From: an uncultured Solirubrobacterales bacterium
GTDB taxonomy: Bacteria > Actinomycetota > Thermoleophilia > Solirubrobacterales > Solirubrobacteraceae
Assembly: GCA_963743725.1 (NCBI GenBank)
Contig: CAVURH010000008.1
Span: 924-64,923, forward strand
DNA: 64,000 nt
Direction: 5' to 3'
Shown here: piece after piece, positions 1 to 64,000 of the stretch
How the letters are laid out: each line of letters begins with the position of its first letter
How positions within the stretch are numbered: position 1 is the first letter of the stretch
Made by a program: the position numbers and the translations under genes
The notes under the pieces: generated by a model
Told to the model about the DNA's origin: nothing
Database searches by the model: none
What the model saw: only the letters and a program-made list of their open reading frames with translations

Positions 1-6
1 TGCGCA

Positions 7-584
7 CTACGCGCAGCTCACGGTCGACAAGGCAAAGCCGATCGGCGCACACTCCTGCAGCGCTTCGACAAGCGTCCGGGATTCGGCCGTCACGCGCTGC
101 GCCTCGACAAGCTCGGTGACGTCCTGCGCCGCGCCGACCATGCGCAAGGGATGCCCCTTCCTCGTCTCGGCAGGCTTGGAGAACGGCGCGGCCAGCGGCG
201 GTGCCATCGGGCCACTCGACCCGAGATGTCCACGTTCGGCGACCAGCCGTCTTGGCGCCTGCGTCGAGCTCCAGCGCAACGCGGTCCCGGTAAGCTGGTG
301 CATCCGCGACAACACGTACTCCGGCGAAGGTGTACCTCGCCCGGCCCGACGCCGAGCAGGCGGTACATGTTCTCCGACCAGAACAGCTCATCGGATTCGG
401 ATCCCACTCCCAGGTACCAGTGCGGGCCAACCGCTCCGCCCGGTCGACCACGGCACGGCCCGGCTGGGTCCGAGCCGAACCCGATGACCGCGGGACCAGA
501 CCATTCGCACACTGCCGGGAACGAACCGATGTCGCCACCCGATAGGGATCGTCCAAAGCCGCGACGCGCGACAGCGCAAAGCAC
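7..584 (-). pseudogene. PAS-domain sensor protein, 3' part, multiply frameshifted (5' limit uncertain)
   Basis: PAS-like blocks lie in three minus-strand frames. DELFWSENMYRLLGVGPGE is in the ORF 90..584 frame. TPSPEYVLSRMH and GHPLRMVGAAQDVTELVEAQ are in the ORF 7..315 frame. YRDRVALELDAGAKTAG..RVEWPDGT..DEEG is in the third frame. Frame switches fall near 331-336, 297-300 and the CCCC run at 154-157. Stop TAG at 7-9. Confidence 0.4.
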
Positions 585-1210
585 CCCGAAAAGTCTGCGG
601 GAATCTACCTATCGATAGGTTGGCCGCCACTCTCCCACGGAGCGATCATCCAGCGCCTCGCCGCCCACGTTCTCCCCTCGAGGAGCCGACGAGCTCGGCC
701 GACTCGCTGCGCAGGGCGACAACCGAGAGCCCCCGGTCCGAACTATCGGTCCACCGACCGACGTGCTGGACTGTCGGCTTGCTCGGCACGCTCGCCGATG
801 ACCGCGCCCGGCGCGGCTGTTCCCGTTGCTAACCGGTCGCTGCGCTGGCGACATTCATCTCGCCGAAAGGAGGGCGCTCGCGCCAGCGTGCAGAATCGGC
901 CCGCAATGCCTACGTACGCCTCGGCACGAGCCGTCTCGGAATTGGTGAGGAGCAGGGAGCGCCGGCGATCAGCGCCGAGACGTGCTTTGAGGCTGCCGGG
1001 GATGGTGCGTTCGGAGGTTCGATCGCTGTGGGATGGTGGCTCTCCAGAGGCTGCATCCGGCTGTTGGCCGCTGCCCCTTCGTATTCGCCGTAGCCTCAGT
1101 TGTTCATCGGGCGTCGGCCTGGCCAGGTGGAGCGGGCCGACCACGACGAGGGGAAGAGGGCAGTGGCCCCACCATGCGGGGCGGCGCATGATGGGGCCTT
1201 GGAAGGCCGT

Positions 1211-1807
1211 CTAGACCGTTGCCTTCAGCGCCTCAACCTTGGCGTGGACCTGGTCGCGGAGGTGCGTGCGATGCTCGGCTCGCAGCTTCGCGCGCGCCTC
1301 GCGCTGAGCCGCCCGCTGCGCTTCGTCGGCGGCGGCGATCTCCGCCTCGACGTCGGTCACGCTGCGGCGCTGCACGCGTCCGTCGAGGTGCTCCATCGCG
1401 TAGTCGACCACTTGATCGCTCGGCTCGGACACGGCCGCGAGCAGTACGGTCTGGCCCGGGCGGATGGTGTTCGAGATGGTCGCGAGCGCTGAGCCTTCAT
1501 CGGCAAGGTCGTCCATGTCGAAGAGTGATCCGACTAGAAGCCCGGTGGCGCCCCCGATCAGAATTCCGAATGGTCCTCCGAGGATTCCGACGATCAGCCC
1601 GATGAGGCCGCCCGTCGCTGTCCCCTCGACGTGCGGGTCCTGGACTTGGTCCTTGATTGCGAGCTGGCCGTCCTTATCCCGTTTGACCACGGCGGCCCCT
1701 TGGAGAGAGATCTGGCCTTGTCCGTCCAGTTCCTTCAGCTTGCTGAGGGCTTCGTATGCGGAGTTGTCCTGCTCGAATGAAACCGCGATCACATCGTTGG
1801 CGGTCAT
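1211..1807 (-). CDS. DUF1269-like membrane protein (Gly-rich transmembrane core, coiled C-terminus)
   Basis: 198 aa ORF with a GGLIGLIVGILGGPFGILIGGATGLLVG segment. AAAGGGA Shine-Dalgarno 7 nt before the ATG. The ATGA overlaps the upstream gene's stop. Confidence 0.6.
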   Translation of the reverse strand: MTANDVIAVSFEQDNSAYEALSKLKELDGQGQISLQGAAVVKRDKDGQLAIKDQVQDPHVEGTATGGLIGLIVGILGGPFGILIGGATGLLVGSLFDMDDLADEGSALATISNTIRPGQTVLLAAVSEPSDQVVDYAMEHLDGRVQRRSVTDVEAEIAAADEAQRAAQREARAKLRAEHRTHLRDQVHAKVEALKATV

Positions 1808-2301
1808 GTTCGGTCCCTTTCATGAGTGGCGGGTGTCGTTGATGGTTGATCGTGAAGGTGGGGCGCCGCGTCACGGGCGGGCTCGATGTAGTTCGTGGCA
1901 TTCACGCGCTCGACCGTGATCGCGAGGATCACCCGGCCGGCATCGGCCAGCGCTTCGTCCGTGAGCGGCTCGGGAGGGTCGGTGGCCCGTGTGATCCGCT
2001 GCATGATCCTGGCCGTCGGGATCCCGATATCGGCGGTGAGGATCTCGGCGGGACCCGAGAAGGTCGCGGAGGGGTACGGAGGCTCCTGGCCCATGACGCA
2101 GAGCGAGGCCCATCCATTCCGCCGCACGTCCTGGACCTTGAGCCGTTCGGCGAGGGTCGAGATCAGGAGGCGCTCGCCCTCGCGCGCGAAGTAGACGAGC
2201 GACTGCCTTGGCCTGCCGTCGGGCACAGTTGTGGCAAGCGCACCGACCGGATGGCTGTCGAGGAAGTCCCGCGATGTGTCGGTCAGTACGCCCATGCGCA
2301 C
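1804..2301 (-). CDS. PPOX-class (pyridoxamine 5'-phosphate oxidase-like) flavin/F420-binding protein
   Basis: 165 aa. FLDSHPVGALATTVPDGRPRQSLVYF..LLISTL..KVQDVRRNGWASLCV is typical of the split-barrel PPOX family. The 25 aa C-terminal tail is unconserved-looking. Confidence 0.65.
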   Translation of the reverse strand: MRMGVLTDTSRDFLDSHPVGALATTVPDGRPRQSLVYFAREGERLLISTLAERLKVQDVRRNGWASLCVMGQEPPYPSATFSGPAEILTADIGIPTARIMQRITRATDPPEPLTDEALADAGRVILAITVERVNATNYIEPARDAAPHLHDQPSTTPATHERDRT

Positions 2302-3105
2302 TCCGTCTCCGCAGGGGCGGCGAGGTAGCCGTCGGGCTCCTCGACCACGGTGTTGCGGAGCTCGCCGATGCCCTCAATCTCGACGCGCACCAGATCTCCG
2401 ACCTTGAGCAGCCCCTCGGGGAAGGGCTGGCGCACGGCGCCGATCCCCGCCGGTGTGCCGGTCGCGATCACGTCGCCCGGCTCGAGCGTGAATGCCTGGG
2501 ACAGATGGGCGACCTGCTGGTAGCAGTCGTAGATCATCTCTCTCGTGTTGCCGTCCTGGCGGAGCTCCCCGCCGACGTAGGTGCGGATCTGAAGGTCGTG
2601 CGGATCGCCCAGTTCGTCCGGGGTGACGATCCAGGGACCGAGCGGCCCATGGGTGTCGAACGACTTGCCCATCGTCATCGTCGGCGTGCGCAGCTGCCAA
2701 TCGCGGACCGAGACGTCGTTGGCGATCGTGTATCCGGCAATCATCTCGTGGGCCCGATCCTCGGGGACGTGGCGGCAGCGCCTGCCGATCACCACCGCCA
2801 GCTCTCCCTCGTAGTCGAGCAGCCTGGAGACGCGAGGCATGTGCACGTCGTCATCCGGGCCGACCACGCAGCGTGACCTGCTTGTTGAAGAACACCGGGA
2901 ACTGCGGCGCCTCCATTCCGGACTCGGCGATGTGGTCGGCGTAGTTGAGGCCAATGGCCAGGAACTTGCGGGGCTGGACCGGCGCAAGCAGGCGCACGTC
3001 CTCGAGGGCGTGACGCTCGGACGGGTTGTCGCGATGGACGAGGTACCCGTCCTCGACGATCCCGGGCTGCGGCCCGTCGCCGGCGTCGAAGCGGCAGAGC
3101 TTCAC
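2283..3105 (-). pseudogene. Fumarylacetoacetate hydrolase (FAH) family hydrolase, +1 frameshift near 2871
   Basis: The N-terminal part (VKLCRF..FLAIGLNYADHIAESGMEAPQFPVFFNKQVT) is in the frame of ORF 2851..3981. The C-terminal part (CVVGPDDDVHMP..DYEGELAVVIG..GDVIATGTPAGIG) is in ORF 2283..2987. Total length is 823 nt, which is 3n+1. The GTG start overlaps the upstream TGA (GTGA). Confidence 0.75.
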
Positions 3106-3693
3106 GAGCTCATCTCCGGGATCTCGACCGGCGCCTGGTCGGGCGCGTAGCCGCCGGCCATCGCCTTGGCGTGGATTTCCGCGAAGCTCACGCCCTGGGC
3201 GTGATCGGCCGCGATCCGCTCCGGGTCGACGAAGTGGCCGATCGGGTTGGCCTTGAACTCGTCTGAGGAAAGCATCCATTCCTTCGACTTCTTCCAGGAG
3301 CCGAAGCAGTCGACCTGCAATTCGACGTTGTTGCCGTCCGGGTCGGCGTAGTAGTAGGACAGCGTCATCCCATGGTCCAGGCACAGGGCCGGGGTGACTC
3401 CGTCCTCCTTGAGCCGCAGATAGCTGGAGTTCAGGTCCTCGAAGGTCGCGTACTCGAACGCGGAGTGGTGCATACCGGTCCGCGTCTCCTTCTCGGGGTC
3501 GTCGACGAAGTTCGGGAAGGCCAGGAGCGCGATCCGGTGGTTGGCGTCGTCGTTTGACAGCCAGGCGCCGACCTGGTCCTGAAAGATGACCTCGCTTCCA
3601 ACTAGCGTCCGGTAGAAGTCGATCATCTCTTGCAGACGGGTGGTCTTGAGATTGACGTGATGAAACTTGGGAGGGATAACGGGGTCGCGTCAT
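3102..3693 (-). pseudogene. VOC-superfamily extradiol ring-cleavage dioxygenase-like protein, frameshift within about 28 nt after the start
   Basis: The conserved first strand KFHHVNLKTTRLQEMIDFYRTLVG has no in-frame start codon. An out-of-frame ATG at 3693 has AAGGAG 7 nt upstream. The ATG-to-M(3626) distance is 67 nt, which is 3n+1. Confidence 0.6.
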
Positions 3694-5325
3694 GCGGGTG
3701 CTCCTTGAGTCGCGGGGGTCACGGTGATGTTCAGTTGGGTTCGAAGGTCTTCCAGTAGCTCGGGGACCGCCTCCCCGAGGCCGCACCGCCGAAGACGTAG
3801 AAGTCGGGACGCACGAGGACGGCGTGAGCGTGGTGCGAGGCAAGCCACGCGCTGAGGCGCCCATCGAGGTCGCGCACGCCATGGGGCGCGCCGGGGTCCA
3901 GCGACGCGACCGTGGCGTCGAGCGTTTCGAGCAGCTTCCGCTGCCGGCGCGCAAGGCCTTCGAGCGGGTCGCCGTCGGCAACGATGAGCTGAAAGCCGCC
4001 GCCGACGATGTCGTCGAAGCGTCCTCGCCGCCCTGCGCGCTCCACCACTCCCTGAATGCCGAGCGTCCCCGCCAGTGGATCGGGTCCGCCGATTGGCTGG
4101 TGTAGCAGGCCGCCCGTCAACGGCGGGAGCTCGAGCGGCGGCGGCGGACCCGCCGCCCGCAGCATCGCGTCGCGCTCGGCCGCCGCCTTCGGGTCGAGTT
4201 GGCAAAGGATCTTCCCCAGCTCGATCGCAAGCCGGATCACGGCCTCGTTCTGTGGTTGCCGCTCGGCCTCGATCGTGCGCAGCAGCCGCGCGGGCGCGAG
4301 CCCGCGCAGAACCAGGTCGAGCTTCCAAGCCGCGTTCGCCGCGTCGCGCAGGCCAGAGCAGAGGCCCTGGCCCATGAACGGCGGGGTCAAGTGTGCGGCG
4401 TCGCCGACGATCAGCACGCGGCCCTTGCCCATCCGTTCGGTCACCATCGACCGGAATTCGTAAACCGTGCTGCGGGTGAGCGGCCCGTCCTGCGGCCCGT
4501 ACCACTCCTCGAGCAGCGACCACACTCGCTCGGGATCCTCGAAGTCGGACGGCTGCTCGTGCGGGAGCAGCATGAACTCCCAGCGCCGGTGCCGGGGTCC
4601 GCTCTGGACGATCGTCGTGGGGCGCGCCGGGTCGCACCGCTGGCTCGCGATCGGGAGGTGGGCGAGCGCACGCATGTCATTTGGCTCGGCGTCCACGACC
4701 AGCCAGCGCTCCTGAAACCCGAGGTCGCGACGGCTGAGTCCCGCTCGCTTCGCGTACGAACGAGTTCGCGCCGTCGGCCCCGACCAGCCAGCGACTGCGC
4801 ACCGTGCGGTACTCGCCGGTGCTGGCGAGCTGCCGCGGCTCCTCCTGGCTCACCCTGTGAAGCGTCAGCTCGACGTGGTCGCCGAAGTCCTCCAGGCCGT
4901 CGGCGACCCAGCCTCGCTCCACGGTGACGCCCGCTGGCACGCAGGCGTGACGATGGATCGCGGCCTCGAGCTCAGGCTGGAAGAACATGTAGGACGCCTC
5001 CCACCCCGACGGCGCGAGATCCTGGCGGTCGAATCGCAGCAGCGGCTCGCCGTCGGCGCCGATCCACTGGTAATCGTGGACGGGCACCATCTCGTCGGCC
5101 AGCACGTCCGCCAGATCGAGCGCCTGCAGCAGGCGCATGATCTCGTGATCGAGATGCACCGCGCGCGGGAGGCAGTAGATGTCCTGGAAGCGCTCGAACA
5201 CCACCACGCGATGCCCGGCGCGGCCGAGCAGCGCCGCCAGCGTCTGCCCCACCGGCCCGTAGCCGACGATCGCAACGTCTGCCTCGAGCTCTTGATGGGC
5301 GGTCGGACGTGGAGAGATGCGTCAT
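3690..5325 (-). pseudogene. FAD-dependent aromatic-ring hydroxylase (MhpA/PheA-like), three frameshifts
   Basis: The Rossmann motif ADVAIVGYGPVGQTLAALLGRAGH is out of frame with the ATG at 5325. ADGANSFVREASG | LSRRDLGFQERWLVVDAEPND breaks near 4739. GDAAHLTPPFMGQGLCSGLRDA is present. The C-terminal FGGAAS | GEAVPELLEDLRTQL breaks at the run 3773-3776. Net length is 1636 nt, which is 3n+1. The stop TGA overlaps the next gene's ATG. Confidence 0.75.
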
Positions 5326-5333
5326 ACGCTGAC

Positions 5334-5362
5334 ACTCTAGTCATAACTGATGAACTTGTCAA
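5334..5362 (-). promoter_or_regulatory. Sigma70-like promoter for the monooxygenase operon (TTGACA-17-TAGAGT), near-leaderless
   Basis: The minus strand reads cTTGACAagttcatcagttatgacTAGAGTgtcagcgtATG. The -10 element ends 8 nt before the ATG at 5325. Confidence 0.45.
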
Positions 5363-5384
5363 GATTGATTGAACAGGGTAAGCT
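5356..5384 (+). promoter_or_regulatory. Sigma70-like promoter for tetR (TTGTCA-17-TAAGCT), near-leaderless
   Basis: The plus strand reads TTGTCAagattgattgaacagggTAAGCTgacaccATG. Its -35 hexamer shares 5 of 6 bp with the opposing -35 inside the palindrome CTTGTCAAG. Confidence 0.45.
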
Positions 5385-5390
5385 GACACC

Positions 5391-6008
5391 ATGACAACGA
5401 CGCCGGATCGCCACTCACGCCGACGGGAAGCCACGCGGGCGAAACTCATCGAGGCCGCCAAAGCCCTCATCGCTCGTCAGGGCGTGGACAACACGCGGAT
5501 TCAGGAGATCACCGAGGAGGCGGACGTCGGCTTCGGCTCCTTCTACAACCACTTTGAGAGCAAGGAGGCGATCGTCGAGGCCGTCCTGGTTGAAACGGTC
5601 GCCGCCCAGGGCGCCGAAATCGACGCTCTGACCTCGCAGCTCCCGGATTCGGCCGAGGTGATCTCAGCTGCCCACCGCATGTTCGCTCGCCGCGCCCACG
5701 AGGACCCAGACTGGGCGTGGCTGCTGATTCGCCTCAACGTCTCCCACAACATCATGCTCGCCGCCCTCGAGCCCTACGCCCGGCGCGACCTGCGGGCAGC
5801 AATCAAAGCCGGACGGCTGAGCGTCCCGAACGAGAAAATCGCCCTAATAGCCGCCGCCGGCGCCCTTCTCGCCGTGATGCGCGCGATCCTCGACAACCAG
5901 GCGCCGAAGGAGGCCGACATCCACCACGCCGAGGGCGTGCTTCGGATGTTCGGACTGGCACCCGACGAAGCGGCGGCGGTCGCGCGCCGCCCCCTACCCG
6001 CACGGTGA
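5391..6008 (+). CDS. TetR/AcrR family transcriptional regulator
   Basis: 205 aa. The N-terminal HTH is RAKLIEAAKALIARQGVDNTRIQEITEEADVGFGSFYNHFESKEAI. The gene is divergent from the catabolic operon. Confidence 0.9.
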   Translation: MTTTPDRHSRRREATRAKLIEAAKALIARQGVDNTRIQEITEEADVGFGSFYNHFESKEAIVEAVLVETVAAQGAEIDALTSQLPDSAEVISAAHRMFARRAHEDPDWAWLLIRLNVSHNIMLAALEPYARRDLRAAIKAGRLSVPNEKIALIAAAGALLAVMRAILDNQAPKEADIHHAEGVLRMFGLAPDEAAAVARRPLPAR

Positions 6009-6102
6009 AGTCACCTCGGTCTACCTTCGCGGGATCGATAACACCGAGATCGTCCACGCCGTCCACGAGCGCCCCGCGCCGAAGATCCCAGCCACCCACG
6101 GC

Positions 6103-6327
6103 CTATAGACCTTCCGACGCCCCTGGTAGGTCGTCCTTGGAGCGACCCACCAGGCTCGGGAAGTCCGGGTTCCCGAACCACTCAAATCGCCTGCCTCGAG
6201 CATCGGACTGTCGCCGAAGGAGTCGCACGATCTGAAGCGCCCCGAGGATGAAAGCAATCGCGCCGACCAGTGATGCGGGTCCACCGCGAGCTCGCTTCCG
6301 CTCGTGTGGGCTGGACACGGATGCCAC
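6103..6327 (-). CDS. Hypothetical small membrane protein
   Basis: 74 aa ORF with one hydrophobic helix (ASLVGAIAFILGALQIVRLL). AAGGAG lies upstream but at poor spacing. No family recognised. Confidence 0.25.
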   Translation of the reverse strand: MASVSSPHERKRARGGPASLVGAIAFILGALQIVRLLRRQSDARGRRFEWFGNPDFPSLVGRSKDDLPGASEGL

Positions 6328-6374
6328 GGCTCCTTGCGGCAGCGGCGCCTCGCTGTCGCGGATAGCCTCGTCAT

Positions 6375-6971
6375 GTGCCTAAGAGTCGGCTGGAAGCTTT
6401 CAGCGATGGCGTCATCGCGATCCTGATCACGATCATGGTGCTGGAGTTGCACACCCCGGCCGGTACGTCGTGGCATGCGTTGGGACACGAACTGCCCGCG
6501 ATCCTCGCCTACGTGCTCAGCTTCGTGTACCTGGGGATCTACTGGAACAACCACCACCACATGCTGGCGGCCGTCTCCCGGGTCAGCGGCGCGGTGCTGT
6601 GGGCCAACCTGCACCTGCTCTTCTGGCTCTCGCTGATCCCTTTCAGCACCGCATGGATGAGCGAGCACCGATTTCCGCCGATCCCGACGGCCACATACGG
6701 AATCGTTCTGCTCGCCGCCGCGATCGCCTACGTCATCCTGCAGACGGCGCTCCTCCACGCTGAGGGAGAAGACTCCAGGCTGCGCATCGCCATCGGCTCA
6801 GATGCCAAGGGAAAGATCTCGCCGCTCCTGTACTGCCTCGGGATCGGCTTGTCCTTCGCTGAGCCCTGGCTCGGCCTTGCCATGTATGTCGTCGTGGCAC
6901 TGATCTGGCTGGTGCCTGACCGTCGCGTCGAGCGCCATCTGACCACGGCCGCGGCCGAGCCGAGCGAATAG
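6375..6971 (+). CDS. TMEM175-family (DUF1211) potassium channel
   Basis: 198 aa. The signature RLEAFSDGVIAILITIMVLEL is followed by five further hydrophobic helices. Confidence 0.85.
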   Translation: MPKSRLEAFSDGVIAILITIMVLELHTPAGTSWHALGHELPAILAYVLSFVYLGIYWNNHHHMLAAVSRVSGAVLWANLHLLFWLSLIPFSTAWMSEHRFPPIPTATYGIVLLAAAIAYVILQTALLHAEGEDSRLRIAIGSDAKGKISPLLYCLGIGLSFAEPWLGLAMYVVVALIWLVPDRRVERHLTTAAAEPSE

Positions 6972-7571
6972 GCGCGCCGAGTCGGCCCGGCGCCCGATCT
7001 CGCGACGTCCACGTCGAGTTCGTCGCCCGACTAGCACCCAGTCCCACTCCGACCGTCCTGTGGTCGGAAGGGAGTCGCCGGCGAGGCAGACGAGTTGACG
7101 ATCGCGTTCGTAGCAGAGCGCTCGCTCGTCAACGCCAACGCGCGTCATCCCCTCGTCGCCGAAGCGCTCGCCAGGTCCGATCCTGCCCCCGACACGAAAG
7201 CGATCGCCGGCGAGACGCTTTTCGCGCAGAGGAGGGCCGGCGCCTGGGACTCCGAGAGGCACGTACGAAAAACGGAAGCGGGGCCGGAGTGACCCGTGGG
7301 CCCCCCGTCCGACACGCCAGGACCGCAGCCGCCTCGAGGAGGATGAGAATCGTGGCCGCATTCCACCTTGAGTAGCCATCTCGTCTGCTCTCCGGGCGTA
7401 GCCCGTTTGCCGGGTGAAGAGCCGGCGGTAGCCTCGCACGCACCGGGAGATCGGTGCTTGCCGTCGAGGAGCGCGGGTGGCCCCGGTTGGCTTGCGATAG
7501 GCTGGCCACGCTAAGGCAGGGATTGCCGAGGAGCTGAGCACACGGGCGTGCGAGAGGTTTGAGAGGCCATC

Positions 7572-9290
7572 GTGGTCGCCAGATCAGCGAGATCTCGGCA
7601 CATGTACGGCGTGTTCGTCGCGGCGGTACTTGTCACGTTGTTCGTGATCTCAGGTGTCGCCCGCGCAGCGCTGCCGGTGGGTTGCACCCACTCGGCGCAG
7701 AACGTTACGTGCACATACGCCTCGGGCTCCAACGCTTTCACGGTACCCATGCGTGTCTCCTCGATCAGCGTGCTGGCGGTGGGCGGGGCGGGCGGCAGCT
7801 CGGTCTTCTGCACGACGACCGCCGGTTGCAGTATCGATGTCGCCGGCGGGTTCGGCGCCAGGGTGAGCGGTGAGCTGGCGGTCTCCCCGGGCACCACGAT
7901 CTACGCCGTCGTCGGCGTCAACGGCGCCAACGGAAGTCCCAGCTCCGGCGGACTGAGCGGCGGTTTCGGTGGCGCCGGCGGTGGTGCCTCGGACGTTCGC
8001 AGCACCGCGACCAATCCGTCGTCCCGGTTGCTCGTCGCCGGGGGCGGTGGTGGCGCGGGCGCCCCTGGACTGATCACCTTCGGCACCGAGCAGTCACCCG
8101 GTGCCAGCGGCGGTGCGGGCGGTTCAGCCGGCACCGCGGGCACCCCGGCGGCGCCGGTTCCCGGTGATCCGCCCTCGCCGCAGAACAAGCCCGCGGGCGG
8201 AGGATCCGCCGGTGGCGGCACCGCCGGCGGTGCGGGCGGTGTCGGCGGTGTCGTGACGAACATCGCCAACTGCTCGCCGTCCTGCATCGGCGACGCCGGG
8301 CAAACGGGTGCGCTCCAGACCGGTGGCGCAGGCGGAGCGGGCGGAGACGTGGCGGAAGCGGGCCACGTCTCCCTAGTGGGGGGCGGTGGCGGAGCCGGGG
8401 GCGGCGGGCTGTTCGGCGGTGGCGGTGGTGGTGGCGGCAGCCCCTCGGCAGGCGGAGGTGGTGGAGGCGGCGGTTCGAGCCTGGTGCCCCCCGGTGGCTC
8501 CGAGACCGTCGACAGCGCCGGCATGCGCCTCGTCGAAATCACCTACACGGCCCCGAAGGACTCAACCGCGACGAGAGTGAGCTGCTCGCCGGACACGATC
8601 GTCCCCTGGCAGCGAGCGACCTGCACGGCGACCGTCACCGACACGGCTGTGAGCCCTCACACGGCTCCGAAAGGGGCGGTCTCGTTCTCGAGCACCGGCG
8701 GCTCGCGGGCTTTCGCTGGCGCTTCTCATTGTGCGCTCGTCAGCGCCGGTGATAGGCGCTCGGCGACCTGCGCGGTGAGCCTCACGCCGCGTGCGACGGG
8801 CGTTGTCAGGGTTAGGGCCGCTTACCACGGCGACGGTCAGCACGGGGCGAGCGACGGCGGCACGACCGTCACGGTCGAACTTCCCGCGAGCACGCCTGGC
8901 TGTCGGGTGCTGGCCGCAGGGCAGATCACGGCGGCAGACGGCGATCGTGCGAGCTTTGCCGGCATCGCACGCGCGACGCACCCCCGCGGCGTCGAGCTGT
9001 ACATCGACCGCGGCCCCGGCAGCCCCCTGACGCTATTGGCGTCGAGCATCGAGGCTGTCACCTGCACAGCCCGCCACGCGATCGTGTTCGGCACGGCGAG
9101 GCTCGCCCGATCACACGCGGTCCTCTACCGGATCGACATTCGTTTAGCACCGCGTGCACATGGCAGGGACACCTACCGCGTGCGTCTCCAGACGGGCTAC
9201 GACTCCGGCGCGCAACCGCTCCAGAGCGGCTTCGTCACAGTTAGACCGCGACATCATCGAAGTCGTACCGCCTGGGTTCGCCGGTTGTGA
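7572..9290 (+). CDS. Secreted glycine-rich-domain protein with C-terminal Ig-like domain
   Basis: 572 aa. Signal peptide (..VISGVARA). FTVPMRVSSISVLAVGGAGG..GARVSGELAVSPGTTIYAVVG is followed by long GGxGG runs. An Ig-like block follows (ATRVSCSPD..ATCTATVTD..KGAVSFSS..TCAVSLTP). Confidence 0.8.
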   Translation: MVARSARSRHMYGVFVAAVLVTLFVISGVARAALPVGCTHSAQNVTCTYASGSNAFTVPMRVSSISVLAVGGAGGSSVFCTTTAGCSIDVAGGFGARVSGELAVSPGTTIYAVVGVNGANGSPSSGGLSGGFGGAGGGASDVRSTATNPSSRLLVAGGGGGAGAPGLITFGTEQSPGASGGAGGSAGTAGTPAAPVPGDPPSPQNKPAGGGSAGGGTAGGAGGVGGVVTNIANCSPSCIGDAGQTGALQTGGAGGAGGDVAEAGHVSLVGGGGGAGGGGLFGGGGGGGGSPSAGGGGGGGGSSLVPPGGSETVDSAGMRLVEITYTAPKDSTATRVSCSPDTIVPWQRATCTATVTDTAVSPHTAPKGAVSFSSTGGSRAFAGASHCALVSAGDRRSATCAVSLTPRATGVVRVRAAYHGDGQHGASDGGTTVTVELPASTPGCRVLAAGQITAADGDRASFAGIARATHPRGVELYIDRGPGSPLTLLASSIEAVTCTARHAIVFGTARLARSHAVLYRIDIRLAPRAHGRDTYRVRLQTGYDSGAQPLQSGFVTVRPRHHRSRTAWVRRL

Positions 9291-9308
9291 AAGCAGATCG
9301 AACCCAGG
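9271..9308 (+). terminator. Perfect 10-bp stem hairpin spanning the stop codon of the Gly-rich gene
   Basis: cctgggttcg (9271-9280) pairs with cgaacccagg (9299-9308) across an 18-nt loop that contains the TGA at 9288-9290. There is no U-tract. Confidence 0.35.
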
Positions 9309-9590
9309 AGGTCGCCGGTTCGAGCACGGCCAGCTCCATTCGATATCGCTCAGCAGTCCGTCCTTTTCTGGCGAACAGCGCAATTGCTCCGCAGTGGAAA
9401 GTCAGATTGGGCGGAGAGACTCGGCGCTAGCGGCGAGTCGATTCCCTGCGGTCGGGCCCATCGCGGCGACGAGGCAACTTGATCGAGCGGCCCCCGTCGC
9501 TTAGGTTCTTCTCAGAGTGCGCATGCGCGTGTCCATTGCTAGTGCTGTCGTTCTGACGGCTGCAGGCTTCGCAGTCTCCGGATCGGCGAA

Positions 9591-9629
9591 CGCGGCGACG
9601 TACAGCCAACGCGGCGACGTATCAGCCAA
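9591..9629. repeat. Imperfect tandem duplication (19 nt + 20 nt)
   Basis: cgcggcgacgtacagccaa is followed directly by cgcggcgacgtatcagccaa. Confidence 0.6.
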
Positions 9630-9679
9630 CCTTAGGGTTCACGTAGAGCAGAGCAAGGCCCGAGCGCTGACGGCGGCCA

Positions 9680-9912
9680 GTGGCGAGCCCGGTCGCGGAT
9701 CTGCGCAAGGCGCTGATTGCGAACGGCACGGCCCTCGATGCGTGGATGGACATCACGCCATTAGCTCGCAACGAGTTCATCTGTTGGGTCGAGGATGCCA
9801 AGCAAGCGACCAGCCGCGAGCGCGCATTCGGCGGACGCAGGACGAGCTCGAGGAAGGCCAGCAGCAGAAGTGCCCATGCGTAGGACCACCCGATCCGCGC
9901 GGGTCGCGCTAG
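9680..9912 (+). pseudogene. YdeI/OmdA-family small protein, frameshift near 9821-9826
   Basis: VADLRKALIANGTALDAWMDITPLARNEFICWVEDAKQATSRER (ORF 9680..9883) continues as RIRRTQDELEEGQQQKCPC in the frame of ORF 9517..9912. The break sits in a gcgcgc stretch. Length is 233 nt, which is 3n+2. Confidence 0.55.
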
Positions 9913-10580
9913 CGGTCTTCAAGAACCTCACGCTCGCCGCGGTGCAGGACGCGTAGCACGAGCGTCAGCGCTGAGAGCATCGCCATCGTCGCGAGGGTGA
10001 TCTGGACGCTGAGGATGCCCTCCGCGGTCCAGTACACGTCGTCGAGCTTGAGCAGCAGAGCCGACTCGTCGAGAGTCAGTGCGACGCCGGCACCAAAGGG
10101 CACGGCGAGGAACGGGTCCAGGCGTTCGTCACGGGAGACAATCGCGACGGCGCCGGCGAGGAACGCGATCGCGATTCCGGGGACGAAGTGATGGATATGG
10201 TCATCGCCCGCGACCACGTTACGAAACGGGCCGAACTGACCCCGCGCGCGGATGGCCGCCGTCGAGGCGCGCGCGGACACGAACGTAGCGGTGAACGCGA
10301 GCAACAGGTTCAGCAACGCGTTCTCGCGCCTGGAGCCACCGCGGTAACCGGCCCGGGCGACTTGCACCGTCTGCCCGATCGCGATCTCGGCAGCGTGCAC
10401 GACATCGTCGGTCTCAGCCGGCATCGGCGCGTCGCCACGGCGCCACACGTGTGCGATCTCCGCCGCGAGCACCGCGAATGTCGTGACGGCCGCGGTGGCC
10501 GCGAGCGCCCGGGTGCGGCGCTCGGCAAGCAAGCGGCTGAGCCCGGCGCGGCGTTTGCGAACAAGAGCGAACGACGCCAT
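9909..10580 (-). CDS. Hypothetical integral membrane protein
   Basis: 223 aa with about 5 hydrophobic segments and a conserved-looking DDHIHHFVPGIAIAF. Its stop overlaps the convergent gene's stop at CTAG. Confidence 0.6.
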   Translation of the reverse strand: MASFALVRKRRAGLSRLLAERRTRALAATAAVTTFAVLAAEIAHVWRRGDAPMPAETDDVVHAAEIAIGQTVQVARAGYRGGSRRENALLNLLLAFTATFVSARASTAAIRARGQFGPFRNVVAGDDHIHHFVPGIAIAFLAGAVAIVSRDERLDPFLAVPFGAGVALTLDESALLLKLDDVYWTAEGILSVQITLATMAMLSALTLVLRVLHRGEREVLEDR

Positions 10581-10798
10581 CGATCGGCGAGACTACCGTC
10601 GGGTCTCCCGCGGCGAGGTTCTCATGTGCTCGTCGATCGCGTCGCCGAGAACTGCAGCCGCCAAATCAACCTGAGTGGCAAGCGCAACGCTGGCCAATGG
10701 GGCAACCACGGCTTGGGACGCGAAAGCTCGCAGCGTCGCCCGGAAACGTGTGTTAGCCGCGGCGGAGCACACGGTCTGCGTAGGCTGCGATCAGGCTG

Positions 10799-11311
10799 TT
10801 GACAGACAACGCATACGACGAGGAGATCACCTTGACCGAGCACACGCTTTTCATCGACTACGAGAACCTGCCCGCGCCGACCGACGGCTTCCTCGTCACC
10901 CAGTTCATCACCGTACGAAGCGTTGCGCGGTCCCGCGCGTTCTACTCCGAGGTCCTCGGCGGTCAGGTTGTGCTGGAGGAGAACCCGTGCATGATCAAGC
11001 TCGCCAATTCGTGGTTGATCATGAACCCAGGGGGCGGCCCCACCCCCGACAAGCCCGACGTCTCGGTGGTCAACTACGAGCCCGGGGACACCGTGTCGAG
11101 CTTCATGAACCTGCGCGTCGCCGACGTCCAGGCGTGCTATGAGGAGTGGAGTTCAAAGGGGGCCGAGTTCGTGACGCCGCCGATCGATCGCGGTGCCGAG
11201 ATTCGCTGTTACATGCGGGACCCCGACGGCTACATGATCGAAGTTGGCCAGTCCACCGGACTGCTTCACGGCAGACTCGCCAAGAAGCGGCCCGACGACC
11301 TGCCCGGCTAA
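10799..11311 (+). CDS. VOC/glyoxalase-family protein
   Basis: 170 aa. SRAFYSEVLGGQVV..GGGPTPDKPDV..FMNLRVADVQACYEEWSSKGAEFVTPP..EIRCYMRDPDGYMIEVGQ. It is a paralogue of both halves of 15874..16770. Confidence 0.8.
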   Translation: MTDNAYDEEITLTEHTLFIDYENLPAPTDGFLVTQFITVRSVARSRAFYSEVLGGQVVLEENPCMIKLANSWLIMNPGGGPTPDKPDVSVVNYEPGDTVSSFMNLRVADVQACYEEWSSKGAEFVTPPIDRGAEIRCYMRDPDGYMIEVGQSTGLLHGRLAKKRPDDLPG

Positions 11312-11711
11312 GACGACAAGACAGCGCGTGTCACCGCGATCGCCCTGAAGCGGTCTGATTGCGTGTGGCATCCGCCTGCCAAGACCTTCCCCCGAGGTGC
11401 CCGGCACCGACTCTGCAGGAGTGCGACTCCGCATCCCGCAGCAGATTCGTCATCAATGTGGGCCCGGGCGTCTCCTCGGTCGCTAACTCGATCGTCCGCG
11501 CCGCGGTGGCTGGAGGGTGAATACGATCGTCCGGACATCAAAGGAGGTCTCGACGGCCGAGCGATCGCAGGCGTGCATAGCGATCGTCAAGCGCCGGCGA
11601 TCGGCACGATCGAGGTGTCGCCATTGCGCAAGTGCGTCAACGGCCGTCGGGCTGCCGCAAAGCACAAGTGAGAGGGACGATCGCGTGTAGCCCAGTCGAG
11701 CAGCGGACTGT

Positions 11712-12155
11712 TCAGCCGTCCGATGCGCGTGCAACCTCGCGAGCCATGCGGAGCAACGAATGACGCAGGGCACCTGCTCGAAGCAGCGTGTCAGCCAAAC
11801 CCTTGAGCAGGCTTCCGCGCAACCCTTTACCTCGCACGGAGACACGAGCGAGGACGCGGCTTCCATCGTCAGCTGGCTGCACGTCGTAGTTAGCGTCGAT
11901 CATGATCGGCCCCGAAGCGGTTAACCCGAACGTGTGTGGACTTGCTTCGTGGACCTCGACCTCAAATGTCATCTGGTAACCGCCGAGGTTCCCGGCGACG
12001 CGCGCGCGGCTTCCAGCCCGTAGCACCGCGCTATCGATGTCTACGATCTCGAACGGAACAGGTGCCCACCGCCTGATCGCTTCGGGCCGGGTCAGAAGGT
12101 CAAGCACCTCCTCTGGAAGCGCGTTGAAACGGGCCTGAGTGGTCCACGTCGCCAT
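11712..12155 (-). CDS. SRPBCC (polyketide cyclase/START-like) family protein
   Basis: 147 aa from the ATG at 12155, with GGAG 10 nt upstream. MATWTTQARFNALPEEVLDLLTRPEAIRRWAP. Confidence 0.7.
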   Translation of the reverse strand: MATWTTQARFNALPEEVLDLLTRPEAIRRWAPVPFEIVDIDSAVLRAGSRARVAGNLGGYQMTFEVEVHEASPHTFGLTASGPIMIDANYDVQPADDGSRVLARVSVRGKGLRGSLLKGLADTLLRAGALRHSLLRMAREVARASDG

Positions 12156-12199
12156 CGACGACCTACTCCGGAGGATTGGCAGTCGGGTCCTAGGTCGGG

Positions 12200-12661
12200 T
12201 TAGGCCCCGCACGTGAAATGACCGAGGTTCAGAACCACCACTCCGCTCACGGGCTGACCCGCTGCCGGGGAGGTCGAGCAAACGCCCCAATCGAACTTAA
12301 GGATCACGTGCTTGCCGTTGCTGTTCAGGGCGTAGTGAATGCCCGCGTTGTCGAGCGCGCTGGTCGCGGTATCTAGGTCCTTCCCCACCACATCGGGCAT
12401 GACCGGGCCCGAGGAGGCCGGGGCTGACGTCGTGGTGGACGCTGGAGCAGGAGCGGGCTTTGGCTTCCGTTTGGCCTTCCTGGGCCGAGCGCTCGCCGTC
12501 GTCTTGGTCACCACGCTAGTACTAGTTACGACGGCAGTCGTGGTCGATGCGCCGGAACCGGCGCTCGTCGTCTCGGCCGCATTGTTTGTACTCGTGCCGC
12601 ACGCCGCCAAGCCAAGCGCGGCAACCCCCGCAAGGACGCTTCCAAGGATCCCTACCCTCAT
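12200..12661 (-). CDS. Lipoprotein with Ser/Thr-rich linker and single PASTA-like domain
   Basis: 153 aa. Lipobox LAAC. T/S-rich region, then the basic KAKRKPKPAPAP, then PDVVGKDLDTATSALDNAGIHY. Confidence 0.7.
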   Translation of the reverse strand: MRVGILGSVLAGVAALGLAACGTSTNNAAETTSAGSGASTTTAVVTSTSVVTKTTASARPRKAKRKPKPAPAPASTTTSAPASSGPVMPDVVGKDLDTATSALDNAGIHYALNSNGKHVILKFDWGVCSTSPAAGQPVSGVVVLNLGHFTCGA

Positions 12662-13242
12662 ATCTATGCCTCCGTTCGTTGCCCCTGACCAGCAGTCTCC
12701 TGGTCGCTACGGTCGAGAACGTAGCTGACAGGCGGTCACGCTCGCACCAGGGATACACCCCAGTTAAACCTCGCCGTCAAGGTCAGTGTCGGAAGCCACG
12801 AATTCGGTCCCAGCGCGCCTCCTGATGGGCTTGCGTGGGGGTGGGTCGCGGGCCAGTTGGCAGCAAGTCGAGTGGCTCCTCGCTCTTGCGTTGGCGGAGA
12901 CTGCTGCACCGCCAAGATGAACATCGGTGACGTCCCATTTGCTGCAACCAGCGCCCGCTCGCCGTCGAGATCGAGCCCAGTGAGCAGGCGTGGCGGCTCG
13001 GCCAGCCGGCCCGCCTCAAGCAGCACATCGGCAGTGGATCGCTCGCACTTCTGGCCTCGCCCAACCGGGGCTGTGGCCGACTGTTATCGGACCCAAGCGC
13101 CTCTGCGGCGTCTCCACAGTCCCGTGTCATCCATTGACTGGCTCAGCCGCGCACACGACAAGCTCCCTGACGATGGCTCGGTCGCCGAAGGCATCGCATG
13201 CATCCGACGCTCGCCAGGCCAAAGCGATGGTTAGCGCGAACC

Positions 13243-13857
13243 CTATGAGGAGGCGGGTGCGGCGGATGCGCGCTCGACCGCGCGCTGATATGCCGGGCGC
13301 TCGAAGAGCTTCGTCAGGTAGTCATCGAGCACCGGTGAGAACGGCTCGGGAAATTTCGCTCGTTTGGCGAACGAGAGTGCCGTACTAACCAGCACGTCCG
13401 CGACGCCGAAGCGCCCGTCGACGAGGTACTCCTCGCGATCGAGGCTTTGCTTGACGGCATTGGCCGCCTTGAAGAACCGGCTGCGTGCCTTCTCGGCGCG
13501 TTCGGGTTCGGTCTCGCGGAAGATCGCAGCCTCGATCAGGGGCGGCTCCAGCTCCGCCGGGGCGAAGATCGACCATTGGTACGCCAGCGCTCGCGCGTAC
13601 GTTCCCAATCCTCCGATCAGGCCGGCGTCCGGGTACAGGTCTGCGAGATGTAGACAGATCGCAGCAGACTCGAACACGTAGCCATCGTCGAATTGCACGA
13701 CGGGCACGCGTCCGAGAGGCTGGCGCTTTCGGTGCTCTTCCCCGCTGCCCTCCTCCCAATTCATGATCGTCAACTCGTAGGGCTCGCCGATCTCCTCAAG
13801 TAGCCACAGAACCCTCCGGGGTCGCCCCGCATGCTCGCGGTGAAAGACGTGGAGCAT
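13243..13857 (-). CDS. Glutathione S-transferase family protein
   Basis: 204 aa from MLHVF. RVLWLLEEIGEPYEL..PLGRVPVVQFDDGYVFESAAICLHLAD..LVDGRFGVADV. Confidence 0.85.
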   Translation of the reverse strand: MLHVFHREHAGRPRRVLWLLEEIGEPYELTIMNWEEGSGEEHRKRQPLGRVPVVQFDDGYVFESAAICLHLADLYPDAGLIGGLGTYARALAYQWSIFAPAELEPPLIEAAIFRETEPERAEKARSRFFKAANAVKQSLDREEYLVDGRFGVADVLVSTALSFAKRAKFPEPFSPVLDDYLTKLFERPAYQRAVERASAAPASS

Positions 13858-14028
13858 TGCGCGGACGATATCCGTCCCGAAGCCGTAATGCCGCGCGCAA
13901 TGGCGCATGGCGGATAGGGCAGCCGGCGATCGGCGCCGCTCCTGCTCAGCCGCAGCGCAGTGCGCAGCGCGTGGCGTGGCGACGACAGGCGGGTGTTGCA
14001 GCCGGTCTGGCGTCCCACCCGTGTTCGT

Positions 14029-14841
14029 TCACACCGCTTCCGGCTCCTCGGTCTTGAAGCGACGCGTCAGCGTCGCACCGATCGCGATCAGTCCCGCTCC
14101 GACCCACCACGGCGTCGGAGCGCCAGCCGACAGGACCACCACGCCAGTGATCGCGATCCACGGTGTGACCTGACCGACGAACTCGTCGATCGGGGGCGGC
14201 TCAGCCGCGTCTCCTTCCGCGATCGATTCGAGCGCCTTAACGCGCTTGGGGTACCAGATCGTGAACTGGGCTGCGACGATCATCGGCAGCGTCTGGATGA
14301 TCCACCCCGTCCAGAGGTTGTTCGGGTTGTCGAGCACGAGATCGCCGTAGAAGCCCGACACAGCGGCGATCAAAAAGGCGCCGACCCAGACCCATGAGAG
14401 CACATAGTTCGTATGCAGGAACACGGGGTTGTCCCAGATCTCGGGTTCCGCCTGCTCCTTGGCGTAGGCGAGCGTGAACGGCTTGCGGATCATGATCGAG
14501 CCGAGCGCGATGACAACGAGCGCGATATTCGCCACCTCGCCCGACCACCGCTCGAGCCAGTGGTGGGTGTCCGCGGGGGCGACCGCGACGACGACACAGA
14601 GTGCGCCGAAGAACACAACGTCGGAATACTCGAGCAGCTTCGGGGTGCCGCCGCGGTACCAGCTCAGCATCAGGATTGCCAGCGCCAGGCCGAACGCCAT
14701 CGCGGACGAGATCTCGAGCCGTCCCGGGCCCTCGATGATGCTGTAGACGATCCACGGGGCGAGGCCGGCGAGCGGATTGTCCAGCACCGCCCCCGCCAGC
14801 GGGTCGATGGCTCGAGTCGGCTTCTTCACCTGGGTAGCCAT
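14029..14841 (-). CDS. Hypothetical integral membrane protein
   Basis: 270 aa with about 8 hydrophobic segments. No family recognised. Confidence 0.7.
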   Translation of the reverse strand: MATQVKKPTRAIDPLAGAVLDNPLAGLAPWIVYSIIEGPGRLEISSAMAFGLALAILMLSWYRGGTPKLLEYSDVVFFGALCVVVAVAPADTHHWLERWSGEVANIALVVIALGSIMIRKPFTLAYAKEQAEPEIWDNPVFLHTNYVLSWVWVGAFLIAAVSGFYGDLVLDNPNNLWTGWIIQTLPMIVAAQFTIWYPKRVKALESIAEGDAAEPPPIDEFVGQVTPWIAITGVVVLSAGAPTPWWVGAGLIAIGATLTRRFKTEEPEAV

Positions 14842-15040
14842 GCTCGAGCCTCTCGTGTATCTCGGGCTGCCATCACGGTGCTGAATCGACCAGGAGCCAG
14901 AAAACCTTGACCTATCGCCCAGGGATCTCGCGGTCTACAGCTACAACCGCGACGGCGAGGCTAGGCAGAACCACGCGCTAGCGATGTCCCCGCCCATGTC
15001 CCAACCCGCCCAAATCTGGTCCCGCTTAACATCACCCAAC

Positions 15041-15427
15041 CTATTGGCTCTGGGCTTTCGCGATGCACGCCACGGTGATGCCACGTTCCTTGTCGCTGTT
15101 GGCCCCCTGCTCAAGATCGGCTTGGGTCTTGAATCGGGCCGCCAGGAAGCGCTTCTGGAAGCAGTGCGCAGCGAACACTCTCTGGCTCGCGGTCAGTTGG
15201 GGGGCGCTGCTATTGGCGACTTGCAGCGCAAAGTTGTAGAAAGTCGGCGACGCGATAGGCGTCGATTTAGGCAGTTGGCTCGGGCTGGAACTGGTCGGTG
15301 TGGTCGAAGATGCTGGGGTACTCGCGGTGGGAGTCTCAGTCTTGCTGCTTGAACTGCCGCAGCCCGCCACCGCACCTGCAGCGACGGCCAACAGCAACGC
15401 GATCTGGCACCGGTGCGACGTGCTCAT
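15041..15427 (-). CDS. Hypothetical lipoprotein
   Basis: 128 aa from MSTSH. Lipobox VAGC followed by an S/T/P-rich linker. Confidence 0.6.
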   Translation of the reverse strand: MSTSHRCQIALLLAVAAGAVAGCGSSSSKTETPTASTPASSTTPTSSSPSQLPKSTPIASPTFYNFALQVANSSAPQLTASQRVFAAHCFQKRFLAARFKTQADLEQGANSDKERGITVACIAKAQSQ

Positions 15428-15873
15428 CAGTGTCCTCCCTGTCCGGCTGCGATCCAAGCAGTGGCACTGCTGTCAGGACCGCGTTCAGCGTCGAGATGGC
15501 TCAAGTTAGCGACTGTACTCGGCTCTGCCAAGACTCTCGCTCCGCCACCGCCGCCCGCGACTGTCTCGTCGCCGAAGCAGCCGCCGTCCGGAAACGCAGC
15601 CTCGCCGACTGCTGGTTGTTGGATCACGCCTTACGGAGTCATGCTGGCCGGCTGGCCGCTTCGGTCGGCAACCAGAAGCAGGCGATGTTGGTACTGGCGC
15701 TCAGAGTCCCAAGGCACAGGGCTCTCGGCGACCTCCACCCACGCCGACGCCGACGCGAATCGAACGGGTTCTTGACGCGTGCCCTGGAAGGGGATGGAAT
15801 GCGCGTTCAATAAGACACCGGCTTCAGACCCGGTCGTAAGCGAGGTGTGAGGCCCAACCAGTGGAGGTGCCAG

Positions 15874-16770
15874 ATGGCGGAGCTACCACCGCCCCCGGAG
15901 GGGATTGTGCTGGCCCACTTCATCGTCTCTGACGATGTCGAGCGCTCTCGGCGCTTCTATGCAGAAGTACTCGGCGGCAGGGTGGCCTTCTCCGGCCCCG
16001 GAGGGCTGACCTACGTCGCGCTATCCAACAGCTGGATCATCACCAACGTCGGGGGCGGCCCGACGGACGACAAGCCTACGGTCACCCTGCAGACACCAGG
16101 CGATCCCGACCGGGTCAGCAGCTTCCTGAATATCCGGGTCAAAGACATCGCGGCCGTGTACGCCGAATGGAGCGCCCGTGGCGCGGAATTTCTGACGCCG
16201 CCCAAGCAGCACCAGTACGAGATCCGCTGCTACATCCGCGATCCCGACGGACACATCATCGAAGTCGGGCAAACCACCGACCCAGAAGGGGACTGGACGC
16301 CCGCTCACTGGCCATCGAGTACGCCCCCAGAGGGGCTTGTGATGACCCACTTCATCGTCTCTGACGATGTCGAGCGCTCTCGGCGCTTCTACACCGAAGT
16401 GCTCGGCGGCAGGGTCGTCTTCTCCGGAAAGCCGTCCGGAGAGCCGACCAATGTCGCACTATCGAACAGCTGGATCGTCATCAGCGTCGGCGGTGGACCG
16501 ACGGACGACAAGCCTACGGTCACCCTGCAGACACCAGGCGATCCCGACCGGGTCAGCAGCTTCCTGAATATCCGGGTCAAAGACATCGCGGCCGTGTACG
16601 CCGAATGGAGCGCCCGTGGCGCGGAATTTCTGACGCCGCCCAAGCAGCACCAGTACGAGATCCGCTGCTACATCCGCGATCCCGACGGACACATCATCGA
16701 AGTCGGGCAAACCACCGACCCAGAAGGGGACTGGACGCCCGCTCAGTGGCCATCCGAGCAGACGACTTGA
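15874..16770 (+). CDS. Two-domain VOC/glyoxalase-family protein (internal tandem duplication)
   Basis: GGAGG lies 6 nt before the ATG at 15874. The two halves are near-identical; each has HFIVSDDVERSRRFY..EVLGGRV..GGGPTDDKPTVTLQTPGDPDRVSSFLNIRVKDIAAVYAEWSARGAEFLTPPKQHQYEIRCYIRDPDGHIIEVGQTTDPEGDWTPA. Confidence 0.85.
   Translation: MAELPPPPEGIVLAHFIVSDDVERSRRFYAEVLGGRVAFSGPGGLTYVALSNSWIITNVGGGPTDDKPTVTLQTPGDPDRVSSFLNIRVKDIAAVYAEWSARGAEFLTPPKQHQYEIRCYIRDPDGHIIEVGQTTDPEGDWTPAHWPSSTPPEGLVMTHFIVSDDVERSRRFYTEVLGGRVVFSGKPSGEPTNVALSNSWIVISVGGGPTDDKPTVTLQTPGDPDRVSSFLNIRVKDIAAVYAEWSARGAEFLTPPKQHQYEIRCYIRDPDGHIIEVGQTTDPEGDWTPAQWPSEQTT
16060..16307. repeat. 248-bp perfect direct repeat, copy 1 (inside the VOC gene)
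   Basis: Base-by-base comparison shows it is identical to 16498..16745, at an offset of 438 bp. Confidence 0.9.
16498..16745. repeat. 248-bp perfect direct repeat, copy 2 (inside the VOC gene)
   Basis: Identical to 16060..16307. A further 46-bp identical block (15914..15959 = 16346..16391) lies at an offset of 432 bp. Confidence 0.9.
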
Positions 16771-16786
16771 GAGACGGGTTCGGGTC

Positions 16787-17422
16787 ATGAGCACCGCGAT
16801 CATCGGCACTGGAGGGCTCGGGTCGGTCATCGCCCGCCGGCTCGCGTCAGGCGGCGAGACCCTGCGTCTCTCGAGCGCCGACACAGAGTCGGCACGAACG
16901 CTGGCCGCGGCGATCGGGCGAGGGGCGGCCGCTGCCAGCGACAACCGCGACGCGTTGCAGGGCGCCGATGCCGTCATCCTCGCGCTGCGGTTTGGCGTGC
17001 TGAAGGGCGTCATAGAAGAGATCGCCGACCCGCTAACCGACAAGCTCGTGGTCGTTCCGAGCAACCCGGTTGGCCTCGACGCACATGGGAAAATCGTGCG
17101 TCTCCTGCCGCAAGGGCAATCCTCTGGGAAGGTTGTAGCTGGGTGGCTGCCGCAGGGGGCGCGCCTGGCCATGGCGTTTGGCAGCATGTCGGGCGATCTC
17201 TTCGAGTCGTCTAGCAACCGATCACCGGAGCCGGCCGTCCTCTTCTACGTCACGGACGACGAGCGCGCCGGCGGGCAAGTCGAACAATTGATCCGAACGG
17301 CCGGCTTCGAGCCCATGAAGGTCGGCGGCGTCGAACAGTCCGGTCGACTCGAGGTGGGCGGCGACCTCCACGATCTCGTAGTCGGCCCCGCGGAGGCGCG
17401 GTCATTGATCGGTGGCATCTGA
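16787..17422 (+). CDS. NADP oxidoreductase, coenzyme F420-dependent / ProC-like family
   Basis: 211 aa. N-terminal MSTAIIGTGGLGSVIARRLASGG Rossmann motif. C-terminal AGFEPMKVGG..GRLEVGGDLH. Confidence 0.75.
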   Translation: MSTAIIGTGGLGSVIARRLASGGETLRLSSADTESARTLAAAIGRGAAAASDNRDALQGADAVILALRFGVLKGVIEEIADPLTDKLVVVPSNPVGLDAHGKIVRLLPQGQSSGKVVAGWLPQGARLAMAFGSMSGDLFESSSNRSPEPAVLFYVTDDERAGGQVEQLIRTAGFEPMKVGGVEQSGRLEVGGDLHDLVVGPAEARSLIGGI

Positions 17423-17453
17423 TCGCCTCGCGGCCATGGCCGGCCGGCTTCGC

Positions 17454-17487
17454 GGAAGGGCGGGCTTGGCGATCGCCTTTCCTTTTT
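17454..17487 (+). terminator. Rho-independent terminator candidate
   Basis: ggaagggcg (17454-62) pairs with cgcctttcc (17474-82) with 1 mismatch. The loop is 11 nt, followed by TTTTT (17483-87). It lies 32 nt after the stop at 17422. Confidence 0.5.
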
Positions 17488-17668
17488 CACCCGTCACACC
17501 CAACCAGCGAGGAAGGCGGCTGCTCGCAGATCCTCGCTACCTCGTAGTTGAACGGCTGTGGGTGAGCTGGCTAACGGTGTACGGAGGCTGACGGGTTTTC
17601 TAGGCTGTTCAGTGGGAAGCACCTCCTCAATAGGTGGCGAAGCTCACCTGCGAGCGAGGGGAGGAACC

Positions 17669-19078
17669 ATGGACGCACTGCGACCAAGCGGCCGGACGAT
17701 CTATTTCTTCGGCGCATTGGGGGGTTTGCTCTTCGGCTATGACACGGGCGTCATCTCCGGCGCTCTGCTGTTCATCCCGAACGATTTCAAGCTGTCGCCG
17801 TTTCTGCAGGGTGCAATCGTCGCCGGTCTGCTTCTCGGCGCGATGCTCGGCTCGGCGGTTGCCGGTCGCCTGTCTGACAGGCTGGGTCGTCGCAAGCTGA
17901 TCATCATCGCCGCCGTGGTGTTCACAGCCGGGGCGATCCTCGCCGCGGCCGCGCCCACCGTCGCGGTTCTCATCGTCGCGCGCTTCATCATCGGTCTCGC
18001 TGTTGGTTCGGCGGCACTGGTCGTGCCGCTCTATCTCTCCGAGATCGCACCGACCGACGTTCGTGGTGCGATCACGTCGCTAAACCAGTTGATGGTCGTG
18101 GGCGGCATCCTCGCTGCGTTCATCGTCAACGCGATCCTTGCGTCCTCGGGCAATTGGCGTCTGATGCTCGGCTTGGCCGCGGTCCCGTCGCTGATTCTTC
18201 TGGTCGGCATGCTGTTCATGCCCGAGACGCCGCGATTCCTGGTGCACGCCGGTGAGGAGGAGACGGCCCGCGAGGTGATCGAGGACCTGCCCGGCGATGA
18301 GCGACCCGACGAGCGGATCGGAGAGATCCGCGAGGTTGAGCAGCACGAAGAGGGCGGCACGGGGCTCGGCGCACTGTGGCGGGCCAAATGGGTCCGGCCG
18401 GCGTTGTTGGTTGCAACCGGCCTCGCCGTTTTCCAGCAGCTCGTCGGGATCAACACGATCATCTATTACGCGCCCACGACGTTGACGAACGTCGGGTTCG
18501 CCAAGACGAGCGCGATCTACGCGAACCTCATCATCGGCGTGATCAACGTGGCGTTGACGGTCATCGCAATCCGCCTCATCGACCGCGTGGGCCGTAAACC
18601 CATGCTGCACGCGGGCGTCGGCGGCATGGTCGCCAGCCTGCTTGTACTCGGGATCTCGCTCTCGGCTTTGCCGACGCCTCACCATCCGAGCGACCCGGCG
18701 GCAATCATCACGCTCGTGTGCCTCGCCACGTTTATTGCGTCATTCGCGGCCACGTGGGGCCCGGTCGTGTGGGTGATGATTCCCGAGGTCCTGCCGCTGA
18801 GCGTACGCGGCACCGCAATGGGTGTCGCGGTGTTTGGCAACTGGGCGGCCAACTTCCTGGTCTCTCAGACCTTCCCGGCCCTGCTCAAGGCCTTCGGCCC
18901 GGGACCGGTGTTCCTCGGTTACGCCGGCTTGGGCGTACTCGCCGGCCTGTTCGTGAAGGCGTTCGTGTCCGAGACTAAGGGCCGCAGCCTCGAGGAGATC
19001 GAGGCCGACCTCCACGCTGCAACCGGCCCGAAGAGAAGAAGCCAAGCCGCACGGAGGCAGGCCACGCTCTCCGGGTAG
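17669..19078 (+). CDS. MFS sugar porter (inositol/glucose:H+ symporter-like)
   Basis: GGGAGGA lies before the ATG at 17669. FGALGGLLFGYDTGVISGAL, GRLSDRLGRRK, PESPRF-like PETPRFL and VPEVLPLSVRGTAMG are present. Confidence 0.9.
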   Translation: MDALRPSGRTIYFFGALGGLLFGYDTGVISGALLFIPNDFKLSPFLQGAIVAGLLLGAMLGSAVAGRLSDRLGRRKLIIIAAVVFTAGAILAAAAPTVAVLIVARFIIGLAVGSAALVVPLYLSEIAPTDVRGAITSLNQLMVVGGILAAFIVNAILASSGNWRLMLGLAAVPSLILLVGMLFMPETPRFLVHAGEEETAREVIEDLPGDERPDERIGEIREVEQHEEGGTGLGALWRAKWVRPALLVATGLAVFQQLVGINTIIYYAPTTLTNVGFAKTSAIYANLIIGVINVALTVIAIRLIDRVGRKPMLHAGVGGMVASLLVLGISLSALPTPHHPSDPAAIITLVCLATFIASFAATWGPVVWVMIPEVLPLSVRGTAMGVAVFGNWAANFLVSQTFPALLKAFGPGPVFLGYAGLGVLAGLFVKAFVSETKGRSLEEIEADLHAATGPKRRSQAARRQATLSG

Positions 19079-19208
19079 GCGCGCAGAAGCCGCTATACGC
19101 TCACGCCGCTGTCAGGACAGTGCGGCGCGGGTGTTCTCCGATCGGCGCAGCGGGTCTCGGCGACGTGGGAAGCAGGGTCGTCACGAGCACACACGTAGGA
19201 TCCCGAGC

Positions 19209-19792
19209 ATGAGCACTCTGACGATCCAACCGGTGGCCACGGACGGTCAACCGAGAGCGATCGCCACGTTGGTGTCGGCGTTCATCGCGGATCCGGTCGA
19301 GCGATGGCTCTATCCGGAACCCTCTCGTATCTCATCCAGTTTCCGGTGTTCGTCGCTGCCTTTGGTGGCGTGGCATTCGAGAGCCAGACGGTGTGGAGCT
19401 TGGGCGAGTTCGCGGCGGTGGCGATGTGGCTGCCGCCGGGTGGGGAAGCGGACGGTGAGGCGATCGTCGCTGTCTTGAGCGAATCCGTTTCGCCAGACAA
19501 GCACGCGGACACCTTCGCCGTCCTCGAGCAGATGGACGCCGCACACCCGAAGGATCCCCACTGGTATCTGCCGTGGCTCGGGGTCGATTGTGCACATCAG
19601 GGCGTCGGCCTGGGTGCGGACCTACTCCGGCAATGTCTGGTGCTCGTCGACGCCGATCACAGCCCAGCGTTCCTCGAAACACCCAACCCGCGGACGGTGC
19701 CGTTTTATGAGCGTCACGGGTTTCGGGTCACGAGCGTCTCGCAAGCCGGGGGCTGTCCGCCGGTGACCAGCATGCTCCGACCCGCGCAGTGA
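19209..19792 (+). pseudogene. GNAT-family N-acetyltransferase, frameshift near 19326
   Basis: MSTLTIQPVATDGQPRAIATLVSAFIADPVERWLYPEPS (ORF 19131 frame) continues as YLIQFPVFVAAFGG.. (ORF 19304 frame). Length is 584 nt, which is 3n+2. An intact paralogue is at 48982..49566. Confidence 0.65.
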
Positions 19793-19951
19793 CCGCTCGA
19801 CGCCCAGTCCTGCTCTCCGGCTCGCCCGCCGACACTGCGAATGTCGCGGACGATCGCTCCGGACGTCCAGGAGCCCGTCCCCTCGGCGCCCGCTCGTTCG
19901 TCTCTTAGGGGACAGCCGGCGACGGGCGCCGGCGCGACCGAAGGAGTTCCC

Positions 19952-20302
19952 ATGAAATACCTCTTCCTGCTGTACGCCGACGAGAACGGCGCTCCCCAGC
20001 CAGGTACACCCGAGAGCCAGGCGGTGCTCGGGGCCTATGGCGCGTTCTACGACGAGGTCTCTGGCCGCGGCGCGTTCCAGGCGGGCGATCCGGTGCAGCC
20101 GTCCGCGACCACCTCGACCGTCACCGTGCAGGGCGGATCGGTTTCGGCCGCCGATGGGGCGGCCAAGCCGGGTGGCGAGCAGATCATCGGCTTCTACGTC
20201 CTCGACGTGGCCAACAAGGACGAGGCGATCGAGCTCGCGGCCAAGATCCCGGCCGCGGCCCACGGACGCGTCGAGGCGCGCCCGATCCTGGCCATGTCCT
20301 AA
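19952..20302 (+). CDS. YciI-family (DGPF-domain) protein
   Basis: 116 aa. AAGGAG lies 5 nt before the ATG. MKYLFLLYADE..GGEQIIGFYVLDVANKDEAIELAAKIPAA..GRVEARPI. Confidence 0.8.
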   Translation: MKYLFLLYADENGAPQPGTPESQAVLGAYGAFYDEVSGRGAFQAGDPVQPSATTSTVTVQGGSVSAADGAAKPGGEQIIGFYVLDVANKDEAIELAAKIPAAAHGRVEARPILAMS

Positions 20303-20352
20303 GGGCCGAGCTTCCTAGCGGCGCCGCCCGGATGTTCAGGGCACGCCGGTCC

Positions 20353-20397
20353 CCCACCCCCAGCGCCGCGTGACAGAGGAGCGGCGCCGGGGGTGGG
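20353..20397 (+). terminator. GC-rich hairpin downstream of the yciI-like gene
   Basis: cccacccccagcgccgc pairs with gcggcgccgggggtggg over a 17-bp stem with 1 mismatch. The loop is 11 nt. There is no U-tract. Confidence 0.4.
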
Positions 20398-20562
20398 CCG
20401 GGTCCATCATGGCGTCGGGTCTGTCGCGTCCGAGCCGGTGCGCTTATCTGCTCGCCGATGCCGCGGGGAAGGATCGTCGACGAGGACGCGTCCTCGACAG
20501 AGACCGACAACGTCCCGCGCCGAGGGCCGGCTGCGCGTTAACCCGACGAGGGAGGGATCTCG

Positions 20563-21084
20563 ATGTACGTACCAAAGCGCGTAGCTGTCGCGGTTCTCGC
20601 GGCGTCCGCCTTGGCAGGATCGGCGACGACGGCGGTGAGCGCGCTCGGCCACCAGGATGGTCAAGCCGCCGGTCATCGTGACCACGGCAACCGCATGGTG
20701 CTGTTCACCTCGCTGGTCCCAAGCGTCCCCGGTGATCCGTCTCTGCTCGGGGCGATGGCGGGTAACGTGCCTTGGGTGCTGCGCTCGGGGGAGGCCAAGC
20801 TGCACGGCCACGGGCGGCTCATCGTTCGGATCCGCGGGCTCTTGATTCCGTCGGGCCAGTTCGCAGGGACCACTGGCCCGGTGAAGACCGTCAGCGCTTC
20901 GCTCTACTGCGCTGGGAACACGATGCCAGTAGGGACAAGCAACTCCGTCCCGCTGTCAAGCGATGGCGACGCCCGGATCACGACGACGGTGATGCTGCCG
21001 GCCAAGTGTCAGATCCCCGCGGTGCTGATCCATCCGAACGGCGCGCTCGGCGCGTACATCGCAGCGAGCGGCGTCGCCGGGTAG
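20563..21084 (+). CDS. Secreted hypothetical protein
   Basis: 173 aa. Signal peptide MYVPKRVAVAVLAASALAGSATTAVSA. GGGAGGGA lies upstream of the ATG. Confidence 0.6.
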   Translation: MYVPKRVAVAVLAASALAGSATTAVSALGHQDGQAAGHRDHGNRMVLFTSLVPSVPGDPSLLGAMAGNVPWVLRSGEAKLHGHGRLIVRIRGLLIPSGQFAGTTGPVKTVSASLYCAGNTMPVGTSNSVPLSSDGDARITTTVMLPAKCQIPAVLIHPNGALGAYIAASGVAG

Positions 21085-21208
21085 CGCAGCCGAGTGAGAA
21101 GCCCGATGAGCGCGGGCCGCTTTGCGCCCGGCTGCGGATCGCGGCGGTCGGCACGACTTGCGGGTCTAGGCTGACGGGTGCGCCGAAATCAACCAAGGAG
21201 GCATCACG

Positions 21209-21505
21209 ATGGACACCCCCTACGCATTCGTCGTCCGCATCGAGGCCAAGTCCGACAAGTCCGAGGACGTAGCCGCCCTGTTGACAGGCGCGCTGCCACT
21301 GGCGCAGGCCGAGGCCGGAACGGTCAACTGGTATGCCGTGCGAACCTCGCCAACGACGTTCTGGATCTTCGACACGTTCGGCAGTGAAGACGCGCGCCAG
21401 GCGCACATCAATGGTGAGATCGCCGCTGCGTTGATGGCTCATGCCGACGAACTTCTCGCGGCGCCGCCGGAGATCCTGCCGGCCGACGTGCTGGCAGCCA
21501 AATAG
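21209..21505 (+). CDS. Antibiotic-biosynthesis-monooxygenase (ABM) domain protein
   Basis: 98 aa. AFVVRIEAKSDKSEDVAALL..GTVNWYAVRTSPTTFWIFDTFGSEDARQAH. Confidence 0.8.
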   Translation: MDTPYAFVVRIEAKSDKSEDVAALLTGALPLAQAEAGTVNWYAVRTSPTTFWIFDTFGSEDARQAHINGEIAAALMAHADELLAAPPEILPADVLAAK

Positions 21506-21950
21506 GCCCGCCGGCCTGGGCAGATCGCGGCCGCGGAGTGCCGCCGGACATTCGAACCGGTCGGCTCTCGGAAGGATTTCGGCTTGCACGATCGGATAGC
21601 CGGACGTGAGCCGCCCTTTTAGGTAATCGCGCACTTTGCGGCGACTTTCAGGACTGGGCGCGCGGCGCGGCACGCCAGCCAGCTCGCTGCCGCTGGCCAA
21701 CCCGGCGCGCCGACCGAGGTCGCACCGCGCGGGGCGCGTGTGTCGCGCAACTCACTGCCTCGGCGGTCCTGCCGACCTGAAACTGTCACAGAGTGGGGGC
21801 CGAATCCCACTTAGAGCAATGATGGCAGCCACCCTCGTTCTCTCCACGAGCGCTCAACGGGCCATCGAGTCCGGGACCGAATCCGAGCCAGTTACGCGCT
21901 CCGATACGACCCTTCGGCACATGACTGAACCGAACGAGAGGAAAGACGGC

Positions 21951-22475
21951 ATGAAGACGATAAAGCGCCACGGCCACCGCACCGCGATCGTCCTCGTGGT
22001 GATTAGCTCCGCGCTGACGATCGCCGCCTGGGGACCGTCGAGCAAGCCAAGGGACCCATCGCGCAAGGACGCGGTTCTAGCCTTCAAGCGGTGCATGCGC
22101 GCGCACGGCGTGCCGATGCCCCAGGGCTCGGGGATCAACCCGTCCTCACCCTCGTTCAAGGCGGCAAAAGCAGCGTGCGCCAAGGTGCTGCCTGGCTTTG
22201 CGAAGGCCAAGGCCCAAATGCTCAAGGTTTCGAAGTGCATGCGCAAGCACGGCATCTCCGGGTTCCCCATTCCCTCCGCCTCGATCCCGTCCAACTCCAA
22301 CGCGGGCCGAGCAATCGCTCGCGCCGGCGTGATCCTCGCGATCCCGTCTTCGATCAACCTGCGGTCGCCGACGTTCAAGCACGCGGCAGCCGTGTGCGGG
22401 TTCCCCCCCGACTACTGGTATCCAGTGCAGGGAGGCGGTCCGTTCGCCGGTACTGGACATCGGTACTCCTCGTAG
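21951..22475 (+). CDS. Membrane-anchored or secreted protein with two Cys-pair repeats
   Basis: 174 aa from the ATG at 21951 (alternative start 21921). N-terminal TM helix. The repeated motif is CMR(A/K)HG(V/I)..P..F(K)AA..C. Confidence 0.5.
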   Translation: MKTIKRHGHRTAIVLVVISSALTIAAWGPSSKPRDPSRKDAVLAFKRCMRAHGVPMPQGSGINPSSPSFKAAKAACAKVLPGFAKAKAQMLKVSKCMRKHGISGFPIPSASIPSNSNAGRAIARAGVILAIPSSINLRSPTFKHAAAVCGFPPDYWYPVQGGGPFAGTGHRYSS

Positions 22476-22537
22476 CGCCGGCCATTCGATGGGGCCCAAA
22501 GGCCTCGTTGGGGTGTCGCCGAGAGTAGTTTGATCGC

Positions 22538-23455
22538 GTGAGCAACGCGACGGGCGCACCCGCCGAGGTGACGGTCATAGGTGCCGGAGTGATCGGGCTG
22601 ACCTGCGCGCACGCTCTGCGACAGGCGGGCTATCGGGTCACGGTGATCGCTGCAGACCAACCGAGGGTGTCCGACGTCGCGGGTGGGCTCTGGCTTCCAT
22701 ACGCTGCCGGCGACAGCGACGACGTGATGCGGTGGGCGCTGGAGACGCTCTCGTGGCTTGAGGCCCGCGGTTTCCCTCCCCGGGAGTATCTGCATCTGCA
22801 GAGCAGCGAGCCGTGGTGGCTGGATGCGGTGCCCGGCGATCGTGTCCGGCACGCGCGGGCGGAGGAGTTGCCGGCCGGTTATGACCACGGATGGGTGTTA
22901 CGCGTGCCGCTGGTCGAGATGCCGGGGCACCTGAAGGCGCTGGAACCTGAACGCACCGTTCGCCGGACAATGACCTCGCTGGACGAGGTCACCGGCTTGG
23001 TGGTCAACTGCAGCGGATTGGCTGCCCGCGAGTTGGCGGGCGATCCGACAGTCAGCGCTGCGCGCGGGCAGGTCGTGCACCTGACCAGGCTGCCCGGAGT
23101 GCCCTGCATCTGCGACGAGGACCAGATGATCTACGTCCTTCCTCGGAGTGACCGGACAATTGTGGGCGGTTCGTATCAGCCGGGAAATGAAAACGAAGCC
23201 GTCGACCCGGCAGAGACAGAGTCGCTGCTCGCTCGTGCCCGCGCGCTGGTACCGCAACTAACTCATGCGGAGGTCCTCGAGGCTCGTGCCGGCCTGCGCC
23301 CAGTTCGTGCGGACGGGCCGCGCGTCGAACGTGTTGACGATGTGATTCATTGCTACGGCCACGGTGGCGCTGGGCTGACCCTCTCGTGGGGCTGCGCGCG
23401 ACGCGTCGTAGAGTTGGCAGCCCGCCAGGACTCGGCCGATCCCTTCCCAGCCTGA
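22538..23455 (+). CDS. FAD-dependent D-amino-acid oxidase family oxidoreductase
   Basis: 305 aa. VTVIGAGVIGLTCAHAL dinucleotide-binding motif. C-terminal HCYGHGGAGLTLSWGCA. Confidence 0.85.
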   Translation: MSNATGAPAEVTVIGAGVIGLTCAHALRQAGYRVTVIAADQPRVSDVAGGLWLPYAAGDSDDVMRWALETLSWLEARGFPPREYLHLQSSEPWWLDAVPGDRVRHARAEELPAGYDHGWVLRVPLVEMPGHLKALEPERTVRRTMTSLDEVTGLVVNCSGLAARELAGDPTVSAARGQVVHLTRLPGVPCICDEDQMIYVLPRSDRTIVGGSYQPGNENEAVDPAETESLLARARALVPQLTHAEVLEARAGLRPVRADGPRVERVDDVIHCYGHGGAGLTLSWGCARRVVELAARQDSADPFPA

Positions 23456-23528
23456 GGCCGCGCCGAGGCCGATCACCGGGCCGTCGCGGTCACACACCCC
23501 CGATCCCAGGCCCGTTGACAATCCCGCG

Positions 23529-23855
23529 CTACCGGCGCGACGTCACGGGGTGGTCTGGGAGCTGATGTTCGTGCGCGCCGTAAGCCCGCAGCTCGGAGAC
23601 GCCATCCGGCCCCGTACGCGCGATGAGCGCTCGCGGCAGCTCGTTCAGCTGGAGCCAGTCGCACAGCTCGTAGCTGACGTCGACCTCCGCAATCCAAACG
23701 TCGTCCTCGTGCCACTGAGCCGTGATCCGGTGCGTAGTGGAGCGCAGCTGGCCGAGGAAGTCACCGAACAGCTGACGGATCGCCGCGGTTCCTGCGGCGC
23801 GACGGCCATCGGCGACCAGTACCGGGCGTCGGATGCCATCAGTGTGAGGCTTCAT
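23529..23855 (-). CDS. SnoaL/NTF2-like small protein
   Basis: 108 aa. The ATG overlaps the GH65 stop (ATGA at 23852-23855). AIRQLFGDFLGQL..WHEDDVWIAEVDVSYE. Confidence 0.6.
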   Translation of the reverse strand: MKPHTDGIRRPVLVADGRRAAGTAAIRQLFGDFLGQLRSTTHRITAQWHEDDVWIAEVDVSYELCDWLQLNELPRALIARTGPDGVSELRAYGAHEHQLPDHPVTSRR

Positions 23856-26206
23856 CGCGGTGGCCGTCTCCTCATGGGCTCCCGGCCGGCGGGCTGGACC
23901 GGCGCCTCCCGTGCCGGGGCAGACGGGATACCCATCACGGCCGGCCGCCCGGCCTCGAGCCTGACCGGTTGACCGTGATGGGCGATCTCGAGCAGCTCGC
24001 CCTCGAGCAACGAGTAGTGCGCCTCGCTGCGGCGGACGTCGACGAGCAGTCGGTGGCTGCGGCACATCACCCTGAACACCACGCGCGTGAGCGAATCGGG
24101 AAGGCGCGGCGCGAAGTAGAGCGTGCCGCCCTCGTCGCGCATGCCGCCAAATCCCCAGATCAGGCCGATGCACGCTCCGGCGAGCGACGCGATGTGTAGA
24201 CCATCGCGGGTGTTGCGCTCCAGATCGTCGAGGTCCATCAGTGCCGCCTCGCCCAGGTAGTCGTAGGCCAGCGCAAGGTGGCCGACCTCGGCAGCAAGCA
24301 CCGCCTGGGTGGCGGCGGAGAGCGACGAGTCCCTGACGGTCAGCGCTTCGTAGTACGCGAAGTTGTCTGCTTTTTGCTCGTCGGTGAACGCGTCGGGACG
24401 CGCGAACATCGCCAGCACGAGGTCGGCCTGCTTGACGACCTGCTTGCGGTACAGGTCGAAGTACGGGAAGTGCAGAAGCAGCGGATACTGATCGGGCGAG
24501 GTGTGGGCGAAGTCCCAGCGGTCGTGGTCAAGGAAGCCTTCGGCCTGGGAATGGATCCCGCGCTCCGCGTCGTAGGGGATGACCATCGTCTGGGCGGCGT
24601 CGCGCCAGCTCGCCGCCTCCTCGTCGTCTACCTCGAGGCGGGCCGCTACACGTGGGTGGCGCTCGACCGCGGCCGCCGCCGCGCGCAGGTTCTGCTGGGC
24701 CATCAGGTTCGTGTACACGTTGTTGTCCGCCACCGCGCTGTACTCGTCCGGGCCGGTCACGCCGTCGATGCGAAAGCGCCCTGCGGTGTCGTGGTGGCCG
24801 AGCGAGCGCCACAGCCGTGCCGTCTCCACCAGGAGCTCGGCGCCAACCTCGTGCTCGAACGCCTCGTCGTTGTGCGCCGCCTGGTAGCGCACCACGGCGT
24901 CTGCTATGTCCGCGTTGACGTGGAAGGCGGCAGTGCCGGCCGGCCAGTAGCCGGAGCATTCCTGGCCGGCGATCGTGCGCCACGGGAAGGCCGCGCCGCG
25001 GAGACCGAGTTGGCGGGCGCGCTCACGGGCGAGATCAAGCGTCGCGTAGCGCCAGCGCAGCGCGTCGGCAGCCGCGCGCGGCGCGGTGTAGGTCAACACG
25101 GGCAGCACGAACGCTTCCGTATCCCAGAACGCGTGCCCGTCGTAGCCCGATCCCGTCAAGCCTTTGGCCGCGATCGCGCGCTGCTCGCCACGGGCGCTGG
25201 CCTGCAAGATGTGAAAGAGCGAGAAGCGGACCGCTTGTTGAAGCTCGGAGTCGCCGGCGACCTCGATGTCGGCCCGCTCCCAGAAGTAGTCGAGATACTC
25301 GCGCTGCTCGGACACCAGCCGGTCCCAACCCCTGTGCTCGGCTTCTGACAGCGCGCCGCCGACCTGGTCGCGCAGCGCCGAGATCGATCGTTCGGAGGAC
25401 CAGCCGTACGCGATGAACTTGACTAGCCGCAAGGGCTTACCGGGCGCGACGTCGGCGGTGATTGTCAGCCGCGCGACATCCTCGAAGGCCTCGATCGAGT
25501 CACCGGTACCGGGCGGCCCGTCGATCTCGTGCCCCATTGCTGCCGATACGCTGAGACCGCTCGAGGCGGTCCGGTGCGTCAGAATCGCACGCTTATCGCG
25601 ACAGTCGAAAGCCTCCGAGCGCAGGGGCGCCGCGAGCGCCGCGGCTGTGCGCGGGTCGGCCTCCATCTCCGGCATCGACTCGTTGCTGACAAGTTCGGAC
25701 TGGACCACGATCGGCGTTGGCTCGTCGAGCGGCTCGACCTCGAACGAGATCGCGGCGATCGCGCGGTGGGAGAGCGAGACGAGGCGCGTCGAGGTGACTC
25801 GCACCGCCTTGCCGGTGGGAGACACCCATTCCGTTTCTCGCCGCAGCACCCCGGCACGCATGTCCAGCATGCGCTCGTGGCGTCTGAGCTCGCCGTAGCG
25901 GACGTCGAACGGCTCGTCGTCGATGATCAGGCGGATGATCTTGCCGTTGGTCACATTGACCACGGTCTGGCCCGACTCCGGATTACCGTACCCGGCCTCA
26001 GCGTAGGGCAGCGGGTGCAGCTCGTAGAAACCGGCCAGGTAAGTGCCCGGTAGCCCGAACGGCTCGCCCTCGTCGAGGTTGGCGCGCAGCCCGATATGGC
26101 CGTTCGACAGCGCAAAGACCGATTCGGTCTGCGCGAGCCGGTCGAGGTCGAGCTCGGTCTCGCGCAGGACCCACGGCTCGACGCTGAAGGCAGACTGGGC
26201 GATCAC
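23852..26206 (-). CDS. Glycoside hydrolase family 65 disaccharide phosphorylase (kojibiose/trehalose/maltose phosphorylase-like)
   Basis: 784 aa. SNGHIGLRANLDEGEP, GSGYDGHAFWDTEAF, ADNNVYTN and YKQVVKQADLVLA-like blocks are present. It is coupled to the upstream beta-PGM. Confidence 0.9.
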   Translation of the reverse strand: MIAQSAFSVEPWVLRETELDLDRLAQTESVFALSNGHIGLRANLDEGEPFGLPGTYLAGFYELHPLPYAEAGYGNPESGQTVVNVTNGKIIRLIIDDEPFDVRYGELRRHERMLDMRAGVLRRETEWVSPTGKAVRVTSTRLVSLSHRAIAAISFEVEPLDEPTPIVVQSELVSNESMPEMEADPRTAAALAAPLRSEAFDCRDKRAILTHRTASSGLSVSAAMGHEIDGPPGTGDSIEAFEDVARLTITADVAPGKPLRLVKFIAYGWSSERSISALRDQVGGALSEAEHRGWDRLVSEQREYLDYFWERADIEVAGDSELQQAVRFSLFHILQASARGEQRAIAAKGLTGSGYDGHAFWDTEAFVLPVLTYTAPRAAADALRWRYATLDLARERARQLGLRGAAFPWRTIAGQECSGYWPAGTAAFHVNADIADAVVRYQAAHNDEAFEHEVGAELLVETARLWRSLGHHDTAGRFRIDGVTGPDEYSAVADNNVYTNLMAQQNLRAAAAAVERHPRVAARLEVDDEEAASWRDAAQTMVIPYDAERGIHSQAEGFLDHDRWDFAHTSPDQYPLLLHFPYFDLYRKQVVKQADLVLAMFARPDAFTDEQKADNFAYYEALTVRDSSLSAATQAVLAAEVGHLALAYDYLGEAALMDLDDLERNTRDGLHIASLAGACIGLIWGFGGMRDEGGTLYFAPRLPDSLTRVVFRVMCRSHRLLVDVRRSEAHYSLLEGELLEIAHHGQPVRLEAGRPAVMGIPSAPAREAPVQPAGREPMRRRPPR

Positions 26207-26919
26207 GGGGCGTCGAGCAGCTCGGCTAGGTCCTTCACGACGACGTTCGCACCGTGCGCCTTCAGCGCCTCGGCCTGCCCGACGCGGTCGACCCCGACGA
26301 CGAACGCGAACTGACCCCGGCGTCCCGCCTCGACGCCCGCCAGCGCGTCCTCGAACACCGCCGCTTGGTCTGGCCGGACACCGAGCGCCCGTGCCCCAGC
26401 GAGGAATGTGTCGGGCGCGGGCTTGCCCTCCAGATGCTCGCGCGCCGCGACATGACCGTCGACGATCTCCTCGAACAGATCGAGGATCCCGGCGGCGACC
26501 AGCACGTCCCGGCAGTTGGTGGACGAGGACACCACCGCGCGGCGAAGGCCGCCCGCCCGCGCGGCGTTCACGTAGCGCACCGATCCTGGGTAGGCCTCCA
26601 CGCCTTTCTCGCGGATCATCTTCAGCACGATCTCGTTCTTGCGGCTTCCCAGCTCGTCGATGACCTCGTCGGGCTCATCGATGCCGCGAGCTGCGAAGAA
26701 CGAGCGCACCCCCTCGGCACGCGGCTTGCCATCGACGTACTGGTCGTAGTCGGCGACCGCGTCGAAAGGCGCGAAACGCTCGCCGCGCTGCTCGGCCCGC
26801 CGGCGCAGATAGTCATCGAACATCTCCTTCCAAGCCGCGGCGTGGACCGTGGCCGTCTCGGTGAGCACGCCGTCGAGGTCGAACAGGCAAACGCTGACGC
26901 TGGCCGGCAAACCGAGCAC
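26203..26919 (-). CDS. pgmB: Beta-phosphoglucomutase (HAD superfamily)
   Basis: 238 aa. CLFDLDGVLTETA nucleophile motif, VVSSSTN, and VFEDALAGVEAGRRGQF. ATGA overlap with the GH65 start. Confidence 0.85.
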   Translation of the reverse strand: MLGLPASVSVCLFDLDGVLTETATVHAAAWKEMFDDYLRRRAEQRGERFAPFDAVADYDQYVDGKPRAEGVRSFFAARGIDEPDEVIDELGSRKNEIVLKMIREKGVEAYPGSVRYVNAARAGGLRRAVVSSSTNCRDVLVAAGILDLFEEIVDGHVAAREHLEGKPAPDTFLAGARALGVRPDQAAVFEDALAGVEAGRRGQFAFVVGVDRVGQAEALKAHGANVVVKDLAELLDAP

Positions 26920-27175
26920 GTGCAGACCGTACCCGCAACCCTTCAGTCCGTGCTTGCTGGGACATCGTCCCTCCTTCCCGCGAGCGTCATGAAATGGGGT
27001 CTTGACTCCATATAGGCGTACGCGACGAACGCCGATAAGTGGTTAGAGACTTCGAGGGACCTGCCCCTCCCTCGAGCAGCTGGGAAGCGCGCGGCCGCCA
27101 CTGAGCCCCCATTGCGACGGCCGCCGCGCTCCCGTTGCTGTCCCGAGCCCACAGCAAGAGAGATGGGTCTCTTTT

Positions 27176-27856
27176 CTAGGCGGGTTGGGGATCGCTTGCG
27201 AACTCTCGGAACAGCCCGGTTACGACGAACACCGTCTGCTCGGCAATGTCGACGGTGTTGCCCGCTATGCGCTCTAGACAACGCGCGACCAGGATCATGA
27301 ACATCGCCCACTCGCGAAGCTCGAGCTCGTTGCCGACGTCGACCGCGCGATTGATGACCGCGCGGTTTAACAGGTTGATCTCCCCATGCAGGCGAACGAG
27401 GTCCTGAGCCAAGGCGACGTCGCGCGTCGCGAACGCCTCTCTGGACTCAGCCACCTCTGAGTGCGTGAGCTCACCCATGCGCTCGATCGTGTCAAGAATC
27501 TCCCGGTCCTTCGGCGCCTCGTGACCCGACAGCTCCACGAGCTTGGCGATGTTCACGCACTGATCGCCCATCCGCTCGATGCAGCGAATCATGTGCAAGA
27601 GCGCAGCGACGATTCGCAGATCACCGGCGACCGGCGCTTGGCGCGCGAGCAGCGACAGCACGCCCTGGTGTATCTCCAGATAGCGCAGGTCGATTCGGTC
27701 ATCCTCAGCGATCACCGTCCTGGCCAGCCCGACATCTTGGTCGCTGATCGACTCAAGCGCTCGGTCCAGCTGCTCGATCACCATGTCGAGGCCCTCGAGC
27801 GTCTGCTGCTCGAGCTCCTTGAGCGATTCGTGAAACTGGTGGCGCGCTTCCTGCAT
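27176..27856 (-). CDS. phoU: Phosphate signalling complex protein PhoU
   Basis: 226 aa with two PhoU repeats (..DDRIDLRYLEI.. / ..ERMGDQCVNIAK.. / ..LERIAGNTVDIAEQTVF). Confidence 0.9.
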   Translation of the reverse strand: MQEARHQFHESLKELEQQTLEGLDMVIEQLDRALESISDQDVGLARTVIAEDDRIDLRYLEIHQGVLSLLARQAPVAGDLRIVAALLHMIRCIERMGDQCVNIAKLVELSGHEAPKDREILDTIERMGELTHSEVAESREAFATRDVALAQDLVRLHGEINLLNRAVINRAVDVGNELELREWAMFMILVARCLERIAGNTVDIAEQTVFVVTGLFREFASDPQPA

Positions 27857-27929
27857 CTCGCTCAGCCGAACTACATCCTACGCGGCGCTCGGCTCCAGGG
27901 GTAGCGCTCCCCGCTCCCGCGCCCCCTGA

Positions 27930-28332
27930 CTACTCGACCGACGTCGGGTCGAGCTTGAGGGCGACGGAGTTGATGCAGTAGCGGTCGCAGCCGTTGGGGC
28001 CGTCGTTGAAGACGTGGCCCAGGTGTCCGCCGCAGGTGGCGCAGGTCACCTCGGTGCGGCGCATGAACAGGCTGCGGTCCTCGTGCAGCTCGACGTTGGC
28101 GCGGTTTGCTGGGTCGGTGAAGCTCGGCCAGCCGGTGCCGGAGTCGAACTTGGTGTCTGAGGAGAAGAGCTCCGCGTCGCAGGCGGCGCAGCGGTAGATG
28201 CCGTCCTCCTTGGTGTGGACGTAGGCGCCGGTGAAGGGGCGCTCGGTCGCCCTTGTGGCGGAGCACCTTGTACGCCTCCGGCGTCAGCTCCTGGCGCCAC
28301 TGCTCGTCGGTCTTCTCGATTCGATTGGTCAT
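27930..28332 (-). pseudogene. msrB: Peptide-methionine (R)-S-oxide reductase MsrB, +1 frameshift near 28248
   Basis: AAAGGAG lies before the ATG at 28332. [28 protein letters not shown] is followed, after one extra G, by [65 protein letters not shown] in another frame. Length is 403 nt, which is 3n+1. Confidence 0.8.
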
Positions 28333-28363
28333 CGTGCTCCTTTCGTGATCCATGTGCACACTT

Positions 28364-28389
28364 TGACCCGGTCGGCGCCCAAACGGTTC
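28364..28389 (-). promoter_or_regulatory. ECF-type promoter upstream of msrB (GAACC-N16-GGTCA)
   Basis: The minus strand reads GAACCgtttgggcgccgaccgGGTCAaag, about 30 nt upstream of the msrB ATG. Confidence 0.5.
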
Positions 28390-28404
28390 ATCACAGTGGT
28401 CTGC

Positions 28405-28431
28405 GAACCTTTTCCGTCGATGACGGGGTCA
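28405..28431 (+). promoter_or_regulatory. ECF-type promoter upstream of the anti-sigma/sigma operon (GAACC-N17-GGTCA)
   Basis: GAACCttttccgtcgatgacggGGTCAcacgagcgATG. The -10 element ends 8 nt before the ATG at 28440. Confidence 0.5.
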
Positions 28432-28439
28432 CACGAGCG

Positions 28440-28713
28440 ATGAGCACTCTCTGGCACGAGCTGCGCTTCCGGCGCGACCACCGGTGGACGCCGCCGACAC
28501 ATGTCCGCCTACCTCGACTCCGACCTGCGGACACAGGCTCGGGCGCGACTCGAGCGCCATACGGCGGAGTGCCCCGAGTGCCGGAGCGTCCTCGACGACC
28601 TGCGACACATGCTCGCCCTGCTCCACAGCGCGCCGCCGCCGGAACCGGTCGCCGACGGGCCGGCGATCGCCACCGCCGTCCTGCGACGGCTGCATGAACC
28701 AGCCGACCACTGA
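28440..28713 (+). CDS. Zinc-finger (zf-HC2, HxxxCxxC) anti-sigma factor, soluble; possible frameshift near 28495
   Basis: The clean ORF 28501..28713 encodes AYLDSDL..RLERHTAECPECRSVL with no TM helix. The upstream ligand expected about 26 aa before the His would be supplied by MSTLWHELRFRRDHRW, which starts at the promoter-proximal ATG at 28440 in another frame. Confidence 0.6.
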
Positions 28714-29287
28714 TCCAGCCCAGGAGCGCGCCCTGATCGCGCGCGCTCGCGCCGGGGACGAGAGCGCCTTCGCGCAGCTCGTGACCGAGCACTCGGCCCG
28801 CGTCTACGGCGCGCTGCGGAGGTTCGGACTGGACCCCCAGGAGGCCGACGAGGTTGCGCAGGAGGTCTTCCTGCGCGCGTGGCGGGGCCTGGCGCGGTTC
28901 GAGGAGCGCTCCCAGTTCTCGACCTGGCTCTACCGGATCGCGTTCAACGAGGCCCAGCGGCGGCTCGCCCGGCGCCCGCCGCCGACGGCGTCTAGCCGGC
29001 CCGGCGACGAGGACGCGATCGCCGCGCTACCAGCCGCGACTGGCACCGGCCCCCAGGCCCGCACACTTGACCGCGAATTCGAGCAGATGCTCGAGCGGGC
29101 GCTGGCGGAGCTGCCCGCCGACCTGCGCGCGGCCGTCGTCCTGCGCGACCTCGAAGGGCTCTCGACCGAGGAGGCCGCGGCGGTGGCCGGCGTCCGGCAG
29201 GCCGCGCTCAAGAGCCGCCTTCATCGCGGGCGGATGCAGCTCCGTGCGCTGCTCGAGCCGTACCTCCGGCTCGAGCAGGCAAACTGA
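28694..29287 (+). CDS. ECF (group IV) RNA polymerase sigma factor
   Basis: 197 aa. Region 2 is AFAQLVTEHSARVYGALRRFGLDPQEADEVAQEVFLRAWRGLARFEERSQFSTWLYRIAFNEA. Region 4 is LRDLEGLSTEEAAAVAGVRQAALKSRLHRGR. The start overlaps the anti-sigma gene by 20 nt. Confidence 0.9.
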   Translation: MNQPTTDPAQERALIARARAGDESAFAQLVTEHSARVYGALRRFGLDPQEADEVAQEVFLRAWRGLARFEERSQFSTWLYRIAFNEAQRRLARRPPPTASSRPGDEDAIAALPAATGTGPQARTLDREFEQMLERALAELPADLRAAVVLRDLEGLSTEEAAAVAGVRQAALKSRLHRGRMQLRALLEPYLRLEQAN

Positions 29288-29292
29288 CGGAC

Positions 29293-29313
29293 CGACTCGT
29301 CCCTAGCGAGTCG
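29293..29313. terminator. 7-bp hairpin between convergent sigma and msrA genes
   Basis: cgactcg pairs with cgagtcg across a 7-nt loop that contains the msrA stop codon. Confidence 0.3.
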
Positions 29314-29842
29314 ACGGCACCTCGATCGTGACGCCACAGGCCGCGTAACCCGAGCGCTCGAAGTAGCGCTGGTGGTACTCCTCGGCGCGGTAGAAGGTCG
29401 TCGCCGGGACGATCTCGGTCACGATCGGCTTGACGAGCGACTCCTGCTCGGACTCGCGCGTGGCGAGCGCGAGGCGCTCCTGCTCCGGATCGTGGAAGAA
29501 GATCGCGGAGCGGTACTGGCTCCCGAGATCCCAACCCTGACGGTTCAGGGTGGTCGGGTTGTGGATGTGCCAGAAGGTGTCGAGCAGCTGCCGGTAGCTC
29601 ACCGTCGCCGGGTCGAACACGACCTCGACGGCCTCGGCGTGGCCAGTCGCGCCGCCACACACCTGCTCGTAGGTCGGATCAGCGGTCGTGCCGCCGGTGT
29701 AGCCGACGGTCACGTCGAGCACGCCGTCGAGCTCGCGGAAGGCAGCCTCGACGCCCCAGAAGCAGCCGGCGGCGAACGTCGCGCGCTGGGCGCCGTCGGG
29801 GCGTGCCGAGGTGACGGGGAGGTCATCACTCAAGTGGGTCAT
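29303..29842 (-). CDS. msrA: Peptide-methionine (S)-S-oxide reductase MsrA
   Basis: 179 aa from the ATG at 29842, with AAAGGA 5 nt upstream. [48 protein letters not shown]. Confidence 0.9.
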
Positions 29843-29882
29843 TGGGTCCTTTCGATCAAAGGCAGGAAGCATTCACCCCAAT

Positions 29883-29909
29883 AGACCCTCGGCACGCCCC
29901 AAACGGTTC
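29883..29909 (-). promoter_or_regulatory. ECF-type promoter upstream of msrA (GAACC-N17-GGTCT)
   Basis: The minus strand reads GAACCgtttggggcgtgccgagGGTCTatt. It shares the extended GAACCGTTTGGG(G)CG block with the msrB promoter. Confidence 0.5.
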
Positions 29910-29946
29910 TTGCTGGCGCCCAGCGACGATCATTGGCGCGCTCGAA

Positions 29947-30864
29947 TTACGACCGGGCGCGCTGAACGGATCCGTTCGCTTCGACCATAGCCTCGCGCAA
30001 CGCCTGCTTGAAGGACCGTGGCTGGAAGTCGAAGAGCGCCATTCCGGACGGGTCTGTGACCGTCGTGTCGGTGGAGAGCCCTTCGATCAATGGCCTCGCA
30101 ACGCCCGCGTCGACCGGTGTGATCAGGCCGATCCAATGCGACGAAAGCCATGGTGTGAGCAGCGGAACCGGAATGCGTGGGCGTCGTCGCAATCCCAACG
30201 CATCGGCCATCTGGTCGAGCATCTGGCCATAGGTGAGTACCTCTGCCGAGCCGATCTGGATCTCACGGGAGCGCGTCTCGGGTATAAGAGGGCAGTCGAT
30301 TAGGTACCGCAGCACATCGCTGATCGCGATGGCCTGCGTGGGCGTGGCCAGCCAAGACGGGGCAAGCATCACCGGTAGCCGCTCCACAAGGGAGCGCAAG
30401 GTTCGGTAGCTCTCGGAGCCGGCGCCGACGACCATGCCGGCACGGAACCAGGTCAGTGGTGGTCCCTCGTCGCGCAGGATCTCACCGACGCGCAGTCGCG
30501 ACCGCAGATGCTGAGATCCAGGGCGATCCCCGAGACCGCCGAGGTACACGACCCGGTCGATCCCACTGGCGGTCGCGAAGCGGGCGAAGTTCGACGCGGC
30601 GCTGGCGTCGCGCTGTTCATAGTCCGAGCTGCCTCCCCGACCCATCGAGTGAACGAGGTAGTAGGCCGTCGTGTAGCCGTCGCCGATCGCGCTCAGCGAG
30701 CTCGGATCGAGCATGTCGCCCCGATGTACGGTGACAACTGGATCGAAGCTAACCCGGCTCGGGTCGCGCGCAACGCACCCGACCTGCTCGCCGAGCGCAT
30801 GAAGCTCGCTCACCAGTCGGCTGCCTATGTAACCGGAGGCGCCGGTAACGAGCGCACGGACCAT
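29947..30864 (-). CDS. NAD(P)-binding NmrA/atypical SDR family protein
   Basis: 305 aa. N-terminal MVRALVTGASGYIGSRLVSEL. Confidence 0.8.
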   Translation of the reverse strand: MVRALVTGASGYIGSRLVSELHALGEQVGCVARDPSRVSFDPVVTVHRGDMLDPSSLSAIGDGYTTAYYLVHSMGRGGSSDYEQRDASAASNFARFATASGIDRVVYLGGLGDRPGSQHLRSRLRVGEILRDEGPPLTWFRAGMVVGAGSESYRTLRSLVERLPVMLAPSWLATPTQAIAISDVLRYLIDCPLIPETRSREIQIGSAEVLTYGQMLDQMADALGLRRRPRIPVPLLTPWLSSHWIGLITPVDAGVARPLIEGLSTDTTVTDPSGMALFDFQPRSFKQALREAMVEANGSVQRARS

Positions 30865-30938
30865 GCAGGATGAGCAGCATACGCTGCTGGCGTGCGCGCG
30901 CGGTCAAATCAGACGCGGCGCGCGGTAAACCCAGCGGG

Positions 30939-32903
30939 TCACACCGTCAGCGCCGTACGGAGCTCCGCGGGGAGCTCGGCGATGTCCTCGGGCTGCGTCG
31001 GACGGCGTGCCGCAATCGCCGAGCCCGGCCGCGCTCGCTGGCTCGATGGCCGACAGGCCCGGCCGTTGGCGAGGATCACCCCGTCGCTGCAGTGGGCCTC
31101 GACCACTCCGTCGCCGAACTGCTCTTCATAGAGACGCGCGTAAATGCCACCCTCGGCGAGCAGTTCGTCGTGGGTTCCGCGCTCGACGATCATGCCGCGC
31201 TCGATCGCGAAGATCACGTCAGCGTTACGGATCGTCGATAGCCGGTGGGCGATCGCGATCGTGGTGCGGCGTTGCATCAGCGCCTCCAGCGCCCGCTGCA
31301 CGACGCGCTCGCTCTCGGTGTCCAGCGCCGAGGTGGCCTCATCAAGGATCAGGATCGGCGGGTCCTCCAGGATCACCCGGGCGATTGCCAGCCGCTGGCG
31401 CTCACCGCCCGAGAACCGGTACCCGCGTTCCCCGACCACCGTGTTGTATCCGTCCTCGAGAGCGATGATGCGGTCGTGAATGAAGGCGGCCTTCGCGGCG
31501 GCCACAACCTCCTCCTCGGTCGCGTCCGGCCGCCCGTAGCTGATGTTCTCGCGCACCGTGCCGCCGAACAGGTAGCTCTCCTGGGTCACCACGCCGACCG
31601 CGCCCGCGATCGTCGCGGAGCTCAGGTCGCGCACGTCGTGACCGTCGATCTTGACGGCCCCGCGCTCGACGTCGTAGAGCCTCGGAACCAGGTAGGAGAT
31701 CGTCGTCTTGCCCGCGCCGGATGGCCCTACCAGCGCCGCGAGCTGCCCCGGCGCGACGAGCATCGACACGTCTCGCAACGCCTCTTCCGGCGCCGCCGGC
31801 CCGCCGTCCTCACCAGCGCCATAGCGGAACGACACCTGCTCGAGCGCCACCTCTCCTCGGATCTCGGTCGGGGCCAGGCTGAGCGCATCCTCGCGGTCGC
31901 TGATCCGCGGGCGAAGGTCGATCAGCTCGAAGATCCGGCCGAACAGCGCCAGCGACGACTGAACGTCAACCGAGACCTGCAGCAGCTGGTTGATCGGGAT
32001 CAGCAGCCGGCTCTGCAGGGTCGTGAACGCCACCAGCGTCCCCGCCGACAGGTCGCCCTTCGTGCCCTGCAGACCGGCCACCAGATACACGAGCGCGGGG
32101 CTGATCCCGAAGAACGCCTGGGTAACGGCGAAGAACGAGCGACCCACCATCGCCTGGCGGACCTGCAGCTCGGCCTGGTTGGCGTTCTCGACGCGGTAGC
32201 GGTCGACCTCGTGCGCCTGTCGGCCGAACACCTTGGACAACAGAATTCCCGACACCGACAACGTCTCCTGGGTGATCGAACCCATCGACGCAAGCGAAGC
32301 CTGGGCCTCGCTCCGGGCTCTGCGCCGCGCGCGTCCGACTCGACGACTGAACAGTACGAATACCGGCGTGACGGCCAGCGATATGGCCGTCAGCAGCGGC
32401 GAGAGCACCAGCATCGCCACCACTGACGAGACCAGCGTGACCAGGTTGCTGACAACCGACGACGCGGTCGACGTGATCGTCGTCTGCACACCGCCGACGT
32501 CGTTGGCCAGCCTGGACTGAACCTCTCCGCTGCGAGTGGCCGTGTAGAACGCCAGCGAAAGCTTTTCGAGGTGCTCGAACAGCCGGTCGCGCAGCTCCTG
32601 CAGCACACGGTTGCCCACGACCTCGGTCAGATACACCTGGGCTATGTTCAGGATCCCGTTGATGATCGGGATCGCGATCAGCGCAGCCACCAGCGGGTAC
32701 AGCGCGCCGAGGTCGGGGCCACCCTGAACGAACAGAGCCTTGTCGAACACCTGGCGGACCAGCAGCGCGCCGATCACGCTCAGCACCGACGTCGTCACGA
32801 TCGTGAGGATGATCAGCGCCAGCGCACCGCGATGGGGGCGAAACAGGCGCACGACTCTGCGGCCGAGCCTCGGCGGCTCGGCTTGCAAAACGGAGGCAAT
32901 CAT
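30939..32903 (-). CDS. ABC exporter, fused permease/ATPase (MsbA/MdlB-like)
   Basis: 654 aa. Six-TM N-domain. Walker A GPSGAGKTT, signature FSGGERQRLAIAR, Walker B ILILDEATSALD. About 45 aa of unconserved C-terminal tail. Confidence 0.9.
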   Translation of the reverse strand: MIASVLQAEPPRLGRRVVRLFRPHRGALALIILTIVTTSVLSVIGALLVRQVFDKALFVQGGPDLGALYPLVAALIAIPIINGILNIAQVYLTEVVGNRVLQELRDRLFEHLEKLSLAFYTATRSGEVQSRLANDVGGVQTTITSTASSVVSNLVTLVSSVVAMLVLSPLLTAISLAVTPVFVLFSRRVGRARRRARSEAQASLASMGSITQETLSVSGILLSKVFGRQAHEVDRYRVENANQAELQVRQAMVGRSFFAVTQAFFGISPALVYLVAGLQGTKGDLSAGTLVAFTTLQSRLLIPINQLLQVSVDVQSSLALFGRIFELIDLRPRISDREDALSLAPTEIRGEVALEQVSFRYGAGEDGGPAAPEEALRDVSMLVAPGQLAALVGPSGAGKTTISYLVPRLYDVERGAVKIDGHDVRDLSSATIAGAVGVVTQESYLFGGTVRENISYGRPDATEEEVVAAAKAAFIHDRIIALEDGYNTVVGERGYRFSGGERQRLAIARVILEDPPILILDEATSALDTESERVVQRALEALMQRRTTIAIAHRLSTIRNADVIFAIERGMIVERGTHDELLAEGGIYARLYEEQFGDGVVEAHCSDGVILANGRACRPSSQRARPGSAIAARRPTQPEDIAELPAELRTALTV

Positions 32904-32980
32904 GGCCGCGAGCCTAGCCCACCACGTTGCCAGGGATCACTGCTGATTGGCCGCCGGCTTTGCGGTGTTACCGTCGGGGG

Positions 32981-34573
32981 ATGGCCGAGGTCGATAGCCG
33001 CGGCACCGATCGGAATGCGACGCATCTGATGTCACTGGCCTCGACGGATCGCGAACCGAATCGATGGGCGGTGCTGGCCCTGCTCGGCGTTGCGCAGCTG
33101 ATGGTGGTGCTGGACGCGACGATCGTGACCATCGCGATTCCTTCGGCCCAGAATGCGCTGCATTTCTCTACCGAGAGCCGGCAGTGGATCGTCACCGCGT
33201 ACGCGCTGGCCTTCGGCAGCCTATTGCTGCTGGGTGGCAAGCTCGGTGATCTGTTCGGGCGCAAGTGGACGCTGATCGCCGGCCTGGTCGGGTTCTCGAT
33301 CGCCTCGGCGATCGGCGGTCTGGCCCAGTCCTTCGGCGTACTCGTGGCCGCTCGAACGCTCCAGGGGGCATTCGGCGCGCTGCTCGCACCCTCGGCGCTG
33401 GGGTTGCTGACGGTTACGTTCGAGGGATCTCCTGACCGGCCCAAGGCGTTCGGGATCTTCGGTGCGATCGCGGGCGGTGGCGCCTCGCTCGGGCTGATCC
33501 TTGGGGGCGCGCTCACCCAAGTCTTGTCCTGGCGCTGGTGCCTGTATGTCAACGTTGTGATCGCAGTGCCCACGACGATCGTGGCGTTGCGCCTGCTGGT
33601 CAATCACCGCGCACCCGACCGGGACCCGATCGACATCCCCGGGGTTCTCACCTCAGCGCTCGGCCTGTTCGCGCTGGTGTACGGGTTCTCCAACGCCGAG
33701 ACGCACTCCTGGAGTGCAACGGCCACGATCGTGGCGCTCGTCGCCTGCCCAGTGCTCCTGACGGCCTTTGTGCTGATCGAGCGCCGAGCCAAGCATCCGT
33801 TGCTGCCCCTGCACATCATCTGGGACCGGGCGCGCGGCGGCGCGTACACCACGATCGCGCTGGCCGGCGCGGGCACCCTTGCCGTATTTCTGTTTCTCTC
33901 CTACTTCCTGCAGCAGCAGCTCGGCCTTTCGCCGCTCACCACCGGACTCGCGTTCCTCCCGCTGACCGGCATTCTGGTGGTCACCTCGACCACCGTGCAG
34001 ACCCGCGTGATCCAACGCACCGGGGTCAAGCCGCTGGTACTTGCTGGCACGACGCTCGGGGCGATCGGGATGTTCCTGTTCACGCGCCTGACGCCCGGCT
34101 CCAGCTACGCCGGCAATGTCCTTCCCGGTCTGCTCGTCCTCGGCGTCGGGATGGGATGCATCTTCGCGCCGGCGTTCTCAACGGCGACCCTGGGTGTGGA
34201 GGGACGCGAGGCCGGGGTCGCCTCGGCGATGGTCAACACCTCCCAACAGGTCGGCGGGTCGGTCGGCACCTCCCTACTGAGCACGATCTTCGCCAGCGCA
34301 GTGGCCAGCTACACGTCCAGTCACCTTCGCACACCCGGCCTGGCTAACGCCGCGGCCGTCCACGGCTACACCACGGCGTTCTGGTGGGCGGTCGGAATCT
34401 TCGCTCTCGGCTTCGTTCTGGCGTTGGTGATCCTGCCGGGCCGGGCCAAGCCCCGCGTGCCCACCCTTCGGGCTGCGCTCGCCCGTCTCGCGATCGGCAA
34501 CTGCCAGTACTTCGAGGCGGCGAAGCGCGCCCGGCATGAGCCTGACGCTACGACGGGTGCTGGGCCGCGATGA
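32981..34573 (+). CDS. MFS transporter, DHA2 (EmrB/QacA, 14-TMS) family
   Basis: LLGVAQLMVVLDATIVTIAIPS and LLLGGKLGDLFGRKW motifs. The start could be 32981 or 33029. Confidence 0.85.
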   Translation: MAEVDSRGTDRNATHLMSLASTDREPNRWAVLALLGVAQLMVVLDATIVTIAIPSAQNALHFSTESRQWIVTAYALAFGSLLLLGGKLGDLFGRKWTLIAGLVGFSIASAIGGLAQSFGVLVAARTLQGAFGALLAPSALGLLTVTFEGSPDRPKAFGIFGAIAGGGASLGLILGGALTQVLSWRWCLYVNVVIAVPTTIVALRLLVNHRAPDRDPIDIPGVLTSALGLFALVYGFSNAETHSWSATATIVALVACPVLLTAFVLIERRAKHPLLPLHIIWDRARGGAYTTIALAGAGTLAVFLFLSYFLQQQLGLSPLTTGLAFLPLTGILVVTSTTVQTRVIQRTGVKPLVLAGTTLGAIGMFLFTRLTPGSSYAGNVLPGLLVLGVGMGCIFAPAFSTATLGVEGREAGVASAMVNTSQQVGGSVGTSLLSTIFASAVASYTSSHLRTPGLANAAAVHGYTTAFWWAVGIFALGFVLALVILPGRAKPRVPTLRAALARLAIGNCQYFEAAKRARHEPDATTGAGPR

Positions 34574-34641
34574 GCACCGGCCGCTTATATGACGCGCCCG
34601 AGATCCGGCTGCGTTCGCGGCGTGGTGAGCGGCGGATGCGG

Positions 34642-35457
34642 TCAGGTGCGGTATGGCGCCCATTGGAAGCGGCGAAGCGCGACCGCGGCGCCCACCACAC
34701 CCCAGATCACGACGATCAGCAGGTCGTGTCCGGACCAGGCGGAGCTCCCGGGATGGTCGAAGGTCTTGAACACGGCGGTGATGAAGTGGCGGATCGGGAA
34801 GAAGGTCGAGATCTTGGCCAGCGCCGAGCCGGACTTGAGCGGGAACCACAGGCCTGACAGGAACAGAAGTACGAAGAACACGGTGCTGGTCACCGGACCG
34901 GCGGCCTGCTGGTTGGGGATGAATGTGCTCATCGCGATCCCGAGCGCGGCGAAGCTGAGCCCACCGAGTATGAGCACGACGACCAGGGCACCGATCCCCG
35001 ATGGGCTCGACGGCAGCTGAACCCCAAACGCCCAGCGTCCCACCGCGAGCATCAGCACGACCTGAGAGAACGCGATCAACAGCGTGCTGAGCAGGATTGC
35101 GGTCAAGAGCGTCCAGGTGGGTAGCGGACTCAGCCGCAGGCGTTTGAGTAGCCCAGTCTCCCGGCGGATGACCAGAGTGATCGCCAGGCTGTTGAACGAC
35201 GCGGACATCACGCCGTAGGCGATGAAGCCCGGGACGTAGTACTGGACAAGCTTGATGTTGTGTAGGTAGCTGACGCGCGCGGACCCGGCGCTCGCGCCCA
35301 GCAGCAACAGGAACAGGAGCGAAAACCCAACCGTGAAGATCGCCCCGACCGGGTTCAGCCAGAAGGACAGCTGCTCGTAGCGGACCTGCCTGAGCACGAG
35401 CCGGAGCTCCGCCATCGCCGAGCGAGCCGACAGGATCGATTCGGTCCGCGCGCTCAA
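34642..35457 (-). CDS. ABC-2 type transporter permease
   Basis: 271 aa, six TM segments. ATGA-type overlap with the upstream ATPase gene. Confidence 0.85.
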   Translation of the reverse strand: MSARTESILSARSAMAELRLVLRQVRYEQLSFWLNPVGAIFTVGFSLLFLLLLGASAGSARVSYLHNIKLVQYYVPGFIAYGVMSASFNSLAITLVIRRETGLLKRLRLSPLPTWTLLTAILLSTLLIAFSQVVLMLAVGRWAFGVQLPSSPSGIGALVVVLILGGLSFAALGIAMSTFIPNQQAAGPVTSTVFFVLLFLSGLWFPLKSGSALAKISTFFPIRHFITAVFKTFDHPGSSAWSGHDLLIVVIWGVVGAAVALRRFQWAPYRT

Positions 35458-36398
35458 CCTCGGACCGGCGCTCCCCCCGCCGAGTCGGTCTGCAATCGGT
35501 CTGGGTCAGCGCCGGTCAACTGCAGGTAGACGTCCTCGAGCGTGTGACGGCTGACGGTCAGTCCGGTCACCCGGACTTCATGCTCAAGCGCCCACCTGGT
35601 CAGCTCGTAGAGCACCTCGAGCTCACGGTCAGTCCGCAGCTCGACGGACCGCCCATCGCCGGCGACCGTCACGGGCAGGTCCGAGGGCGTGACACCAGCG
35701 GGTAGCTGGAAGCGGATCGTTGCCGCACCCTGGTCGCGACCGCCCAGGGACGCCGGCGGCCCGTGGGCCACAATCTTGCCCGAGGCGATGATCGCTACTT
35801 GGTCGGCCAGCGCCTCGGCCTCCTCCATGTAGTGCGTAGTCAGGATCACCGTTGTGCCCTCGCTGGCGAGCCTGCGCACCAGCTCCCAGGACGTTCGCCG
35901 CCCCGCGGGATCAAGTCCGGTGGTCGGCTCATCAAGGAACAACAGCGCGGGATTGCCCACAATCCCCAGGCCAACATCCAGCCGTCGCTGCTGACCACCC
36001 GAGAGCGTCTTGACCTTCGCGTCGGCCTTCTCCGCCAGGCCGATCAGCTCGATCACCTCGCCCACCGACCGCGGCGCCGGGTAATAGCCGGCGTTGCGCT
36101 CGAGCACCTGGCGCACGGACAGAAACGGCTCCACCGCAAGCTCCTGCAAGACGACCCCGAGCTGGCTGCGGAGGCGCTGCCCGGATCGGCGATCCCCAGG
36201 GTCGATCCCCAGCACCCGCACCTCACCCGCGTCGCGGTCGCGGAATCCCTCCAGGATCTCGATCGTCGTCGTCTTGCCCGCCCCATTGGGACCCAGGAGC
36301 GCGAACACCTCGCCCGCCTCGACCTCGAAGCTCACCCCATCGACGGCGCGGACCGGTCCATACGACCTGACCAATCCACGAACGCTCACCGCATGCAC
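35454..36398 (-). CDS. ABC transporter ATP-binding protein (DrrA-like)
   Basis: 314 aa. GPNGAGKTT, LSGGQQRRLDVGLG, LLFLDEPTTGLD. Confidence 0.9.
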   Translation of the reverse strand: MHAVSVRGLVRSYGPVRAVDGVSFEVEAGEVFALLGPNGAGKTTTIEILEGFRDRDAGEVRVLGIDPGDRRSGQRLRSQLGVVLQELAVEPFLSVRQVLERNAGYYPAPRSVGEVIELIGLAEKADAKVKTLSGGQQRRLDVGLGIVGNPALLFLDEPTTGLDPAGRRTSWELVRRLASEGTTVILTTHYMEEAEALADQVAIIASGKIVAHGPPASLGGRDQGAATIRFQLPAGVTPSDLPVTVAGDGRSVELRTDRELEVLYELTRWALEHEVRVTGLTVSRHTLEDVYLQLTGADPDRLQTDSAGGAPVRG

Positions 36399-36614
36399 GC
36401 TCTACACCCCCGCAAGAGATTCGCTCTGAATGCGCGCGGTATAACTGGACACGAGCGGCATCCCACCATAGCGAGAGGCAACCAGGGCGACGGGACGATT
36501 TGGGCGCCATGTGCGTGATTCCATGTCGAGAAGCGCCGGCCGGCTCCGCTCAGCAGCTGACGGGCCTCGACAGGCGCGGCCTACGACACCGGCAGGGCCC
36601 CGGAGGAGTACCTC

Positions 36615-37055
36615 ATGTCTCACATACGACGTTTCGACCATGTTGGCATCACCGTCGCGGACCTCGACACCGTGACGGCGTTCTTTGTCGGGCTGGGCCT
36701 CGAGGTTGAGGGCCGGACGTTCGTAGAGGGCGAGTTCGTGGACACCGTCATCGGCATCCCCGGCTCCCGCAGCCACATCGTCATGCTGCGGCCGCCCGAC
36801 GGAGGTCCCGGGCTGGAGCTGTCGAGCTTCGTCCGGCCGGACCACGAGCCAGGGTCGCCCACCGCCATGGCCAACGAACTGGGGCTGCGCAACGTTTCAT
36901 TCGAAGTCGACGACCTGCAGGCGACGGTCGACCGGCTGGCTGCGGACGGCTACGGCCTGGTCGGCGGCATCGGTCAGTACGAGAACATCTGGCGCATGGC
37001 ATACGTGCGCGGGCCAGAGGGGATCATCGTGTCCCTGGCTGAGCGGATCGGCTGA
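36615..37055 (+). CDS. VOC/glyoxalase-family protein
   Basis: 146 aa. RFDHVGITVADLDTVTAFFVGLGLE..GLRNVSFEVDDLQATVDRL. Confidence 0.85.
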   Translation: MSHIRRFDHVGITVADLDTVTAFFVGLGLEVEGRTFVEGEFVDTVIGIPGSRSHIVMLRPPDGGPGLELSSFVRPDHEPGSPTAMANELGLRNVSFEVDDLQATVDRLAADGYGLVGGIGQYENIWRMAYVRGPEGIIVSLAERIG

Positions 37056-37174
37056 CGTCCCACTCCCCGGCGGCCAGCGCCGTCGCAGCGCCCGCTGATG
37101 TCGCAGCCGGATCGATGCTTGGATACTGTCGCTGGCGCCGAGCGCTCCGAGACGCTCCGCTAGCTTTCAGCCAG

Positions 37175-37660
37175 ATGGGTGATGGGACGCCGACCATCTA
37201 CGAGTGGGCCGGAGGCCGCGAGGCGTTCGCGCGTTGGCTGAACCGTTTTTACGACCTTGTCGAGCGCGAGGCTCCCGAGATTGCGGCGATGTTCGGCGGG
37301 AAGGTGAGCGAACAGCATCGCACCCACGTGACCGACTGGTGGGCGGAGGTGATGGGCGGCCCGACCGTGTACAGCGATCAGCGCGGAGGCTACGAGAACA
37401 TGCTCGCCCGCCACCACAATCTCGCGATCACTCCCGAGCAGCGGCTGACCTTTGTGACTCTGCTGAGCCGCGCTGCCGACGACGCCGTCCTTCCATCCGA
37501 CCCGGAGTTCCGCGCCGCGATCATGGGTTACGCGGAGTGGGGCACGCGCCTGGCGATGCACAACTCGCAGCCCGATGTGCAGACGGTCGCGCACGCTCCG
37601 GTGCCACGTTGGGGCTGGGGAGTCGCCCCGCCCTACGAGCCTGCCGGCGACTCGACCTGA
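37175..37660 (+). CDS. Truncated-hemoglobin-like globin
   Basis: 161 aa from MGDGTP. TIYEWAGGREAFARWLNRFYDLV..HVTDWWAEVMGGPTVYS..MLARHHNLAITPEQR. Confidence 0.7.
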   Translation: MGDGTPTIYEWAGGREAFARWLNRFYDLVEREAPEIAAMFGGKVSEQHRTHVTDWWAEVMGGPTVYSDQRGGYENMLARHHNLAITPEQRLTFVTLLSRAADDAVLPSDPEFRAAIMGYAEWGTRLAMHNSQPDVQTVAHAPVPRWGWGVAPPYEPAGDST

Positions 37661-37663
37661 CCC

Positions 37664-38846
37664 TCACCCCAGGCGCCCGTCCCAGCCGCGCCCCAGCGCA
37701 AAGCGGGCTCCGATCGTCCACGCCTGGGCATGGTTGGCGACCGCGATCCGCTCGAGCCCGCGTTCGGTAACCGCGTAGAGCTCGGAGGCATCGCCGAGCC
37801 GATCCAGGGCCTCCAGCACGCCCTGGCGAACCCGTTCCGCCTCGTTCTCGCGGCCCGCCGCTCTCAGGCCGCCCCAGCCGATCCAGGAATCGAACGGCCA
37901 CACGCCGCCCCGGTGGTAGGCGTACGGGTCGAACTGCGGATGGTTCGCGGAGAGCGTTCGCAGGCCAAAGTCCGTGAGGATGTCGGGATCGCACAGCCGG
38001 CTCGCGTAGGCCGCGCGCTCGGCTGAGGGCAGCGCATCCGCCCACAGCAGCCAGCCAAGCTGTGAGCCGGCGCCCGCGACCCGCCGGCCCCGGCCATCAA
38101 GCGCCATCGTCTCGGGGGAGAGCTTCTCCGCGATCAGCGCCGCCATCTCCTCGGCCCGGCGATGCCAGCGATCATCGCCTGACAACCGACGCGTCGCGCG
38201 CAGCGCGGCCACCGCGACGGCCTGGCTGTCGGCATCGGCAAGCGGCGGCTCGGGAACCCCGCCGTCTGCGTTCAGAATTCCAGGTCCATGCCCGGCGAGC
38301 GGATCCTCCGCATCGCGCCATCCTTGCTGCACGAGGCCCCCGGAGTGCTGCCCGCGGGCCGTGGCGGACCAGCCCTCCTCCTCGCTCGAGCGCCTGCGCG
38401 AGCCAGCGGGCGGCCCTGCGCCAGGCCGCAGACAATTCGTCGGCGAGAGCGCGGTCGCCCATCGCTGCCATCAGGACGAGAAACCACGAGGTTCCGTCCG
38501 CCGATCCGTAGTAGCGAAGCTGTCCATCACGCAGCGGCCACCCGGTCTGCGCGAACCGCGGCTCCGGTTGCGGGCGGTACTCGTGCACGATCTTCCCCGG
38601 CTCCTCGTCGTTCTCAGGATCAATCTGTCGCGCCTGGAGCTGAGCGAGGATTCTGAGCGTGGCGCGCGCGACCTCCGGTTGAGCTGGAAGCACCTGCAGC
38701 GAGGTAATCAGCGAATCGCGACCGAACAGCGCGTGAAAGCGGCCCGGATCGTCGGGGTTCAGCGGCTGTGTCGACGCGAACGGCCAGCCGTCGGGTGCGA
38801 GGATCGATTCGGTCAGTACGCGGTCGCCGGGCTGAAGCGAGGTCAT
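37664..38846 (-). pseudogene. Amylo-alpha-1,6-glucosidase (GDE_C, six-hairpin) family protein, frameshift around 38340-38400
   Basis: The N-terminal part (..FHALFGRDSLITSLQVL..YYGSADGTSWFLVLM..) is in ORF 38172..38846. The C-terminal part (GGLVQQGWRDAEDP..YHRGGVWPFDSW..NHAQAWT) is in ORF 37664..38332. Length is 1183 nt, which is 3n+1. Confidence 0.7.
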
Positions 38847-38993
38847 GGTGGCAGCGGAGTCCTACCGCAATGCTCCCGGCGATACGTCGAGCCCAAGGAG
38901 GGCGGCGCTGTACGGCGAGAGAGGCGCATCGCGTCCGAGCGTCCGGTCGATCGGCTTTCGCGGGTCGTCCGGCGTTTCGGCGACGATTGCTCG

Positions 38994-39557
38994 GTGACAC
39001 CGGAGACACTGCACGACTTCTTCGTTGCGTCTGCCGGAGTAGCGGGCGCCCTGATCGGTCTGCTGTTTGTCGCGGTCTCGGTGTCTCACGATCGGTTGAT
39101 CGCCGAGGACACGGAGTACGTGCACCGGGTGAGGGCGTCGGCCGCGCTGACGTCGTTCACAAACGCCCTCTCGATCTCGCTGTTTGCGTTGGTCCCGGGT
39201 GTCGGACTGGGTGACACAGCCGTCGTGGTCGGCGCGGTCGGTCTGCTGTTCGTGGTCGCGTCGCTGCTCTCGCTTATTCGCGTACGCGCGGCACAACCGG
39301 TGTCCGGGCGCGATCTCTTCTTTCTCGTGAGCTTGGTGGTCACGTGCGGATTGGAGGTCTTCTTCGGGGTGAGGCTCGCGTCGCGCGGGCACGATCCCTC
39401 TGCCGCTGACACGATCGCGGCGGCCGTCGTCGTCTGCTTCCTGATTGGCGTGGCGCGCTCGTGGGAGCTCGTCGGCGGCCCGTCATTCGCGGTCTTCAGC
39501 GAAGTTCGGGGGCTTGTGGTGAGCGCACGCGGCGTGCACGAAGAGCCCGATCCTTAG
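38994..39557 (+). CDS. Hypothetical integral membrane protein
   Basis: 188 aa from the GTG at 38994, with five hydrophobic segments. The upstream part of ORF 38361..39557 overlaps the GDE gene and is not credible. Confidence 0.45.
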   Translation: MTPETLHDFFVASAGVAGALIGLLFVAVSVSHDRLIAEDTEYVHRVRASAALTSFTNALSISLFALVPGVGLGDTAVVVGAVGLLFVVASLLSLIRVRAAQPVSGRDLFFLVSLVVTCGLEVFFGVRLASRGHDPSAADTIAAAVVVCFLIGVARSWELVGGPSFAVFSEVRGLVVSARGVHEEPDP

Positions 39558-39579
39558 TCGTTCTCGACCGTCATGTCGG

Positions 39580-40794
39580 TCAGCCGAGAGTCTCGTCCAG
39601 CCAGTCGTACACGCGCTGGTGAAAGAGGCGGCGGGCGGTGGCCTCGCAGTGCCCGCCCGCGCCCTCGGCGGCCGTGAACTTCAACAGCACCTTGCGTTCC
39701 ACCGGTAGGGCGTCGAACAGCTTCTCTGCGCCGGCACCGACTGGGTCTCCTTCGCTCTGGGTGAGGAGGGTCGGACAGCTGATCTGATCGGCAACGTCTG
39801 AGATGCGGTAGCGGGTGAGGTCGGCGAACAGATCGAACAGCGTCGCCTTGTCATTGACCCACCGGCCCCGCTGAAGCAGGGACCAGCGGAGCGACGGGTC
39901 GCCGTCCGGTCCCTCCAGGAACTCTTGCATCGGGTCCAGCGCGTGGCGTTCTACGCCGTCCGGGAAGCTCGCCCTCGCTTCATCGCTGAGCGGGAGGCGA
40001 GCGACCAGGCCGTCGCGCAGGTCCCACTGGCCAGGGTCGGCGATCAGAGCGGCCAGCCGCTGCTCAGAAGCCGCCGCGCGCGGCGCCAGGAAGCCTCCGA
40101 GGCTCCAGCCGGCCAGCACCACACGGTCCGGGTCGACCTCTGGGCGTCCGAGCAGCCAGTCGAGCACGGGACTCACGACCGTCTCCCAGTCAGGGCGCAA
40201 CGGGATGCCGTCCCGGATCAGGTTACGACCCTGGCCGGGCCCGTCGAACAACAGGATGTCGTAGCCCCGCGCGATCGCCGCCGGGACGTGCGCCGCGAAC
40301 ATCTCGGTGAGATCCGAGTCGTACCCGTTCGTGTGGACGATCGTTCCCCGGCCGCCACCTGGGCCAGGGCCGCGAGCGAATAGCCCGGGCAGGCTGCCGC
40401 CCTCGAACGGAATCTCCACCAGCTCAGCGTCTGACCCCGGCAGCCTGACCATGGACTCCAGCGCCATGCTCTCGCGGCCGAAGGCGTCCACCAGCCGTGG
40501 ATCCACGGGAGCTCCGTAAAGCGGCTGGTAGCTCGTGCGGTAATAGATGGCGGCGCGCAGATACGCCTCTCGGGCACTCACGACGTGGCCCGCGTCCTCA
40601 CTTTCGCGGGCGGCGGCGGTCAGACGGTCAGCGGTCGCGGTCCACTCCCGGTGCCACGCGGCTGCGTCACCGTCGTCGCCGATGCGCTGCATCGTCGTAA
40701 GGCATTCGCCGAAGTCGGCACCCCCGTAGGTCGCCATGAACAGCGTCCGGGTCGCGAACTGCTCCCACAGCGGGTCATTGCTCAGCAATGGCAT
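39580..40794 (-). CDS. Alpha/beta hydrolase (DUF1100/FrsA-like)
   Basis: 404 aa. Nucleophile elbow LAGWSLGG. FDGPGQG. Confidence 0.8.
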   Translation of the reverse strand: MPLLSNDPLWEQFATRTLFMATYGGADFGECLTTMQRIGDDGDAAAWHREWTATADRLTAAARESEDAGHVVSAREAYLRAAIYYRTSYQPLYGAPVDPRLVDAFGRESMALESMVRLPGSDAELVEIPFEGGSLPGLFARGPGPGGGRGTIVHTNGYDSDLTEMFAAHVPAAIARGYDILLFDGPGQGRNLIRDGIPLRPDWETVVSPVLDWLLGRPEVDPDRVVLAGWSLGGFLAPRAAASEQRLAALIADPGQWDLRDGLVARLPLSDEARASFPDGVERHALDPMQEFLEGPDGDPSLRWSLLQRGRWVNDKATLFDLFADLTRYRISDVADQISCPTLLTQSEGDPVGAGAEKLFDALPVERKVLLKFTAAEGAGGHCEATARRLFHQRVYDWLDETLG

Positions 40795-40962
40795 GGCACG
40801 TCTCCCGAGTCAGATGATGTGCTCCACATCATTGCTGCTCGCGATCCCCGAGTCCGCGGGCCGGCTGGGTTTGACCGCGGTCGGGCGCTCGCGCCGGGCG
40901 GCGCGCGAGCGACCCAATCCGGTAGGCCCTCGCAGGTGCGGTGGCCGCAACCGCCTCCGTTC

Positions 40963-41766
40963 CTAGCCGAGGAACGAGTGGAAGCCGCCGAGCGGCTGAG
41001 GCAGCTTCGGGTGGAACTGCTTGAAGTGATACGGCTTGCTGGTGTCGAAGCCAGCCTTCCCAGCGGCCGTCTTGTCGGCGAACGGCGTCAGTGCGGTGAT
41101 CGCCCGGTGGATGCTGGTCCACTTGAGCGTCCGCTCGTAACCGTTGTTGTTCGGTGGATCGACGCTCTCGGCCTTGCCCTGGATGCCGGTGACCTTCTCG
41201 ATCGGCCCGCCGTCGCGCTTGGCGACGCCCGGCGCGACGACGCGCGCGAGGGTGCGATGGTCGCTCTCGATCCCCATGATCCGGGCAGCCGTGACCCGCA
41301 GATCGGCGGTGCTGAAGTCCCGCACCCCGACGAGGTAGGCGGCGATGAACGCGTCCTCGAGCGTGACGAGGATGTTCAGTGTCGTCTGCGCGTCGGCGAA
41401 CATCTTCGGCGGGTAGTAAAAGGTCGTGAACGGCGACGGCTTGCCGGTCGCGCCCTTCTCGAGCAGGTAGTGCGACATCTCCTCCTGGCGGGCGGCCTTG
41501 AGGTATCCCTGATCGTCCGACGCCAGCCGCTTGAAGAACGGAGACCGATCGATGATGTTCGTATAGGTGGTGACGGCCAGCGCCTCAGCGATCTGAGCAG
41601 CGCCGAGAATCGCGACGTCGCCCTTCGTCGGACCGCTCGCCTTCGCCGCCGCAAACGACGGGACCAGCGCCTGCAGCCCGCCGGCACCGGCGAGCGTGCC
41701 TGCACCGACCACGGCCCGTCCGAGGAAAGCCCGACGGTCCGTTCCCGAGAATCCTTGTTCCGACAT
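40963..41766 (-). CDS. Tat-exported ferritin-like domain protein
   Basis: 267 aa from MSEQGF. Twin-arginine motif TDRRAFLGRAVVGAG. LGAAQIAEALAVTTY..EEMSHY..LEDAFIAAY..GIESDHR. Confidence 0.75.
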   Translation of the reverse strand: MSEQGFSGTDRRAFLGRAVVGAGTLAGAGGLQALVPSFAAAKASGPTKGDVAILGAAQIAEALAVTTYTNIIDRSPFFKRLASDDQGYLKAARQEEMSHYLLEKGATGKPSPFTTFYYPPKMFADAQTTLNILVTLEDAFIAAYLVGVRDFSTADLRVTAARIMGIESDHRTLARVVAPGVAKRDGGPIEKVTGIQGKAESVDPPNNNGYERTLKWTSIHRAITALTPFADKTAAGKAGFDTSKPYHFKQFHPKLPQPLGGFHSFLG

Positions 41767-41894
41767 TGCCCGACACTCCTCTTGTTGACGTTGCTGTCGC
41801 ACTCCAGTACGTCGCGGACGTCGGATTGGATCAATCCGTGATGGCCGTGCCCCCTCGCCCTGGGCTTCTCCTTGTCCGGCTGTCGGTCAGGCGG

Positions 41895-44250
41895 TTATTC
41901 GCGGGCGATCATGGCGGCGGCCTCGCGCTCGAGGTCGACGTAGGGCTCGCCGCTGACGTCGACGGCGCCAAAGTGGATTGTGCCGCCGGTGAACGGCCAG
42001 GGCCGCTGGCCGGGGTAGTCGTAGGTGATCGCGTGGAGGCTACGCCCGACGGTCAGCCCGGATCCGGTCAGGCCGAAGGTCGCGGGCTGGGTCTTGATTT
42101 GCCCCTCGCCGACCTTGTCCTCGCCGTAGTAGAGCGACAGAGTCCCCGTGCAGACACCCGGCTTGCCCTCGCTGTCCTTGACGAACTCGGCCGACAGGAG
42201 CAGGTTATCGCCGACCGGCACGTCCTCGGTCGCGTCGATTTTCTGCTCGAGCATGCCGACGAAGTTGTAGACGTAGTGCAGCCGGTTGTCCTTGACGTAG
42301 AGCGTGTGCCCGCCGAAGTGCGAGCCGTGCGCGAACAGCACCCCCTGTGCCCCCGGCGCCGGGATGTCGACCCACATTCCGATGATGTAGTCGCGGTTGC
42401 GGACATTGACGGCTAGTGCCTCCGGGACCTCGGCTACGCCGGGGAAGTAGCGGTAGCGGTCGCGCGGGCTGGTGATCTGGGGACGCGGGGTGGTGATGAT
42501 CTCGACCGGCGAGCGGTCATCGAGCGGGAATGCCCCGTTGGCGCCTGCTTCGGAGAACCACAGGTTGATCAGCTCGCGCAGCTTCTCGGGGTGCTCTGCC
42601 GCGAGGTCGTGGAGCTCGGCGCGGTCGGTCTCGACGTTGTAGAGCTCCCATGTGTCTTCGTTGAAGTGGCTCCAGCCGGCGACCGTGGGGTGGGTGGTTA
42701 CGGCTTTCCATCCCTCGTGCCAGATCGCCCGCGAGCCGAGCATCGAGTAGAACTGCGTCGATCGCGCGTTTGGGATCGAGGCGTCGTTGAAGCTGTACCG
42801 CATGCTGATCCCGTCGAAGCTGCTCTGCACGTGCCCCTTGATCGTCTCCGGCGGCTCGACCCCGAGGCAGTCGAGGACGGTCGGCACGATGTCGATCGCG
42901 TGGTGGTACTGGTGGCGGATCTCGCCCTTGGCCTCGATCTCCTTCGGCCAGGAGATGATGCACGGATCGCAGCTGCCGCCGTTGTACTCGTAGCGCTTCC
43001 ACATCTTGAACGGCGTGTTGAACGCCATCGCCCAGCCGTTGGGGTAGTGGTTGTAGGTCTTCTCGCTCCCGAGCTCGTCGATCATCGCCAGGTTCGTCTC
43101 GATGTCATCGGGAATCTGGTTGATGAACTTGTTCTCGTTCAGCGATCCGTTCGGCCCACCCTCGCCGCTGGCCCCATTGTCCGAGACCACCACGATGATC
43201 GTGTTCTCGAGCTGCTCGGTCTCCTCCAGATACGCGAGCAGGCGACCGATCTGCCAGTCAGCGTGGGCGAGGAACCCCGCGTAGACCTCGGCCATGCGAC
43301 AGAACAGCCTGCGCTCGTCGTCGGACAGCGAACCCCACGGGCGCGTGAAGTCAAGCTGTGGGAACGGCTCGTCCGCCCGGGCCCTTGCGATCCTGTGGGG
43401 TCCCGATCGGGTTGAGCGCCGGGAGCTCCGTGTCCTCGGGGACGATCCCGAGCTTCTTCTGGCGCTCGAGCGTCTGCTCGCGCATCGCCTCATAGCCGAT
43501 GTCGAACCGGCCCTTGTACTTCTCGATCCACTCTCTGGGTACCTGGTGGGGGGCGTGGCACGCGCCCGGCGTGTAGTAGAGGAAGAACGGCTTGTCCGGG
43601 GCCACCGCCTTCGCGTCCATGATGAACTCGAGCGCCCTGTCAGTCAGATCCACCGTCAAGTGGTAGCCGTCCTCGGGCTGGGAGGGCTGGTCGACCGGAT
43701 GGTTGTCATAGACCAGGTCCGGATGCCACTGGTCGGTCTCCGCGCCGAGGAAACCGTAGAAGCGCTCGAACCCTCGCCCTGTCGGCCAGTTGCGCCGGGT
43801 CGAGGCGAGATGCATCTCGTCGGTCGGGCACAGATGCCACTTCCCGGTCATGTACGTGTTCCAGCCGAGCTCGCCGAGGATCTCCGGGAGCATCCCGTTC
43901 TCCGGCGGGATCGTGCCGCTCGCGTTCGGGAACCCGATCGCGGCCTCGGTGATGCACGCCATGCTGTTGCGCGTGTGATTACGACCCGTCAGCAGGCACG
44001 AACGTGTCGGCGAACACAGCGCCGTGGTGTGCCACTGCGTATATCGGACCCCGCTGGCGGCGATCCGGTCGATGTTCGGCGTCTCCACCGGGCCGCCGTA
44101 ACAGCCGACCGCCGCGAAACCAACGTCATCGAGCACGATATACACCACATTCGGCGCTCCGTCCGGAGCCCTCGGCGGCTCGAACGGCGCCCAATCAGGA
44201 ACCGAGTCGCGAATATCGACGTTGACGACTCCCTTGAATGGCTTGCCCAT
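41895..44250 (-). pseudogene. Arylsulfatase (formylglycine-dependent, AtsA-like), +1 frameshift near 43374
   Basis: The N-terminal part has NVVYIVLDDVGF and CSPTRSCLLTGRN (CxPxR), ending ..IGTPQDRKGPG. It continues as DEPFPQLDFTRPWGSLSDDERRLFCRMAEVYAGFLAHAD.. in ORF 41895..43493. Length is 2356 nt, which is 3n+1. Confidence 0.85.
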
Positions 44251-44356
44251 GAACGGCCTCGATTCGTCTGCGCGTCTACCCGAGAGATGTGACCCCTTCA
44301 CACTCCCGGGTCACCGGTGGCCGAGCATCATCCAGATCGGGTGATCTCTCCAAGCA

Positions 44357-45541
44357 TCATCTCCACGTGATCAGGTCGGCCTCGCCCCCAAGCGCGATCG
44401 GACTCTCGCAGCGGGGCCACCCCCGGGCGATCCGGCTCTCGATCTCGGGCCACGACGGGATCCCGCTGGTCGGGTCGATCGCCTCGACGCTGCATGCACC
44501 GACGGCGGTTGCGGCCGTCGCCGCCTCGGCCAGCCCCGCGCCGCGCAGCAGCGCGGCCAGGAACCCGGCGACCGTGGCGTCGCCAGATCCGGTGGTGCCG
44601 ACCACGGCCCGAGGCGTGAAGCAGGGGGCGAGCACTTCCTGCCCGATCCAGTCACGAGTCCTCAGCCCAAGCCGGTCGCAGTACCGGCTGATTCGCGACG
44701 AGTCGGACGAGGCCCGCACGTACAGTCCGTGATCGCCGAGCTTGATCATCGCCACGGCGCTGCCCATCGAGATGATCGACTGGCTGAGCGCACGCAGTTG
44801 CACGACGTCGACGGACGCGAGACCTCGCTCCAAGAACTGCCCGTGCGCCGTGCGGTCGAGCATGTAGAGAAGCTCCTCGATGCTCGGGCAGAAGAGGTCG
44901 ACGGATGGTAGGCAGTTGGCGAGGATCTCCCTCCAGTCCACCTGCCCGGCGTCGCTGTCCGGATCGAGGGCGCACATGTCCAGCGATGTCGCGGGGCCGC
45001 TCTCGCGCACGCGCGCGAGCATCTCCAGCAGCTCGCGCCCACCGTCGGCGTACATCCGTGGCATCAGCGGCGGATAGCCGAAGTGAAACACGCGCGTATC
45101 GCCCAACCGTTCATAGGGCACATCCCCGGCGCCGAAGGTCTCGTTCACGCCCGGGCAATGGAGAAAGCTGCGATCGACCCCAGGTGGACTGACGACGATC
45201 GTGTAGCTCGTGGCCTGCCCGATGGCCACCCCGATGTCGTCGGCGAGGCCCGCCTGCGCGAGTGATCGCCGCACCGACTCGCCGAACAGGTCGTCGCCGA
45301 CCTTGCCGACGAGCTGTACATCGATCCCCAGCCTGTGAAGTGCGAGCCCGGTGTTGGTGACGACCCCTCCGGTCGAGAGAGCAGCCGGACCGACCGTCAC
45401 CAACCGGCCGGGCTCGAGACGCACCGGCCCGTATAGGTGCGGAAAGAGATCGAGCGACACATGGCCCGCGACGACTGCCTTGGACAAGTTGCGAGGACGA
45501 TAACGGTCCGTGATCGCTAGCCTGCGATCTGGTCTCGGCAT
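44357..45541 (-). CDS. PfkB-family carbohydrate kinase
   Basis: VVAGHVSLDL..GGVVTNTGLAL..GTTGSGDATVAGFLAALL. The start is ATG 45541, or alternatively TTG 45487. Confidence 0.8.
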   Translation of the reverse strand: MPRPDRRLAITDRYRPRNLSKAVVAGHVSLDLFPHLYGPVRLEPGRLVTVGPAALSTGGVVTNTGLALHRLGIDVQLVGKVGDDLFGESVRRSLAQAGLADDIGVAIGQATSYTIVVSPPGVDRSFLHCPGVNETFGAGDVPYERLGDTRVFHFGYPPLMPRMYADGGRELLEMLARVRESGPATSLDMCALDPDSDAGQVDWREILANCLPSVDLFCPSIEELLYMLDRTAHGQFLERGLASVDVVQLRALSQSIISMGSAVAMIKLGDHGLYVRASSDSSRISRYCDRLGLRTRDWIGQEVLAPCFTPRAVVGTTGSGDATVAGFLAALLRGAGLAEAATAATAVGACSVEAIDPTSGIPSWPEIESRIARGWPRCESPIALGGEADLITWR

Positions 45542-46520
45542 GAAGTCTCTGGACGCCAAGCTCGACAGCCTCCACGCCGATCCCGTAAACGCGCGCGACT
45601 TCATCCTCGCCGACGCGAAGGACGCGGACATGGCATTCGGTCTCGCTGCCACCGGCATGGACCATGGGACGGGGCGCCCGAGGTCGATGGCTGAGTTCCG
45701 AGACCGGATGCGGGAGGTCGTGCAGCAGGGTCTGGTCGACATCATGCTGATGAGCGTGAGCAACTGCGAGGTGCTTTCGGGCGACGAGGGCCTGTTCGAG
45801 GACTCACCCATCACGCCGGCCGTCCGCGCGAACGACACCACCGACATCCATGTGCTTCACGGCGCGTCGTATCAGCATCAGCCCTCTCAGCTCCTGCGTA
45901 CCCCCCGAATCGACGAGCTCGCAGCGCATGCGAATCTGGCGCTGTACTCACTGACGCCGCTGGGCGATGCCGAGCGTGACGCTCGTGCGTTGGAGGCATA
46001 CCGTGAGTTCCGCCGGGAAGCCGAGGATGTCGGCGTCCGCCACCTTCTGGAGGTGTTCGCCCCGAACGTGCCCGGCGCCGTCGCGCCCGAGGATCGCGGC
46101 CGATTTCTTTCGGACTTCGTTGTGAGAGCGCTGGCCGGTGTCCCCCGCGCCGGCCGGCCGATCCTCCTGAAGATGCCGTACCTGGGCCCGGACTCGCTGG
46201 AGGCACTCGCAGCCTACGACCCCCATTTGATTCCGGGCATTCTCGGTGGGTCCGCCGGCACCACGTTTGACGCGTTCTTTCTGCTCGAGCAGGCCCGCCG
46301 ACACGGCGCTCGCGCGGCGCTCTTCGGCCGCAAGATAAACCGCAGCGAAGACCAGCTGACGTTCGTGCGCTATCTCCGGCTCATCGCCGACGGCGAGATT
46401 GAGGCGGCCGAGGCATGCCGGGCGTACCACGCGGACCTCGCGCGGCTGGGCTGCAGGCCGCACCGCTCGCTGGAGGACGACCTTCAGCTCACAGAGCCCG
46501 CGTTGGCGGGGACGACCTGA
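45540..46520 (+). CDS. Aldolase-like (beta/alpha)8 TIM-barrel protein
   Basis: 327 aa. DFILADAKDADM, HLLEVF, ILLKMPY and GILGGSAGTTFDAF..ALFGRKIN suggest a class-I-aldolase/DUF2090-like barrel (family assignment from memory). It is divergent from the kinase. Confidence 0.5.
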   Translation: MKSLDAKLDSLHADPVNARDFILADAKDADMAFGLAATGMDHGTGRPRSMAEFRDRMREVVQQGLVDIMLMSVSNCEVLSGDEGLFEDSPITPAVRANDTTDIHVLHGASYQHQPSQLLRTPRIDELAAHANLALYSLTPLGDAERDARALEAYREFRREAEDVGVRHLLEVFAPNVPGAVAPEDRGRFLSDFVVRALAGVPRAGRPILLKMPYLGPDSLEALAAYDPHLIPGILGGSAGTTFDAFFLLEQARRHGARAALFGRKINRSEDQLTFVRYLRLIADGEIEAAEACRAYHADLARLGCRPHRSLEDDLQLTEPALAGTT

Positions 46521-46576
46521 CGTCCGAGCCGGCGCGTCGTTAGGGTTGCGACGGAGATACCGATCGTGGAGGGAAC

Positions 46577-46847
46577 ATGGCCGTTTGTCTTGTGATCAAC
46601 ATTCCTGGAGGAACGCTCGAGCAGTACGACCAGGTCCGCGGCGCCATCGAGCCCCTCGGCGACGGGCAGATCTCGCACGTGGCAGGCGCCACCGCTGATG
46701 GGTTCTGCGTGGTCGACGTCTGGGAGTCGAGGGCGGACTTCGATCGGTTCATGGGGGAGCATCTCGGTGAGCAGCTCGCCCGCGCCGGCAGTCCCGCAAC
46801 CCCAGATCGTCGAGTTCGAGGTCCACGCCTCCGAGCAACGCGCCTGA
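46577..46847 (+). pseudogene. ABM/Dabb-like small protein, +1 frameshift near 46797-46800
   Basis: MAVCLVINIPGGTLEQYDQV..FCVVDVWESRADFDRFMGEHLGEQLARAGSP then continues as PQIVEFEVHASEQRA* in the next frame. Length is 271 nt, which is 3n+1. Confidence 0.5.
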
Positions 46848-46873
46848 TCCGGCGCTTCGCGCGGGGTACCCGC

Positions 46874-48292
46874 CTAACGCCTTAGCGCCCGCAGCTCGAT
46901 CGGCAGTCCGTCCCCCGGGAACGTGCCGGTCCCGTAATCGAGGATCGGCTCGTAGCCGGCGGGGACGCTCCACGAGTTGCGCAGCAGGAGCTGGTGCATG
47001 ATCGCCTTGACCTCCATCGAGCCGAAGTGCATGCCGATGCACTTGTGCACTCCGCCGCCAAACGGCGTCCAGGCGTACTTGTGCGCGGCATCCTCGCGCC
47101 GCTCGTCGCTGAACCGCTCGGGATCGAACGTGTCGGGGTTCTGCCACCAGGGCTCCATCCGCTGGGTGGCGTACACGCCGACCATCACGCGGCTGCCGGC
47201 GGGGATGTAGCGGCCGTCGATCTCCGTGTCCTTGATCGCGCGTCGGGCGACGGTGCCGACGGGTGCGTTCATGCGCAGCGTCTCCTTGAACACGAGGTCG
47301 ATCGAGGGCAGCGAGTCGAGGTCGTCATATCCGATCGCGTCCTTGCCCAGCGCCCGCGACTCCTCGCGCAGCCGCTCCTGCCACTCGGGGTGGCGGGCGA
47401 GGTAGTAGCCCATCATCGTCACCGTGATCGTGCTCGTGTCGTGCGCGGCCATCATCGTGAAGATCATGTGGTTGACGACGTCCTCGTCGCTGAACCGCTC
47501 GCCCTCCTCGGTCTCGGCCCGGCAGAGGACGCTGAAGAGGTCGTCCTCCCGACTCGCACGCTTGGCCGCGAGCTGACTGCGGAAGTACTGCTCGAGGCGG
47601 CGGCGGCTCTCGAGCCCGCGGTGCCATTTGCCGCCGGGCACGTCCGCACGGATGATCGCCTGCCCACCGACCACCACGTCGATGAAGGCGGCGTTGAGAC
47701 GATCCGTCTCGGCGTTCGCCTCGGCGCCCATGAACACCTCGGTGGCGATGTCGAGCGTCAGCTGCTTGGCCGCCGGATAGAGCTGGAAGCCGCTACCCGG
47801 GCGCCAGCGCGAGAGGCCCTGCGTGATCGCCGGGTTCATCTTGTCGAGGTAGGCGACCAGCCGGTCATGCTTGAACGCCTGCTGCATGATCCGCCGGTGG
47901 TGACGGTGCTCCTCGAAGTCCATCAGCATCACGCCGCGGTCGAAGAAGGCCCCGATCAGGGGATCCCATCCGAGCTTGTTCGAGAACGCCCGATCGCGGT
48001 TGACCAGGATGGTCTCGAGCCCGTCGGGCCCGAGCACGTTGACCCAGCGACCTCCGAGCGCGTTGACCCAGAACACCGTCCCCAGCCGCTGGTGGTAGTC
48101 GCGCGCGTGGCGCAGGCCGTCGTGGAGGAAGTCGAGCGTGTGCCCGACGACCGGCACGCCGGAATCTCCCATCACCGGCTTCAACCCGCTGCCCGCAGGC
48201 GGCACCGCGAGCGGCCGGACGGGAGAGGCAGGGGCACGCTCGATGAGCGAAGCGGCGACGCCGCGCGCCTTCAGCTTGACCGGTGTGCCCAT
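46874..48292 (-). CDS. Cytochrome P450
   Basis: 472 aa from the ATG at 48292, with AGGAG 5 nt upstream. Heme loop FGGGVHKCIGMHFG. ETLR (EXXR). AAHDTST I-helix. Confidence 0.9.
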   Translation of the reverse strand: MGTPVKLKARGVAASLIERAPASPVRPLAVPPAGSGLKPVMGDSGVPVVGHTLDFLHDGLRHARDYHQRLGTVFWVNALGGRWVNVLGPDGLETILVNRDRAFSNKLGWDPLIGAFFDRGVMLMDFEEHRHHRRIMQQAFKHDRLVAYLDKMNPAITQGLSRWRPGSGFQLYPAAKQLTLDIATEVFMGAEANAETDRLNAAFIDVVVGGQAIIRADVPGGKWHRGLESRRRLEQYFRSQLAAKRASREDDLFSVLCRAETEEGERFSDEDVVNHMIFTMMAAHDTSTITVTMMGYYLARHPEWQERLREESRALGKDAIGYDDLDSLPSIDLVFKETLRMNAPVGTVARRAIKDTEIDGRYIPAGSRVMVGVYATQRMEPWWQNPDTFDPERFSDERREDAAHKYAWTPFGGGVHKCIGMHFGSMEVKAIMHQLLLRNSWSVPAGYEPILDYGTGTFPGDGLPIELRALRR

Positions 48293-48424
48293 GGATCTCC
48301 TCGGATCGGCAGTTCTCGCCGTTGCCGGCGACCGCACCTGCGCGCACCGGGGATCGTAATGCCCCGCGACGCCGGCGACCGGGTCACGCCGCCTCAGACG
48401 TAATTCTCACGCTCTTCTCCCGGC

Positions 48425-48477
48425 CTCCTTACGGCCCTCGAGCAATGTGGCTGCTCCCCTCAAGCAACCGTAAGGAG
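48425..48477 (+). promoter_or_regulatory. Shine-Dalgarno-sequestering hairpin in the 5' leader of the PepSY gene
   Basis: ctccttacgg (48425-34) is the perfect reverse complement of ccgtaaggag (48468-77). The latter contains the AAGGAG that lies 4 nt before the ATG at 48482. Confidence 0.4.
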
Positions 48478-48481
48478 AGTC

Positions 48482-48914
48482 ATGAGGAACATGAGATCGA
48501 TGCTGATAACGGGCGCGGCGGTCGGAGCGGCCGCGGTCGGCGGCGCGGCGATCGCCAGCGCCGCAAGCTCCACAACGACGACGTCGAGCTCCAGGATGCC
48601 GTCCGCACCGCAAGGTGCGCCGGCGTTCCCCGCCCACGGGACGGCCGCGCACGAGGACGCGGAGAAGGCGGTCACCGGCGCGGCGGCTGCCAAGGCCCGC
48701 GCGGCGGCGGTCAAGCTCGCCGGTGGCGGCACCGCCGGTGCGGTCACGACCGACTACACCGGCAACGGGTACGAGGTGACCGTCACCAAGTCCGGCGGCG
48801 GCACGGTCGAGGTTCACCTCGACAGCTCGTTCAACGCCCTGAAGCGCCCAGGCGGTCCGGGCGGTCCGGGCGGTCCCGGCGGCCCCGGGCGGTCCCGGCG
48901 GGTACGCCGGCTGA
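48482..48914 (+). pseudogene. Secreted PepSY-domain protein with (GGP)n tail, +1 frameshift near 48887
   Basis: Signal peptide. AEKAVTGAAAAKARAAAVKLAGGGTAGAVTTDYTGNGYEVTVTKSGGGTVEVHLD. The fifth 9-nt repeat unit carries an extra G. The corrected frame ends GPGGYAG* at 48912-14 instead of running into the next gene. Confidence 0.55.
48851..48896. repeat. Tandem 9-nt coding repeat (ggcggtccg) x5
   Basis: ggcggtccg ggcggtccg ggcggtccc ggcggcccc g-ggcggtccc. This encodes GGPGGPGGP. Confidence 0.8.
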
Positions 48915-48981
48915 GAGCGCTGGTGGCGTGGGCGGCGGGGCGGCCGCCCACGCCTCACCCCCTGGTTAGGATCCGGCCAGG

Positions 48982-49566
48982 ATGGGCGTCCGTCTCGCCG
49001 AGCTCGATGATCACGCGGAGCTGACTCACGTTCTCGCCCGGGCGTTCGACGATGACCCGATCCAGCGGTGGGTCTTCCCCAGCCCACGGGTGCGCGCCCG
49101 GTACGGCGATCAGTTCTTTCGCTGGTCGCTCTGGCGGTGCGCGGACCAGCACGTGAGCTGGACGACCGACGACCTGGCCGGCGCCGCGCTGTGGATGCTG
49201 CCCGACCGCTGGCAGGTGACGATCCCGCAGCTCGCGCGGCTGGCCAGATGGGCCGGCCTCGGCGTCCGGTGGCGGGCGCCCCTGGTCGCGTGGGGACTGA
49301 CCGCGGTCGAGCGTCATCATCCGGGCGACCGGCATCTGTATCTCGCGGTGCTCGGCGTCGATCCGGCTCGGCAGGGGGCCGGCCTCGGTTCGGCACTGCT
49401 GGCGCCCGGACTCGAGCTGTGCGATCGCGACGGAATCGCGGCCTACCTCGAGACGGGGAAGGAGCGCAACCTCGCCTTCTACTCACGGCACGGATTCCAG
49501 GTCACGCACGACCTCCGCCTCCCGGCCGGACCGCCCGTGTGGCTGATGCGCCGCGAGCCGCGCTGA
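48982..49566 (+). CDS. GNAT-family N-acetyltransferase
   Basis: 194 aa. LAVLGVDPARQGAGLGSALL..AYLETGKERNLAFYSRHGF. Confidence 0.85.
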   Translation: MGVRLAELDDHAELTHVLARAFDDDPIQRWVFPSPRVRARYGDQFFRWSLWRCADQHVSWTTDDLAGAALWMLPDRWQVTIPQLARLARWAGLGVRWRAPLVAWGLTAVERHHPGDRHLYLAVLGVDPARQGAGLGSALLAPGLELCDRDGIAAYLETGKERNLAFYSRHGFQVTHDLRLPAGPPVWLMRREPR

Positions 49567-49592
49567 CGCGGCCCGCCTGGCCGCGGTCGCCG

Positions 49593-50606
49593 CTAGCCCT
49601 CTTCCCTCAGACTCCCGATCCGCAGCGACCCGTCGGAGCCCGGGTCCGCCTCCTCGCCCGCCGAGTCGGCGGCACCGGGATCGGGCGGGTCGTCGAGGAA
49701 GCCGGCGCTCGGGACGAAGAACAGACTGCCGGTGACGGCGGTGGAGAAGTCGAGGATCCGGTCGTGGTTTCCGGGCGGCTTGCCGATGAACATGTTCCGC
49801 AGCATCTCCTCGATCACGTCCGGAGTGCGCGCATAGCCGATGAAGTACGTCCCGAACTCGCCCCTGCCGATGTTTCCGAACGGCATGTTGAGGCGGAGGA
49901 TCTGTCGCTCCTCGCCGTTCTCGTCCTCGATCACGTTCAGCGCGACGTGCGAGTTGGTGGGCTTGGCATCGTCAGCGAGCTCGATGTCGCTCAGCTTCGT
50001 GCGGCCGATCGCCAGCTCCTGTTCCTCCACCGTCAACGCGTCCCAGGCCTCGAGGTCGTGCAGGTACTTCTGCACGATCACGTAGCTGCCGCCGGCGAAG
50101 GCCGGGTCCTCGTCTCCGATCACGACGGCGTCGGCCGCCTCTGCGCCCTCCGGATTCTCGGTCCCGTCGACGAATCCGAGCAGGTCGCGCTCGTCGAAGG
50201 ACCGGAACCCGTGCACCTCATCCACCACGCGCGCGAACGCGCCAAGCCGGTCCATCAGCCGCTGGGCGAGCTCAAAGCAGAGATCGAGGCGGTGGGCGCG
50301 GATGTGGAAGAGCAGGTCGCCCGCCGTCGCCACCGCCCTGTGTCGGTCGCCCGCCAGCTCGATGAACGGGTGCAGCTCGGCCGGGCGCGGCGTCCCGAAC
50401 GTGCGGTCCCACAGCTCGGGCCCTATCCCGACAATGCAGCTCAGCTCGCCCTCGGGGATGCGAAAGCCGACCGACCGCCGCAGCGCGCTGGCATCGGCGA
50501 GCACGTCGCGGACGGCGTCCTCGGCTCCGGCGTCGACCGTGAGCACGAGAAAGATCGCCGACTCCGTGAGTGGGCTGAGCACGGATTGCGGGTCTGATCC
50601 TTCCAC
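49593..50606 (-). CDS. DyP-type peroxidase with C-terminal encapsulin cargo-loading peptide
   Basis: 337 aa. GFVDGTENP (GxxDG) and proximal-His region PTNSHVAL. C-terminus ..PGSDGSLRIGSLREEG. GTG start with GGAAGGTGGA upstream. Confidence 0.9.
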   Translation of the reverse strand: MEGSDPQSVLSPLTESAIFLVLTVDAGAEDAVRDVLADASALRRSVGFRIPEGELSCIVGIGPELWDRTFGTPRPAELHPFIELAGDRHRAVATAGDLLFHIRAHRLDLCFELAQRLMDRLGAFARVVDEVHGFRSFDERDLLGFVDGTENPEGAEAADAVVIGDEDPAFAGGSYVIVQKYLHDLEAWDALTVEEQELAIGRTKLSDIELADDAKPTNSHVALNVIEDENGEERQILRLNMPFGNIGRGEFGTYFIGYARTPDVIEEMLRNMFIGKPPGNHDRILDFSTAVTGSLFFVPSAGFLDDPPDPGAADSAGEEADPGSDGSLRIGSLREEG

Positions 50607-50666
50607 GGCGTTCCACCTTCCACTCGCGGTCGGTGAAGCCTACTCAGGCCCCCGCCGCCGGCGGTC

Positions 50667-51716
50667 TCAGAACACGAGCAGCATCAGGCCAACCGTCACC
50701 CCGGGACCGACCGTGACCATCAGCCCGCGTTCGCCTCGCGGCGGCCGCCGCCGCGAGATCGTCTCGCTGAGCACGTAGAAGATCGACGGCGTCCCCACGT
50801 TCCCGCGTGTCGCGAGCACGTCGTAGCTCACCTGGACCTCCTCGGGCGTCAGCTCGAGCGCGACCCGGACCCGATCGAGGATCCGGGGGCCGCCGGGGTG
50901 GATGATCCAGTGGTCGATCTCCCCGCGCAGAAGCCCGACCGACTCGAGAAACTCGTCGACCAGCTCGGGAAGCCCGCACGCCGCGACCTCGGGCAGATCC
51001 CGGTCCAGATGCAGGTAGCTGTCCTCGTCGCTCAGCTCCATCCGGACGGCTCCGAGAGTGCCCTCGATCTGGTGCACCTTCGACGCCGCGACGGCGGGCC
51101 CGCTCGTCCCGCGCTCGATCACGGCGGCCGCGCAGCCGTCGCCGAAGATCGCCGAGCCGACCGTCTTGGCGCGGTGGTCGCCGGGGGCGGCTCGCATCAG
51201 CAGCCCGCTCATGCTCTCGGCGGCGACGATCAGCCCCTTGCGGCCGGGATGAGCGTCGAGCGAGCCGGTCACTAGCCGCACGAGCGGCACCGCGCTTGCG
51301 CACCCGACCCCGACCACGTGGTACTTGTCGGTCGACGGATCCATTCCGAACACCTCCACGAGCCGGTGCGCGAGGGTCGGCCCCCCGAGGGAGTAGAGGC
51401 TCGAGGTCACGACCGTGCCGATCTCGGCCGGCGCCACATCGAGGCGCCGGACCGCGCCGACCGCGGCTTCGAACAGCTGCTCCTCGGTCCACGCCGTCCG
51501 GCCCTGGAGGGTCTGCGCGACCGTGCCCGGGCAGAGCCCCAGGCTGCGGCTGTCGACCGCGGCGCGGCCGAAGACCCCCTCGGCGAAGGAGTCTCCCTCG
51601 AGCCCGAGCGCTGAGAGCACCTCGCGTTGGGACATCATCGCCGTGGGCTCGACGACGGCGAGCCCACTGATCCTCGGCAGGTCGCTCAAGCTGCCTGCTG
51701 CCGGCCGGCCTGCCAT
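50667..51716 (-). CDS. Type III polyketide synthase (chalcone/stilbene synthase superfamily)
   Basis: 349 aa from the ATG at 51716. Catalytic Cys in VVGVGCASAV, His in WIIHPGGPRIL, Asn in TRGNVGTPSIFYVL. Confidence 0.9.
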   Translation of the reverse strand: MAGRPAAGSLSDLPRISGLAVVEPTAMMSQREVLSALGLEGDSFAEGVFGRAAVDSRSLGLCPGTVAQTLQGRTAWTEEQLFEAAVGAVRRLDVAPAEIGTVVTSSLYSLGGPTLAHRLVEVFGMDPSTDKYHVVGVGCASAVPLVRLVTGSLDAHPGRKGLIVAAESMSGLLMRAAPGDHRAKTVGSAIFGDGCAAAVIERGTSGPAVAASKVHQIEGTLGAVRMELSDEDSYLHLDRDLPEVAACGLPELVDEFLESVGLLRGEIDHWIIHPGGPRILDRVRVALELTPEEVQVSYDVLATRGNVGTPSIFYVLSETISRRRPPRGERGLMVTVGPGVTVGLMLLVF

Positions 51717-52387
51717 GAGCCGAGCGTCGTGATCGCGCCGCCGATTACGCGGTCGAGGAACGTGGCTCGATCGTTGGCGTGGGGGAGCGGCTCGGACGGG
51801 ACCGGCACACCGAGAAACTCGCACAGCGGCTCCCAGCCCTCCGACACCTCCCACACGAGCAGCCGCTCCGCCGGGACGACTTGCTTGACCTCCTCGTTGT
51901 GGGCCACGAACGCCTCCATCAGCGCCTCCGGCGAATGCCCGGCCGGGAACGTGCCCTGGTCGCTCCAGAACATCCGGTCGACGAATTCGAGGTAGCGCCG
52001 CCAGGAGGGATCGACATGGGCCCGAGCACTCGACAGCAGGCGGATCAGCGACTCGCCGTGGCACATGTCGACGATCGTCTCGCGGAAGCTCGGCTCCCAG
52101 CGCTCCGGATCGCGCACGCTCAGCAGCACCTTCGCATTCGGGAACGCGTCCACCAGGTCGCGGTAGAAGAACCCGCCCGGCCAGTCGACCGTGGAGCGCC
52201 AGCCCTCGAGGATCGAGCCCGGCTCGACACGTCCCTCCAGGGCCCCCTCCCACAGCGGGACCTGTGAGTCAAGGCCGGCCAGGACGTCGACCCAGTGGTA
52301 GCACGGCGCGAGCCCGAGCATCTCGAACGCCACCTTCTGCGTCAGCGTGCCGGTTCGCGGCAGCCCGGCTCCGATCAGCTCGACCAC
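51686..52387 (-). CDS. PAPS-dependent sulfotransferase (Sulfotransfer_4-like)
   Basis: 233 aa from the GTG at 52387. GAGLPRTGTLT (5'-phosphosulfate loop) and KVLLSVRDPERWEPSF. Its 3' end overlaps the T3PKS start by 31 nt. Confidence 0.75.
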   Translation of the reverse strand: MVELIGAGLPRTGTLTQKVAFEMLGLAPCYHWVDVLAGLDSQVPLWEGALEGRVEPGSILEGWRSTVDWPGGFFYRDLVDAFPNAKVLLSVRDPERWEPSFRETIVDMCHGESLIRLLSSARAHVDPSWRRYLEFVDRMFWSDQGTFPAGHSPEALMEAFVAHNEEVKQVVPAERLLVWEVSEGWEPLCEFLGVPVPSEPLPHANDRATFLDRVIGGAITTLGSWQAGRQQAA

Positions 52388-53190
52388 TATGCAGCCGCTC
52401 CGGTGGCCAGCGTCGACATCGGGCGCAGGCTCGCGGTCCCGTCGAGCATCAGCCGGCCGATCTGCTCCAGCTGTCCGCCGATTCGCAGCGAAGGTCCGAC
52501 GACGCCGATCGCGGCGCGTGGCCGGCCGGCGTCGAATATGACCGGCACCGCCACGCCGGAGACGCCGTCGAGGTACTCCTCCTCGGCGACGGCAAAGCCG
52601 TCTCGTCGCGCCGCCGCCAGGTCGCTGGCCATCTGCGCCCGATCGTGAGTCTTCTGGGTCAGCGCCGGGAGCGGCAGCCGCCCGAGCATGCTCTCGGCCT
52701 CGGCCGGCGAGAGTCCGATGAGCAGCGCCTTGCCCAGGGCGCCGGGCGGGATCGTCAGGCGCTGGCCGGCCATCGGGATCACGGACAGGGTCTGGGGGCT
52801 GATCCGCGTGCTCACGATCGTCAGCTCGAGCGTCTCCCAGTCGACCGCCGCGAGCATTACCGATTCCCCCGTGGTCGCCGCCAGCTCGTCGAGGATCGTG
52901 GAGCATGCGGTAACGACGTCGAGGTCGGCGCGGGCCAGGGCGCCGAGCTCGCTCAGCTTCAAGCCGAGCGAGTAGCGGCCGTCCTCTCCGTGCCGCATGA
53001 ACCCGAGCGCGACCAGCGAGCCGGCGAGCCGGTGCACGGTGGCCTTCGGCAGGCCGACCCGGTCCGCGAGATCACCCAGACCGAGCCGCGGCTCGGCGGC
53101 CGTGAAGGCCGAGAGCACGGCGCACGTACGCTCGACCGTCCGCGTCGTGTGCGCGCCGCCTGTCTCGACAGATGAAACGCGTTTCACCAA
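52387..53190 (-). CDS. IclR-family transcriptional regulator
   Basis: 267 aa. wHTH LGLGDLADRVGLPKATVHRLAGSLVALGF. C-terminal effector domain. The stop TAG shares one base with the next GTG (TAGTG). Confidence 0.9.
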   Translation of the reverse strand: MVKRVSSVETGGAHTTRTVERTCAVLSAFTAAEPRLGLGDLADRVGLPKATVHRLAGSLVALGFMRHGEDGRYSLGLKLSELGALARADLDVVTACSTILDELAATTGESVMLAAVDWETLELTIVSTRISPQTLSVIPMAGQRLTIPPGALGKALLIGLSPAEAESMLGRLPLPALTQKTHDRAQMASDLAAARRDGFAVAEEEYLDGVSGVAVPVIFDAGRPRAAIGVVGPSLRIGGQLEQIGRLMLDGTASLRPMSTLATGAAA

Positions 53191-53272
53191 TTGAAATATA
53201 CGCGCTGCGGCGGCGGTGGGCCGTAGTAGCCTTCCGCGCGCCGGGAGTCGGCATCATTGGACCGGAGGGCGC

Positions 53273-53890
53273 ATGTTCGGAACTCATCAGCTGCTCGAGC
53301 ACAGGCTCCGCAAGAGCGGAAAGTCGGCGCTCGCGAACGTGACCGCGTGCGAACGCAAGGAGACGATGCAGCAGAACGTCAACGCGGGCGTCGGCACGCC
53401 CAAGACCCTGTGCTACCTGGAGCTGCAGGTACAGCCGGAGGGCGAGCCGGGCTTCGAGGCCAAGACGGACGCTTGGCTGGTGGGCACGGAGGGCGCGCAT
53501 GTCGGAATGACCGTCCCGGTGCTCTACGACCCGTCAGATCACGGCAAGGTCGTGGTCGACAGCTCGGACGAGGCCTGGCGGCCGGCCGACAACGAGAACA
53601 CCTTCGCGAGGATCGCCGCCAGGGCGGCCGAGCGGGGCGAGGACCCGTCGCGGACGGCGGCGATGATGGAGATGAGGCGCGCGGCCCTCAGCGACCCGGA
53701 GGGATTCCGCAAGACGATGCGCGACCAGGGGCCCGCGGCGTTCGGCCTGCCCGGGCCACCGCAGACGTCCGCTCCGCCCCCGTCGCAGGATCCGCTCGAT
53801 CGGCTCTCGAAGCTGGCCGACCTTCACGAGCGCGGCGCCCTGACCGACGCCGAGTTCGAGGCGGAGAAGAAGAAGCTGCTCGGCAGCTAG
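53273..53890 (+). CDS. SHOCT-domain protein
   Basis: 205 aa from MFGTHQ. C-terminal DRLSKLADLHERGALTDAEFEAEKKKLL. Confidence 0.7.
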   Translation: MFGTHQLLEHRLRKSGKSALANVTACERKETMQQNVNAGVGTPKTLCYLELQVQPEGEPGFEAKTDAWLVGTEGAHVGMTVPVLYDPSDHGKVVVDSSDEAWRPADNENTFARIAARAAERGEDPSRTAAMMEMRRAALSDPEGFRKTMRDQGPAAFGLPGPPQTSAPPPSQDPLDRLSKLADLHERGALTDAEFEAEKKKLLGS

Positions 53891-54627
53891 CTGCCGTCGA
53901 GCGACGCGAGCGTTATCTCGAGCACCCGGTCCCAGTAGCGGCTGCCGTGCTCGGCGCTGGCGGCTGTTGGGTCGCCGATCACGCCGTTGTCGGCCAGCGA
54001 GTGGACCCCGCCGGTGAAGAGCCCGCCGACCGCCGTCTCGAGATCGCCCGTATAGCCTGGCTCGCCTCGCTCGAGGTGGACGAGCTCGGGATGGATCGCC
54101 GCGAGCATCGACGTCTCCCACTCCCCCGCGTGCAGGCCGCCCTGCTCCAACGGCACGTCGTACTGATCGGCGCCGAGCTGCGCAATCGCGAGCAGCGCCC
54201 CGAGGTCGATGAGCGCGCTGACCTCGATTCCCGGCGCATCGTCCAGCGCCTCGATCGCCTCCGCGAGCGGCCGGAAGTTCCCGCCGTGCGTCGGCAGCAG
54301 CACCACCCGGCGAAAGCCGCCGCGGGCGAGTGAGCGCACGACATCGGCGACGATCGCGTGGAAGGTCGGCTCAGACACCGACAGCGTCCCCGGGAACTCG
54401 AGGTGGTGCTCGGAGCAGCCGATCCTCACCGTCGGCGCCACGAACGCATCCAGCCGCTCGGCCACGAGCCGCGCCAGATGGTCTCCGATCAGCGCGTCCG
54501 TTGCGAGCGGCATGTGAGGTCCGTGCTGCTCAGTCGCGCCGAACGCGATCACGACCGTGTCCCGCCCGGCCTGTAGCTCCGCCCTCACCTCGGGCCAGGA
54601 CAGGCGGTCGAGCTCGAGCGCTCCCAT
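53887..54627 (-). CDS. Creatininase-family amidohydrolase
   Basis: 246 aa. VVIAFGATEQHGPHMPLATD, LLPTHGGN, HAGEWETS. Confidence 0.85.
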   Translation of the reverse strand: MGALELDRLSWPEVRAELQAGRDTVVIAFGATEQHGPHMPLATDALIGDHLARLVAERLDAFVAPTVRIGCSEHHLEFPGTLSVSEPTFHAIVADVVRSLARGGFRRVVLLPTHGGNFRPLAEAIEALDDAPGIEVSALIDLGALLAIAQLGADQYDVPLEQGGLHAGEWETSMLAAIHPELVHLERGEPGYTGDLETAVGGLFTGGVHSLADNGVIGDPTAASAEHGSRYWDRVLEITLASLDGS

Positions 54628-54636
54628 CCCGTCCGT

Positions 54637-55083
54637 TCAGCTCGCCTCAACCGCGGCCTTGATCCGCTCCGCGAGCGCGGGCGCGTCCTTGACCGCGGCC
54701 TTGGACGCGAATCCCACGATCAGCTTCCCGAACCCGTGGCCCTCGAACTGGTTGTGGATCGTCACCTTGGTCTGACCGTTGCCGACGTCCTCCAGGTCGT
54801 AGCCGCCGTCCGGGACCGTGACCGCGTTCTTCGAGCGCTCGGCCCAGCGGATCTTCGTCGGCGCCACGAGCTCCGTCAGCTCGAACTTCCGGCTGCTCTT
54901 CATACCGGCGTCCTTGACCGTGCTCTCGAACACTGTGCCGACTCCCACCGGCCCGTCGGTCGTCTTTCTGATCTCCTGGACGCGCGGGCTGAACTTGGGG
55001 TCGTTGGTCCCGTCAGCCAGGAACGCGAACACCTCGTTGATTGGGCGGTCGACCACCGCCGACCCCGTGAAACCATGTGCCAT
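54637..55083 (-). CDS. SRPBCC family protein
   Basis: 148 aa. VVDRPINEVFAFLADGTNDPKFSPRV. Confidence 0.8.
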   Translation of the reverse strand: MAHGFTGSAVVDRPINEVFAFLADGTNDPKFSPRVQEIRKTTDGPVGVGTVFESTVKDAGMKSSRKFELTELVAPTKIRWAERSKNAVTVPDGGYDLEDVGNGQTKVTIHNQFEGHGFGKLIVGFASKAAVKDAPALAERIKAAVEAS

Positions 55084-55285
55084 CCGGCCGTACTCCTTCC
55101 TCGACGACGTACCCCGGAGACCCTATACCGGGTGCCAAGCGGCCGACTCATATTTTCCGGCCTCGGTGCCGATAAACAAGCACCGAATCGTTGGCGGTCG
55201 CCCAGGCTGGAAGGGCCGCTGCGGCGGGTGAGCGTCGGCGCCTCACCGTCCGCCATCCGATCGGATCGGCCGTATCGTTGCCGGC

Positions 55286-56044
55286 ATGCTCGATCCCGAG
55301 AACGGGGCGCGGCGAACCGCTCGCGCGGTCAGGCGGATGGTGTCCTCGCCGCGGCGCGTGTGGGAGCGCGCGCTGCCCGGCGAGCTCGAGTTCTGGCGCC
55401 GCTACATCGAGACCCGGGGTCTCGACTTCCCGGACGAGTTCGACGCCCAGCTCGACCCGCAGGCGCCGATCCGGGACGAATTCCTGCTCGCCGCCGTCGA
55501 CCTCGTCGGCGGCCCGCTGGTCCGGATCCTCGACGTCGGCGCCGGCCCGCTCAGCGCAGTCGGACAGCGGGACCCCAGAGACCCGGATCGGCGCGTCGAG
55601 CTCGTCGCCGTTGACCCGCTCGGCGACGAGTACGCAAAGCTGCTGCTTGAGGCCGGTATCTCGCCGCCGGTCCTCACGCGCGCGTGTAGCGGCGAGGACC
55701 TGGTCGACGCTCTCGGTCGCGGCAGCTTCGACATCGCCTACGCCCGCAACTCGGTCGACCACGGGGTCGACGCGCCCGCGATCGTCGAGAACATGCTCGA
55801 CTGCGTTCGCGTCGGCGGCGCGGTCGTGCTCCACCACTACCGCCGCGAGGCGGAGAACATGCGCTACGAGGAGCTACATCAGTGGAACTTCGACGTACGC
55901 GACGAACGGCTGGTGCTGTTCGACCGCCGTCACAGCCACGACCTGACCGAGCGCTTCGCCGGCCGCGCCGAGACCACCGCGGTGATCCACGCGGGCGCGC
56001 ACCACGCGTCCTGGGTGGCCGCGACGATCGTGCGGCGGCGATGA
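55286..56044 (+). CDS. Class I SAM-dependent methyltransferase
   Basis: 252 aa. Motif I RILDVGAGP. FDIAYARNSVDH. VRVGGAVVL. Confidence 0.7.
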   Translation: MLDPENGARRTARAVRRMVSSPRRVWERALPGELEFWRRYIETRGLDFPDEFDAQLDPQAPIRDEFLLAAVDLVGGPLVRILDVGAGPLSAVGQRDPRDPDRRVELVAVDPLGDEYAKLLLEAGISPPVLTRACSGEDLVDALGRGSFDIAYARNSVDHGVDAPAIVENMLDCVRVGGAVVLHHYRREAENMRYEELHQWNFDVRDERLVLFDRRHSHDLTERFAGRAETTAVIHAGAHHASWVAATIVRRR

Positions 56045-56061
56045 GCCGCGCTCGCCGGCCG

Positions 56062-56624
56062 TCAGCACTTGTTGTTGTAACAGGCGAGCTGTATGTAGCG
56101 AAGCCGAGTCGCGGACGGTCCGACGCCGAACGAGGAGAAATGGGTGACGTTCAGCCCGCCGGGGCCGGTGCTGAACAGGTCGAAGCCGTTTACCCCGGTG
56201 GAGGTGTTCGCCTTGGCCGCCGGATAGGCGCGCTTGACCGCGGCCTTCTGCGACCCGAGATGGATGTTCTTGGCCGTCTTCCACTTCGACAGCGTGCCCG
56301 GCTTAAATTTCTCGCTCGTGCCGTTGTCGTTGCCGCGCTGATGGAGACCTCGATCACACCGCCCCCGGCGAAGCTGACCACCGCGCGTTCGGCATGGCCG
56401 GCCGAGCCGGGCCCGGTCCAGGTGCAGAAGCCCGCCATGCAGCCGGTCCTGCCCCAGAGGTGAAACACCTGCGCCTGCGTCATCCCGAGCTTGATCCCGG
56501 CGATCGACTTCCCCGGCACGATCAGCGTCCTCTTCGGGTGCGGGAGCCTGGCCGAACCGACCGCCGGCCATAGCGTCGCTCCGACCGCCATGACGCCGAC
56601 GGCAACCGCCGCTCTGCGAAGCAT
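56062..56624 (-). pseudogene. Secreted hypothetical protein, frameshift near 56338-56345
   Basis: GAGGAGG lies before the ATG at 56624. Signal peptide MLRRAAVAVGVMAVGATLWPAVGSA. ..GGGVIEVSIS continues as RGNDNGTSEKFKPGTLSKWKT..YIQLACYNNKC* in the ORF 56062..56571 frame. Length is 563 nt, which is 3n+2. Confidence 0.55.
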
Positions 56625-56728
56625 TGAGACCTCCTCTTCCCGGTTCCGGCGCCTCGGCCCCGCCAAAGCGCCGCTGCCGGTCAATCGTATGCCAGCGGCG
56701 GCCTCCTTACCAGCGATGATCTGCGGGA

Positions 56729-57847
56729 ATGCTGTGGCGCCCCACCGAGCACGAGCCGCTCACCAAGACGGCTTGGGACGAGTCGTTGGCCCGCGGCGCG
56801 ATCGATCGGATCGTGGCCGACGCCGAGGGCGCGGTGCGAGACGGCTTCTGGCCCGGGCACCCGCTCGACGAGCTCGAGCCCGACGAGCGCTTCTGCTCCC
56901 TGTATCTGGGGAGCGCGGGCATGGTGTGGGCGCTTCACCGGCTGGGATCCTCGCTCGATTGCGGCGCGGTGTTGAGCCTCGCGCTCGAGCATTACCGGAC
57001 CGCGCCCGATCTGGGGAGTGAGGCCCACCCTCCGAGCCTGTGGATGGGCGAGACGGGTGTGCTCGTGGTTGCGGCCGTCGTCGGTTCGCCCGACGCCGAC
57101 CGCGAGCGGCTCCGGGCGCTGATCCGCGAGAACCGCGCGCATCCGACATGGGAGCTGATGTGGGGCTCGCCCGGGACGATGCTCGCCGCGCGCGCCTGCG
57201 GGCTGGCGGACGAGTACGAGGAGAGCGCGCGTCTGCTGCTCGACGCCTGGGATGACGCCACCGGGCTGTGGACACAGCACCTGTACGGGAAGGTCAAGCG
57301 CTACCTGGGCCCGGCACACGGGTTCGCCGGCAATGCGCACGCGCTGCGCGGACAGCTGGACGAGGACGCGCTCCGCGCGCGGGTGACCGCGCCGCTCGAG
57401 CGCACCGCGGGTCGCGAGGACGGGTTGGTCAACTGGCCGCCCGAGGACCGGCCGCTGGATCAGCTCGCGGCCGAGGTCCGCGTGCAGTGGTGCCACGGCG
57501 CGCCGGGGATGATCGCCACGCTCGGCGACCTGATGCCGCGCGAGCTCGCGCTCGGCGGCGGCGAGCTGACGTGGCGGGCGGGACCGCTCCGCAAGGGTCC
57601 GGGGCTCTGCCACGGAACGGCCGGCAACGGCTTCGCCCTGCTCCGGCTGCACGAGCTCACGGGCGAAGCGAGGTGGCTCGAGCGCGCGCGACGGTTCGCG
57701 ATGCACGCAATGGAGCAGGTCGAGCGCGACCGGGCCCGCGTGGGCCACGGGCGCTACACGCTGTGGACCGGCGATGCCGGCGTCGCGCTGTACCTCGACG
57801 CCTGCCTGGAGGCCAACGCATGGCTACCGACCATCGACGGCTTCTGA
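56729..57847 (+). CDS. Standalone LanC-like (lanthionine synthetase C-like) protein
   Basis: 372 aa. LYLGSAGMVWAL, GPAHGFAGN, WCHGAPGM and GLCHGTAGNG, so the Zn-ligand Cys/Cys/His set is intact. Confidence 0.85.
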   Translation: MLWRPTEHEPLTKTAWDESLARGAIDRIVADAEGAVRDGFWPGHPLDELEPDERFCSLYLGSAGMVWALHRLGSSLDCGAVLSLALEHYRTAPDLGSEAHPPSLWMGETGVLVVAAVVGSPDADRERLRALIRENRAHPTWELMWGSPGTMLAARACGLADEYEESARLLLDAWDDATGLWTQHLYGKVKRYLGPAHGFAGNAHALRGQLDEDALRARVTAPLERTAGREDGLVNWPPEDRPLDQLAAEVRVQWCHGAPGMIATLGDLMPRELALGGGELTWRAGPLRKGPGLCHGTAGNGFALLRLHELTGEARWLERARRFAMHAMEQVERDRARVGHGRYTLWTGDAGVALYLDACLEANAWLPTIDGF

Positions 57848-58075
57848 GCTAAGCGGTCGCACCCGAGAACTAAGGGGAAAGTCGGCCCGGATGCCCGATG
57901 GCAGGCGACCGGCTTACGCCTACGGTTCTACTCATGAACACGCACCTGACCAACATGCTCGCTCAGCAGCGAAGCGCCGAGATGATGCAGGCCGCCGAGC
58001 GCTCGAGGCTCGCCGCCGGCACAGATGAACGGCAACGGCCTCGGTTCCCGCGTCCGCGCTGGCTACAGTCAGACC

Positions 58076-58402
58076 ATGCCCAACCTGGTCGTCATCAAGG
58101 TTCTCGGCCGCGTCCCGGGGCTGCGGCGCATGCCGGTTGCGAAGCTGCTGGTGATCGGTGAGCTGGCTCTGCTCGCACAGGAGCACGTGGGCAGGCTCGA
58201 GCCGGCGGAGCGCCGGCGCGTCATCCAGCTGATGCGCCGCGCGCGCGGACGCCCGAGCAAACTGAGCCGGCGTGACCGGGCCGAGCTGGCCGCGCTCGTC
58301 GCGAAGGCGAACCCCCGGCTGTTCGTGGGCACGGCCGCGGACAAGCTGTCGCCGGTGCGACTGCCGCGCCGCGTCGTGCGCGGCCCCCGCCGCAGGGTCT
58401 AG
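58076..58402 (+). CDS. Hypothetical basic protein
   Basis: 108 aa from the ATG at 58076 (MPNLVVIKVLGRVPGLRRMPVAKLLVIGELALL..). No family recognised. Confidence 0.4.
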   Translation: MPNLVVIKVLGRVPGLRRMPVAKLLVIGELALLAQEHVGRLEPAERRRVIQLMRRARGRPSKLSRRDRAELAALVAKANPRLFVGTAADKLSPVRLPRRVVRGPRRRV

Positions 58403-59164
58403 AGCCGGCCCGGCCGTCTCGGATCGAACTCCGTCGCGACGATCCGCTGGTCGTGCACGTCTGCCGCGGCGTCGGAGGCCAGCCATACGACCGGTGGGCC
58501 CATGATCGACGGGTCGAGCAGGTTCGCGCGGATCTCGGGCGGGGCGCCGTCGGGAACCATCCCGGTGGCCGTGGCGCCGCCCGGGAGCACGATGTTGACC
58601 GTCACCGGGCTCCCGGCCAGGTCCGCCGCCATCACCCTCGCCGCCGCCTCCACGGCCGCGCCTGACGGTCCGTACGGGATGAAGCCCCGGCGTGTCATCG
58701 TGGCCTCGTTCATCGAGATCACGATGATCCGCCCGCCGCCCGCCGCCAGCATTCGCGGGGCCGCCGAACGGGCGACCAGGAACGACCCCGTGACCTTGGT
58801 CTCGACCACGTCACGGAAGCCGTCGGGCGAGACGGCCCAGAACGGCTGCGGCTCGGTCATGAACCGCGGGTTGACCGTCCGCATCCCGATGCCGGCATTG
58901 CTCACCAGCACGTCGAGGCCGCCCCATCGCGCGTATGCCTCGGAGATGCAGTGCTCGACCGACGCCTCGGAGCGGACATCGAGCTCGAGCCCGATCGCCT
59001 CCGGGCCGATTCGCGCCGCGGCGGCCTCGGCGCGGCTCGCGTCACGGCTGGTCAGGACCACGCGCGCTCCGGCCTCCGACAGCGCCTCGGCGATCGCGAG
59101 GCCAATCCCGCTGCGTAGCCCCGGTCACGAGCGCGCGGGTCCCGTCGAGCCGACCTGTCTCCAT
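58399..59164 (-). pseudogene. Short-chain dehydrogenase/reductase (SDR), +1 frameshift near 59110
   Basis: METGRLDGTRALVTGAT is followed, after one extra base, by GIGLAIAEALSEAGARVVLTSRD in the ORF 58399..59061 frame. NAGIG is present. Length is 766 nt, which is 3n+1. Confidence 0.8.
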
Positions 59165-59232
59165 GCTCGCCAACACTACCCACGGTTCGGCTCCGGTCGG
59201 CGGGCCGCTGAAAAGCGCGTTAATCTCGTACC

Positions 59233-60423
59233 GTGCGCTTCCGCGCTGACCGTCCGCTGGGGCTGGCCCCCGCGACCGCGCTCGATTACCGCGAGCTCGC
59301 CCGGCGTCGCCTTCCCCGCCAGCTCTTCGATTACATCGACGGCGGCGCTTACGACGAGACGACGATGCGATCGAACGTCTCCGACCTCGAGAAGGTGCTC
59401 CTGCGGCAGGTCGTTATGCGCGACGTCTCGACTCGCGATCCCGCCGTCGAGGTCCTGGGCCAGCGGCTCGCCCTTCCGGTGATCCTCGGTCCGGTCGGCC
59501 TGGGTGGGATGTTCGCCACTCGCGCCGAGGTCCAGGCCGCGCGCGCGGCCGAGGCGAAGGGCGTTCCTTTCGTCGAGTCGACGGTCTCGATCTGCGGCAT
59601 CGAGGAGGTCGCAAAGGCCACCTCGGTGCCGCCGTGGTTCCAGCTCTACGTGATGCGCGACCGCGGCTACGCGGAGGAGCTGATGGCTCGCGCCCGGGCG
59701 GTCGCGGCGCCGGTGCTGGTGCTGACGATCGACCTCGCCGTCGTCGGGGCCCGCCACCGGGACACCCGCAACGCGGTCACCGGCACGCCGTCGCTCGCGG
59801 CCAAGCTGCTCCGCGGGCTGGATCTCGTCTCGCATCCGCAGTGGATCCGGGACGTCCCGATCTCAGGCAAGCCGCTGACGTTCGGCAATCTCGAGAAGGT
59901 GGTCCCGAACGCGCGGACGCCGGATGCCTTCCGCGAGTGGGTGGATGCCCAGTTCGATCCGAGCGTCACCTGGGACGACATCGCTTGGGTGCGCGAGCAC
60001 TGGGACGGACGGCTCGTCGTCAAGGGAGTGCTCGATCCCGACGACGCCCGGCGTGCCGTCGAGGTCGGCGTCGACGGCGTGATCGTCTCCAACCACGGCG
60101 GCCGCCAGCTCGATGCCGTTCCATCCACCGTCCGCGCGCTGCCGGACATTGTCGAGGCGGTCGGGGGCGAGGTCGAGGTGCTGGTCGACGGCGGCATCCG
60201 GACCGGGCTCGACGTCGTCAAGATGGTCGCGCTCGGGGCCAAGGCCGTGCTGATCGGGCGGGCGTGGGCGTGGGCCGTCGCGGCCCGGGGCGAGACCGGC
60301 GTCCGCCACGTCCTCGACGTGCTCGCTTCCGACATCGACGTCGCGCTCGGGCTCACCGGGCAGACCTCCATCGCCGCGATCGACCGTTCTGCGCTCTACT
60401 CGGCCGACGTTCTGGCCCGGTAG
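59233..60423 (+). CDS. FMN-dependent alpha-hydroxy-acid dehydrogenase/oxidase (L-lactate dehydrogenase-like)
   Basis: 396 aa. FDYIDGGAYDETT, VSNHGGRQLD, GGIRTGLDVVKMVALGA. Confidence 0.9.
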   Translation: MRFRADRPLGLAPATALDYRELARRRLPRQLFDYIDGGAYDETTMRSNVSDLEKVLLRQVVMRDVSTRDPAVEVLGQRLALPVILGPVGLGGMFATRAEVQAARAAEAKGVPFVESTVSICGIEEVAKATSVPPWFQLYVMRDRGYAEELMARARAVAAPVLVLTIDLAVVGARHRDTRNAVTGTPSLAAKLLRGLDLVSHPQWIRDVPISGKPLTFGNLEKVVPNARTPDAFREWVDAQFDPSVTWDDIAWVREHWDGRLVVKGVLDPDDARRAVEVGVDGVIVSNHGGRQLDAVPSTVRALPDIVEAVGGEVEVLVDGGIRTGLDVVKMVALGAKAVLIGRAWAWAVAARGETGVRHVLDVLASDIDVALGLTGQTSIAAIDRSALYSADVLAR

Positions 60424-60429
60424 GCGCCG

Positions 60430-60891
60430 GTGGGCTCGCTCCGCTTCACAGCGACCCTCCAGGCCCGGGGGCCGGCCGCCGCGGTGGTGCTCGACGACGA
60501 GAAGGTCGCCGCGATTGGCGAGGGAGCCAAACGCTTCCCCGTGCGGGCGACGGTCAACGGCTACAGCTGGCGGACCAGCGTCGCGCGGATGGGCGGCGAG
60601 TTCCTCGTCGGGCTGAACCGCGAGGTGCGCGAAGGGGCGGGGGTGGCCGCAGGGGACAGCGTCGAGGTGCGTCTCGCGCTCGACACCGAGCCGCGCGAGG
60701 TCGTGGTCCCGAAGGCGCTCGCCGACGCGCTGGCCGGCGACGCCGCGGCTGCGACCGCGTTCGAGAAGCTCGCCTATACCCACCGCAAGGAGTACGCGCG
60801 TTGGATCGACGAGGCCAAGCGCGATGAGACGCGCGAGCGTCGCGTCGTGCAGGCGATCGAGATGCTGCGCGAGGGGAAGACCCGCAGCTGA
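60430..60891 (+). CDS. DUF1905 + YdeI/OmdA-domain protein
   Basis: 153 aa. RFPVRATVNGYSWRTSVARMGGEFLVGL and YTHRKEYARWIDEAKRDETRERRVVQAIEMLREG. Confidence 0.8.
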   Translation: MGSLRFTATLQARGPAAAVVLDDEKVAAIGEGAKRFPVRATVNGYSWRTSVARMGGEFLVGLNREVREGAGVAAGDSVEVRLALDTEPREVVVPKALADALAGDAAAATAFEKLAYTHRKEYARWIDEAKRDETRERRVVQAIEMLREGKTRS

Positions 60892-60910
60892 CCGGGTCTA
60901 TGATCGAACC

Positions 60911-61477
60911 GTGCCCGATCGTCTCCACTTCACCGATTCCGACGAGGCCAACGCGCTGATCGCCTCAGACCCGATGGCGCTGCTGGTCGGGTTCGCGCTC
61001 GATCAGCAGGTGTCGGTTCAGAAGGCGTTCAGCGGACCGCTCGCGTTGCGCGAGCGACTCGGGTCGATTGACGCCGAGACGCTGGCCTCGGCCGACCTCG
61101 AGCCGGTCTTCCGCGAGCGGCCGGCGATTCACCGGTTCCCCGGCTCGATGGCGCAGCGCGTCCACGACCTCGCCGTCCACATCCGCGACAACTACGGCGG
61201 CGACGCCGCGCGGGTCTGGACCGACGCGTCCGACTCGGCGCAGTTGCGCGCGAACCTCGAGGACCTCCCGGGCTTCGGCGAGATGAAGGTCAAGGCACTC
61301 GGCGCCGTCCTCTCCAAGCGGTTCGGAGTCGCGGCCGCCGACGATCTCGTGCCCTGGCATCCGACGCTCGGCGACGTCGACTCGCGGCAGGCGCTCGAGG
61401 ACTATCAGGCCGCTAAGCGGGCGCACAAGGCCGAGTGGAGCGCAGCGCGGCGCAGCGCGGGGAAACCCGCGGCATAG
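60911..61477 (+). CDS. HhH-GPD-type base-excision DNA-repair family protein
   Basis: 188 aa from the GTG at 60911. ALLVGFALDQQVSVQKAF..LEDLPGFGEMKVKALGAVL. Confidence 0.7.
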   Translation: MPDRLHFTDSDEANALIASDPMALLVGFALDQQVSVQKAFSGPLALRERLGSIDAETLASADLEPVFRERPAIHRFPGSMAQRVHDLAVHIRDNYGGDAARVWTDASDSAQLRANLEDLPGFGEMKVKALGAVLSKRFGVAAADDLVPWHPTLGDVDSRQALEDYQAAKRAHKAEWSAARRSAGKPAA

Positions 61478-61589
61478 TCCGCGTCAGGACTCCAGTCGAT
61501 CGCCGAGCGCCCCGCTCGCATGGCCGACGCGGTGCAGGAAAGGAACGTTGCGCGCGCCGCTGACGATCGGTTACAGTCGTCCCGGGGCT

Positions 61590-62474
61590 ATGCGGAGTCG
61601 TATCTGGTTCACAGCGAGCATCGCCGTGTTGTGCGTCAGCAACTCGGCGTTCGGATCCACGCACATGCGGGCGGCGAGCGCGCTCAACGGCGCGGAGATA
61701 TACGGAAGGGTTCACTCGGTGCCGGCGCACGCGCCGTTTGACCTGGTCGAGGCGATCAACACCCGAGGCGTGATAGTGCAGAGCGAGGACCCCAACGCTT
61801 CCGGGCAGTTTCGCTTCTTCCTGCACCCCGGCACCTACATCGTCGTGTCGACCGCTGACAACCCCCACGGCCAGCATTTCGTCTCGGCGAGCCATCCGCT
61901 GCGTGCCCACTCCCGGAAGCGGGTTCCGGTCGGACTGCATCTTCGGAAGGTGAATGCGGCCAGTGCCCGCGGCCGCGGGCCAGTTGCAAATGGCGCGATC
62001 GTGTCAGTCGGCGATGTCCGCGTCGTTGACGCGGTGTTCGGATCGGTCGCTCCCGGCAGCGATCTGCGACCGACCGTGATCAACCGATTCCTGAACTTAT
62101 GCTCATCTCAGGGAACGATCATGGTGGAGACTGACGCCCGGTTCGTCGCGTACGCGAAGCAGGAAGCGGCGCTATCGCGAGCGGGCAAGCTGTCAACGCC
62201 ATTCGATTACAGGCCGTTCAAGCCGCAGTTCACGATCACCGGTCAGGCGGAGGTCACTCGATCGGACATGCCGGTGCCGGATCAAGTTGGCTTGATCGTC
62301 AAGCTCCAGATCGTCGAGTTGAAGAACGGCCGCGTGGTCGCCAAGGCCCAGTCCGGGATCCCCGACAGCAAAGGCGCGATCCTCAGCGAGGAGAGCATCC
62401 TCGGCGCCGTCGGCGAAGCCACTCGGCGACTCGCGATAGCCGGGTGCGGCGCGAACCCGCTGATCGGTCCATAG
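61590..62474 (+). CDS. Secreted hypothetical protein
   Basis: 294 aa from MRSRIW. Signal peptide ..SIAVLCVSNSAFG. The N-terminal beta-sandwich-like segment is GRVHSV..GQFRFFLHPGTYIVV. GC content is locally lower. Confidence 0.55.
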   Translation: MRSRIWFTASIAVLCVSNSAFGSTHMRAASALNGAEIYGRVHSVPAHAPFDLVEAINTRGVIVQSEDPNASGQFRFFLHPGTYIVVSTADNPHGQHFVSASHPLRAHSRKRVPVGLHLRKVNAASARGRGPVANGAIVSVGDVRVVDAVFGSVAPGSDLRPTVINRFLNLCSSQGTIMVETDARFVAYAKQEAALSRAGKLSTPFDYRPFKPQFTITGQAEVTRSDMPVPDQVGLIVKLQIVELKNGRVVAKAQSGIPDSKGAILSEESILGAVGEATRRLAIAGCGANPLIGP

Positions 62475-62552
62475 CTCCCGTCTACCCCGATGTGGATGCT
62501 CGCGTAAGCCGTGAGCAGCGGATCTTCGCTGTCCGGATTGCGCCAAGCGATC

Positions 62553-62822
62553 CTAGGGCCGTCTGTAGCCGCGTGACGCCCCGACGATCTGGGGGCGGCG
62601 AGGGTCAGGGAGGCGGTTCCTATCTATACGGGAGAGCCACGCATACGACCTCACAAGCTCCGCGTTCGCCCGACCAGTCTTTGATTGGGTAGCACCGCTG
62701 GTCGACGGTTCGGCTTGACCTTCTCGCCGGCGCTGTGCGACTGACCTTACGCCGTCGAGCGCAAGCCCGACGATCAGCACGAGAAGCGCCGCGATGCCGA
62801 ACATGGTCAAGATCCCGATCAT
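62553..62822 (-). CDS. Hypothetical small single-pass membrane protein
   Basis: 89 aa. N-terminal helix MIGILTMFGIAALLVLIVGLAL. The remainder is unconvincing. Confidence 0.25.
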   Translation of the reverse strand: MIGILTMFGIAALLVLIVGLALDGVRSVAQRRREGQAEPSTSGATQSKTGRANAELVRSYAWLSRIDRNRLPDPRRPQIVGASRGYRRP

Positions 62823-62993
62823 TCGCTGATGCAGTTACCCATCCTGAGTCTGATTTACGCTTTATTTTCTGGCGAGGCGCCTTGACGCTCGGGTGGTGCT
62901 GCGGACCTCCAAGCGCGCGCAAAAAGCCGAATGGTCGAAGGCCCGCGCGCGGTCTTAGCGCGCGAGCGTTGAACGCGCAACAATGATCGCGGC

Positions 62994-63614
62994 ATGGGTT
63001 CCGTGGTGGATCCACTGAGCGCCGAGACCTCGCCGTCGCTCGCGGCGGTCGTTGCTGCGGTCGATTTTGCCCGCAGCGGCTTCCGAGACCAGACCTCGCC
63101 GGACGGCATGATGACGGTCGTGTTCACGGACATCGAGGGTTCGACGGAGATGATGGAGCGGCTCGGCGAGGCGCGCTGGCTTGAGGTCCTCCGTGCTCAC
63201 AACGGTCTTGTGCGCCGGGTGGTCTCGCGGCACGGCGGCGCGATAGTCAAGTCTCAGGGGGATGGGTTCATGGTCGTCTTCTCGAGTGCCAGCGCAGCTC
63301 TGACCTGCTCGGTAGACGCTCAGCGGACGTTCGCCGGATACAACGCCGCCAACCCCCAGCAGCCGTTGCGCGTACGCATCGGTCTCCATACGGGCAACGT
63401 TTTCCAAGAGATGGACGACTTCCTGGGCAGGTCGGTTGTGCTCGCAGCCCGTATCACCGGGCGCGCCCACGGCGGCCAGATTCTCGTGTCGGCAGCTTGT
63501 CGGGACTACATCGAACACCTGGGGCGGTGGCGCTTCGGTCCATCGTCGGAGCTCTGCCTGAAGGGTCTGGCAAGCGCGCAACGCGTCCACTCGGTCGACT
63601 GGGCCACCCCCTAA
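62994..63614 (+). CDS. Class III adenylate/guanylate cyclase domain protein
   Basis: 206 aa. VVFTDIEGSTEMMERLG..GGAIVKSQGDGFMVVF..VRIGLHTGN..GRSVVLAARI. Confidence 0.8.
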   Translation: MGSVVDPLSAETSPSLAAVVAAVDFARSGFRDQTSPDGMMTVVFTDIEGSTEMMERLGEARWLEVLRAHNGLVRRVVSRHGGAIVKSQGDGFMVVFSSASAALTCSVDAQRTFAGYNAANPQQPLRVRIGLHTGNVFQEMDDFLGRSVVLAARITGRAHGGQILVSAACRDYIEHLGRWRFGPSSELCLKGLASAQRVHSVDWATP

Positions 63615-63844
63615 GGAGCGCGATCAACGCGAACCTCCGATCGGCACAATCGAGCCGTCCGGTGGGCGTCCGCGCTATTCGGTGCAGCAACGAGTACGGT
63701 GGTTCGTAGACCGGACGTCCGTTCGCGGTCCTGGGGCGTTGTTCTTAGCGGCTGTCTCTGCGACGGCCTGATTCAACGAGTTCTTTGACGCGCTCGTCGA
63801 AGGGCAACCAACGCGGCAATGAGCCGCAAAAAGGAGAAGACACC

Positions 63845-64000
63845 ATGTACGTGGTCATTCGAAGCTATTCAGGGCAGGGCGGCTCGGAGTTGTTCGATGC
63901 CCTCGCCAAGAGGGACGAGGACGTCAAGGCGCTCATCGGCACGGTGCCGGGATTCGTCAGCTACGCAGCGTTCCGCGACAACGGCGGCGGACAGACCGTG
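63845..64000 (+). CDS. ABM-like protein, 5' partial (runs off the window)
   Basis: AAAGGAGAAG lies 4 nt before the ATG at 63845. MYVVIRSYSGQGGSELFDALAKRDEDVKALIGTVPGFVSYAAFRD. Confidence 0.5.
   Translation, partial: MYVVIRSYSGQGGSELFDALAKRDEDVKALIGTVPGFVSYAAFRDNGGGQTV

Follow-up and report, generated by a model that had tools for sequence, protein, structure and literature searches.

The SigR-RsrA pair of Streptomyces coelicolor (ECF12) is a mycothiol/thiol-oxidation switch that has msrA and msrB among its targets and acts at promoters of the form GGAAT-N18-GTT. Like the locus described here, it combines a small cytoplasmic anti-sigma factor of the H-x3-C-x2-C type with an autoregulated sigma factor in a homeostatic loop that mends the damage by which it is triggered. 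The two differ in gene order, which is reversed, the anti-sigma gene being the first in our locus; in the promoter, which here reads GAACC-N16/17-GGTC; and in the size of the regulon, with three visible promoters compared with more than 100 genes for SigR.

SigL-RslA of Mycobacterium tuberculosis acts at promoters with a TGAACC −35 element, similar to the (T)GAACC block found here. The zinc ligands of RslA are H25, H50, C54, and C57, and its oxidation leads to a disulfide between the proximal cysteines, release of zinc, and an 8-fold lower affinity (PMC2877774). An HHCC site is likewise predicted for the anti-sigma factor of our locus. However, RslA is membrane-anchored and encoded after sigL, and the SigL targets are polyketide and cell-envelope genes, with no msr gene among them.

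The regulon of Neisseria sigmaE (Ecf)-MseR was found by experiment to be very small, comprising its own operon and msrA/msrB, and the system resembles ours by its description, a ZAS anti-sigma factor being co-transcribed with an autoregulated sigma factor (PMC2893595). It is proteobacterial, though, and its anti-sigma gene follows rpoE in an operon of six genes; MseR is of the RsrA-like Cys4 type, and MsrA and MsrB are fused in the target protein. In the HOCl and flow response of Pseudomonas aeruginosa, FroI is a membrane anti-sigma factor rich in Met and Cys. FroR-FroI raises the expression of msrB and msrPQ upon HOCl, and FroI was proposed to be the oxidized sensor (bioRxiv 10.1101/2022.02.01.478687). 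As an ECF sigma/anti-sigma pair inducing methionine sulfoxide reductase genes it parallels our locus, but it belongs to another taxon, controls froABCD, and has no minimal protein consisting of a ZAS alone.

The locus studied here covers about 2 kb (27930-29913) of the 64-kb stretch of DNA that was analyzed (the window), which comes from a soil actinobacterium of the Solirubrobacterales, and it comprises msrB, an anti-sigma gene, an ECF sigma gene, and msrA. According to the original prediction, made from the letters of the window, a single ECF-type promoter occurs three times and joins msrB and msrA to a self-regulated anti-sigma/sigma operon in one small regulon, and the comparison with related loci strongly supports this proposal. 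The best explanation, which we consider probable, is that 27930-29913 is a self-contained ECF sigma/anti-sigma stress module with msrB and msrA as its output. Since ECF factors have been described as controlling msr genes in Neisseria, Pseudomonas, and Streptomyces, the module represents a new, uncharacterised case of a known kind. As a stress switch it appears well conserved and of an ordinary type, and its genes stand in an unusual order.

Identification of the module genes

The identities of the four genes were established in silico. On the minus strand, msrB (27930-28332) encodes a methionine-R-sulfoxide reductase, with a length of 133 aa once a 1-nt insertion near 28248-28250 is disregarded. 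The frame is interrupted in the window, and the read-through protein matched Pfam SelR with 172 bits and TIGR00357 with 178.8 bits (cutoff 113). The methionine-S-sulfoxide reductase gene msrA (29303-29842, minus strand) is convergent with the sigma gene and encodes 179 aa, with matches to Pfam PMSR (212.6 bits) and TIGR00401 (201.3 bits, cutoff 108.1) and the GCFWG active-site motif, present as AAGCFWGVE. Additional in-frame ATG codons lie upstream of both genes, at 28353 as a possible leaderless start of msrB and at 29872 as a possible alternative start of msrA.

The sigma gene (28694-29287, plus strand) encodes 197 aa with the domains Sigma70_r2 and r4_2 (PF04542, 65.1 bits; PF08281, 51.2 bits; TIGR02937, 92.3 bits with a cutoff of 42.9). 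The protein is an ECF (group 4) sigma-70 factor containing only region 2 and region 4. No equivalog model compared with it reached its cutoff; the top model was PRK11922 (137.7 vs. 204), and the SigH/SigR-type model TIGR02947 gave 72 bits against a cutoff of 251. The nearest solved structures were AlgU and RpoE, to which it is closer (E 1e-30) than to SigL (E 3e-8). Homologues with 85-96% identity were found in Solirubrobacteraceae MAGs. The main text of the ECF classification (Casas-Pastor 2021; PMC7826278) makes no mention of an msr-linked ECF group.

The anti-sigma gene (28440-28713, plus strand) encodes a zf-HC2/ZAS protein, whose 90 aa are obtained by reading across a 1-nt insertion near 28496/28497, and the match to PF13490 (zf-HC2) reached 31.9 bits with a cutoff of 22.2. 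As had been predicted, it precedes the sigma gene and overlaps it by 20 nt, the sigma ATG at 28694 lying before the anti-sigma stop codon (28711-28713). This position of the sigma ATG suggests translational coupling.

Properties of the anti-sigma factor

The anti-sigma factor was expected to carry an HxxxCxxC motif and no transmembrane helix, and both features were found. The motif is present as RHTAECPEC, and no membrane segment was seen in either the family alignment or the model. In alignments of 52 and 55 family members, His14, His40, Cys44, and Cys47 were invariant, and H14, W16, S22, D26, H40, C44, and C47 formed a set of invariant or near-invariant positions in a family with a length of about 90 aa. 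Intact 90-aa homologues exist, one of which is 96% identical. From this pattern, His14, His40, Cys44, and Cys47 are predicted to be the zinc ligands of an HHCC site like those of RslA and ChrR.

The best PDB sequence match was RslA (3hug_B, E 1.4e-3), which covered residues 12-80 and thus the whole ASD, with the C-P-E-C-R sequence being identical; RsiW was also matched at the sequence level. The AlphaFold model of the homologue P0121 showed four helices with a pLDDT of 81.4, and Foldseek found no PDB structure matching the anti-sigma model. Going by its sequence, with the ligand pattern present, the protein is probably an RslA-like HHCC domain with a proximal CxxC. Because the whole protein corresponds to the anti-sigma domain alone, there is no separate sensor domain. 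A strictly conserved sensor methionine was considered and rejected, as Met21 was found in only 45/52 members, with A, I, L, V, or S elsewhere. Many database entries of the anti-sigma factor have 70 aa instead of 90 aa, gene callers often overlooking the leaderless start.

The comparison with RsrA made in the original prediction stood only in part. The size, the ZAS motif, and the lack of a membrane segment agree, and both proteins have a spacing of 26 residues between the first ligand and the His (PMC2893595). The first zinc ligand, however, is Cys in RsrA and an invariant His in our family, and the RsrA and SigR models remained far below cutoff. The RsrA family model TIGR03988 gave 27.3 bits with a cutoff of 62.5, and the protein does not belong to the RsrA family. 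The position equivalent to Cys11 of RsrA is occupied by the invariant His of the DHRW block, so that the Cys11-Cys44 trigger disulfide is impossible in this protein. The redox-determinant residues flanking the cysteines of RsrA are E39, E40, L45, and E46 (PMC3177212). In our family, with the pattern R-H-x-x-E-C-x-E-C-R, only one of the four was kept, the Glu before the first Cys.

We infer that the anti-sigma factor senses oxidants by analogy with RslA, its closest solved relative, which also has an HHCC site and C-P-E-C, and which loses zinc and affinity when oxidized (PMC2877774). The protein consists of only the anti-sigma domain, without a separate domain that could take over sensing, and the repair of oxidized proteins as the output fits an oxidant signal. 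These points speak against the unlikely but serious alternative that the regulon is right and the anti-sigma factor is no oxidant sensor, its zinc being structural and release of the sigma factor depending on regulated proteolysis (via a ClpXP-type degron), a partner, or the sigma:anti-sigma ratio. Support for this alternative comes from the HHCC site, compared with CHCC in RsrA, and from the single matching redox determinant. HHCC sites can also be purely structural, as suggested for ChrR (noted in PMC2877774), and H2O2, diamide, and singlet oxygen all failed to elicit a response from Neisseria sigmaE/MseR, which controls msrAB (PMC2893595).

Predicted promoter elements in the window

The pattern GAACC-N{16,17}-GGTCW occurred exactly three times in the 64-kb window, while 0.48 matches were expected from shuffled sequences. 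All three copies lie where the original prediction had placed them, and each faces msrB, the anti-sigma/sigma operon, or msrA. The predicted ECF promoter P-msrB (28364-28389, minus strand) reads tGAACCGTTT-N12-GGGTCA and is an exact match. The predicted autoregulatory promoter P-anti (28405-28431, plus strand) reads GCGAACCTTTT-N12-GGGTCA, and the predicted promoter P-msrA (29883-29909, minus strand) reads aGAACCGTTT-N13-GGGTCT. A PWM trained only on the distant relatives (L009-L053), with the close relatives left out, scored the three sites at 31.6 (P-msrB, the top score in the window), 24.5 (P-msrA), and 24.1 bits (P-anti), whereas the next independent site in the 64 kb reached 8.2 and the maxima in random 64-kb sequences were 8-16.7 bits. 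A score of 8.4 in the window belonged to one of the known sites at another spacer. Neither the PWM nor the pattern scan found a further site in the window.

The end of P-msrB is 31 nt from the ATG at 28332, with the SD sequence GAAAGGAG between the promoter and the gene, and the end of P-msrA is 40 nt from the ATG at 29842, with the SD sequence GAAAGGAC downstream of the promoter. For P-anti, the distance to the ATG at 28440 is 8 nt, or 9 nt if the C of GGGTC is taken as the reference. In the window, GAACCGTTTGGG is common to only the two msr promoter copies. The extended block that had been proposed for these copies was partly borne out by the relatives, in which GAACCGTTT was kept and the GGG(G)CG part was not conserved.

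Conservation of the predicted promoter and leaderless start

In 53 related Solirubrobacterales loci (438,659 bp), GAACC-N14-16-GGGTC was found 122 times, compared with an expectation of 4.1 ± 1.8, corresponding to an approximately 30-fold enrichment. The copies were co-oriented with, and immediately 5′ of, the anti-sigma gene, msrB, or msrA in 111 of the 122 cases; msrB was preceded by the same element in the relatives, and msrA was preceded by it in at least 35 related loci. The conservation, orientation, and spacing of the promoter copies were thereby established in silico.

GAAC and GTC blocks at such a spacing are the classic −35 and −10 elements of ECF promoters. Read differently, GAACC...GGgTC is an imperfect inverted repeat, since GGGTC is one position off GGTTC, the reverse complement of GAACC, and the two blocks are about two helical turns apart; the motif might then serve not as a promoter but as an operator to which a dimeric protein binds. 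We regard this as extremely unlikely, because the G that breaks the symmetry hardly varies among the 111 sites, the flanks are asymmetric (TGAACCGTTT vs. cGGGTC(A/T)A), and all copies point at their gene, with the divergent genes having two copies instead of a shared site. The distance from the second block to the start codon is fixed at 9 nt, and no sigma70-type promoter is present that such an operator could control. Local signal scans of the module region found no sigma70-type promoter, intrinsic terminator, or Rfam element, and the sequence between the sigma gene and msrA folded no better than shuffled sequence when examined for a hairpin.

The operon transcript had also been predicted to be nearly leaderless from the ATG at 28440. 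In 46 of 51 related loci, GAA(C/T)C-N15-17-GGTC was followed at 6-10 nt by an in-frame anti-sigma start codon, and the distance from the −10 element to this codon was exactly 9 nt in 36 of these 46 loci, as in the window. Because this distance is almost fixed, the leaderless claim holds in silico as far as the geometry is concerned, and the transcript would be expected to start at or next to the ATG. Soil metatranscriptome contigs of close relatives span all four genes, these contigs carrying no strand information and possibly containing DNA. Some contigs labelled as metatranscriptome cover the promoter region expected to be untranscribed, which may reflect DNA carry-over. As an anecdotal observation, the metatranscriptome contig of one relative ends at the position equivalent to 28438.

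Gene order and linkage in related loci

The sigma, anti-sigma, msrB, and msrA genes were linked in nearly all of the related loci L001-L052, with sigma identities of 61-91%. Over this range, the motif, the sigma and anti-sigma genes, and the msr genes stay together while the flanks vary, and autoregulation by the adjacent sigma factor is the usual rule for ECFs. Both points argue against the improbable reading that a paralogue, or else a global ECF for oxidative stress, is the main sigma factor to read the three motifs and that the adjacent sigma factor is just one of its targets. ECF paralogues can overlap in promoter specificity, and two loci (L050, L051) contain paralogous sigma genes with about 65% identity that lie beside the same motif and have no msr genes there. 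Cross-recognition by such paralogues is therefore possible.

The anti-sigma-first order was kept in nearly all related loci, the exceptions being the rearranged loci L037-L039. In most relatives, the anti-sigma and sigma genes are separated by msrB, which has an internal copy of the promoter in front of it; the arrangement in the window is derived and inverted. Nucleotide homology to the close relatives stops exactly at the P-msrA element (29909-29913).

The internal promoter of most relatives would yield an msrB-sigma transcript without the anti-sigma gene. Consequently, the sigma:anti-sigma ratio could be a control point, which favors the reading in which the anti-sigma factor is no oxidant sensor. 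Alternatively, the module might be a closed methionine-oxidation homeostat and not simply a thiol switch, a speculative scheme to which we assign a low probability. In this scheme, HOCl- or chloramine-type oxidants would inactivate the anti-sigma factor via the CxxC, Met21, or both, MsrA and MsrB with thioredoxin would help to restore it, and in the ancestral order of anti-sigma gene, msrB, and sigma gene the internal promoter would supply sigma factor without anti-sigma factor as a built-in positive-feedback amplifier. We know of no ECF system described with such a design. The mostly conserved Met21 is placed in the sigma-binding helix of the anti-sigma factor.

Frameshifts in the window copy

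The frames of msrB and of the anti-sigma gene (from the ATG at 28440) are each broken in the window by one single-base insertion, and both frameshifts had been overlooked in the first reading of the sequence. Neither insertion was found in any relative examined, the extra base in msrB being missing from L001, L002, L004, L005, L006, L081, and soil-metagenome contigs, and neither lies in a homopolymer run. Both facts would agree with genuine frameshifts in a module that is decaying in the source strain, with a constitutively active sigma factor and loss of MsrB. If the frameshifts are real, the window copy is without functional anti-sigma and MsrB proteins.

Such decay is very unlikely in our judgment, as the window contains at least two further genes split in this manner, which encode an FAD monooxygenase and a sulfatase, and a 98%-identical assembly differs from the window by nine 1-2-nt indels in 4.7 kb. 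That assembly has intact msrB and anti-sigma genes and frameshifts of its own in other genes: 1-nt indels affect the sigma gene as well as msrA, and phoU is frameshifted too. This indel pattern is a signature of uncorrected long-read assemblies, and the two insertions in the window are most likely assembly errors. A window-wide GC3 frame-switch scan was too noisy, and Pfam tests of overlapping ORF pairs together with the 98%-identical contig were used instead. A search of public sequencing runs found none with the exact source strain, the top word share being 0.26.

Proposed mechanism and significance

In the mechanism that we propose, the ECF sigma factor would be co-transcribed, and probably translationally coupled, with the 90-aa cytoplasmic zinc-finger anti-sigma factor encoded just 5′ of it. 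In the off state, we infer that the anti-sigma domain binds and holds the sigma factor and that zinc on His14, His40, Cys44, and Cys47 stabilizes this domain. Oxidants, for which disulfide stress, peroxide, and hypochlorite-type species are candidates, would hit the CxxC thiolates, leading to loss of zinc and a loosened complex, as in RslA of M. tuberculosis. The free sigma factor would then take RNA polymerase to the three (T)GAACC(G)TTT-N12/13-GGGTC promoters of its own operon, msrB, and msrA. Transcription of its own operon, as a leaderless mRNA starting at or next to the ATG at 28440, would provide both positive autoregulation and resynthesis of the inhibitor, and the output would be the repair of both methionine sulfoxide stereoisomers in protein.

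For annotation, the locus is a warning that the leaderless anti-sigma start is often missed. The three-promoter mini-regulon, the putative 90-aa sensor consisting of only an anti-sigma domain, and the leaderless, autoregulated operon could together make up a compact, orthogonal switch that may be reusable. As msrB lies within the operon in one gene order and outside it in the other, comparing the two orders amounts to a natural experiment in how the feedback is wired. ECF sigma factors have repeatedly been connected with the repair of methionine sulfoxide, and the module extends this connection to a further, independent lineage. To our knowledge, no sigma regulon is known for the Solirubrobacterales, and the module offers a clean and tractable assignment of a promoter, a sigma factor, and an anti-sigma factor for this abundant but barely studied soil order.

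Gene content and limits of the module

Gene identities were assigned with Pfam and NCBIfam, using the ORF table and a reading of positions 27400-30900 of the window, which had a G+C content of 67%. The minus-strand gene msrB (ATG 28332, stop 27930-27932) matched SelR at 172 bits and TIGR00357 at 178.8 bits, while msrA, also on the minus strand (ATG 29842, stop 29303-29305), matched PMSR at 213 bits and TIGR00401 at 201.3 bits. Between them lay the plus-strand anti-sigma gene (ATG 28440, stop 28711-28713), with a zf-HC2 score of 31.9 bits (cutoff 22.2), and the ECF sigma gene of 197 aa (plus strand, ATG 28694, stop 29285-29287), with Sigma70_r2, Sigma70_r4_2, and TIGR02937 (92.3 bits, cutoff 42.9). 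The ORF table confirmed the predicted 20-nt overlap, the sigma gene starting 20 nt inside the end of the anti-sigma gene. By sequence, the sigma factor is a generic RpoE-like ECF protein; its nearest solved structures were AlgU (8z6g, 6in7) and E. coli sigmaE, and no NCBIfam equivalog reached its cutoff.

The module was flanked by phoU (27176-27856) and an NmrA/epimerase-like gene (29947-30864), beyond which an ABC transporter was found at 30939-32903. Nucleotide homology with close relatives was confined to 27930-29913, from the msrB stop codon to the -35 element of the msrA promoter, and most relatives shared only this 2-kb module. Since the flanks differ, the module behaves as a unit. In the relative L002, the sequence past the msrA promoter resumed directly at window positions 33052-34000; thus, the epimerase-like gene and the ABC transporter represent an insertion relative to L002 (29914-33051). 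Elsewhere in the window, units of about 435 nt, 91-96% identical, were repeated in tandem at 15890-16735 within an ORF for a two-domain glyoxalase/VOC-family protein; either a recent duplication inside the gene or an artefact of assembly may account for this.

A shared putative promoter motif in the window and its relatives

The original prediction tied msrB, msrA, and the anti-sigma/sigma operon together through a motif GAACC-N16/17-GGTCW. Exactly three copies were present in the 64 kb, at the originally stated positions and against 0.48 expected, each pointing toward its own gene: P-msrB at 28364-28389 (minus), P-anti, upstream of the operon, at 28405-28431 (plus), and P-msrA at 29883-29909 (minus). 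Among these copies, GAACCGTTTGGG was common to the two msr sites only. The GGGTC element was followed by 32 nt including GAAAGGAG before the msrB ATG, by 41 nt including GAAAGGAC before the msrA ATG, and by 9 nt without a Shine-Dalgarno sequence before ATG 28440 of the operon. The divergent -35 elements (28385-28389 and 28405-28409) were separated by 15 nt. Scans of the region for sigma70-type promoters, intrinsic terminators, and Rfam families gave no hits.

A weight matrix trained on the loci L009-L053 alone, with the close relatives excluded, scored the three window sites at 31.6, 24.5, and 24.1 bits. The runner-up, at 8.4 bits, was the operon site at another spacer, followed by an independent site at 8.2 bits; the maxima in ten random 64-kb sequences were 8.0-16.7 bits. 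This gap indicates that the three sites are real members of the family, and the scan revealed no fourth site in the 64-kb window.

Sigma homologues with 85-96% identity occurred in many Solirubrobacteraceae MAGs. The comparison set comprised 53 Solirubrobacterales loci (438,659 bp, sigma identity 61-91%), in which the anti-sigma gene, msrB, and msrA were almost universally linked to the sigma gene. The strict motif GAACC-N14-16-GGGTC occurred 122 times, exceeding the 4.1 ± 1.8 copies expected from Markov-1 simulations, and 111 of these copies lay immediately 5' of the anti-sigma gene (33), msrB (43, including about eight look-alikes within the coding region), or msrA (35), in the same orientation as the gene. 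The consensus was TGTGCGAACCtTT...cGGGTCAgAC-N5-ATG for P-anti, where GAATC served as the -35 element in eight loci, and cTGAACCGTTT...cGGGTC(A/T)A for P-msrB and P-msrA. Judged from these motif copies, a compact regulon of msrB, msrA, and the anti-sigma/sigma operon has strong comparative support.

Further motif copies were seen outside the msr context. The loci L050 and L051 (2900-5000) carried a paralogous ECF sigma of about 65% identity without anti-sigma or msr genes nearby, with a thioredoxin gene upstream and the same GAACCGTT-N-GGGGTC motif just past the sigma gene, before a frameshifted ORF that appeared DUF427-like by eye. The divergent locus L053, which has no msr genes, contained two copies at 1000-1900 (minus) before tandem paralogous genes with leaderless starts, whose small products, of unknown function, contain an Ala-rich hydrophobic stretch.

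Gene order and the predicted leaderless operon start

The unusual order with the anti-sigma gene first proved to be real and was conserved in nearly all related loci. In the window and in L001-L008, the relatives closest to it (sigma identity of 76% or more), msrB was transcribed away from the anti-sigma/sigma operon. The prevailing order among the remaining loci (type B, L009-L052) was anti-sigma, msrB, and sigma genes on one strand with msrA convergent. Since the type-B order is widespread, the window order appears to have arisen when msrB was inverted along with its promoter. In type-B loci, a second promoter copy immediately 3' of the anti-sigma stop codon preceded a leaderless msrB, whose ATG lay 8-9 nt past GGGTC; by its position, this copy should yield msrB-sigma transcripts without the anti-sigma gene. 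The type-B sigma gene was preceded by a GC-rich hairpin and then by an invariant GGTATAAC box, (G)GCGG-TATAAC-CGCC, in the spacer between msrB and the sigma gene, just 5' of locus position 4001-4012, with TATAAC exactly 6 nt before the start codon. This box, which was absent from the window, may serve as a housekeeping-type -10 element for a leaderless transcript of sigma alone; a small RNA hairpin is the other possibility.

A nearly leaderless operon transcript from ATG 28440 had also been proposed. An in-frame start codon was found 6-10 nt past the C of GGTC in 46 of 51 related loci (ATG in 40, GTG in five, TTG in one), at exactly 9 nt in 36 of the 46. The constant spacing is that needed for a leaderless mRNA and supports the predicted start. 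It also explains why many database entries (P0218-P0240) are 70 aa rather than 90 aa long, beginning at an internal ATG equivalent to window position 28501, the leaderless start being systematically overlooked by gene finders. Because homologues aligned from residue 1 of the anti-sigma protein translated across its 1-nt insertion, the first 20 residues are real coding sequence. In-frame ATGs at 28353 and 29872 (both minus), 11 nt past the -10 elements of P-msrB and P-msrA and upstream of the Shine-Dalgarno-led starts, were retained by some of the close relatives but not by others; these codons may offer alternative leaderless starts or be remnants of former ones.

Soil metatranscriptome contigs of relatives spanned all four genes. 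Two ended near predicted starts (28438 and 29877), and others crossed the promoter region; carrying no strand information, these contigs weakly support expression.

Frameshifts in the window copy

Two single extra bases, overlooked in the original prediction, broke reading frames: one past codon 28 of msrB (aag ggc G acc gag), the other past codon 19 of the anti-sigma gene (ccg ccg A cac atg). Both extra bases were absent from all comparison sequences, namely five close relatives, soil and peat metagenome contigs, metatranscriptome contigs, and L081, a contig 98.07% identical to the window. Nine indels of 1-2 nt separated L081 from the window over 4.7 kb, and the frames that L081 itself breaks are those of the sigma gene, msrA, and phoU. 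The window also contained at least two more split genes, with overlapping out-of-frame ORFs that each bore one half of a single Pfam domain: a FAD_binding_3 monooxygenase (3734-5321, minus; profile positions 1-170 and 229-347) and a sulfatase (41898-44310, minus; 1-202 and 200-301). Frameshifts are thus spread over the window, pointing to an indel-prone (long-read) assembly, and, given also that those of L081 lie in different genes, the two insertions are probably technical assembly errors. No public sequencing run of the exact window strain was found.

The anti-sigma protein

The anti-sigma family, of about 90 aa, showed no TM segment in its alignment or model, had no extra domain, and followed the consensus rFrrDHRWap..MS.YLDGEL....R.R.ErH..eC.eC. 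H14, H40, C44, and C47 were invariant in the family alignments, while Met21, present in 45 of 52 sequences, showed suggestive rather than strict conservation. The AlphaFold model contained four helices (pLDDT 81), and a Foldseek search with it returned no match.

The original prediction had likened this protein to RsrA. The 26-residue H14-H40 spacing equals that of Cys11-His37 in RsrA, but a His occupies the Cys11 position, the TIGR03988 (RsrA) score was 27.3 against a cutoff of 62.5, and of the RsrA redox determinants E39, E40, L45, and E46 (PMC3177212), the family retains just the Glu that precedes the first Cys. Membership of the RsrA family was therefore rejected, and the analogy is functional at best. 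RslA of M. tuberculosis, the best solved relative, is the nearer model, having the HHCC ligand set and C-P-E-C-R in common with the window's anti-sigma. Upon RslA oxidation, a proximal Cys-Cys disulfide forms, zinc is released, and SigL affinity falls 8-fold (PMC2877774). By analogy, the favoured reading is that the CxxC pair of the anti-sigma protein would sense oxidants in the RslA manner.

Relation to known systems

ECF control of methionine-sulfoxide reductases is already established in several systems, including SigR of Streptomyces and SigF of Caulobacter and Azospira. FroR/FroI of P. aeruginosa is HOCl-responsive and turns on msrB and msrPQ, and the regulon of Neisseria sigmaE/MseR, with a ZAS anti-sigma, consists of its own operon and msrA/msrB (PMC2893595). 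What distinguishes the present module is its lineage, the Solirubrobacterales, the anti-sigma-first order, the predicted leaderless autoregulated operon, the presence of an msr gene within the operon in most members, and a predicted soluble HHCC protein consisting of the anti-sigma domain alone; just 10 ECF groups are predicted to have soluble anti-sigmas (PMC7826278). The comparative evidence for the predicted regulon, leaderless start, and gene order is strong, and the features of the Solirubrobacterales module need no new mechanism.

Follow-up and report, generated by a model that had tools for sequence, protein, structure and literature searches.

[quoted passage not shown] 2013 Nat Chem Biol (PMC6731281, PMC4924298). 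The Lip (A-90289) and Lpm (liposidomycin) systems are homologous to it (PMC6731281, PMC4924298). In Streptomyces davaonensis, the adp 'sulfation cassette' combines AdpPKS, AdpST and a PAPS cassette and yields sulfated adipostatins; AdpST is reported to lie far in phylogeny from the majority of characterised sulfotransferases, its nearest kin being those of lanthipeptides (PMC12135136). SgdX2, through a reference cited in PMC11677658, is described as the 'activating sulfotransferase' of sungeidine biosynthesis.

We analysed a 64 kb stretch of DNA (64,000 nucleotides, hereafter the window) from a host of the Solirubrobacterales (class Thermoleophilia), an actinobacterium of soil, whereas the Cpz system is from Streptomyces. 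In common with Cpz, the window pairs a sulfotransferase of the Cpz8 family (Sulfotransfer_4) and a type III PKS; with adp it shares the combination of these two genes, a PKS and a PAPS-dependent sulfotransferase in one operon, which in adp gives sulfated phenolic lipids. It differs from Cpz in having an IclR regulator joined into the operon, and in that the nucleoside-antibiotic genes and an ASST are absent (tblastn found no PF05935/PF14269 ASST in the 64 kb). Unlike adp, with its dedicated PAPS genes, the window operon ends at the PKS and none adjoin it: a Pfam scan of ~30 neighbouring ORFs found no APS kinase or sulfate adenylyltransferase (cysC/cysD/cysN). The reading that we favour, with moderate confidence, is that this IclR-controlled sulfotransferase-PKS operon would provide a sulfated phenolic polyketide as sulfuryl donor.

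Gene families, active-site motifs and junctions

The four minus-strand genes that an earlier note on this DNA had read as IclR regulator, sulfotransferase, type III PKS and DyP peroxidase are genuine by their Pfam profiles. The features discussed below are these:

49593..50606, minus strand: DyP-type peroxidase of the encapsulin-cargo subgroup (Pfam Dyp_perox_N E 6e-34, Dyp_perox_C E 7e-62)
50623..50642, minus strand: DyP-specific upstream motif TAGGCTT...GCGAG, within the 60-nt PKS-DyP spacer
50667..51689, minus strand: type III PKS, 340 aa from TTG 51689 (349 aa from the alternative ATG 51716)
51686..52387, minus strand: predicted PAPS-dependent sulfotransferase, Sulfotransfer_4 (Cpz8-like), 233 aa (PF17784 E 2e-57)
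52387..53187, minus strand: IclR-family transcriptional regulator (Pfam HTH_IclR and IclR_C), likely start GTG 53187, TTG 53190 possible
53173..53186, strand-neutral: perfect 14-bp palindrome TGAAACGCGTTTCA, candidate IclR operator
53195..53200, minus strand: candidate -10-like hexamer TATATT (TAnnnT class), 7 nt 5' of the IclR GTG

The product of 51686..52387 is indeed a sulfotransferase, PF17784 covering it in full (profile positions 2-215 of 215, E 2.3e-57). Both PAPS-binding motifs previously read in it are found: GAGLPRTGT and SVRDPERWEPS match the 5'-phosphosulfate loop GxxRTGT and the 3'-phosphate motif RDxxxWxxS, and align with GAGFGRTGT and TVRDSERWYDS of Cpz8, with GxxRTGT and RDxERWxxS conserved. 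Its top match in the PDB is 9KF1 (E 1.6e-42, 43% identity), whose sequence is that of the translated Cpz8 gene (supplement of PMC6731281) and to which LipE is 85% identical. The second-best solved match is SgdX2 (8Y9P, E 5e-41). A role like that of SgdX2, in which the sulfate would be a leaving group for dehydration or cyclisation of the polyketide and the final product would be sulfate-free, seems to us highly improbable: Cpz8 outscores SgdX2, and the model leaves unexplained the clade-wide association with ASSTs reported below, enzymes that need an aryl sulfate donor. Moreover, the hydroxyls of type III PKS pyrones and resorcinols are phenolic and, on general chemical grounds, would make poor substrates for elimination.

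The PKS reading frame (50667-51716, minus strand) matches Chal_sti_synt_C, FAE1_CUT1_RppA and ACP_syn_III_C, with scores of 67 bits for PF02797 (cut-off 27), 49 bits for PF08392 and 34 bits for PF00195. The Cys/His/Asn triad, reported earlier as intact, is present as GVGCASA, HPGG and GNVG and is invariant in 16 homologs; it aligns with GLGC, HPGG and GNLS, the catalytic Cys, His and Asn of M. tuberculosis Pks11, and the Cys-to-Ser mutant residue of a deposited Pks11 chain falls in the same column as the catalytic Cys. Among solved structures, the PKS comes closest to Pks11 (E 3e-29) and pks18 (E 7.5e-27), a likeness generic for type III PKSs that covers only residues ~73-338. Thus pks18 (Rv1372), which presumably adjoins the sulfotransferase Rv1373 and had been offered as a precedent, is not a specific one.

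The other precedent offered, Cpz6/Cpz8, is apt for the sulfotransferase and fails for the PKS. Orthology with Cpz6 was rejected: aligned over 241 aa with the Cpz6-type PKS of an Actinosynnema (L086), the window enzyme is 29% identical, and in the neighbour-joining tree a long branch keeps the two apart. At this distance from the Cpz6 family, the product is not transferable by homology. The L086 enzyme, judged by eye, resembles the partial PKS of the lpm cluster (L087). The window PKS has 1829 database homologs; all 80 genome loci that we kept, plus the top matches with a named organism, are from Solirubrobacterales, and by these sequences it is a member of a clade specific to that order.

The junctions are tight. 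As noted before, the IclR stop and the sulfotransferase GTG share one base in TAGTG (TAG 52389-52387, G 52387 common), and exactly 60 nt separate the PKS stop (TGA 50669-50667) from the DyP start (GTG 50606), a spacer that carries the ribosome-binding site GAAGGTGGA. The sulfotransferase stops at TGA 51688-51686. The 31-nt overlap claimed between sulfotransferase and PKS needs revision: the in-frame ATG 51716 does exist, but TTG 51689, giving a 4-nt overlap (TTGA), is the likely PKS start, because of three observations. A TTG or GTG lies four codons ahead of the PRIS motif of the PKS in eight of the nine scorable loci of the subclade (the ninth, L008, starts six codons ahead of it; a tenth, L084, was not scorable), the upstream ATG/GTG is missing from L006 and L009, and a database protein identical to the window's PKS is annotated as 340 aa. 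We read IclR, sulfotransferase and PKS as a translationally coupled three-gene operon (~50667-53200, minus strand).

Conservation of the sulfotransferase-PKS pair and its ASST linkage

We compared the locus across 80 species-level Solirubrobacterales genomes (GTDB) with an ortholog of the window PKS. A Sulfotransfer_4 gene adjoins the PKS in 60 of them (co-directional in 17, divergent in 51, eight having both), so that the proposed co-occurrence held for these two enzymes, but the DyP is found beside the PKS in none. The two are also joined in a natural fusion protein (P0118), which recurs unchanged on 10 contigs, the three of these that were located coming from three different samples; its sulfotransferase part is a paralog, 38% identical to the window's. 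Adjacency and fusion alike point, at the level of sequence, to a conserved functional pairing of the sulfotransferase with the type III PKS. One to four Cpz4-like ASST genes lie within 10 kb of the PKS in 54/80 species loci, some of them without a nearby sulfotransferase, and 79/80 loci include either a sulfotransferase or an ASST. The earliest branch of the window's own subclade, L008, has IclR-sulfotransferase-PKS together with three ASSTs and a CysQ-like phosphatase gene (Inositol_P). The Actinosynnema locus carries the same PKS/ASST/Inositol_P/Sulfotransfer_4 module, and in the liposidomycin cluster an Inositol_P/Sulfotransfer_4 pair follows the partial PKS gene. No CysQ-like gene was detected in the 64 kb window. 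Relatives of the window differ from Cpz in having 2-4 ASST paralogs, some of which are fused to MFS transporters.

On these data, the operon most likely makes a sulfated phenolic "sulfate carrier". The PKS would use an acyl-CoA starter and malonyl-type extenders to make a small phenolic polyketide, a 4-hydroxy-2-pyrone or a resorcinol, which the sulfotransferase would O-sulfate at the expense of PAPS. The resulting aryl sulfate most likely would serve as sulfuryl donor to PAPS-independent ASSTs coded elsewhere in the genome, a role that we infer because of the Cpz6/Cpz8/Cpz4 analogy and because the PKS genes of relatives are embedded among ASST genes. On this reading the window is a variant of the Cpz6/Cpz8/Cpz4 relay, reduced to an IclR-controlled donor-making module. 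Most members of the IclR subclade likewise have no ASST next to the module, and none turned up inside 10 kb in L003-L007, L009, L024, L083 or L084; the donor role here therefore rests on the relatives.

The same observation would fit a different outcome, in which the sulfated alkylresorcinol or alkylpyrone is itself the functional product, with no onward sulfate transfer. Like the sulfated adipostatins, it might then act as an antibiotic, as a signal or as an amphiphilic lipid of the envelope. The adp cluster is a case in which a PKS and a sulfotransferase lead to sulfated end products (PMC12135136), many orthologs of the PKS are labelled alkylresorcinol/alkylpyrone synthase by JGI, and another subclade includes 11 loci with a sulfotransferase and no ASST (among them L033, L045, L070, L072, L073, L077-L080 and L082). 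We nevertheless regard this outcome as doubtful, since the PKS clade as a whole is tied to ASSTs, even where no sulfotransferase is nearby and in the basal L008, the sulfotransferase is closest to Cpz8, a donor-charging enzyme, and the PAPS cassette of adp has no counterpart among the neighbouring ORFs examined.

The DyP peroxidase and other neighbours

The donor reading ends the unit at the PKS. The earlier note had extended it, joining IclR, sulfotransferase, PKS and an encapsulin-targeted DyP into one unit, to which a P450 and an arylsulfatase would add a make/oxidise/desulfate cycle. The four genes are co-directional, no terminator was predicted in the 60-nt PKS-DyP spacer, and the arrangement is retained in two near-identical metagenomic relatives, L083 (98% PKS identity) and L088 (95% DyP identity). 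These are, however, the only loci where a DyP follows the PKS: it is missing in L084, with a PKS 93% identical, and synteny with the eight closest relatives runs from near the IclR start to just past the PKS stop, ending ahead of the DyP.

The DyP appears to bring its own context. Its top PDB match is the M. smegmatis enzyme 7BOK of the family 1 DyP-encapsulin system (E 1.5e-136), and it keeps the cargo-loading peptide SDGSLRIGSLR, its C-terminus ...SDGSLRIGSLREEG aligning with the DGSLGIGSLK tail of 7BOK. Family 1 operons have a shell gene, whereas the window DyP has none adjacent and is followed by a convergent GNAT gene; a tblastn search of the 64 kb window, queried with Cfp29 of M. tuberculosis, gave no significant match to encapsulin (Linocin_M18; best E 0.09). 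The usual partner of the gene in this order is the encapsulin gene, as in the canonical DyP-Linocin_M18 pair of L090. Furthermore, TAGnCTT and GCGAG are invariant 5' of the DyP in the window, L083 and L088, and equally so ahead of the DyP genes of L089 and L090, whose surroundings are unrelated, which makes TAGGCTT...GCGAG a candidate for the DyP's own promoter and 5' UTR. The proposed PKS-DyP coupling thus does not survive comparison, and by the sequences compared the DyP is a neighbour outside the conserved unit.

The cycle fares no better. A window-type sulfatase does lie ~6.7 kb 3' of the PKS in L004, and 17 ASST-type loci have a PF00884 sulfatase of another kind. The P450, though, shows no synteny, and the 'arylsulfatase 41895..44250', taken for one intact ORF, is in two frames, split by a frameshift: 43351-44301 corresponds to positions 1-202 of the Sulfatase profile, and 41895-43493 to positions 200-301. 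We give the four-gene unit and its cycle hardly any credence, and the comparative data have largely refuted them already. We take the DyP, the P450 and the sulfatase for neighbours that either arrived recently or have nothing to do with the operon; neither they nor the GNAT gene can be shown to be functionally linked to it.

The IclR regulator and its palindrome

The IclR protein scores 52 bits for HTH_IclR and 76 bits for IclR_C in Pfam, and its NCBIfam matches of the PcaR/PcaU/PobR type lie under the cut-off. Six of the 80 species loci, as well as L083, L084 and L088, have its gene directly 5' of the sulfotransferase, which agrees with the view that IclR belongs to the unit within the window's subclade; judged from these comparisons, the conserved unit is sulfotransferase and PKS, with IclR added within that subclade. 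The palindrome at the IclR start is conserved as well. It runs from the second base of the start codon to codon 5, inside the coding sequence. The 64 kb window has no second copy of it, even with two mismatches allowed, a count that is not statistically unusual in itself, given that 30 of 100 shuffles produced one or more. Its position is kept in eight loci, and in L008 it reads TGAGAC-CC-GTCTCA, both half-sites being altered symmetrically though the encoded peptide differs. We propose it as a candidate IclR operator, through which the operon may be autoregulated. In the donor reading, IclR probably would bind TGAAACGCGTTTCA at its own putatively leaderless start and so govern the whole three-gene operon, with the phenolic product perhaps as its signal. 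A sigma-70 consensus scan found no promoter. The -10-like hexamer is just 7 nt from the IclR GTG, which suggests, from its placement, a leaderless transcript; a TAnnnT box stands 7-9 nt before the IclR start codon in the eight aligned loci of the subclade.

Gene boundaries and a candidate IclR operator

The four minus-strand genes described in the earlier note are present as ORFs in a region of ~70% G+C and belong to the DyP peroxidase, type III polyketide synthase (PKS), Sulfotransfer_4 and IclR families; the HMM search proposed there for the 51686-52387 protein returned Sulfotransfer_4.

49593-50606, minus strand, DyP peroxidase
50667-51716 (as ORF), minus strand, type III PKS
51686-52387, minus strand, Sulfotransfer_4 protein
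52387-53190, minus strand, IclR regulator
53173-53186, perfect palindrome TGAAACGCGTTTCA, from base 2 of the IclR start codon into codon 5

Read directly from the sequence, the IclR/sulfotransferase boundary is TAGTG, as had been noted, and 60 nt separate the PKS from the DyP gene, whose GTG is preceded by the Shine-Dalgarno sequence GAAGGTGGA. The sulfotransferase TGA (51688-51686) falls within the 5' end of the PKS ORF, and the two genes overlap under either PKS start. The length of this overlap, previously put at 31 nt, is probably shorter. We compared PKS start codons in nine scorable loci of the window's subclade, its closest PKS relatives (a further member, L084, gave no result), and found TTG or GTG four codons ahead of the conserved PRIS motif in eight of them and a start codon six codons ahead in the ninth, L008. 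The ATG or GTG further upstream, which gives the 31-nt overlap, is missing from two of these relatives (L006 and L009), and 340 aa is the length of most database PKS homologs, a 100% identical entry included. From these observations the PKS start is likely TTG 51689, with a 4-nt overlap, TTGA. Proteins identical to both the PKS and the DyP are found in NCBI/ENA on a 116,969-nt contig.

The palindrome, and a TATATT 7 nt upstream of the IclR GTG, keep their positions in eight subclade loci. In L008 the palindrome reads TGAGAC-CC-GTCTCA, both half-sites being altered together, while the encoded peptide changes from VKRVS to VRPVS. This symmetric change despite a changed peptide favours constraint at the DNA level, and the palindrome would be a candidate operator of a leaderless, autoregulated transcript, although one site alone carries little statistical weight. 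Scanning 48.9-53.4 kb for promoter and terminator consensus sequences gave no matches, and neither did Rfam and tRNA scans across the window.

Conservation of the unit and the position of the DyP gene

We aligned 16 PKS homologs and compared 80 species-representative loci with 10-kb flanks, all of them Solirubrobacterales MAGs except one labelled Actinomycetota only, in which homologs of the window's proteins were located by tblastn.

Genes near the PKS ortholog in the 80 loci
Sulfotransfer_4 gene: 60 of 80
Sulfotransfer_4 co-directional, directly upstream: 17 of 80
Sulfotransfer_4 divergent, ~300 nt upstream: 51 of 80
Sulfotransfer_4 in both arrangements: 8 of 80
IclR gene: 6 of 80, all within the window's subclade
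DyP gene: 0 of 80

The synteny check suggested earlier for the three enzymes thus came out positive for the sulfotransferase beside the PKS but not for DyP. In the eight closest loci, similarity to the window extends from near the IclR start to just past the PKS stop (tblastx with a 70-bit floor, an unfiltered run having returned only noise from the high G+C). In one protein of 562 aa, P0118, Sulfotransfer_4 and PKS are cleanly fused; 10 contigs encode it in identical form, and three of these loci (L091:10001-11689, and also L092 and L093) come from three different samples. Its sulfotransferase domain is 38% identical to that of the window and therefore belongs to the second class of paralogs, the co-directional one, of which L017, L042, L052 and other loci also have members. 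Just upstream of the fusion gene lie another Sulfotransfer_4 gene, in divergent orientation, and a small gene for an SKI-type P-loop kinase. Another apparent fusion, P0055, from a 98% relative, was rejected as a frameshift artefact because of its out-of-frame Arg/Pro-rich stretches.

The DyP closely matches DyPs that are encapsulin cargo (7BOK, E 1.5e-136), and its targeting tail aligns with that of 7BOK.

49596-49637, minus strand, canonical encapsulin cargo-loading peptide SDGSLRIGSLREEG at the DyP C-terminus

No encapsulin (Linocin_M18) gene was detected in the 64 kb of the window by tblastn with M. tuberculosis Cfp29 as query (best E 0.09). The DyP has thus kept its loading peptide with no shell gene within this distance, an 'orphan' cargo whose shell may be encoded far away. 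Among its homologs, that of L090 (75% identical) lies in a canonical DyP-Linocin_M18 operon (L090:6001-7811) and that of L089 (80% identical) stands alone. The 60-nt spacer between PKS and DyP contains TAGGCTT...GCGAG, and both these DyPs, in unrelated contexts, have the motif upstream with the same spacing to the start codon. On the simplest reading, the DyP gene brought its own promoter and 5' UTR with it.

Near-identical relatives show how far the DyP adjacency reaches. L083 (98% PKS identity) has the order IclR-sulfotransferase-PKS-DyP-GNAT-P450. L088 (95% DyP identity) shares it, apart from an additional gene of 681 aa that follows DyP. In L084 (93% PKS identity) the gene next to IclR-sulfotransferase-PKS is a convergent one for a PLP-decarboxylase, and DyP is missing. 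With DyP also missing from all 80 loci, the PKS-DyP adjacency is confined to one species-level lineage. The earlier note had read the four genes as one unit coupled to an encapsulin-targeted DyP. Read-through from the PKS into DyP is conceivable, since no terminator is predicted, but functional coupling finds no support in the comparison, DyP being absent already at 93% PKS identity and carrying its own upstream motif; we regard such a unit as highly improbable, and the comparison shows the DyP/encapsulin link to be a chance adjacency of recent date. The next gene downstream, GNAT (48982-49566), is convergent, so that DyP is the last minus-strand gene. A 359-aa ORF beyond it (48407-49486, minus strand) is Arg/Pro-rich and antisense to GNAT, and is most likely a spurious ORF of high-G+C DNA.

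The sulfotransferase, the PKS clade and islands of arylsulfate sulfotransferases

The best solved-structure match of the sulfotransferase is 9KF1/9KF2 (E 1.6e-42), deposited as 'sulfotransferase family protein', and translating the codon-optimised gene that the supplement of PMC6731281 gives as 'Streptomyces Cpz8' yields the 9KF1 sequence. LipE and LpmF are 85% and 84% identical to Cpz8. The window's protein is 43% identical to Cpz8 (BLASTP, E 2e-49) with both PAPS-binding motifs kept and, judged by this similarity, is Cpz8-like; an NCBIfam search gave no specific name for it. Its second-best solved match is SgdX2, described as an 'activating' sulfotransferase (reference cited in PMC11677658). 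That the sulfate serves here as a leaving group, as with SgdX2, seems to us very unlikely.

The caprazamycin precedent invoked in the earlier note, in which the type III PKS Cpz6 works with the PAPS sulfotransferase Cpz8, was upheld on the sulfotransferase side and failed on the PKS side. Cpz8 relatives occur in an Actinosynnema module (L086: type III PKS, arylsulfate sulfotransferase (ASST), Inositol_P, Sulfotransfer_4) and in the lpm cluster (L087: partial PKS, Inositol_P, LpmF), and the PKSs of these two loci, alike by eye, were taken to define the Cpz6 family. To that family the window's PKS is only 29% identical. Pks11 and pks18 lie at an equal distance from it (E about 1e-27 to 1e-29), and NCBIfam gave only a DpgA match below threshold. 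By these comparisons it is not Cpz6-like, and it belongs to a separate, Solirubrobacterales-wide clade.

With the L086 and L085 ASSTs as queries, 54 of the 80 loci proved to have one to four ASST genes no more than 10 kb away from the PKS ortholog, and Pfam confirmed the ASST domains. A sulfotransferase or an ASST stands beside the PKS ortholog in 79 of 80, the sole exception being a 7.8-kb contig. At ~38 loci an MFS transporter is fused to an ASST in a single ORF of about 1000 aa, and these genes adjoin the PKS ortholog and one to three further ASST paralogs; we found no description of this architecture in the literature searched.

L010:12997-16227, plus strand, MFS_1 (multi-spanning)-ASST fusion
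L008:4942-7896, minus strand, MFS_1 (multi-spanning)-ASST fusion

A stand-alone ASST of L010 has a hydrophobic, signal-like N-terminal segment. L008 branches off first within the window's subclade in an NJ tree that carries no support values. Besides IclR-sulfotransferase-PKS it has three ASSTs and a CysQ-like gene, the latter 59% identical to that of L086. It thereby matches the gene logic of the Cpz6/Cpz8/Cpz4 relay as set out in PMC6731281 and PMC4924298, Cpz4 being the ASST. Compared with that relay, these relatives keep the same gene logic but with a non-orthologous PKS and expanded ASSTs.

The operon most likely makes a small pyrone or resorcinol and turns it, with PAPS, into an aryl sulfate, and that the sulfotransferase-PKS pair makes a sulfated polyketide is in our view highly probable. 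From the Cpz analogy and the clade-wide association with ASST genes, we propose that this aryl sulfate could act as sulfuryl donor for ASSTs encoded elsewhere; the full statement, adding the donor role and IclR control, we consider rather probable. No ASST was found by tblastn in the 64 kb of the window, nor within 10 kb of the PKS in L003-L007, L009, L024, L083 and L084. A sulfated polyketide that is itself the end product, as with adipostatin (PMC12135136), is possible but on the whole unlikely. In the relatives, the MFS-ASST fusions suggest that the donor may be exported and sulfation take place outside the cytoplasm.

Only tentatively, and with somewhat more doubt than belief in the reading as a whole, can this be extended to the order: a dedicated Solirubrobacterales type III PKS clade would exist to make aryl-sulfate sulfuryl donors, charged from PAPS by Cpz8-like sulfotransferases and feeding batteries of exported ASSTs (two to four paralogs per island); sulfation outside the cytoplasm would then be a general system with no relation to antibiotic tailoring. 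The window would represent the half that makes the donor in the cytoplasm under IclR control; it would have lost its link to the ASST island and come to lie, recently, beside an orphan encapsulin-type DyP. To our knowledge, Cpz6/Cpz8/Cpz4, from one family of antibiotic clusters, is the only genuine ASST donor system. Our literature search found no paper linking Solirubrobacterales, type III PKSs and ASSTs, and the natural substrates or donors and the roles of most bacterial PAPS-independent ASSTs are poorly understood (2026 review, PMC13426309). The order is abundant in soil, and in 79 of the 80 species compared its distinct PKS clade lies beside Cpz8-like sulfotransferases, multiple ASSTs or both, which suggests that a PKS-made sulfate carrier is a general strategy; cloneable sets of donor genes and ASSTs, transporter-ASST fusions included, become testable. 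The window itself is a more modest result, a compact regulated donor module; its locus varies the known Cpz-type scheme, and the DyP/encapsulin element is not supported.

Other genes of the window

The 'arylsulfatase 41895..44250', previously taken as one gene in a possible cycle of making, oxidising and desulfating, proved to be two overlapping ORFs in different frames, covering positions 1-202 (N-terminal ORF) and 200-301 (C-terminal ORF) of the Sulfatase profile.

41895-44301, minus strand, split formylglycine-type sulfatase (CSPTR motif), with a break near 43340-43410 relative to the intact L004 homolog
54637-55083, SRPBCC/Polyketide_cyc2 protein, upstream neighbour of the operon
56729-57847, LanC-like protein, upstream neighbour of the operon

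The homolog in L004 is collinear and in one frame, and the split gene is either a pseudogene or an assembly indel; frameshifted genes in L083 and L084 too suggest error-prone long-read assemblies. A PF00884 sulfatase of about 609 aa recurs in 17 loci (L025:18102-19931, minus strand, and 16 similar ones), where its gene closes the ASST island some 8 kb downstream of the PKS; it belongs to a different subfamily from the window's. Neither the protein P0001 nor the window ORF 62994-63614 matched any database record exactly.

An MFS transporter at 32927-34573 is 35-39% identical to the transporters of the MFS-ASST fusions, but lying 17 kb away it was treated as a generic paralog. Upstream of the operon, 53216-57847 also encodes a SHOCT-domain protein, a creatininase-family protein and a weak methyltransferase-like ORF; the SHOCT, creatininase and SRPBCC neighbours are common to L088 and not to other relatives. 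Unrelated to the operon are an MFS sugar transporter (17558-19078) and, at 23852-26919 (minus strand), a GH65 glycoside phosphorylase followed by a HAD-family hydrolase, an order typical of maltose/trehalose phosphorylase with beta-phosphoglucomutase.

What the first reader, a model, noticed from the sequence alone, without database searches (positions are those of the whole stretch)
49596..49640. DyP carries an encapsulin cargo-loading peptide but no shell gene is adjacent
The last 14 residues, SDGSLRIGSLREEG, match the well-known DyP cargo-loading consensus (..GSLxIGSLK/R..) used to dock into family 1 encapsulin nanocompartments. In characterised loci (Brevibacterium, Rhodococcus, Mycobacterium) the encapsulin gene lies immediately downstream of the dyp gene. 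Here the downstream neighbour is a convergent GNAT gene (48982..49566). I found no HK97-fold encapsulin-like ORF anywhere in the 64 kb. There are three possibilities: the shell is encoded elsewhere and recruits cargo in trans, the shell was lost and the tail is vestigial, or the tail has another partner. Embedding such a cargo behind a type III PKS is unusual.
Basis: partly seen in the sequence, partly recalled or inferred. Interest (0 to 1): 0.7.

Follow-up and report, generated by a model that had tools for sequence, protein, structure and literature searches.

The report
Peroxidase with shell-docking tail, no shell nearby
A dye-decolorizing peroxidase gene carries an intact, selectively maintained docking peptide for an encapsulin protein shell. 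No shell gene lies within 64 kb, which fits the already described "secondary cargo" arrangement and turns out to be common in related soil actinobacteria, so it is a good example rather than a new kind of system.

Summary
Window 49593-50606 (-) encodes a complete B-type DyP (337 aa). After a Pro/Ala/Asp-rich linker it ends in SDGSLRIGSLREEG, the family 1 encapsulin targeting peptide (TP). A family 1 shell HMM finds nothing in the six-frame window, and the TP motif occurs only once there.

Lack of an adjacent shell is not unusual. Of 80 related DyP loci from species-representative genomes, about 30 keep the tail with no shell within 10 kb, 33 have tail plus adjacent shell, and 14 have neither. 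The orphan tails are as conserved as the operonic ones, while the linker is free to vary.

Five of six sampled shells from the same clade sit behind an encapsulated-ferritin gene that ends in the same peptide (EDGSLGIGSLRG). These shells are about 80% identical to DyP-operon shells.

Best reading: this DyP is a secondary cargo loaded in trans into a shell encoded elsewhere, a category defined by Giessen and Silver. The shell of this particular genome could not be looked for.

The position of the DyP behind a sulfotransferase/type III PKS pair is real. It is shared only with one 95% ortholog, so it is lineage-specific.

The parts
49593..50606 (-). DyP-type (B-class) haem peroxidase gene, 337 aa, GTG start, TAG stop
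   Evidence: Pfam Dyp_perox_N and Dyp_perox_C; TIGR01413. Best solved relative is 7bok, with the GFVDGTENP, NSHVAL and ILRLNMPFG catalytic-motif stretches conserved in the alignment. The 95% ortholog in L001 has the same start.
49596..49637 (-). C-terminal targeting peptide SDGSLRIGSLREEG (residues 324-337); core motif is SLxIGSLR
   Evidence: All 120 closest database homologs keep an SLxIGSL[KR]-type tail. It is the only match to the motif in the six-frame window. Against L001 there are 4 synonymous and 2 non-synonymous codon changes, the latter only at the variable x position and at the last residue.
49638..49703 (-). Pro/Ala/Asp/Gly-rich flexible linker (residues 302-323) between the folded domain and the targeting peptide
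   Evidence: The Pfam domain ends at residue 301. The linker is unconserved among homologs, with column entropy of about 2.8-3.1 bits, against 0 bits at the S, L, G and L positions of the motif.
50612..50621 (-). Shine-Dalgarno-like GGAAGGTGGA, 5-6 nt upstream of the DyP GTG start, inside the 60-nt gap after the PKS stop
   Evidence: Read directly from the sequence. The intergenic stretch is conserved in L001. No terminator-like site was found in 48800-53500.
50667..51716 (-). Type III polyketide synthase (349 aa; an alternative TTG start at 51689 gives 340 aa), immediately upstream of the DyP
   Evidence: Pfam Chal_sti_synt_C/N and FAE1_CUT1_RppA. Closest solved relatives are M. tuberculosis Pks11 and Pks18. 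Start set by comparison with L001.
51686..52387 (-). Sulfotransfer_4-family sulfotransferase (233 aa); its 3' end overlaps the PKS start by 4-31 nt, depending on which PKS start is used
   Evidence: Pfam PF17784, E 1e-56. Boundaries. It is paired with the PKS in about 30 of 37 metagenome loci.
52387..53190 (-). IclR-family regulator; its TAG stop shares one base with the sulfotransferase GTG start (TAGTG)
   Evidence: Pfam HTH_IclR and IclR_C. Junction read. Same arrangement in L001.
48982..49566 (+). Convergent GNAT acetyltransferase occupying the position where a shell gene sits in canonical operons
   Evidence: Pfam Acetyltransf_1/7. No encapsulin remnant lies between or around the genes. 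DNA homology to L001 breaks right after the DyP stop codon.

Best explanation
The gene encodes an active-looking B-type DyP peroxidase. Its C-terminal peptide (DGSLRIGSLR on a flexible linker) is a working family 1 encapsulin targeting peptide.

The shell gene is not in this locus. It most likely lies elsewhere in the genome, probably in an encapsulated-ferritin (EncFtn)-shell operon, or possibly in a second DyP-shell operon. On this reading the DyP hexamer is loaded in trans as 'secondary cargo' when the shell assembles, by the tail docking into the conserved pocket on the shell's inner face.

The DyP is probably transcribed with the upstream iclR-sulfotransferase-type III PKS genes. That juxtaposition is recent and specific to this lineage.

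Shown here: the identity of the enzyme and its tail, the absence of a shell in 64 kb, the frequency and tail conservation of unlinked DyPs in relatives, and the existence of closely related shells whose own cargo carries the same peptide.

Inferred: that this genome has such a shell, and that the DyP is actually packaged.
For: (1) The tail matches the experimentally defined peptide. It aligns with the M. smegmatis encapsulated DyP tail and with the published core consensus DGSLGTIGSLKGE.

(2) Among 80 species-representative genomes plus the window, L001 and L002 there are 33 tail-bearing DyPs without a shell within 10 kb, 33 with an adjacent shell, and 14 with neither tail nor shell. In the unlinked set S, L, G and L are invariant and I is 32/33, the same as in operonic DyPs, while the linker is unconstrained. 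One deep clade of 12 DyPs is entirely unlinked and still keeps GSLRIGSLR. Tails do disappear where no shell is adjacent (the 14 tail-less loci). Retention therefore implies selection.

(3) In the comparison of the window with its 95% ortholog, the tail has 4 synonymous changes and amino-acid changes only at the variable x position and the last residue.

(4) No encapsulin pseudogene remnant lies next to any unlinked DyP, and the unlinked loci share no alternative conserved neighbour.

(5) Five of six sampled shells from the same clade sit behind an EncFtn-like gene ending EDGSLGIGS[LM]RG. These shells are 79-83% identical to DyP-operon shells, nearly as close as they are to each other.

(6) Published precedent exists: secondary cargo, including DyPs, encoded away from the core operon; BfrB encoded outside the operon in M. 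tuberculosis; and FLP-type family 1 systems listed for two Solirubrobacterales MAGs.
Against: No shell gene was seen for this organism. Only 64 kb of a 117-kb metagenomic contig is available, and the source contig is not retrievable.

I could not show for any single relative that an unlinked DyP and a shell occur in the same genome. Matching contig lengths between DyP hits and shell hits found nothing, and the WGS prefixes of the sampled shells did not match any orphan-DyP genome.

Tail conservation between the window and L001 rests on few substitutions. A few unlinked tails look eroded (for example SLGIGNLDG and SLGIGSGRE), so some lineages may be losing the system.
Confidence: 0.65

Rival explanations
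1. The shell was lost and the tail is vestigial. The lineage recently lost its encapsulin gene, and the targeting peptide persists only because too little time has passed for it to decay. The DyP then works as a free cytosolic peroxidase.
For: There is no shell in 64 kb. Tail-less, shell-less DyPs are interspersed in the tree (14 loci, for example L014 close to the window's branch), which shows that loss does happen. Some unlinked tails look degraded.
Against: Unlinked tails are as conserved as operonic ones across 65-80% identical proteins, including a deep clade that is entirely unlinked, while the adjoining linker has randomised. Changes in the tail between the window and L001 are synonymous at every constrained position. 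No shell pseudogene remnant lies at any unlinked locus. Shells with a different core cargo but the same peptide are common in the clade.
Confidence: 0.2
2. The DyP is a functional member of the polyketide operon. It was recruited behind the sulfotransferase/type III PKS pair to oxidise or couple the phenolic polyketide product, with or without encapsulation.
For: The same-strand run iclR-sulfotransferase-PKS-DyP is tight: a 1-nt overlap, a 4-31-nt overlap, then a 60-nt gap with a Shine-Dalgarno sequence and no terminator. It is conserved in L001. DyPs oxidise phenolic compounds. Type III PKS plus sulfotransferase cassettes make sulfated resorcinols or pyrones. A P450, an SRPBCC cyclase-like gene, a methyltransferase-like gene and a LanC-like gene lie nearby.
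Against: None of the 37 related PKS loci has a DyP, including the 78% PKS ortholog L084, where a convergent gene encoding a likely secreted protein follows the PKS. None of the 80 related DyP loci has a PKS. Synteny at 95% identity is expected from descent alone. Adjacency is therefore the only evidence.
Confidence: 0.12
3. The tail binds a partner other than a family 1 shell, for example another compartment or a membrane or secretion factor.
For: The only support is the absence of a shell in the window.
Against: No alternative neighbour is conserved across the 33 unlinked loci. The peptide is indistinguishable from tails of DyPs and EncFtns that sit directly next to family 1 shells.
Confidence: 0.03

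Closest known systems
DyP-encapsulin core operons (M. smegmatis / M. tuberculosis DyP-Enc, Rhodococcus jostii DypB-Enc, Brevibacterium linens)
   Same: The same B-type DyP family: E 1.5e-136 to 7bok and 1e-120 to DypB 3qnr. The same linker-plus-DGSLxIGSL[KR] C-terminal peptide. Relatives at 75% identity (L003/L005) have the canonical arrangement, with the shell gene overlapping the DyP stop.
   Different: No shell gene is adjacent here or anywhere in the 64 kb. A convergent GNAT gene occupies that position, and the upstream neighbours are a type III PKS and a sulfotransferase.
'Secondary cargo' of family 1 encapsulins (Giessen & Silver 2016/2017): TP-bearing proteins encoded away from the core operon, e.g. 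the Peroxi secondary cargo in Pseudonocardia dioxanivorans CB1190, and BfrB/FolB in mycobacteria
   Same: A cargo-type protein with a terminal targeting peptide, encoded at a locus without a shell. A Pseudonocardia isolate in my set (L025) shows the same pattern of a tail-bearing DyP with no adjacent shell.
   Different: In the published cases the shell was identified in the same genome; here it could not be looked for. The high frequency of unlinked DyPs found here in this mostly Solirubrobacterales set (about half of tail-bearing DyPs) did not turn up in the papers I read.
EncFtn (encapsulated ferritin)-encapsulin systems
   Same: In the same clade these are the commonest context of the sampled shells. 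The EncFtn ends in EDGSLGIGS[LM]RG, the same peptide as the window DyP.
   Different: No EncFtn or shell is present in the window. Co-loading of EncFtn and DyP is an inference.
Type III PKS + PAPS-dependent sulfotransferase cassettes (adp sulfated adipostatins; cpz, tot clusters)
   Same: An adjacent type III PKS and sulfotransferase. The pairing is conserved down to 50% PKS identity in about 30 of 37 loci.
   Different: The sulfotransferase here belongs to Pfam Sulfotransfer_4, and its relation to AdpST or Cpz8 was not tested. No dedicated PAPS genes were noted. None of those clusters is reported with a DyP.

Membership tests
Family 1 encapsulin cargo protein | Terminal targeting peptide matching the family 1 consensus (..DGSLxIGSLK/R..) within about 15 residues of the C-terminus | tested here: met
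   SDGSLRIGSLREEG forms the last 14 residues. It aligns with the 7bok tail and matches the published consensus DGSLGTIGSLKGE.
Family 1 encapsulin cargo protein | Flexible, poorly conserved linker between the folded domain and the peptide | tested here: met
   The Pfam domain ends at residue 301. Residues 302-323 are Pro/Ala/Asp/Gly-rich, and the linker column entropy among relatives is about 3 bits.
Family 1 encapsulin cargo protein | Belongs to a protein family with experimentally packaged members | tested here: met
   Top solved relatives are DyPs solved inside or with encapsulins (7bok, 9bkx, 8u4z, DypB).
Family 1 encapsulin cargo protein | A family 1 shell gene (PF04454 / NF041155) in the same genome | not testable with these tools
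   None is present in the 64-kb window.
Family 1 encapsulin cargo protein | Physical encapsulation / peptide-dependent loading | not testable with these tools
   This needs co-purification or heterologous co-expression.
Core cargo of a DyP-encapsulin operon | Shell gene immediately adjacent (usually downstream, often overlapping) | tested here: not met
   The downstream neighbour is a convergent GNAT 26 bp away, and no remnant of a shell gene is detectable. For contrast, see L003/L005.
Secondary (trans-encoded) encapsulin cargo | Targeting peptide kept under selection although no shell gene is adjacent | tested here: met
   33 unlinked relatives keep S-L-x-I-G-S-L-[RK] as strictly as 33 operonic ones. 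Window versus L001: 4 synonymous and 2 non-synonymous changes, the latter only at unconstrained positions.
DyP-type peroxidase, class B | Dyp_perox N and C domains with the GXXDG Asp, the proximal His and the distal Arg | tested here: met
   Both Pfam domains are full length. GFVDGTENP, NSHVAL and ILRLNMPFG are conserved against 7bok. Assigning the catalytic residues to these motifs rests on general knowledge of DyPs.
Sulfated-polyketide cassette (type III PKS + sulfotransferase) | DyP is a conserved member of the cassette | tested here: not met
   0 of 37 related PKS loci carry a DyP, while about 30 of them carry the sulfotransferase. L084 (78% PKS identity) has a convergent gene encoding a likely secreted protein instead.

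The most novel reading that the evidence does not exclude
The DyP was captured by a sulfotransferase/type III PKS operon because the encapsulated peroxidase acts on that operon's phenolic polyketide, for example by oxidative coupling or detoxification of a sulfated alkylresorcinol or pyrone inside or at the nanocompartment. If so, this would be a natural genetic link between an encapsulin cargo DyP and a defined small-molecule pathway, and a candidate physiological substrate for encapsulated DyPs, whose biological role is still described as speculative.
Probability: 0.1. Interest if true: 0.7.

Novelty: new member of a known kind. Interest (0 to 1): 0.3.

Why it matters
This finding does not reveal a new mechanism. 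It is a clean instance of trans-encoded (secondary) encapsulin cargo.

The comparative survey adds two modest points. First, in this mostly Solirubrobacterales set of soil actinobacteria, about half of all tail-bearing DyPs are unlinked from any shell gene, yet they keep the peptide under selection. Second, the sampled shells of that clade mostly sit with an encapsulated ferritin that carries the same peptide. Together these suggest that mixed ferritin/peroxidase loading of one shell may be widespread. They also suggest that operon-based surveys may undercount DyP cargo.

The type III PKS/sulfotransferase neighbourhood offers a testable, though weakly supported, lead to a natural DyP substrate.

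Tried and rejected
(1) Retrieving the source contig by exact protein look-up failed; nothing was on record.

(2) I looked for a shell on the same contig as an unlinked DyP by matching the 'longest contig' lengths of shell hits against those of DyP hits and loci. The only shared values came from known or probably adjacent DyP-shell pairs (1211513 = L009; 24519; 7190), and none matched a contig carrying an unlinked DyP.

(3) I compared the WGS/assembly prefixes of the sampled shells (CAVWOC, DASZHF, several ERZ accessions) with those of the genomes holding unlinked DyPs. None matched.

(4) A weak tblastn hit downstream of the DyP in L002 (E 0.21, roughly colinear) suggested a shell pseudogene. 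The shell HMM found nothing there or at any other unlinked locus at E <= 0.05, apart from one weak match of 8 bits in L050, about 5 kb from the DyP. I rejected the idea.

(5) I searched for an alternative conserved neighbour of unlinked DyPs by clustering ORFs within 6 kb. No cluster occurs in more than 6 of the 32 loci.

(6) The 681-aa gene next to the DyP in L001 is a repeat-rich protein with an N-terminal hydrophobic, signal-like segment. It is absent from the window and from all other loci, so it is not a shell candidate.

(7) The promoter/terminator scan of 48800-53500 found nothing either way.

(8) I did not use the third large protein search. I estimated below 5-20% chance that it would link a shell to an unlinked-DyP genome.

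Full report
**What is there**

The ORF at 49593..50606 on the minus strand encodes a 337-aa protein ending ...DPPDPGAADSAGEEADPGSDGSLRIGSLREEG. Pfam finds full-length Dyp_perox_N (residues 7-135) and Dyp_perox_C (138-301), and NCBIfam finds TIGR01413.

The closest solved structures are encapsulin-associated B-type DyPs: M. smegmatis 7bok (E 1.5e-136), 9bkx, 8u4z and Rhodococcus DypB. The stretches GFVDGTENP, NSHVAL and ILRLNMPFG are conserved, and the tail aligns DGSLRIGSLR to DGSLGIGSLK. That these stretches carry the catalytic Asp, His and Arg rests on general knowledge of DyPs.

The protein therefore has three parts:
- a folded peroxidase, residues 1-301;
- a 22-residue Pro/Ala/Asp/Gly linker;
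- a 14-residue tail that matches the published family 1 targeting-peptide consensus DGSLGTIGSLKGE.

The motif occurs once in the six-frame translation of all 64 kb, at this C-terminus.

**No shell in the window**

- tblastn with the shell of a related DyP operon (L003 11011-11808) gives nothing better than E 0.5.
- An HMM built from 35 actinobacterial family 1 shells gives a best E of 0.38 (6 bits), against 410 bits on a positive control.
- Pfam scans of about 50 ORFs show ordinary metabolic, transport and regulatory genes, with no Linocin_M18 or capsid family.
- The downstream neighbour is a convergent GNAT gene whose stop lies 26 bp from the DyP stop.

**How unusual is it?**

All 120 closest database homologs (71-100% identity) carry an SLxIGSL[KR]-type tail behind a variable linker.

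A scan of one genome per species returned 80 loci, mostly Solirubrobacterales and other actinobacterial MAGs. None is closer than 75% identity, so the source species is not represented.

I classified these loci, together with the window and two metagenomic relatives (L001, L002), by tail and by a shell within 10 kb:

| Class | Loci |
|---|---|
| Tail, no shell within 10 kb | 33 (30 from the species scan, plus the window, L001 and L002) |
| Tail, adjacent shell | 33 |
| No tail, no shell | 14 |
| Degenerate tail, adjacent shell | 3 |

One or two of the unlinked loci are cut too close to the contig end to be informative. A tail-bearing DyP without an adjacent shell is therefore about as common as the textbook operon in this part of the tree.

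**Is the orphan tail functional?**

- In the unlinked set S, L, G and L of the motif are invariant, I is 32/33, and R/K is 31/33. This is the same as in the operonic set. The 20 residues upstream have about 2.8-3.1 bits of column entropy in both sets.
- In a neighbour-joining tree, unlinked, operonic and tail-less DyPs are interspersed. One deep clade of 12 is entirely unlinked and still reads GSLRIGSLR.
- Tail-less DyPs end shortly after the domain (...FLDDLPP), which shows that the extension is dispensable and can be lost.
- Between the window and its 95% ortholog L001, the 14 tail codons show 4 synonymous changes. Amino-acid changes occur only at the variable x position (R329Q) and the last residue.
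- No unlinked locus holds a shell pseudogene remnant.
- The unlinked loci share no other conserved neighbour.

Together these points argue for continued selection on the peptide, and hence for a binding partner encoded elsewhere.

**A plausible partner**

A profile search with 18 clade-specific shells returned thousands of hits. I looked at the context of six hits on long contigs.

- Five sit directly behind an EncFtn-like gene (L121, L122, L126, L127, L129). One sits behind a DyP (L123).
- The EncFtn proteins end EDGSLGIGSMRGNS, EDGSLGIGSLRGASR and similar. This is the same peptide as the window DyP.
- Their shells are 79-83% identical to DyP-operon shells, nearly as close as they are to one another (81-87% for most pairs).
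- The published census also lists FLP-type family 1 systems for two Solirubrobacterales MAGs.

A shell whose own operon encodes a ferritin would thus be expected to accept this DyP.

**What is already known**

Giessen and Silver defined 'secondary cargo' as targeting-peptide proteins encoded outside the core operon. They found 76 such proteins with the core consensus, including 8 peroxidases, for example in Pseudonocardia dioxanivorans, where the core cargo is a hemerythrin. BfrB encoded outside the operon is a proposed cargo in M. tuberculosis. The finding fits this category, and the mechanism is not new.

**The polyketide neighbourhood**

On the minus strand the genes run iclR (52387-53190), Sulfotransfer_4 sulfotransferase (51686-52387), type III PKS (50667-51716), then the DyP.

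- The iclR stop shares one base with the sulfotransferase start (TAGTG).
- The sulfotransferase overlaps the PKS by 4-31 nt, depending on which PKS start is used.
- A 60-nt gap with a GGAAGGTGGA ribosome-binding site precedes the DyP GTG.
- No terminator-like site was found.

Co-transcription is therefore plausible, and the 95% ortholog L001 has the same order.

A metagenome scan with the PKS returned 37 loci at 50-80% identity. About 30 of them keep the sulfotransferase next to the PKS, in three different gene orders, and none has a DyP. In L084 (78% PKS identity) a convergent gene encoding a likely secreted protein follows the PKS. Conversely, none of the 80 DyP loci has a PKS.

The conserved unit is thus sulfotransferase plus PKS, comparable to the adp, cpz and tot cassettes that make sulfated phenolic polyketides. 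The DyP joined it only in this lineage. DNA homology between the window and L001 ends immediately after the DyP stop codon, where L001 carries an extra 2-kb gene, so this end of the locus is rearrangement-prone. A functional link between the DyP and the polyketide is possible but rests on adjacency alone.

**Limits**

- The source contig (117 kb) could not be retrieved.
- I could not demonstrate, for any one genome, that an unlinked DyP and a distant shell co-occur.
- The preferred explanation is therefore an inference from comparative conservation and from the clade's shell repertoire. It was not observed directly.

**Verdict**

| Explanation | Confidence |
|---|---|
| Trans-loaded secondary cargo of a family 1 encapsulin encoded elsewhere | about 0.65 |
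| Recent shell loss with a not-yet-decayed tail | about 0.2 |
| Another binding partner | about 0.03 |

A functional tie to the polyketide operon (about 0.1) is not exclusive of the others.

Novelty: a new member of a known kind. Interest is modest. The points most worth following up are the high frequency of unlinked tail-bearing DyPs and the shared peptide with EncFtn in Solirubrobacterales.

Noticed in passing
window 41895-43493 (-) and 43351-44301 (-): A sulfatase is split into two overlapping ORFs, with the Pfam Sulfatase N-part in the upstream ORF and the C-part plus SGSH_C in the downstream one. This is a frameshift, pseudogene or assembly indel. It lies about 8 kb from the sulfotransferase/PKS genes.
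   Followed up: no
window 3731-4696 (-) and 4677-5252 (-): An FAD_binding_3 monooxygenase is likewise split into two ORFs covering the N- and C-terminal halves of the profile. This second apparent frameshift hints at indel errors in the assembly, or at gene decay.
   Followed up: no
window 50667-52387 (-); loci L084-L120: The pairing of Sulfotransfer_4 sulfotransferase with type III PKS is conserved in about 30 of 37 metagenome loci, down to 50% PKS identity. It occurs in three gene orders: upstream on the same strand, divergent, and downstream. This is probably a widespread, uncharacterised sulfated-polyketide cassette in soil actinobacteria.
   Followed up: partly
L001 11026-13071 (-): The 95% ortholog carries an extra 681-aa, repeat-rich protein with an N-terminal hydrophobic, signal-like segment between the DyP and the GNAT. 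It is absent from the window. DNA homology between the two breaks immediately after the DyP stop codon.
   Followed up: partly
L121 4612-5801, L122 4612-5801, L126 3612-4801, L127 3612-4801, L129 3612-4801: These are EncFtn-like + family 1 shell operons in Solirubrobacterales-type MAGs. The EncFtn C-termini (EDGSLGIGS[LM]RG..) are nearly identical to DyP tails, and the shells are 79-83% identical to DyP-operon shells. Cargo type therefore seems to switch without shell divergence.
   Followed up: partly
L019 7635-9450, L038 9189-11068, L045 9185-11008: In three genomes the shell gene lies directly upstream of the DyP, the reverse of the usual DyP-then-shell order.
   Followed up: no
window 45510-46520 (+): A 336-aa ORF, conserved in L001 as a 326-aa called gene, has no Pfam or NCBIfam hit. 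It lies beside a PfkB-family kinase, and its function is unknown.
   Followed up: no
window about 6000-23500 versus 46000-61500: Third-codon-position GC of the called genes is lower in the first region (about 0.78-0.85) than around the DyP locus (about 0.90-0.92). This may reflect a different origin or expression class.
   Followed up: no
window 54637-57847: An SRPBCC (Polyketide_cyc2) protein, a weak methyltransferase-like ORF and a LanC-like protein lie within 7 kb upstream of the iclR-sulfotransferase-PKS-DyP run. With the P450 at 46874-48337, the region could be a small biosynthetic cluster.
   Followed up: no
window 7572-9290 (+): A 572-aa ORF has only a weak glycine-rich ALK_LTK_GRD match. 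It sits in a 2.9-kb stretch where my GC3-based gene caller found no confident gene.
   Followed up: no
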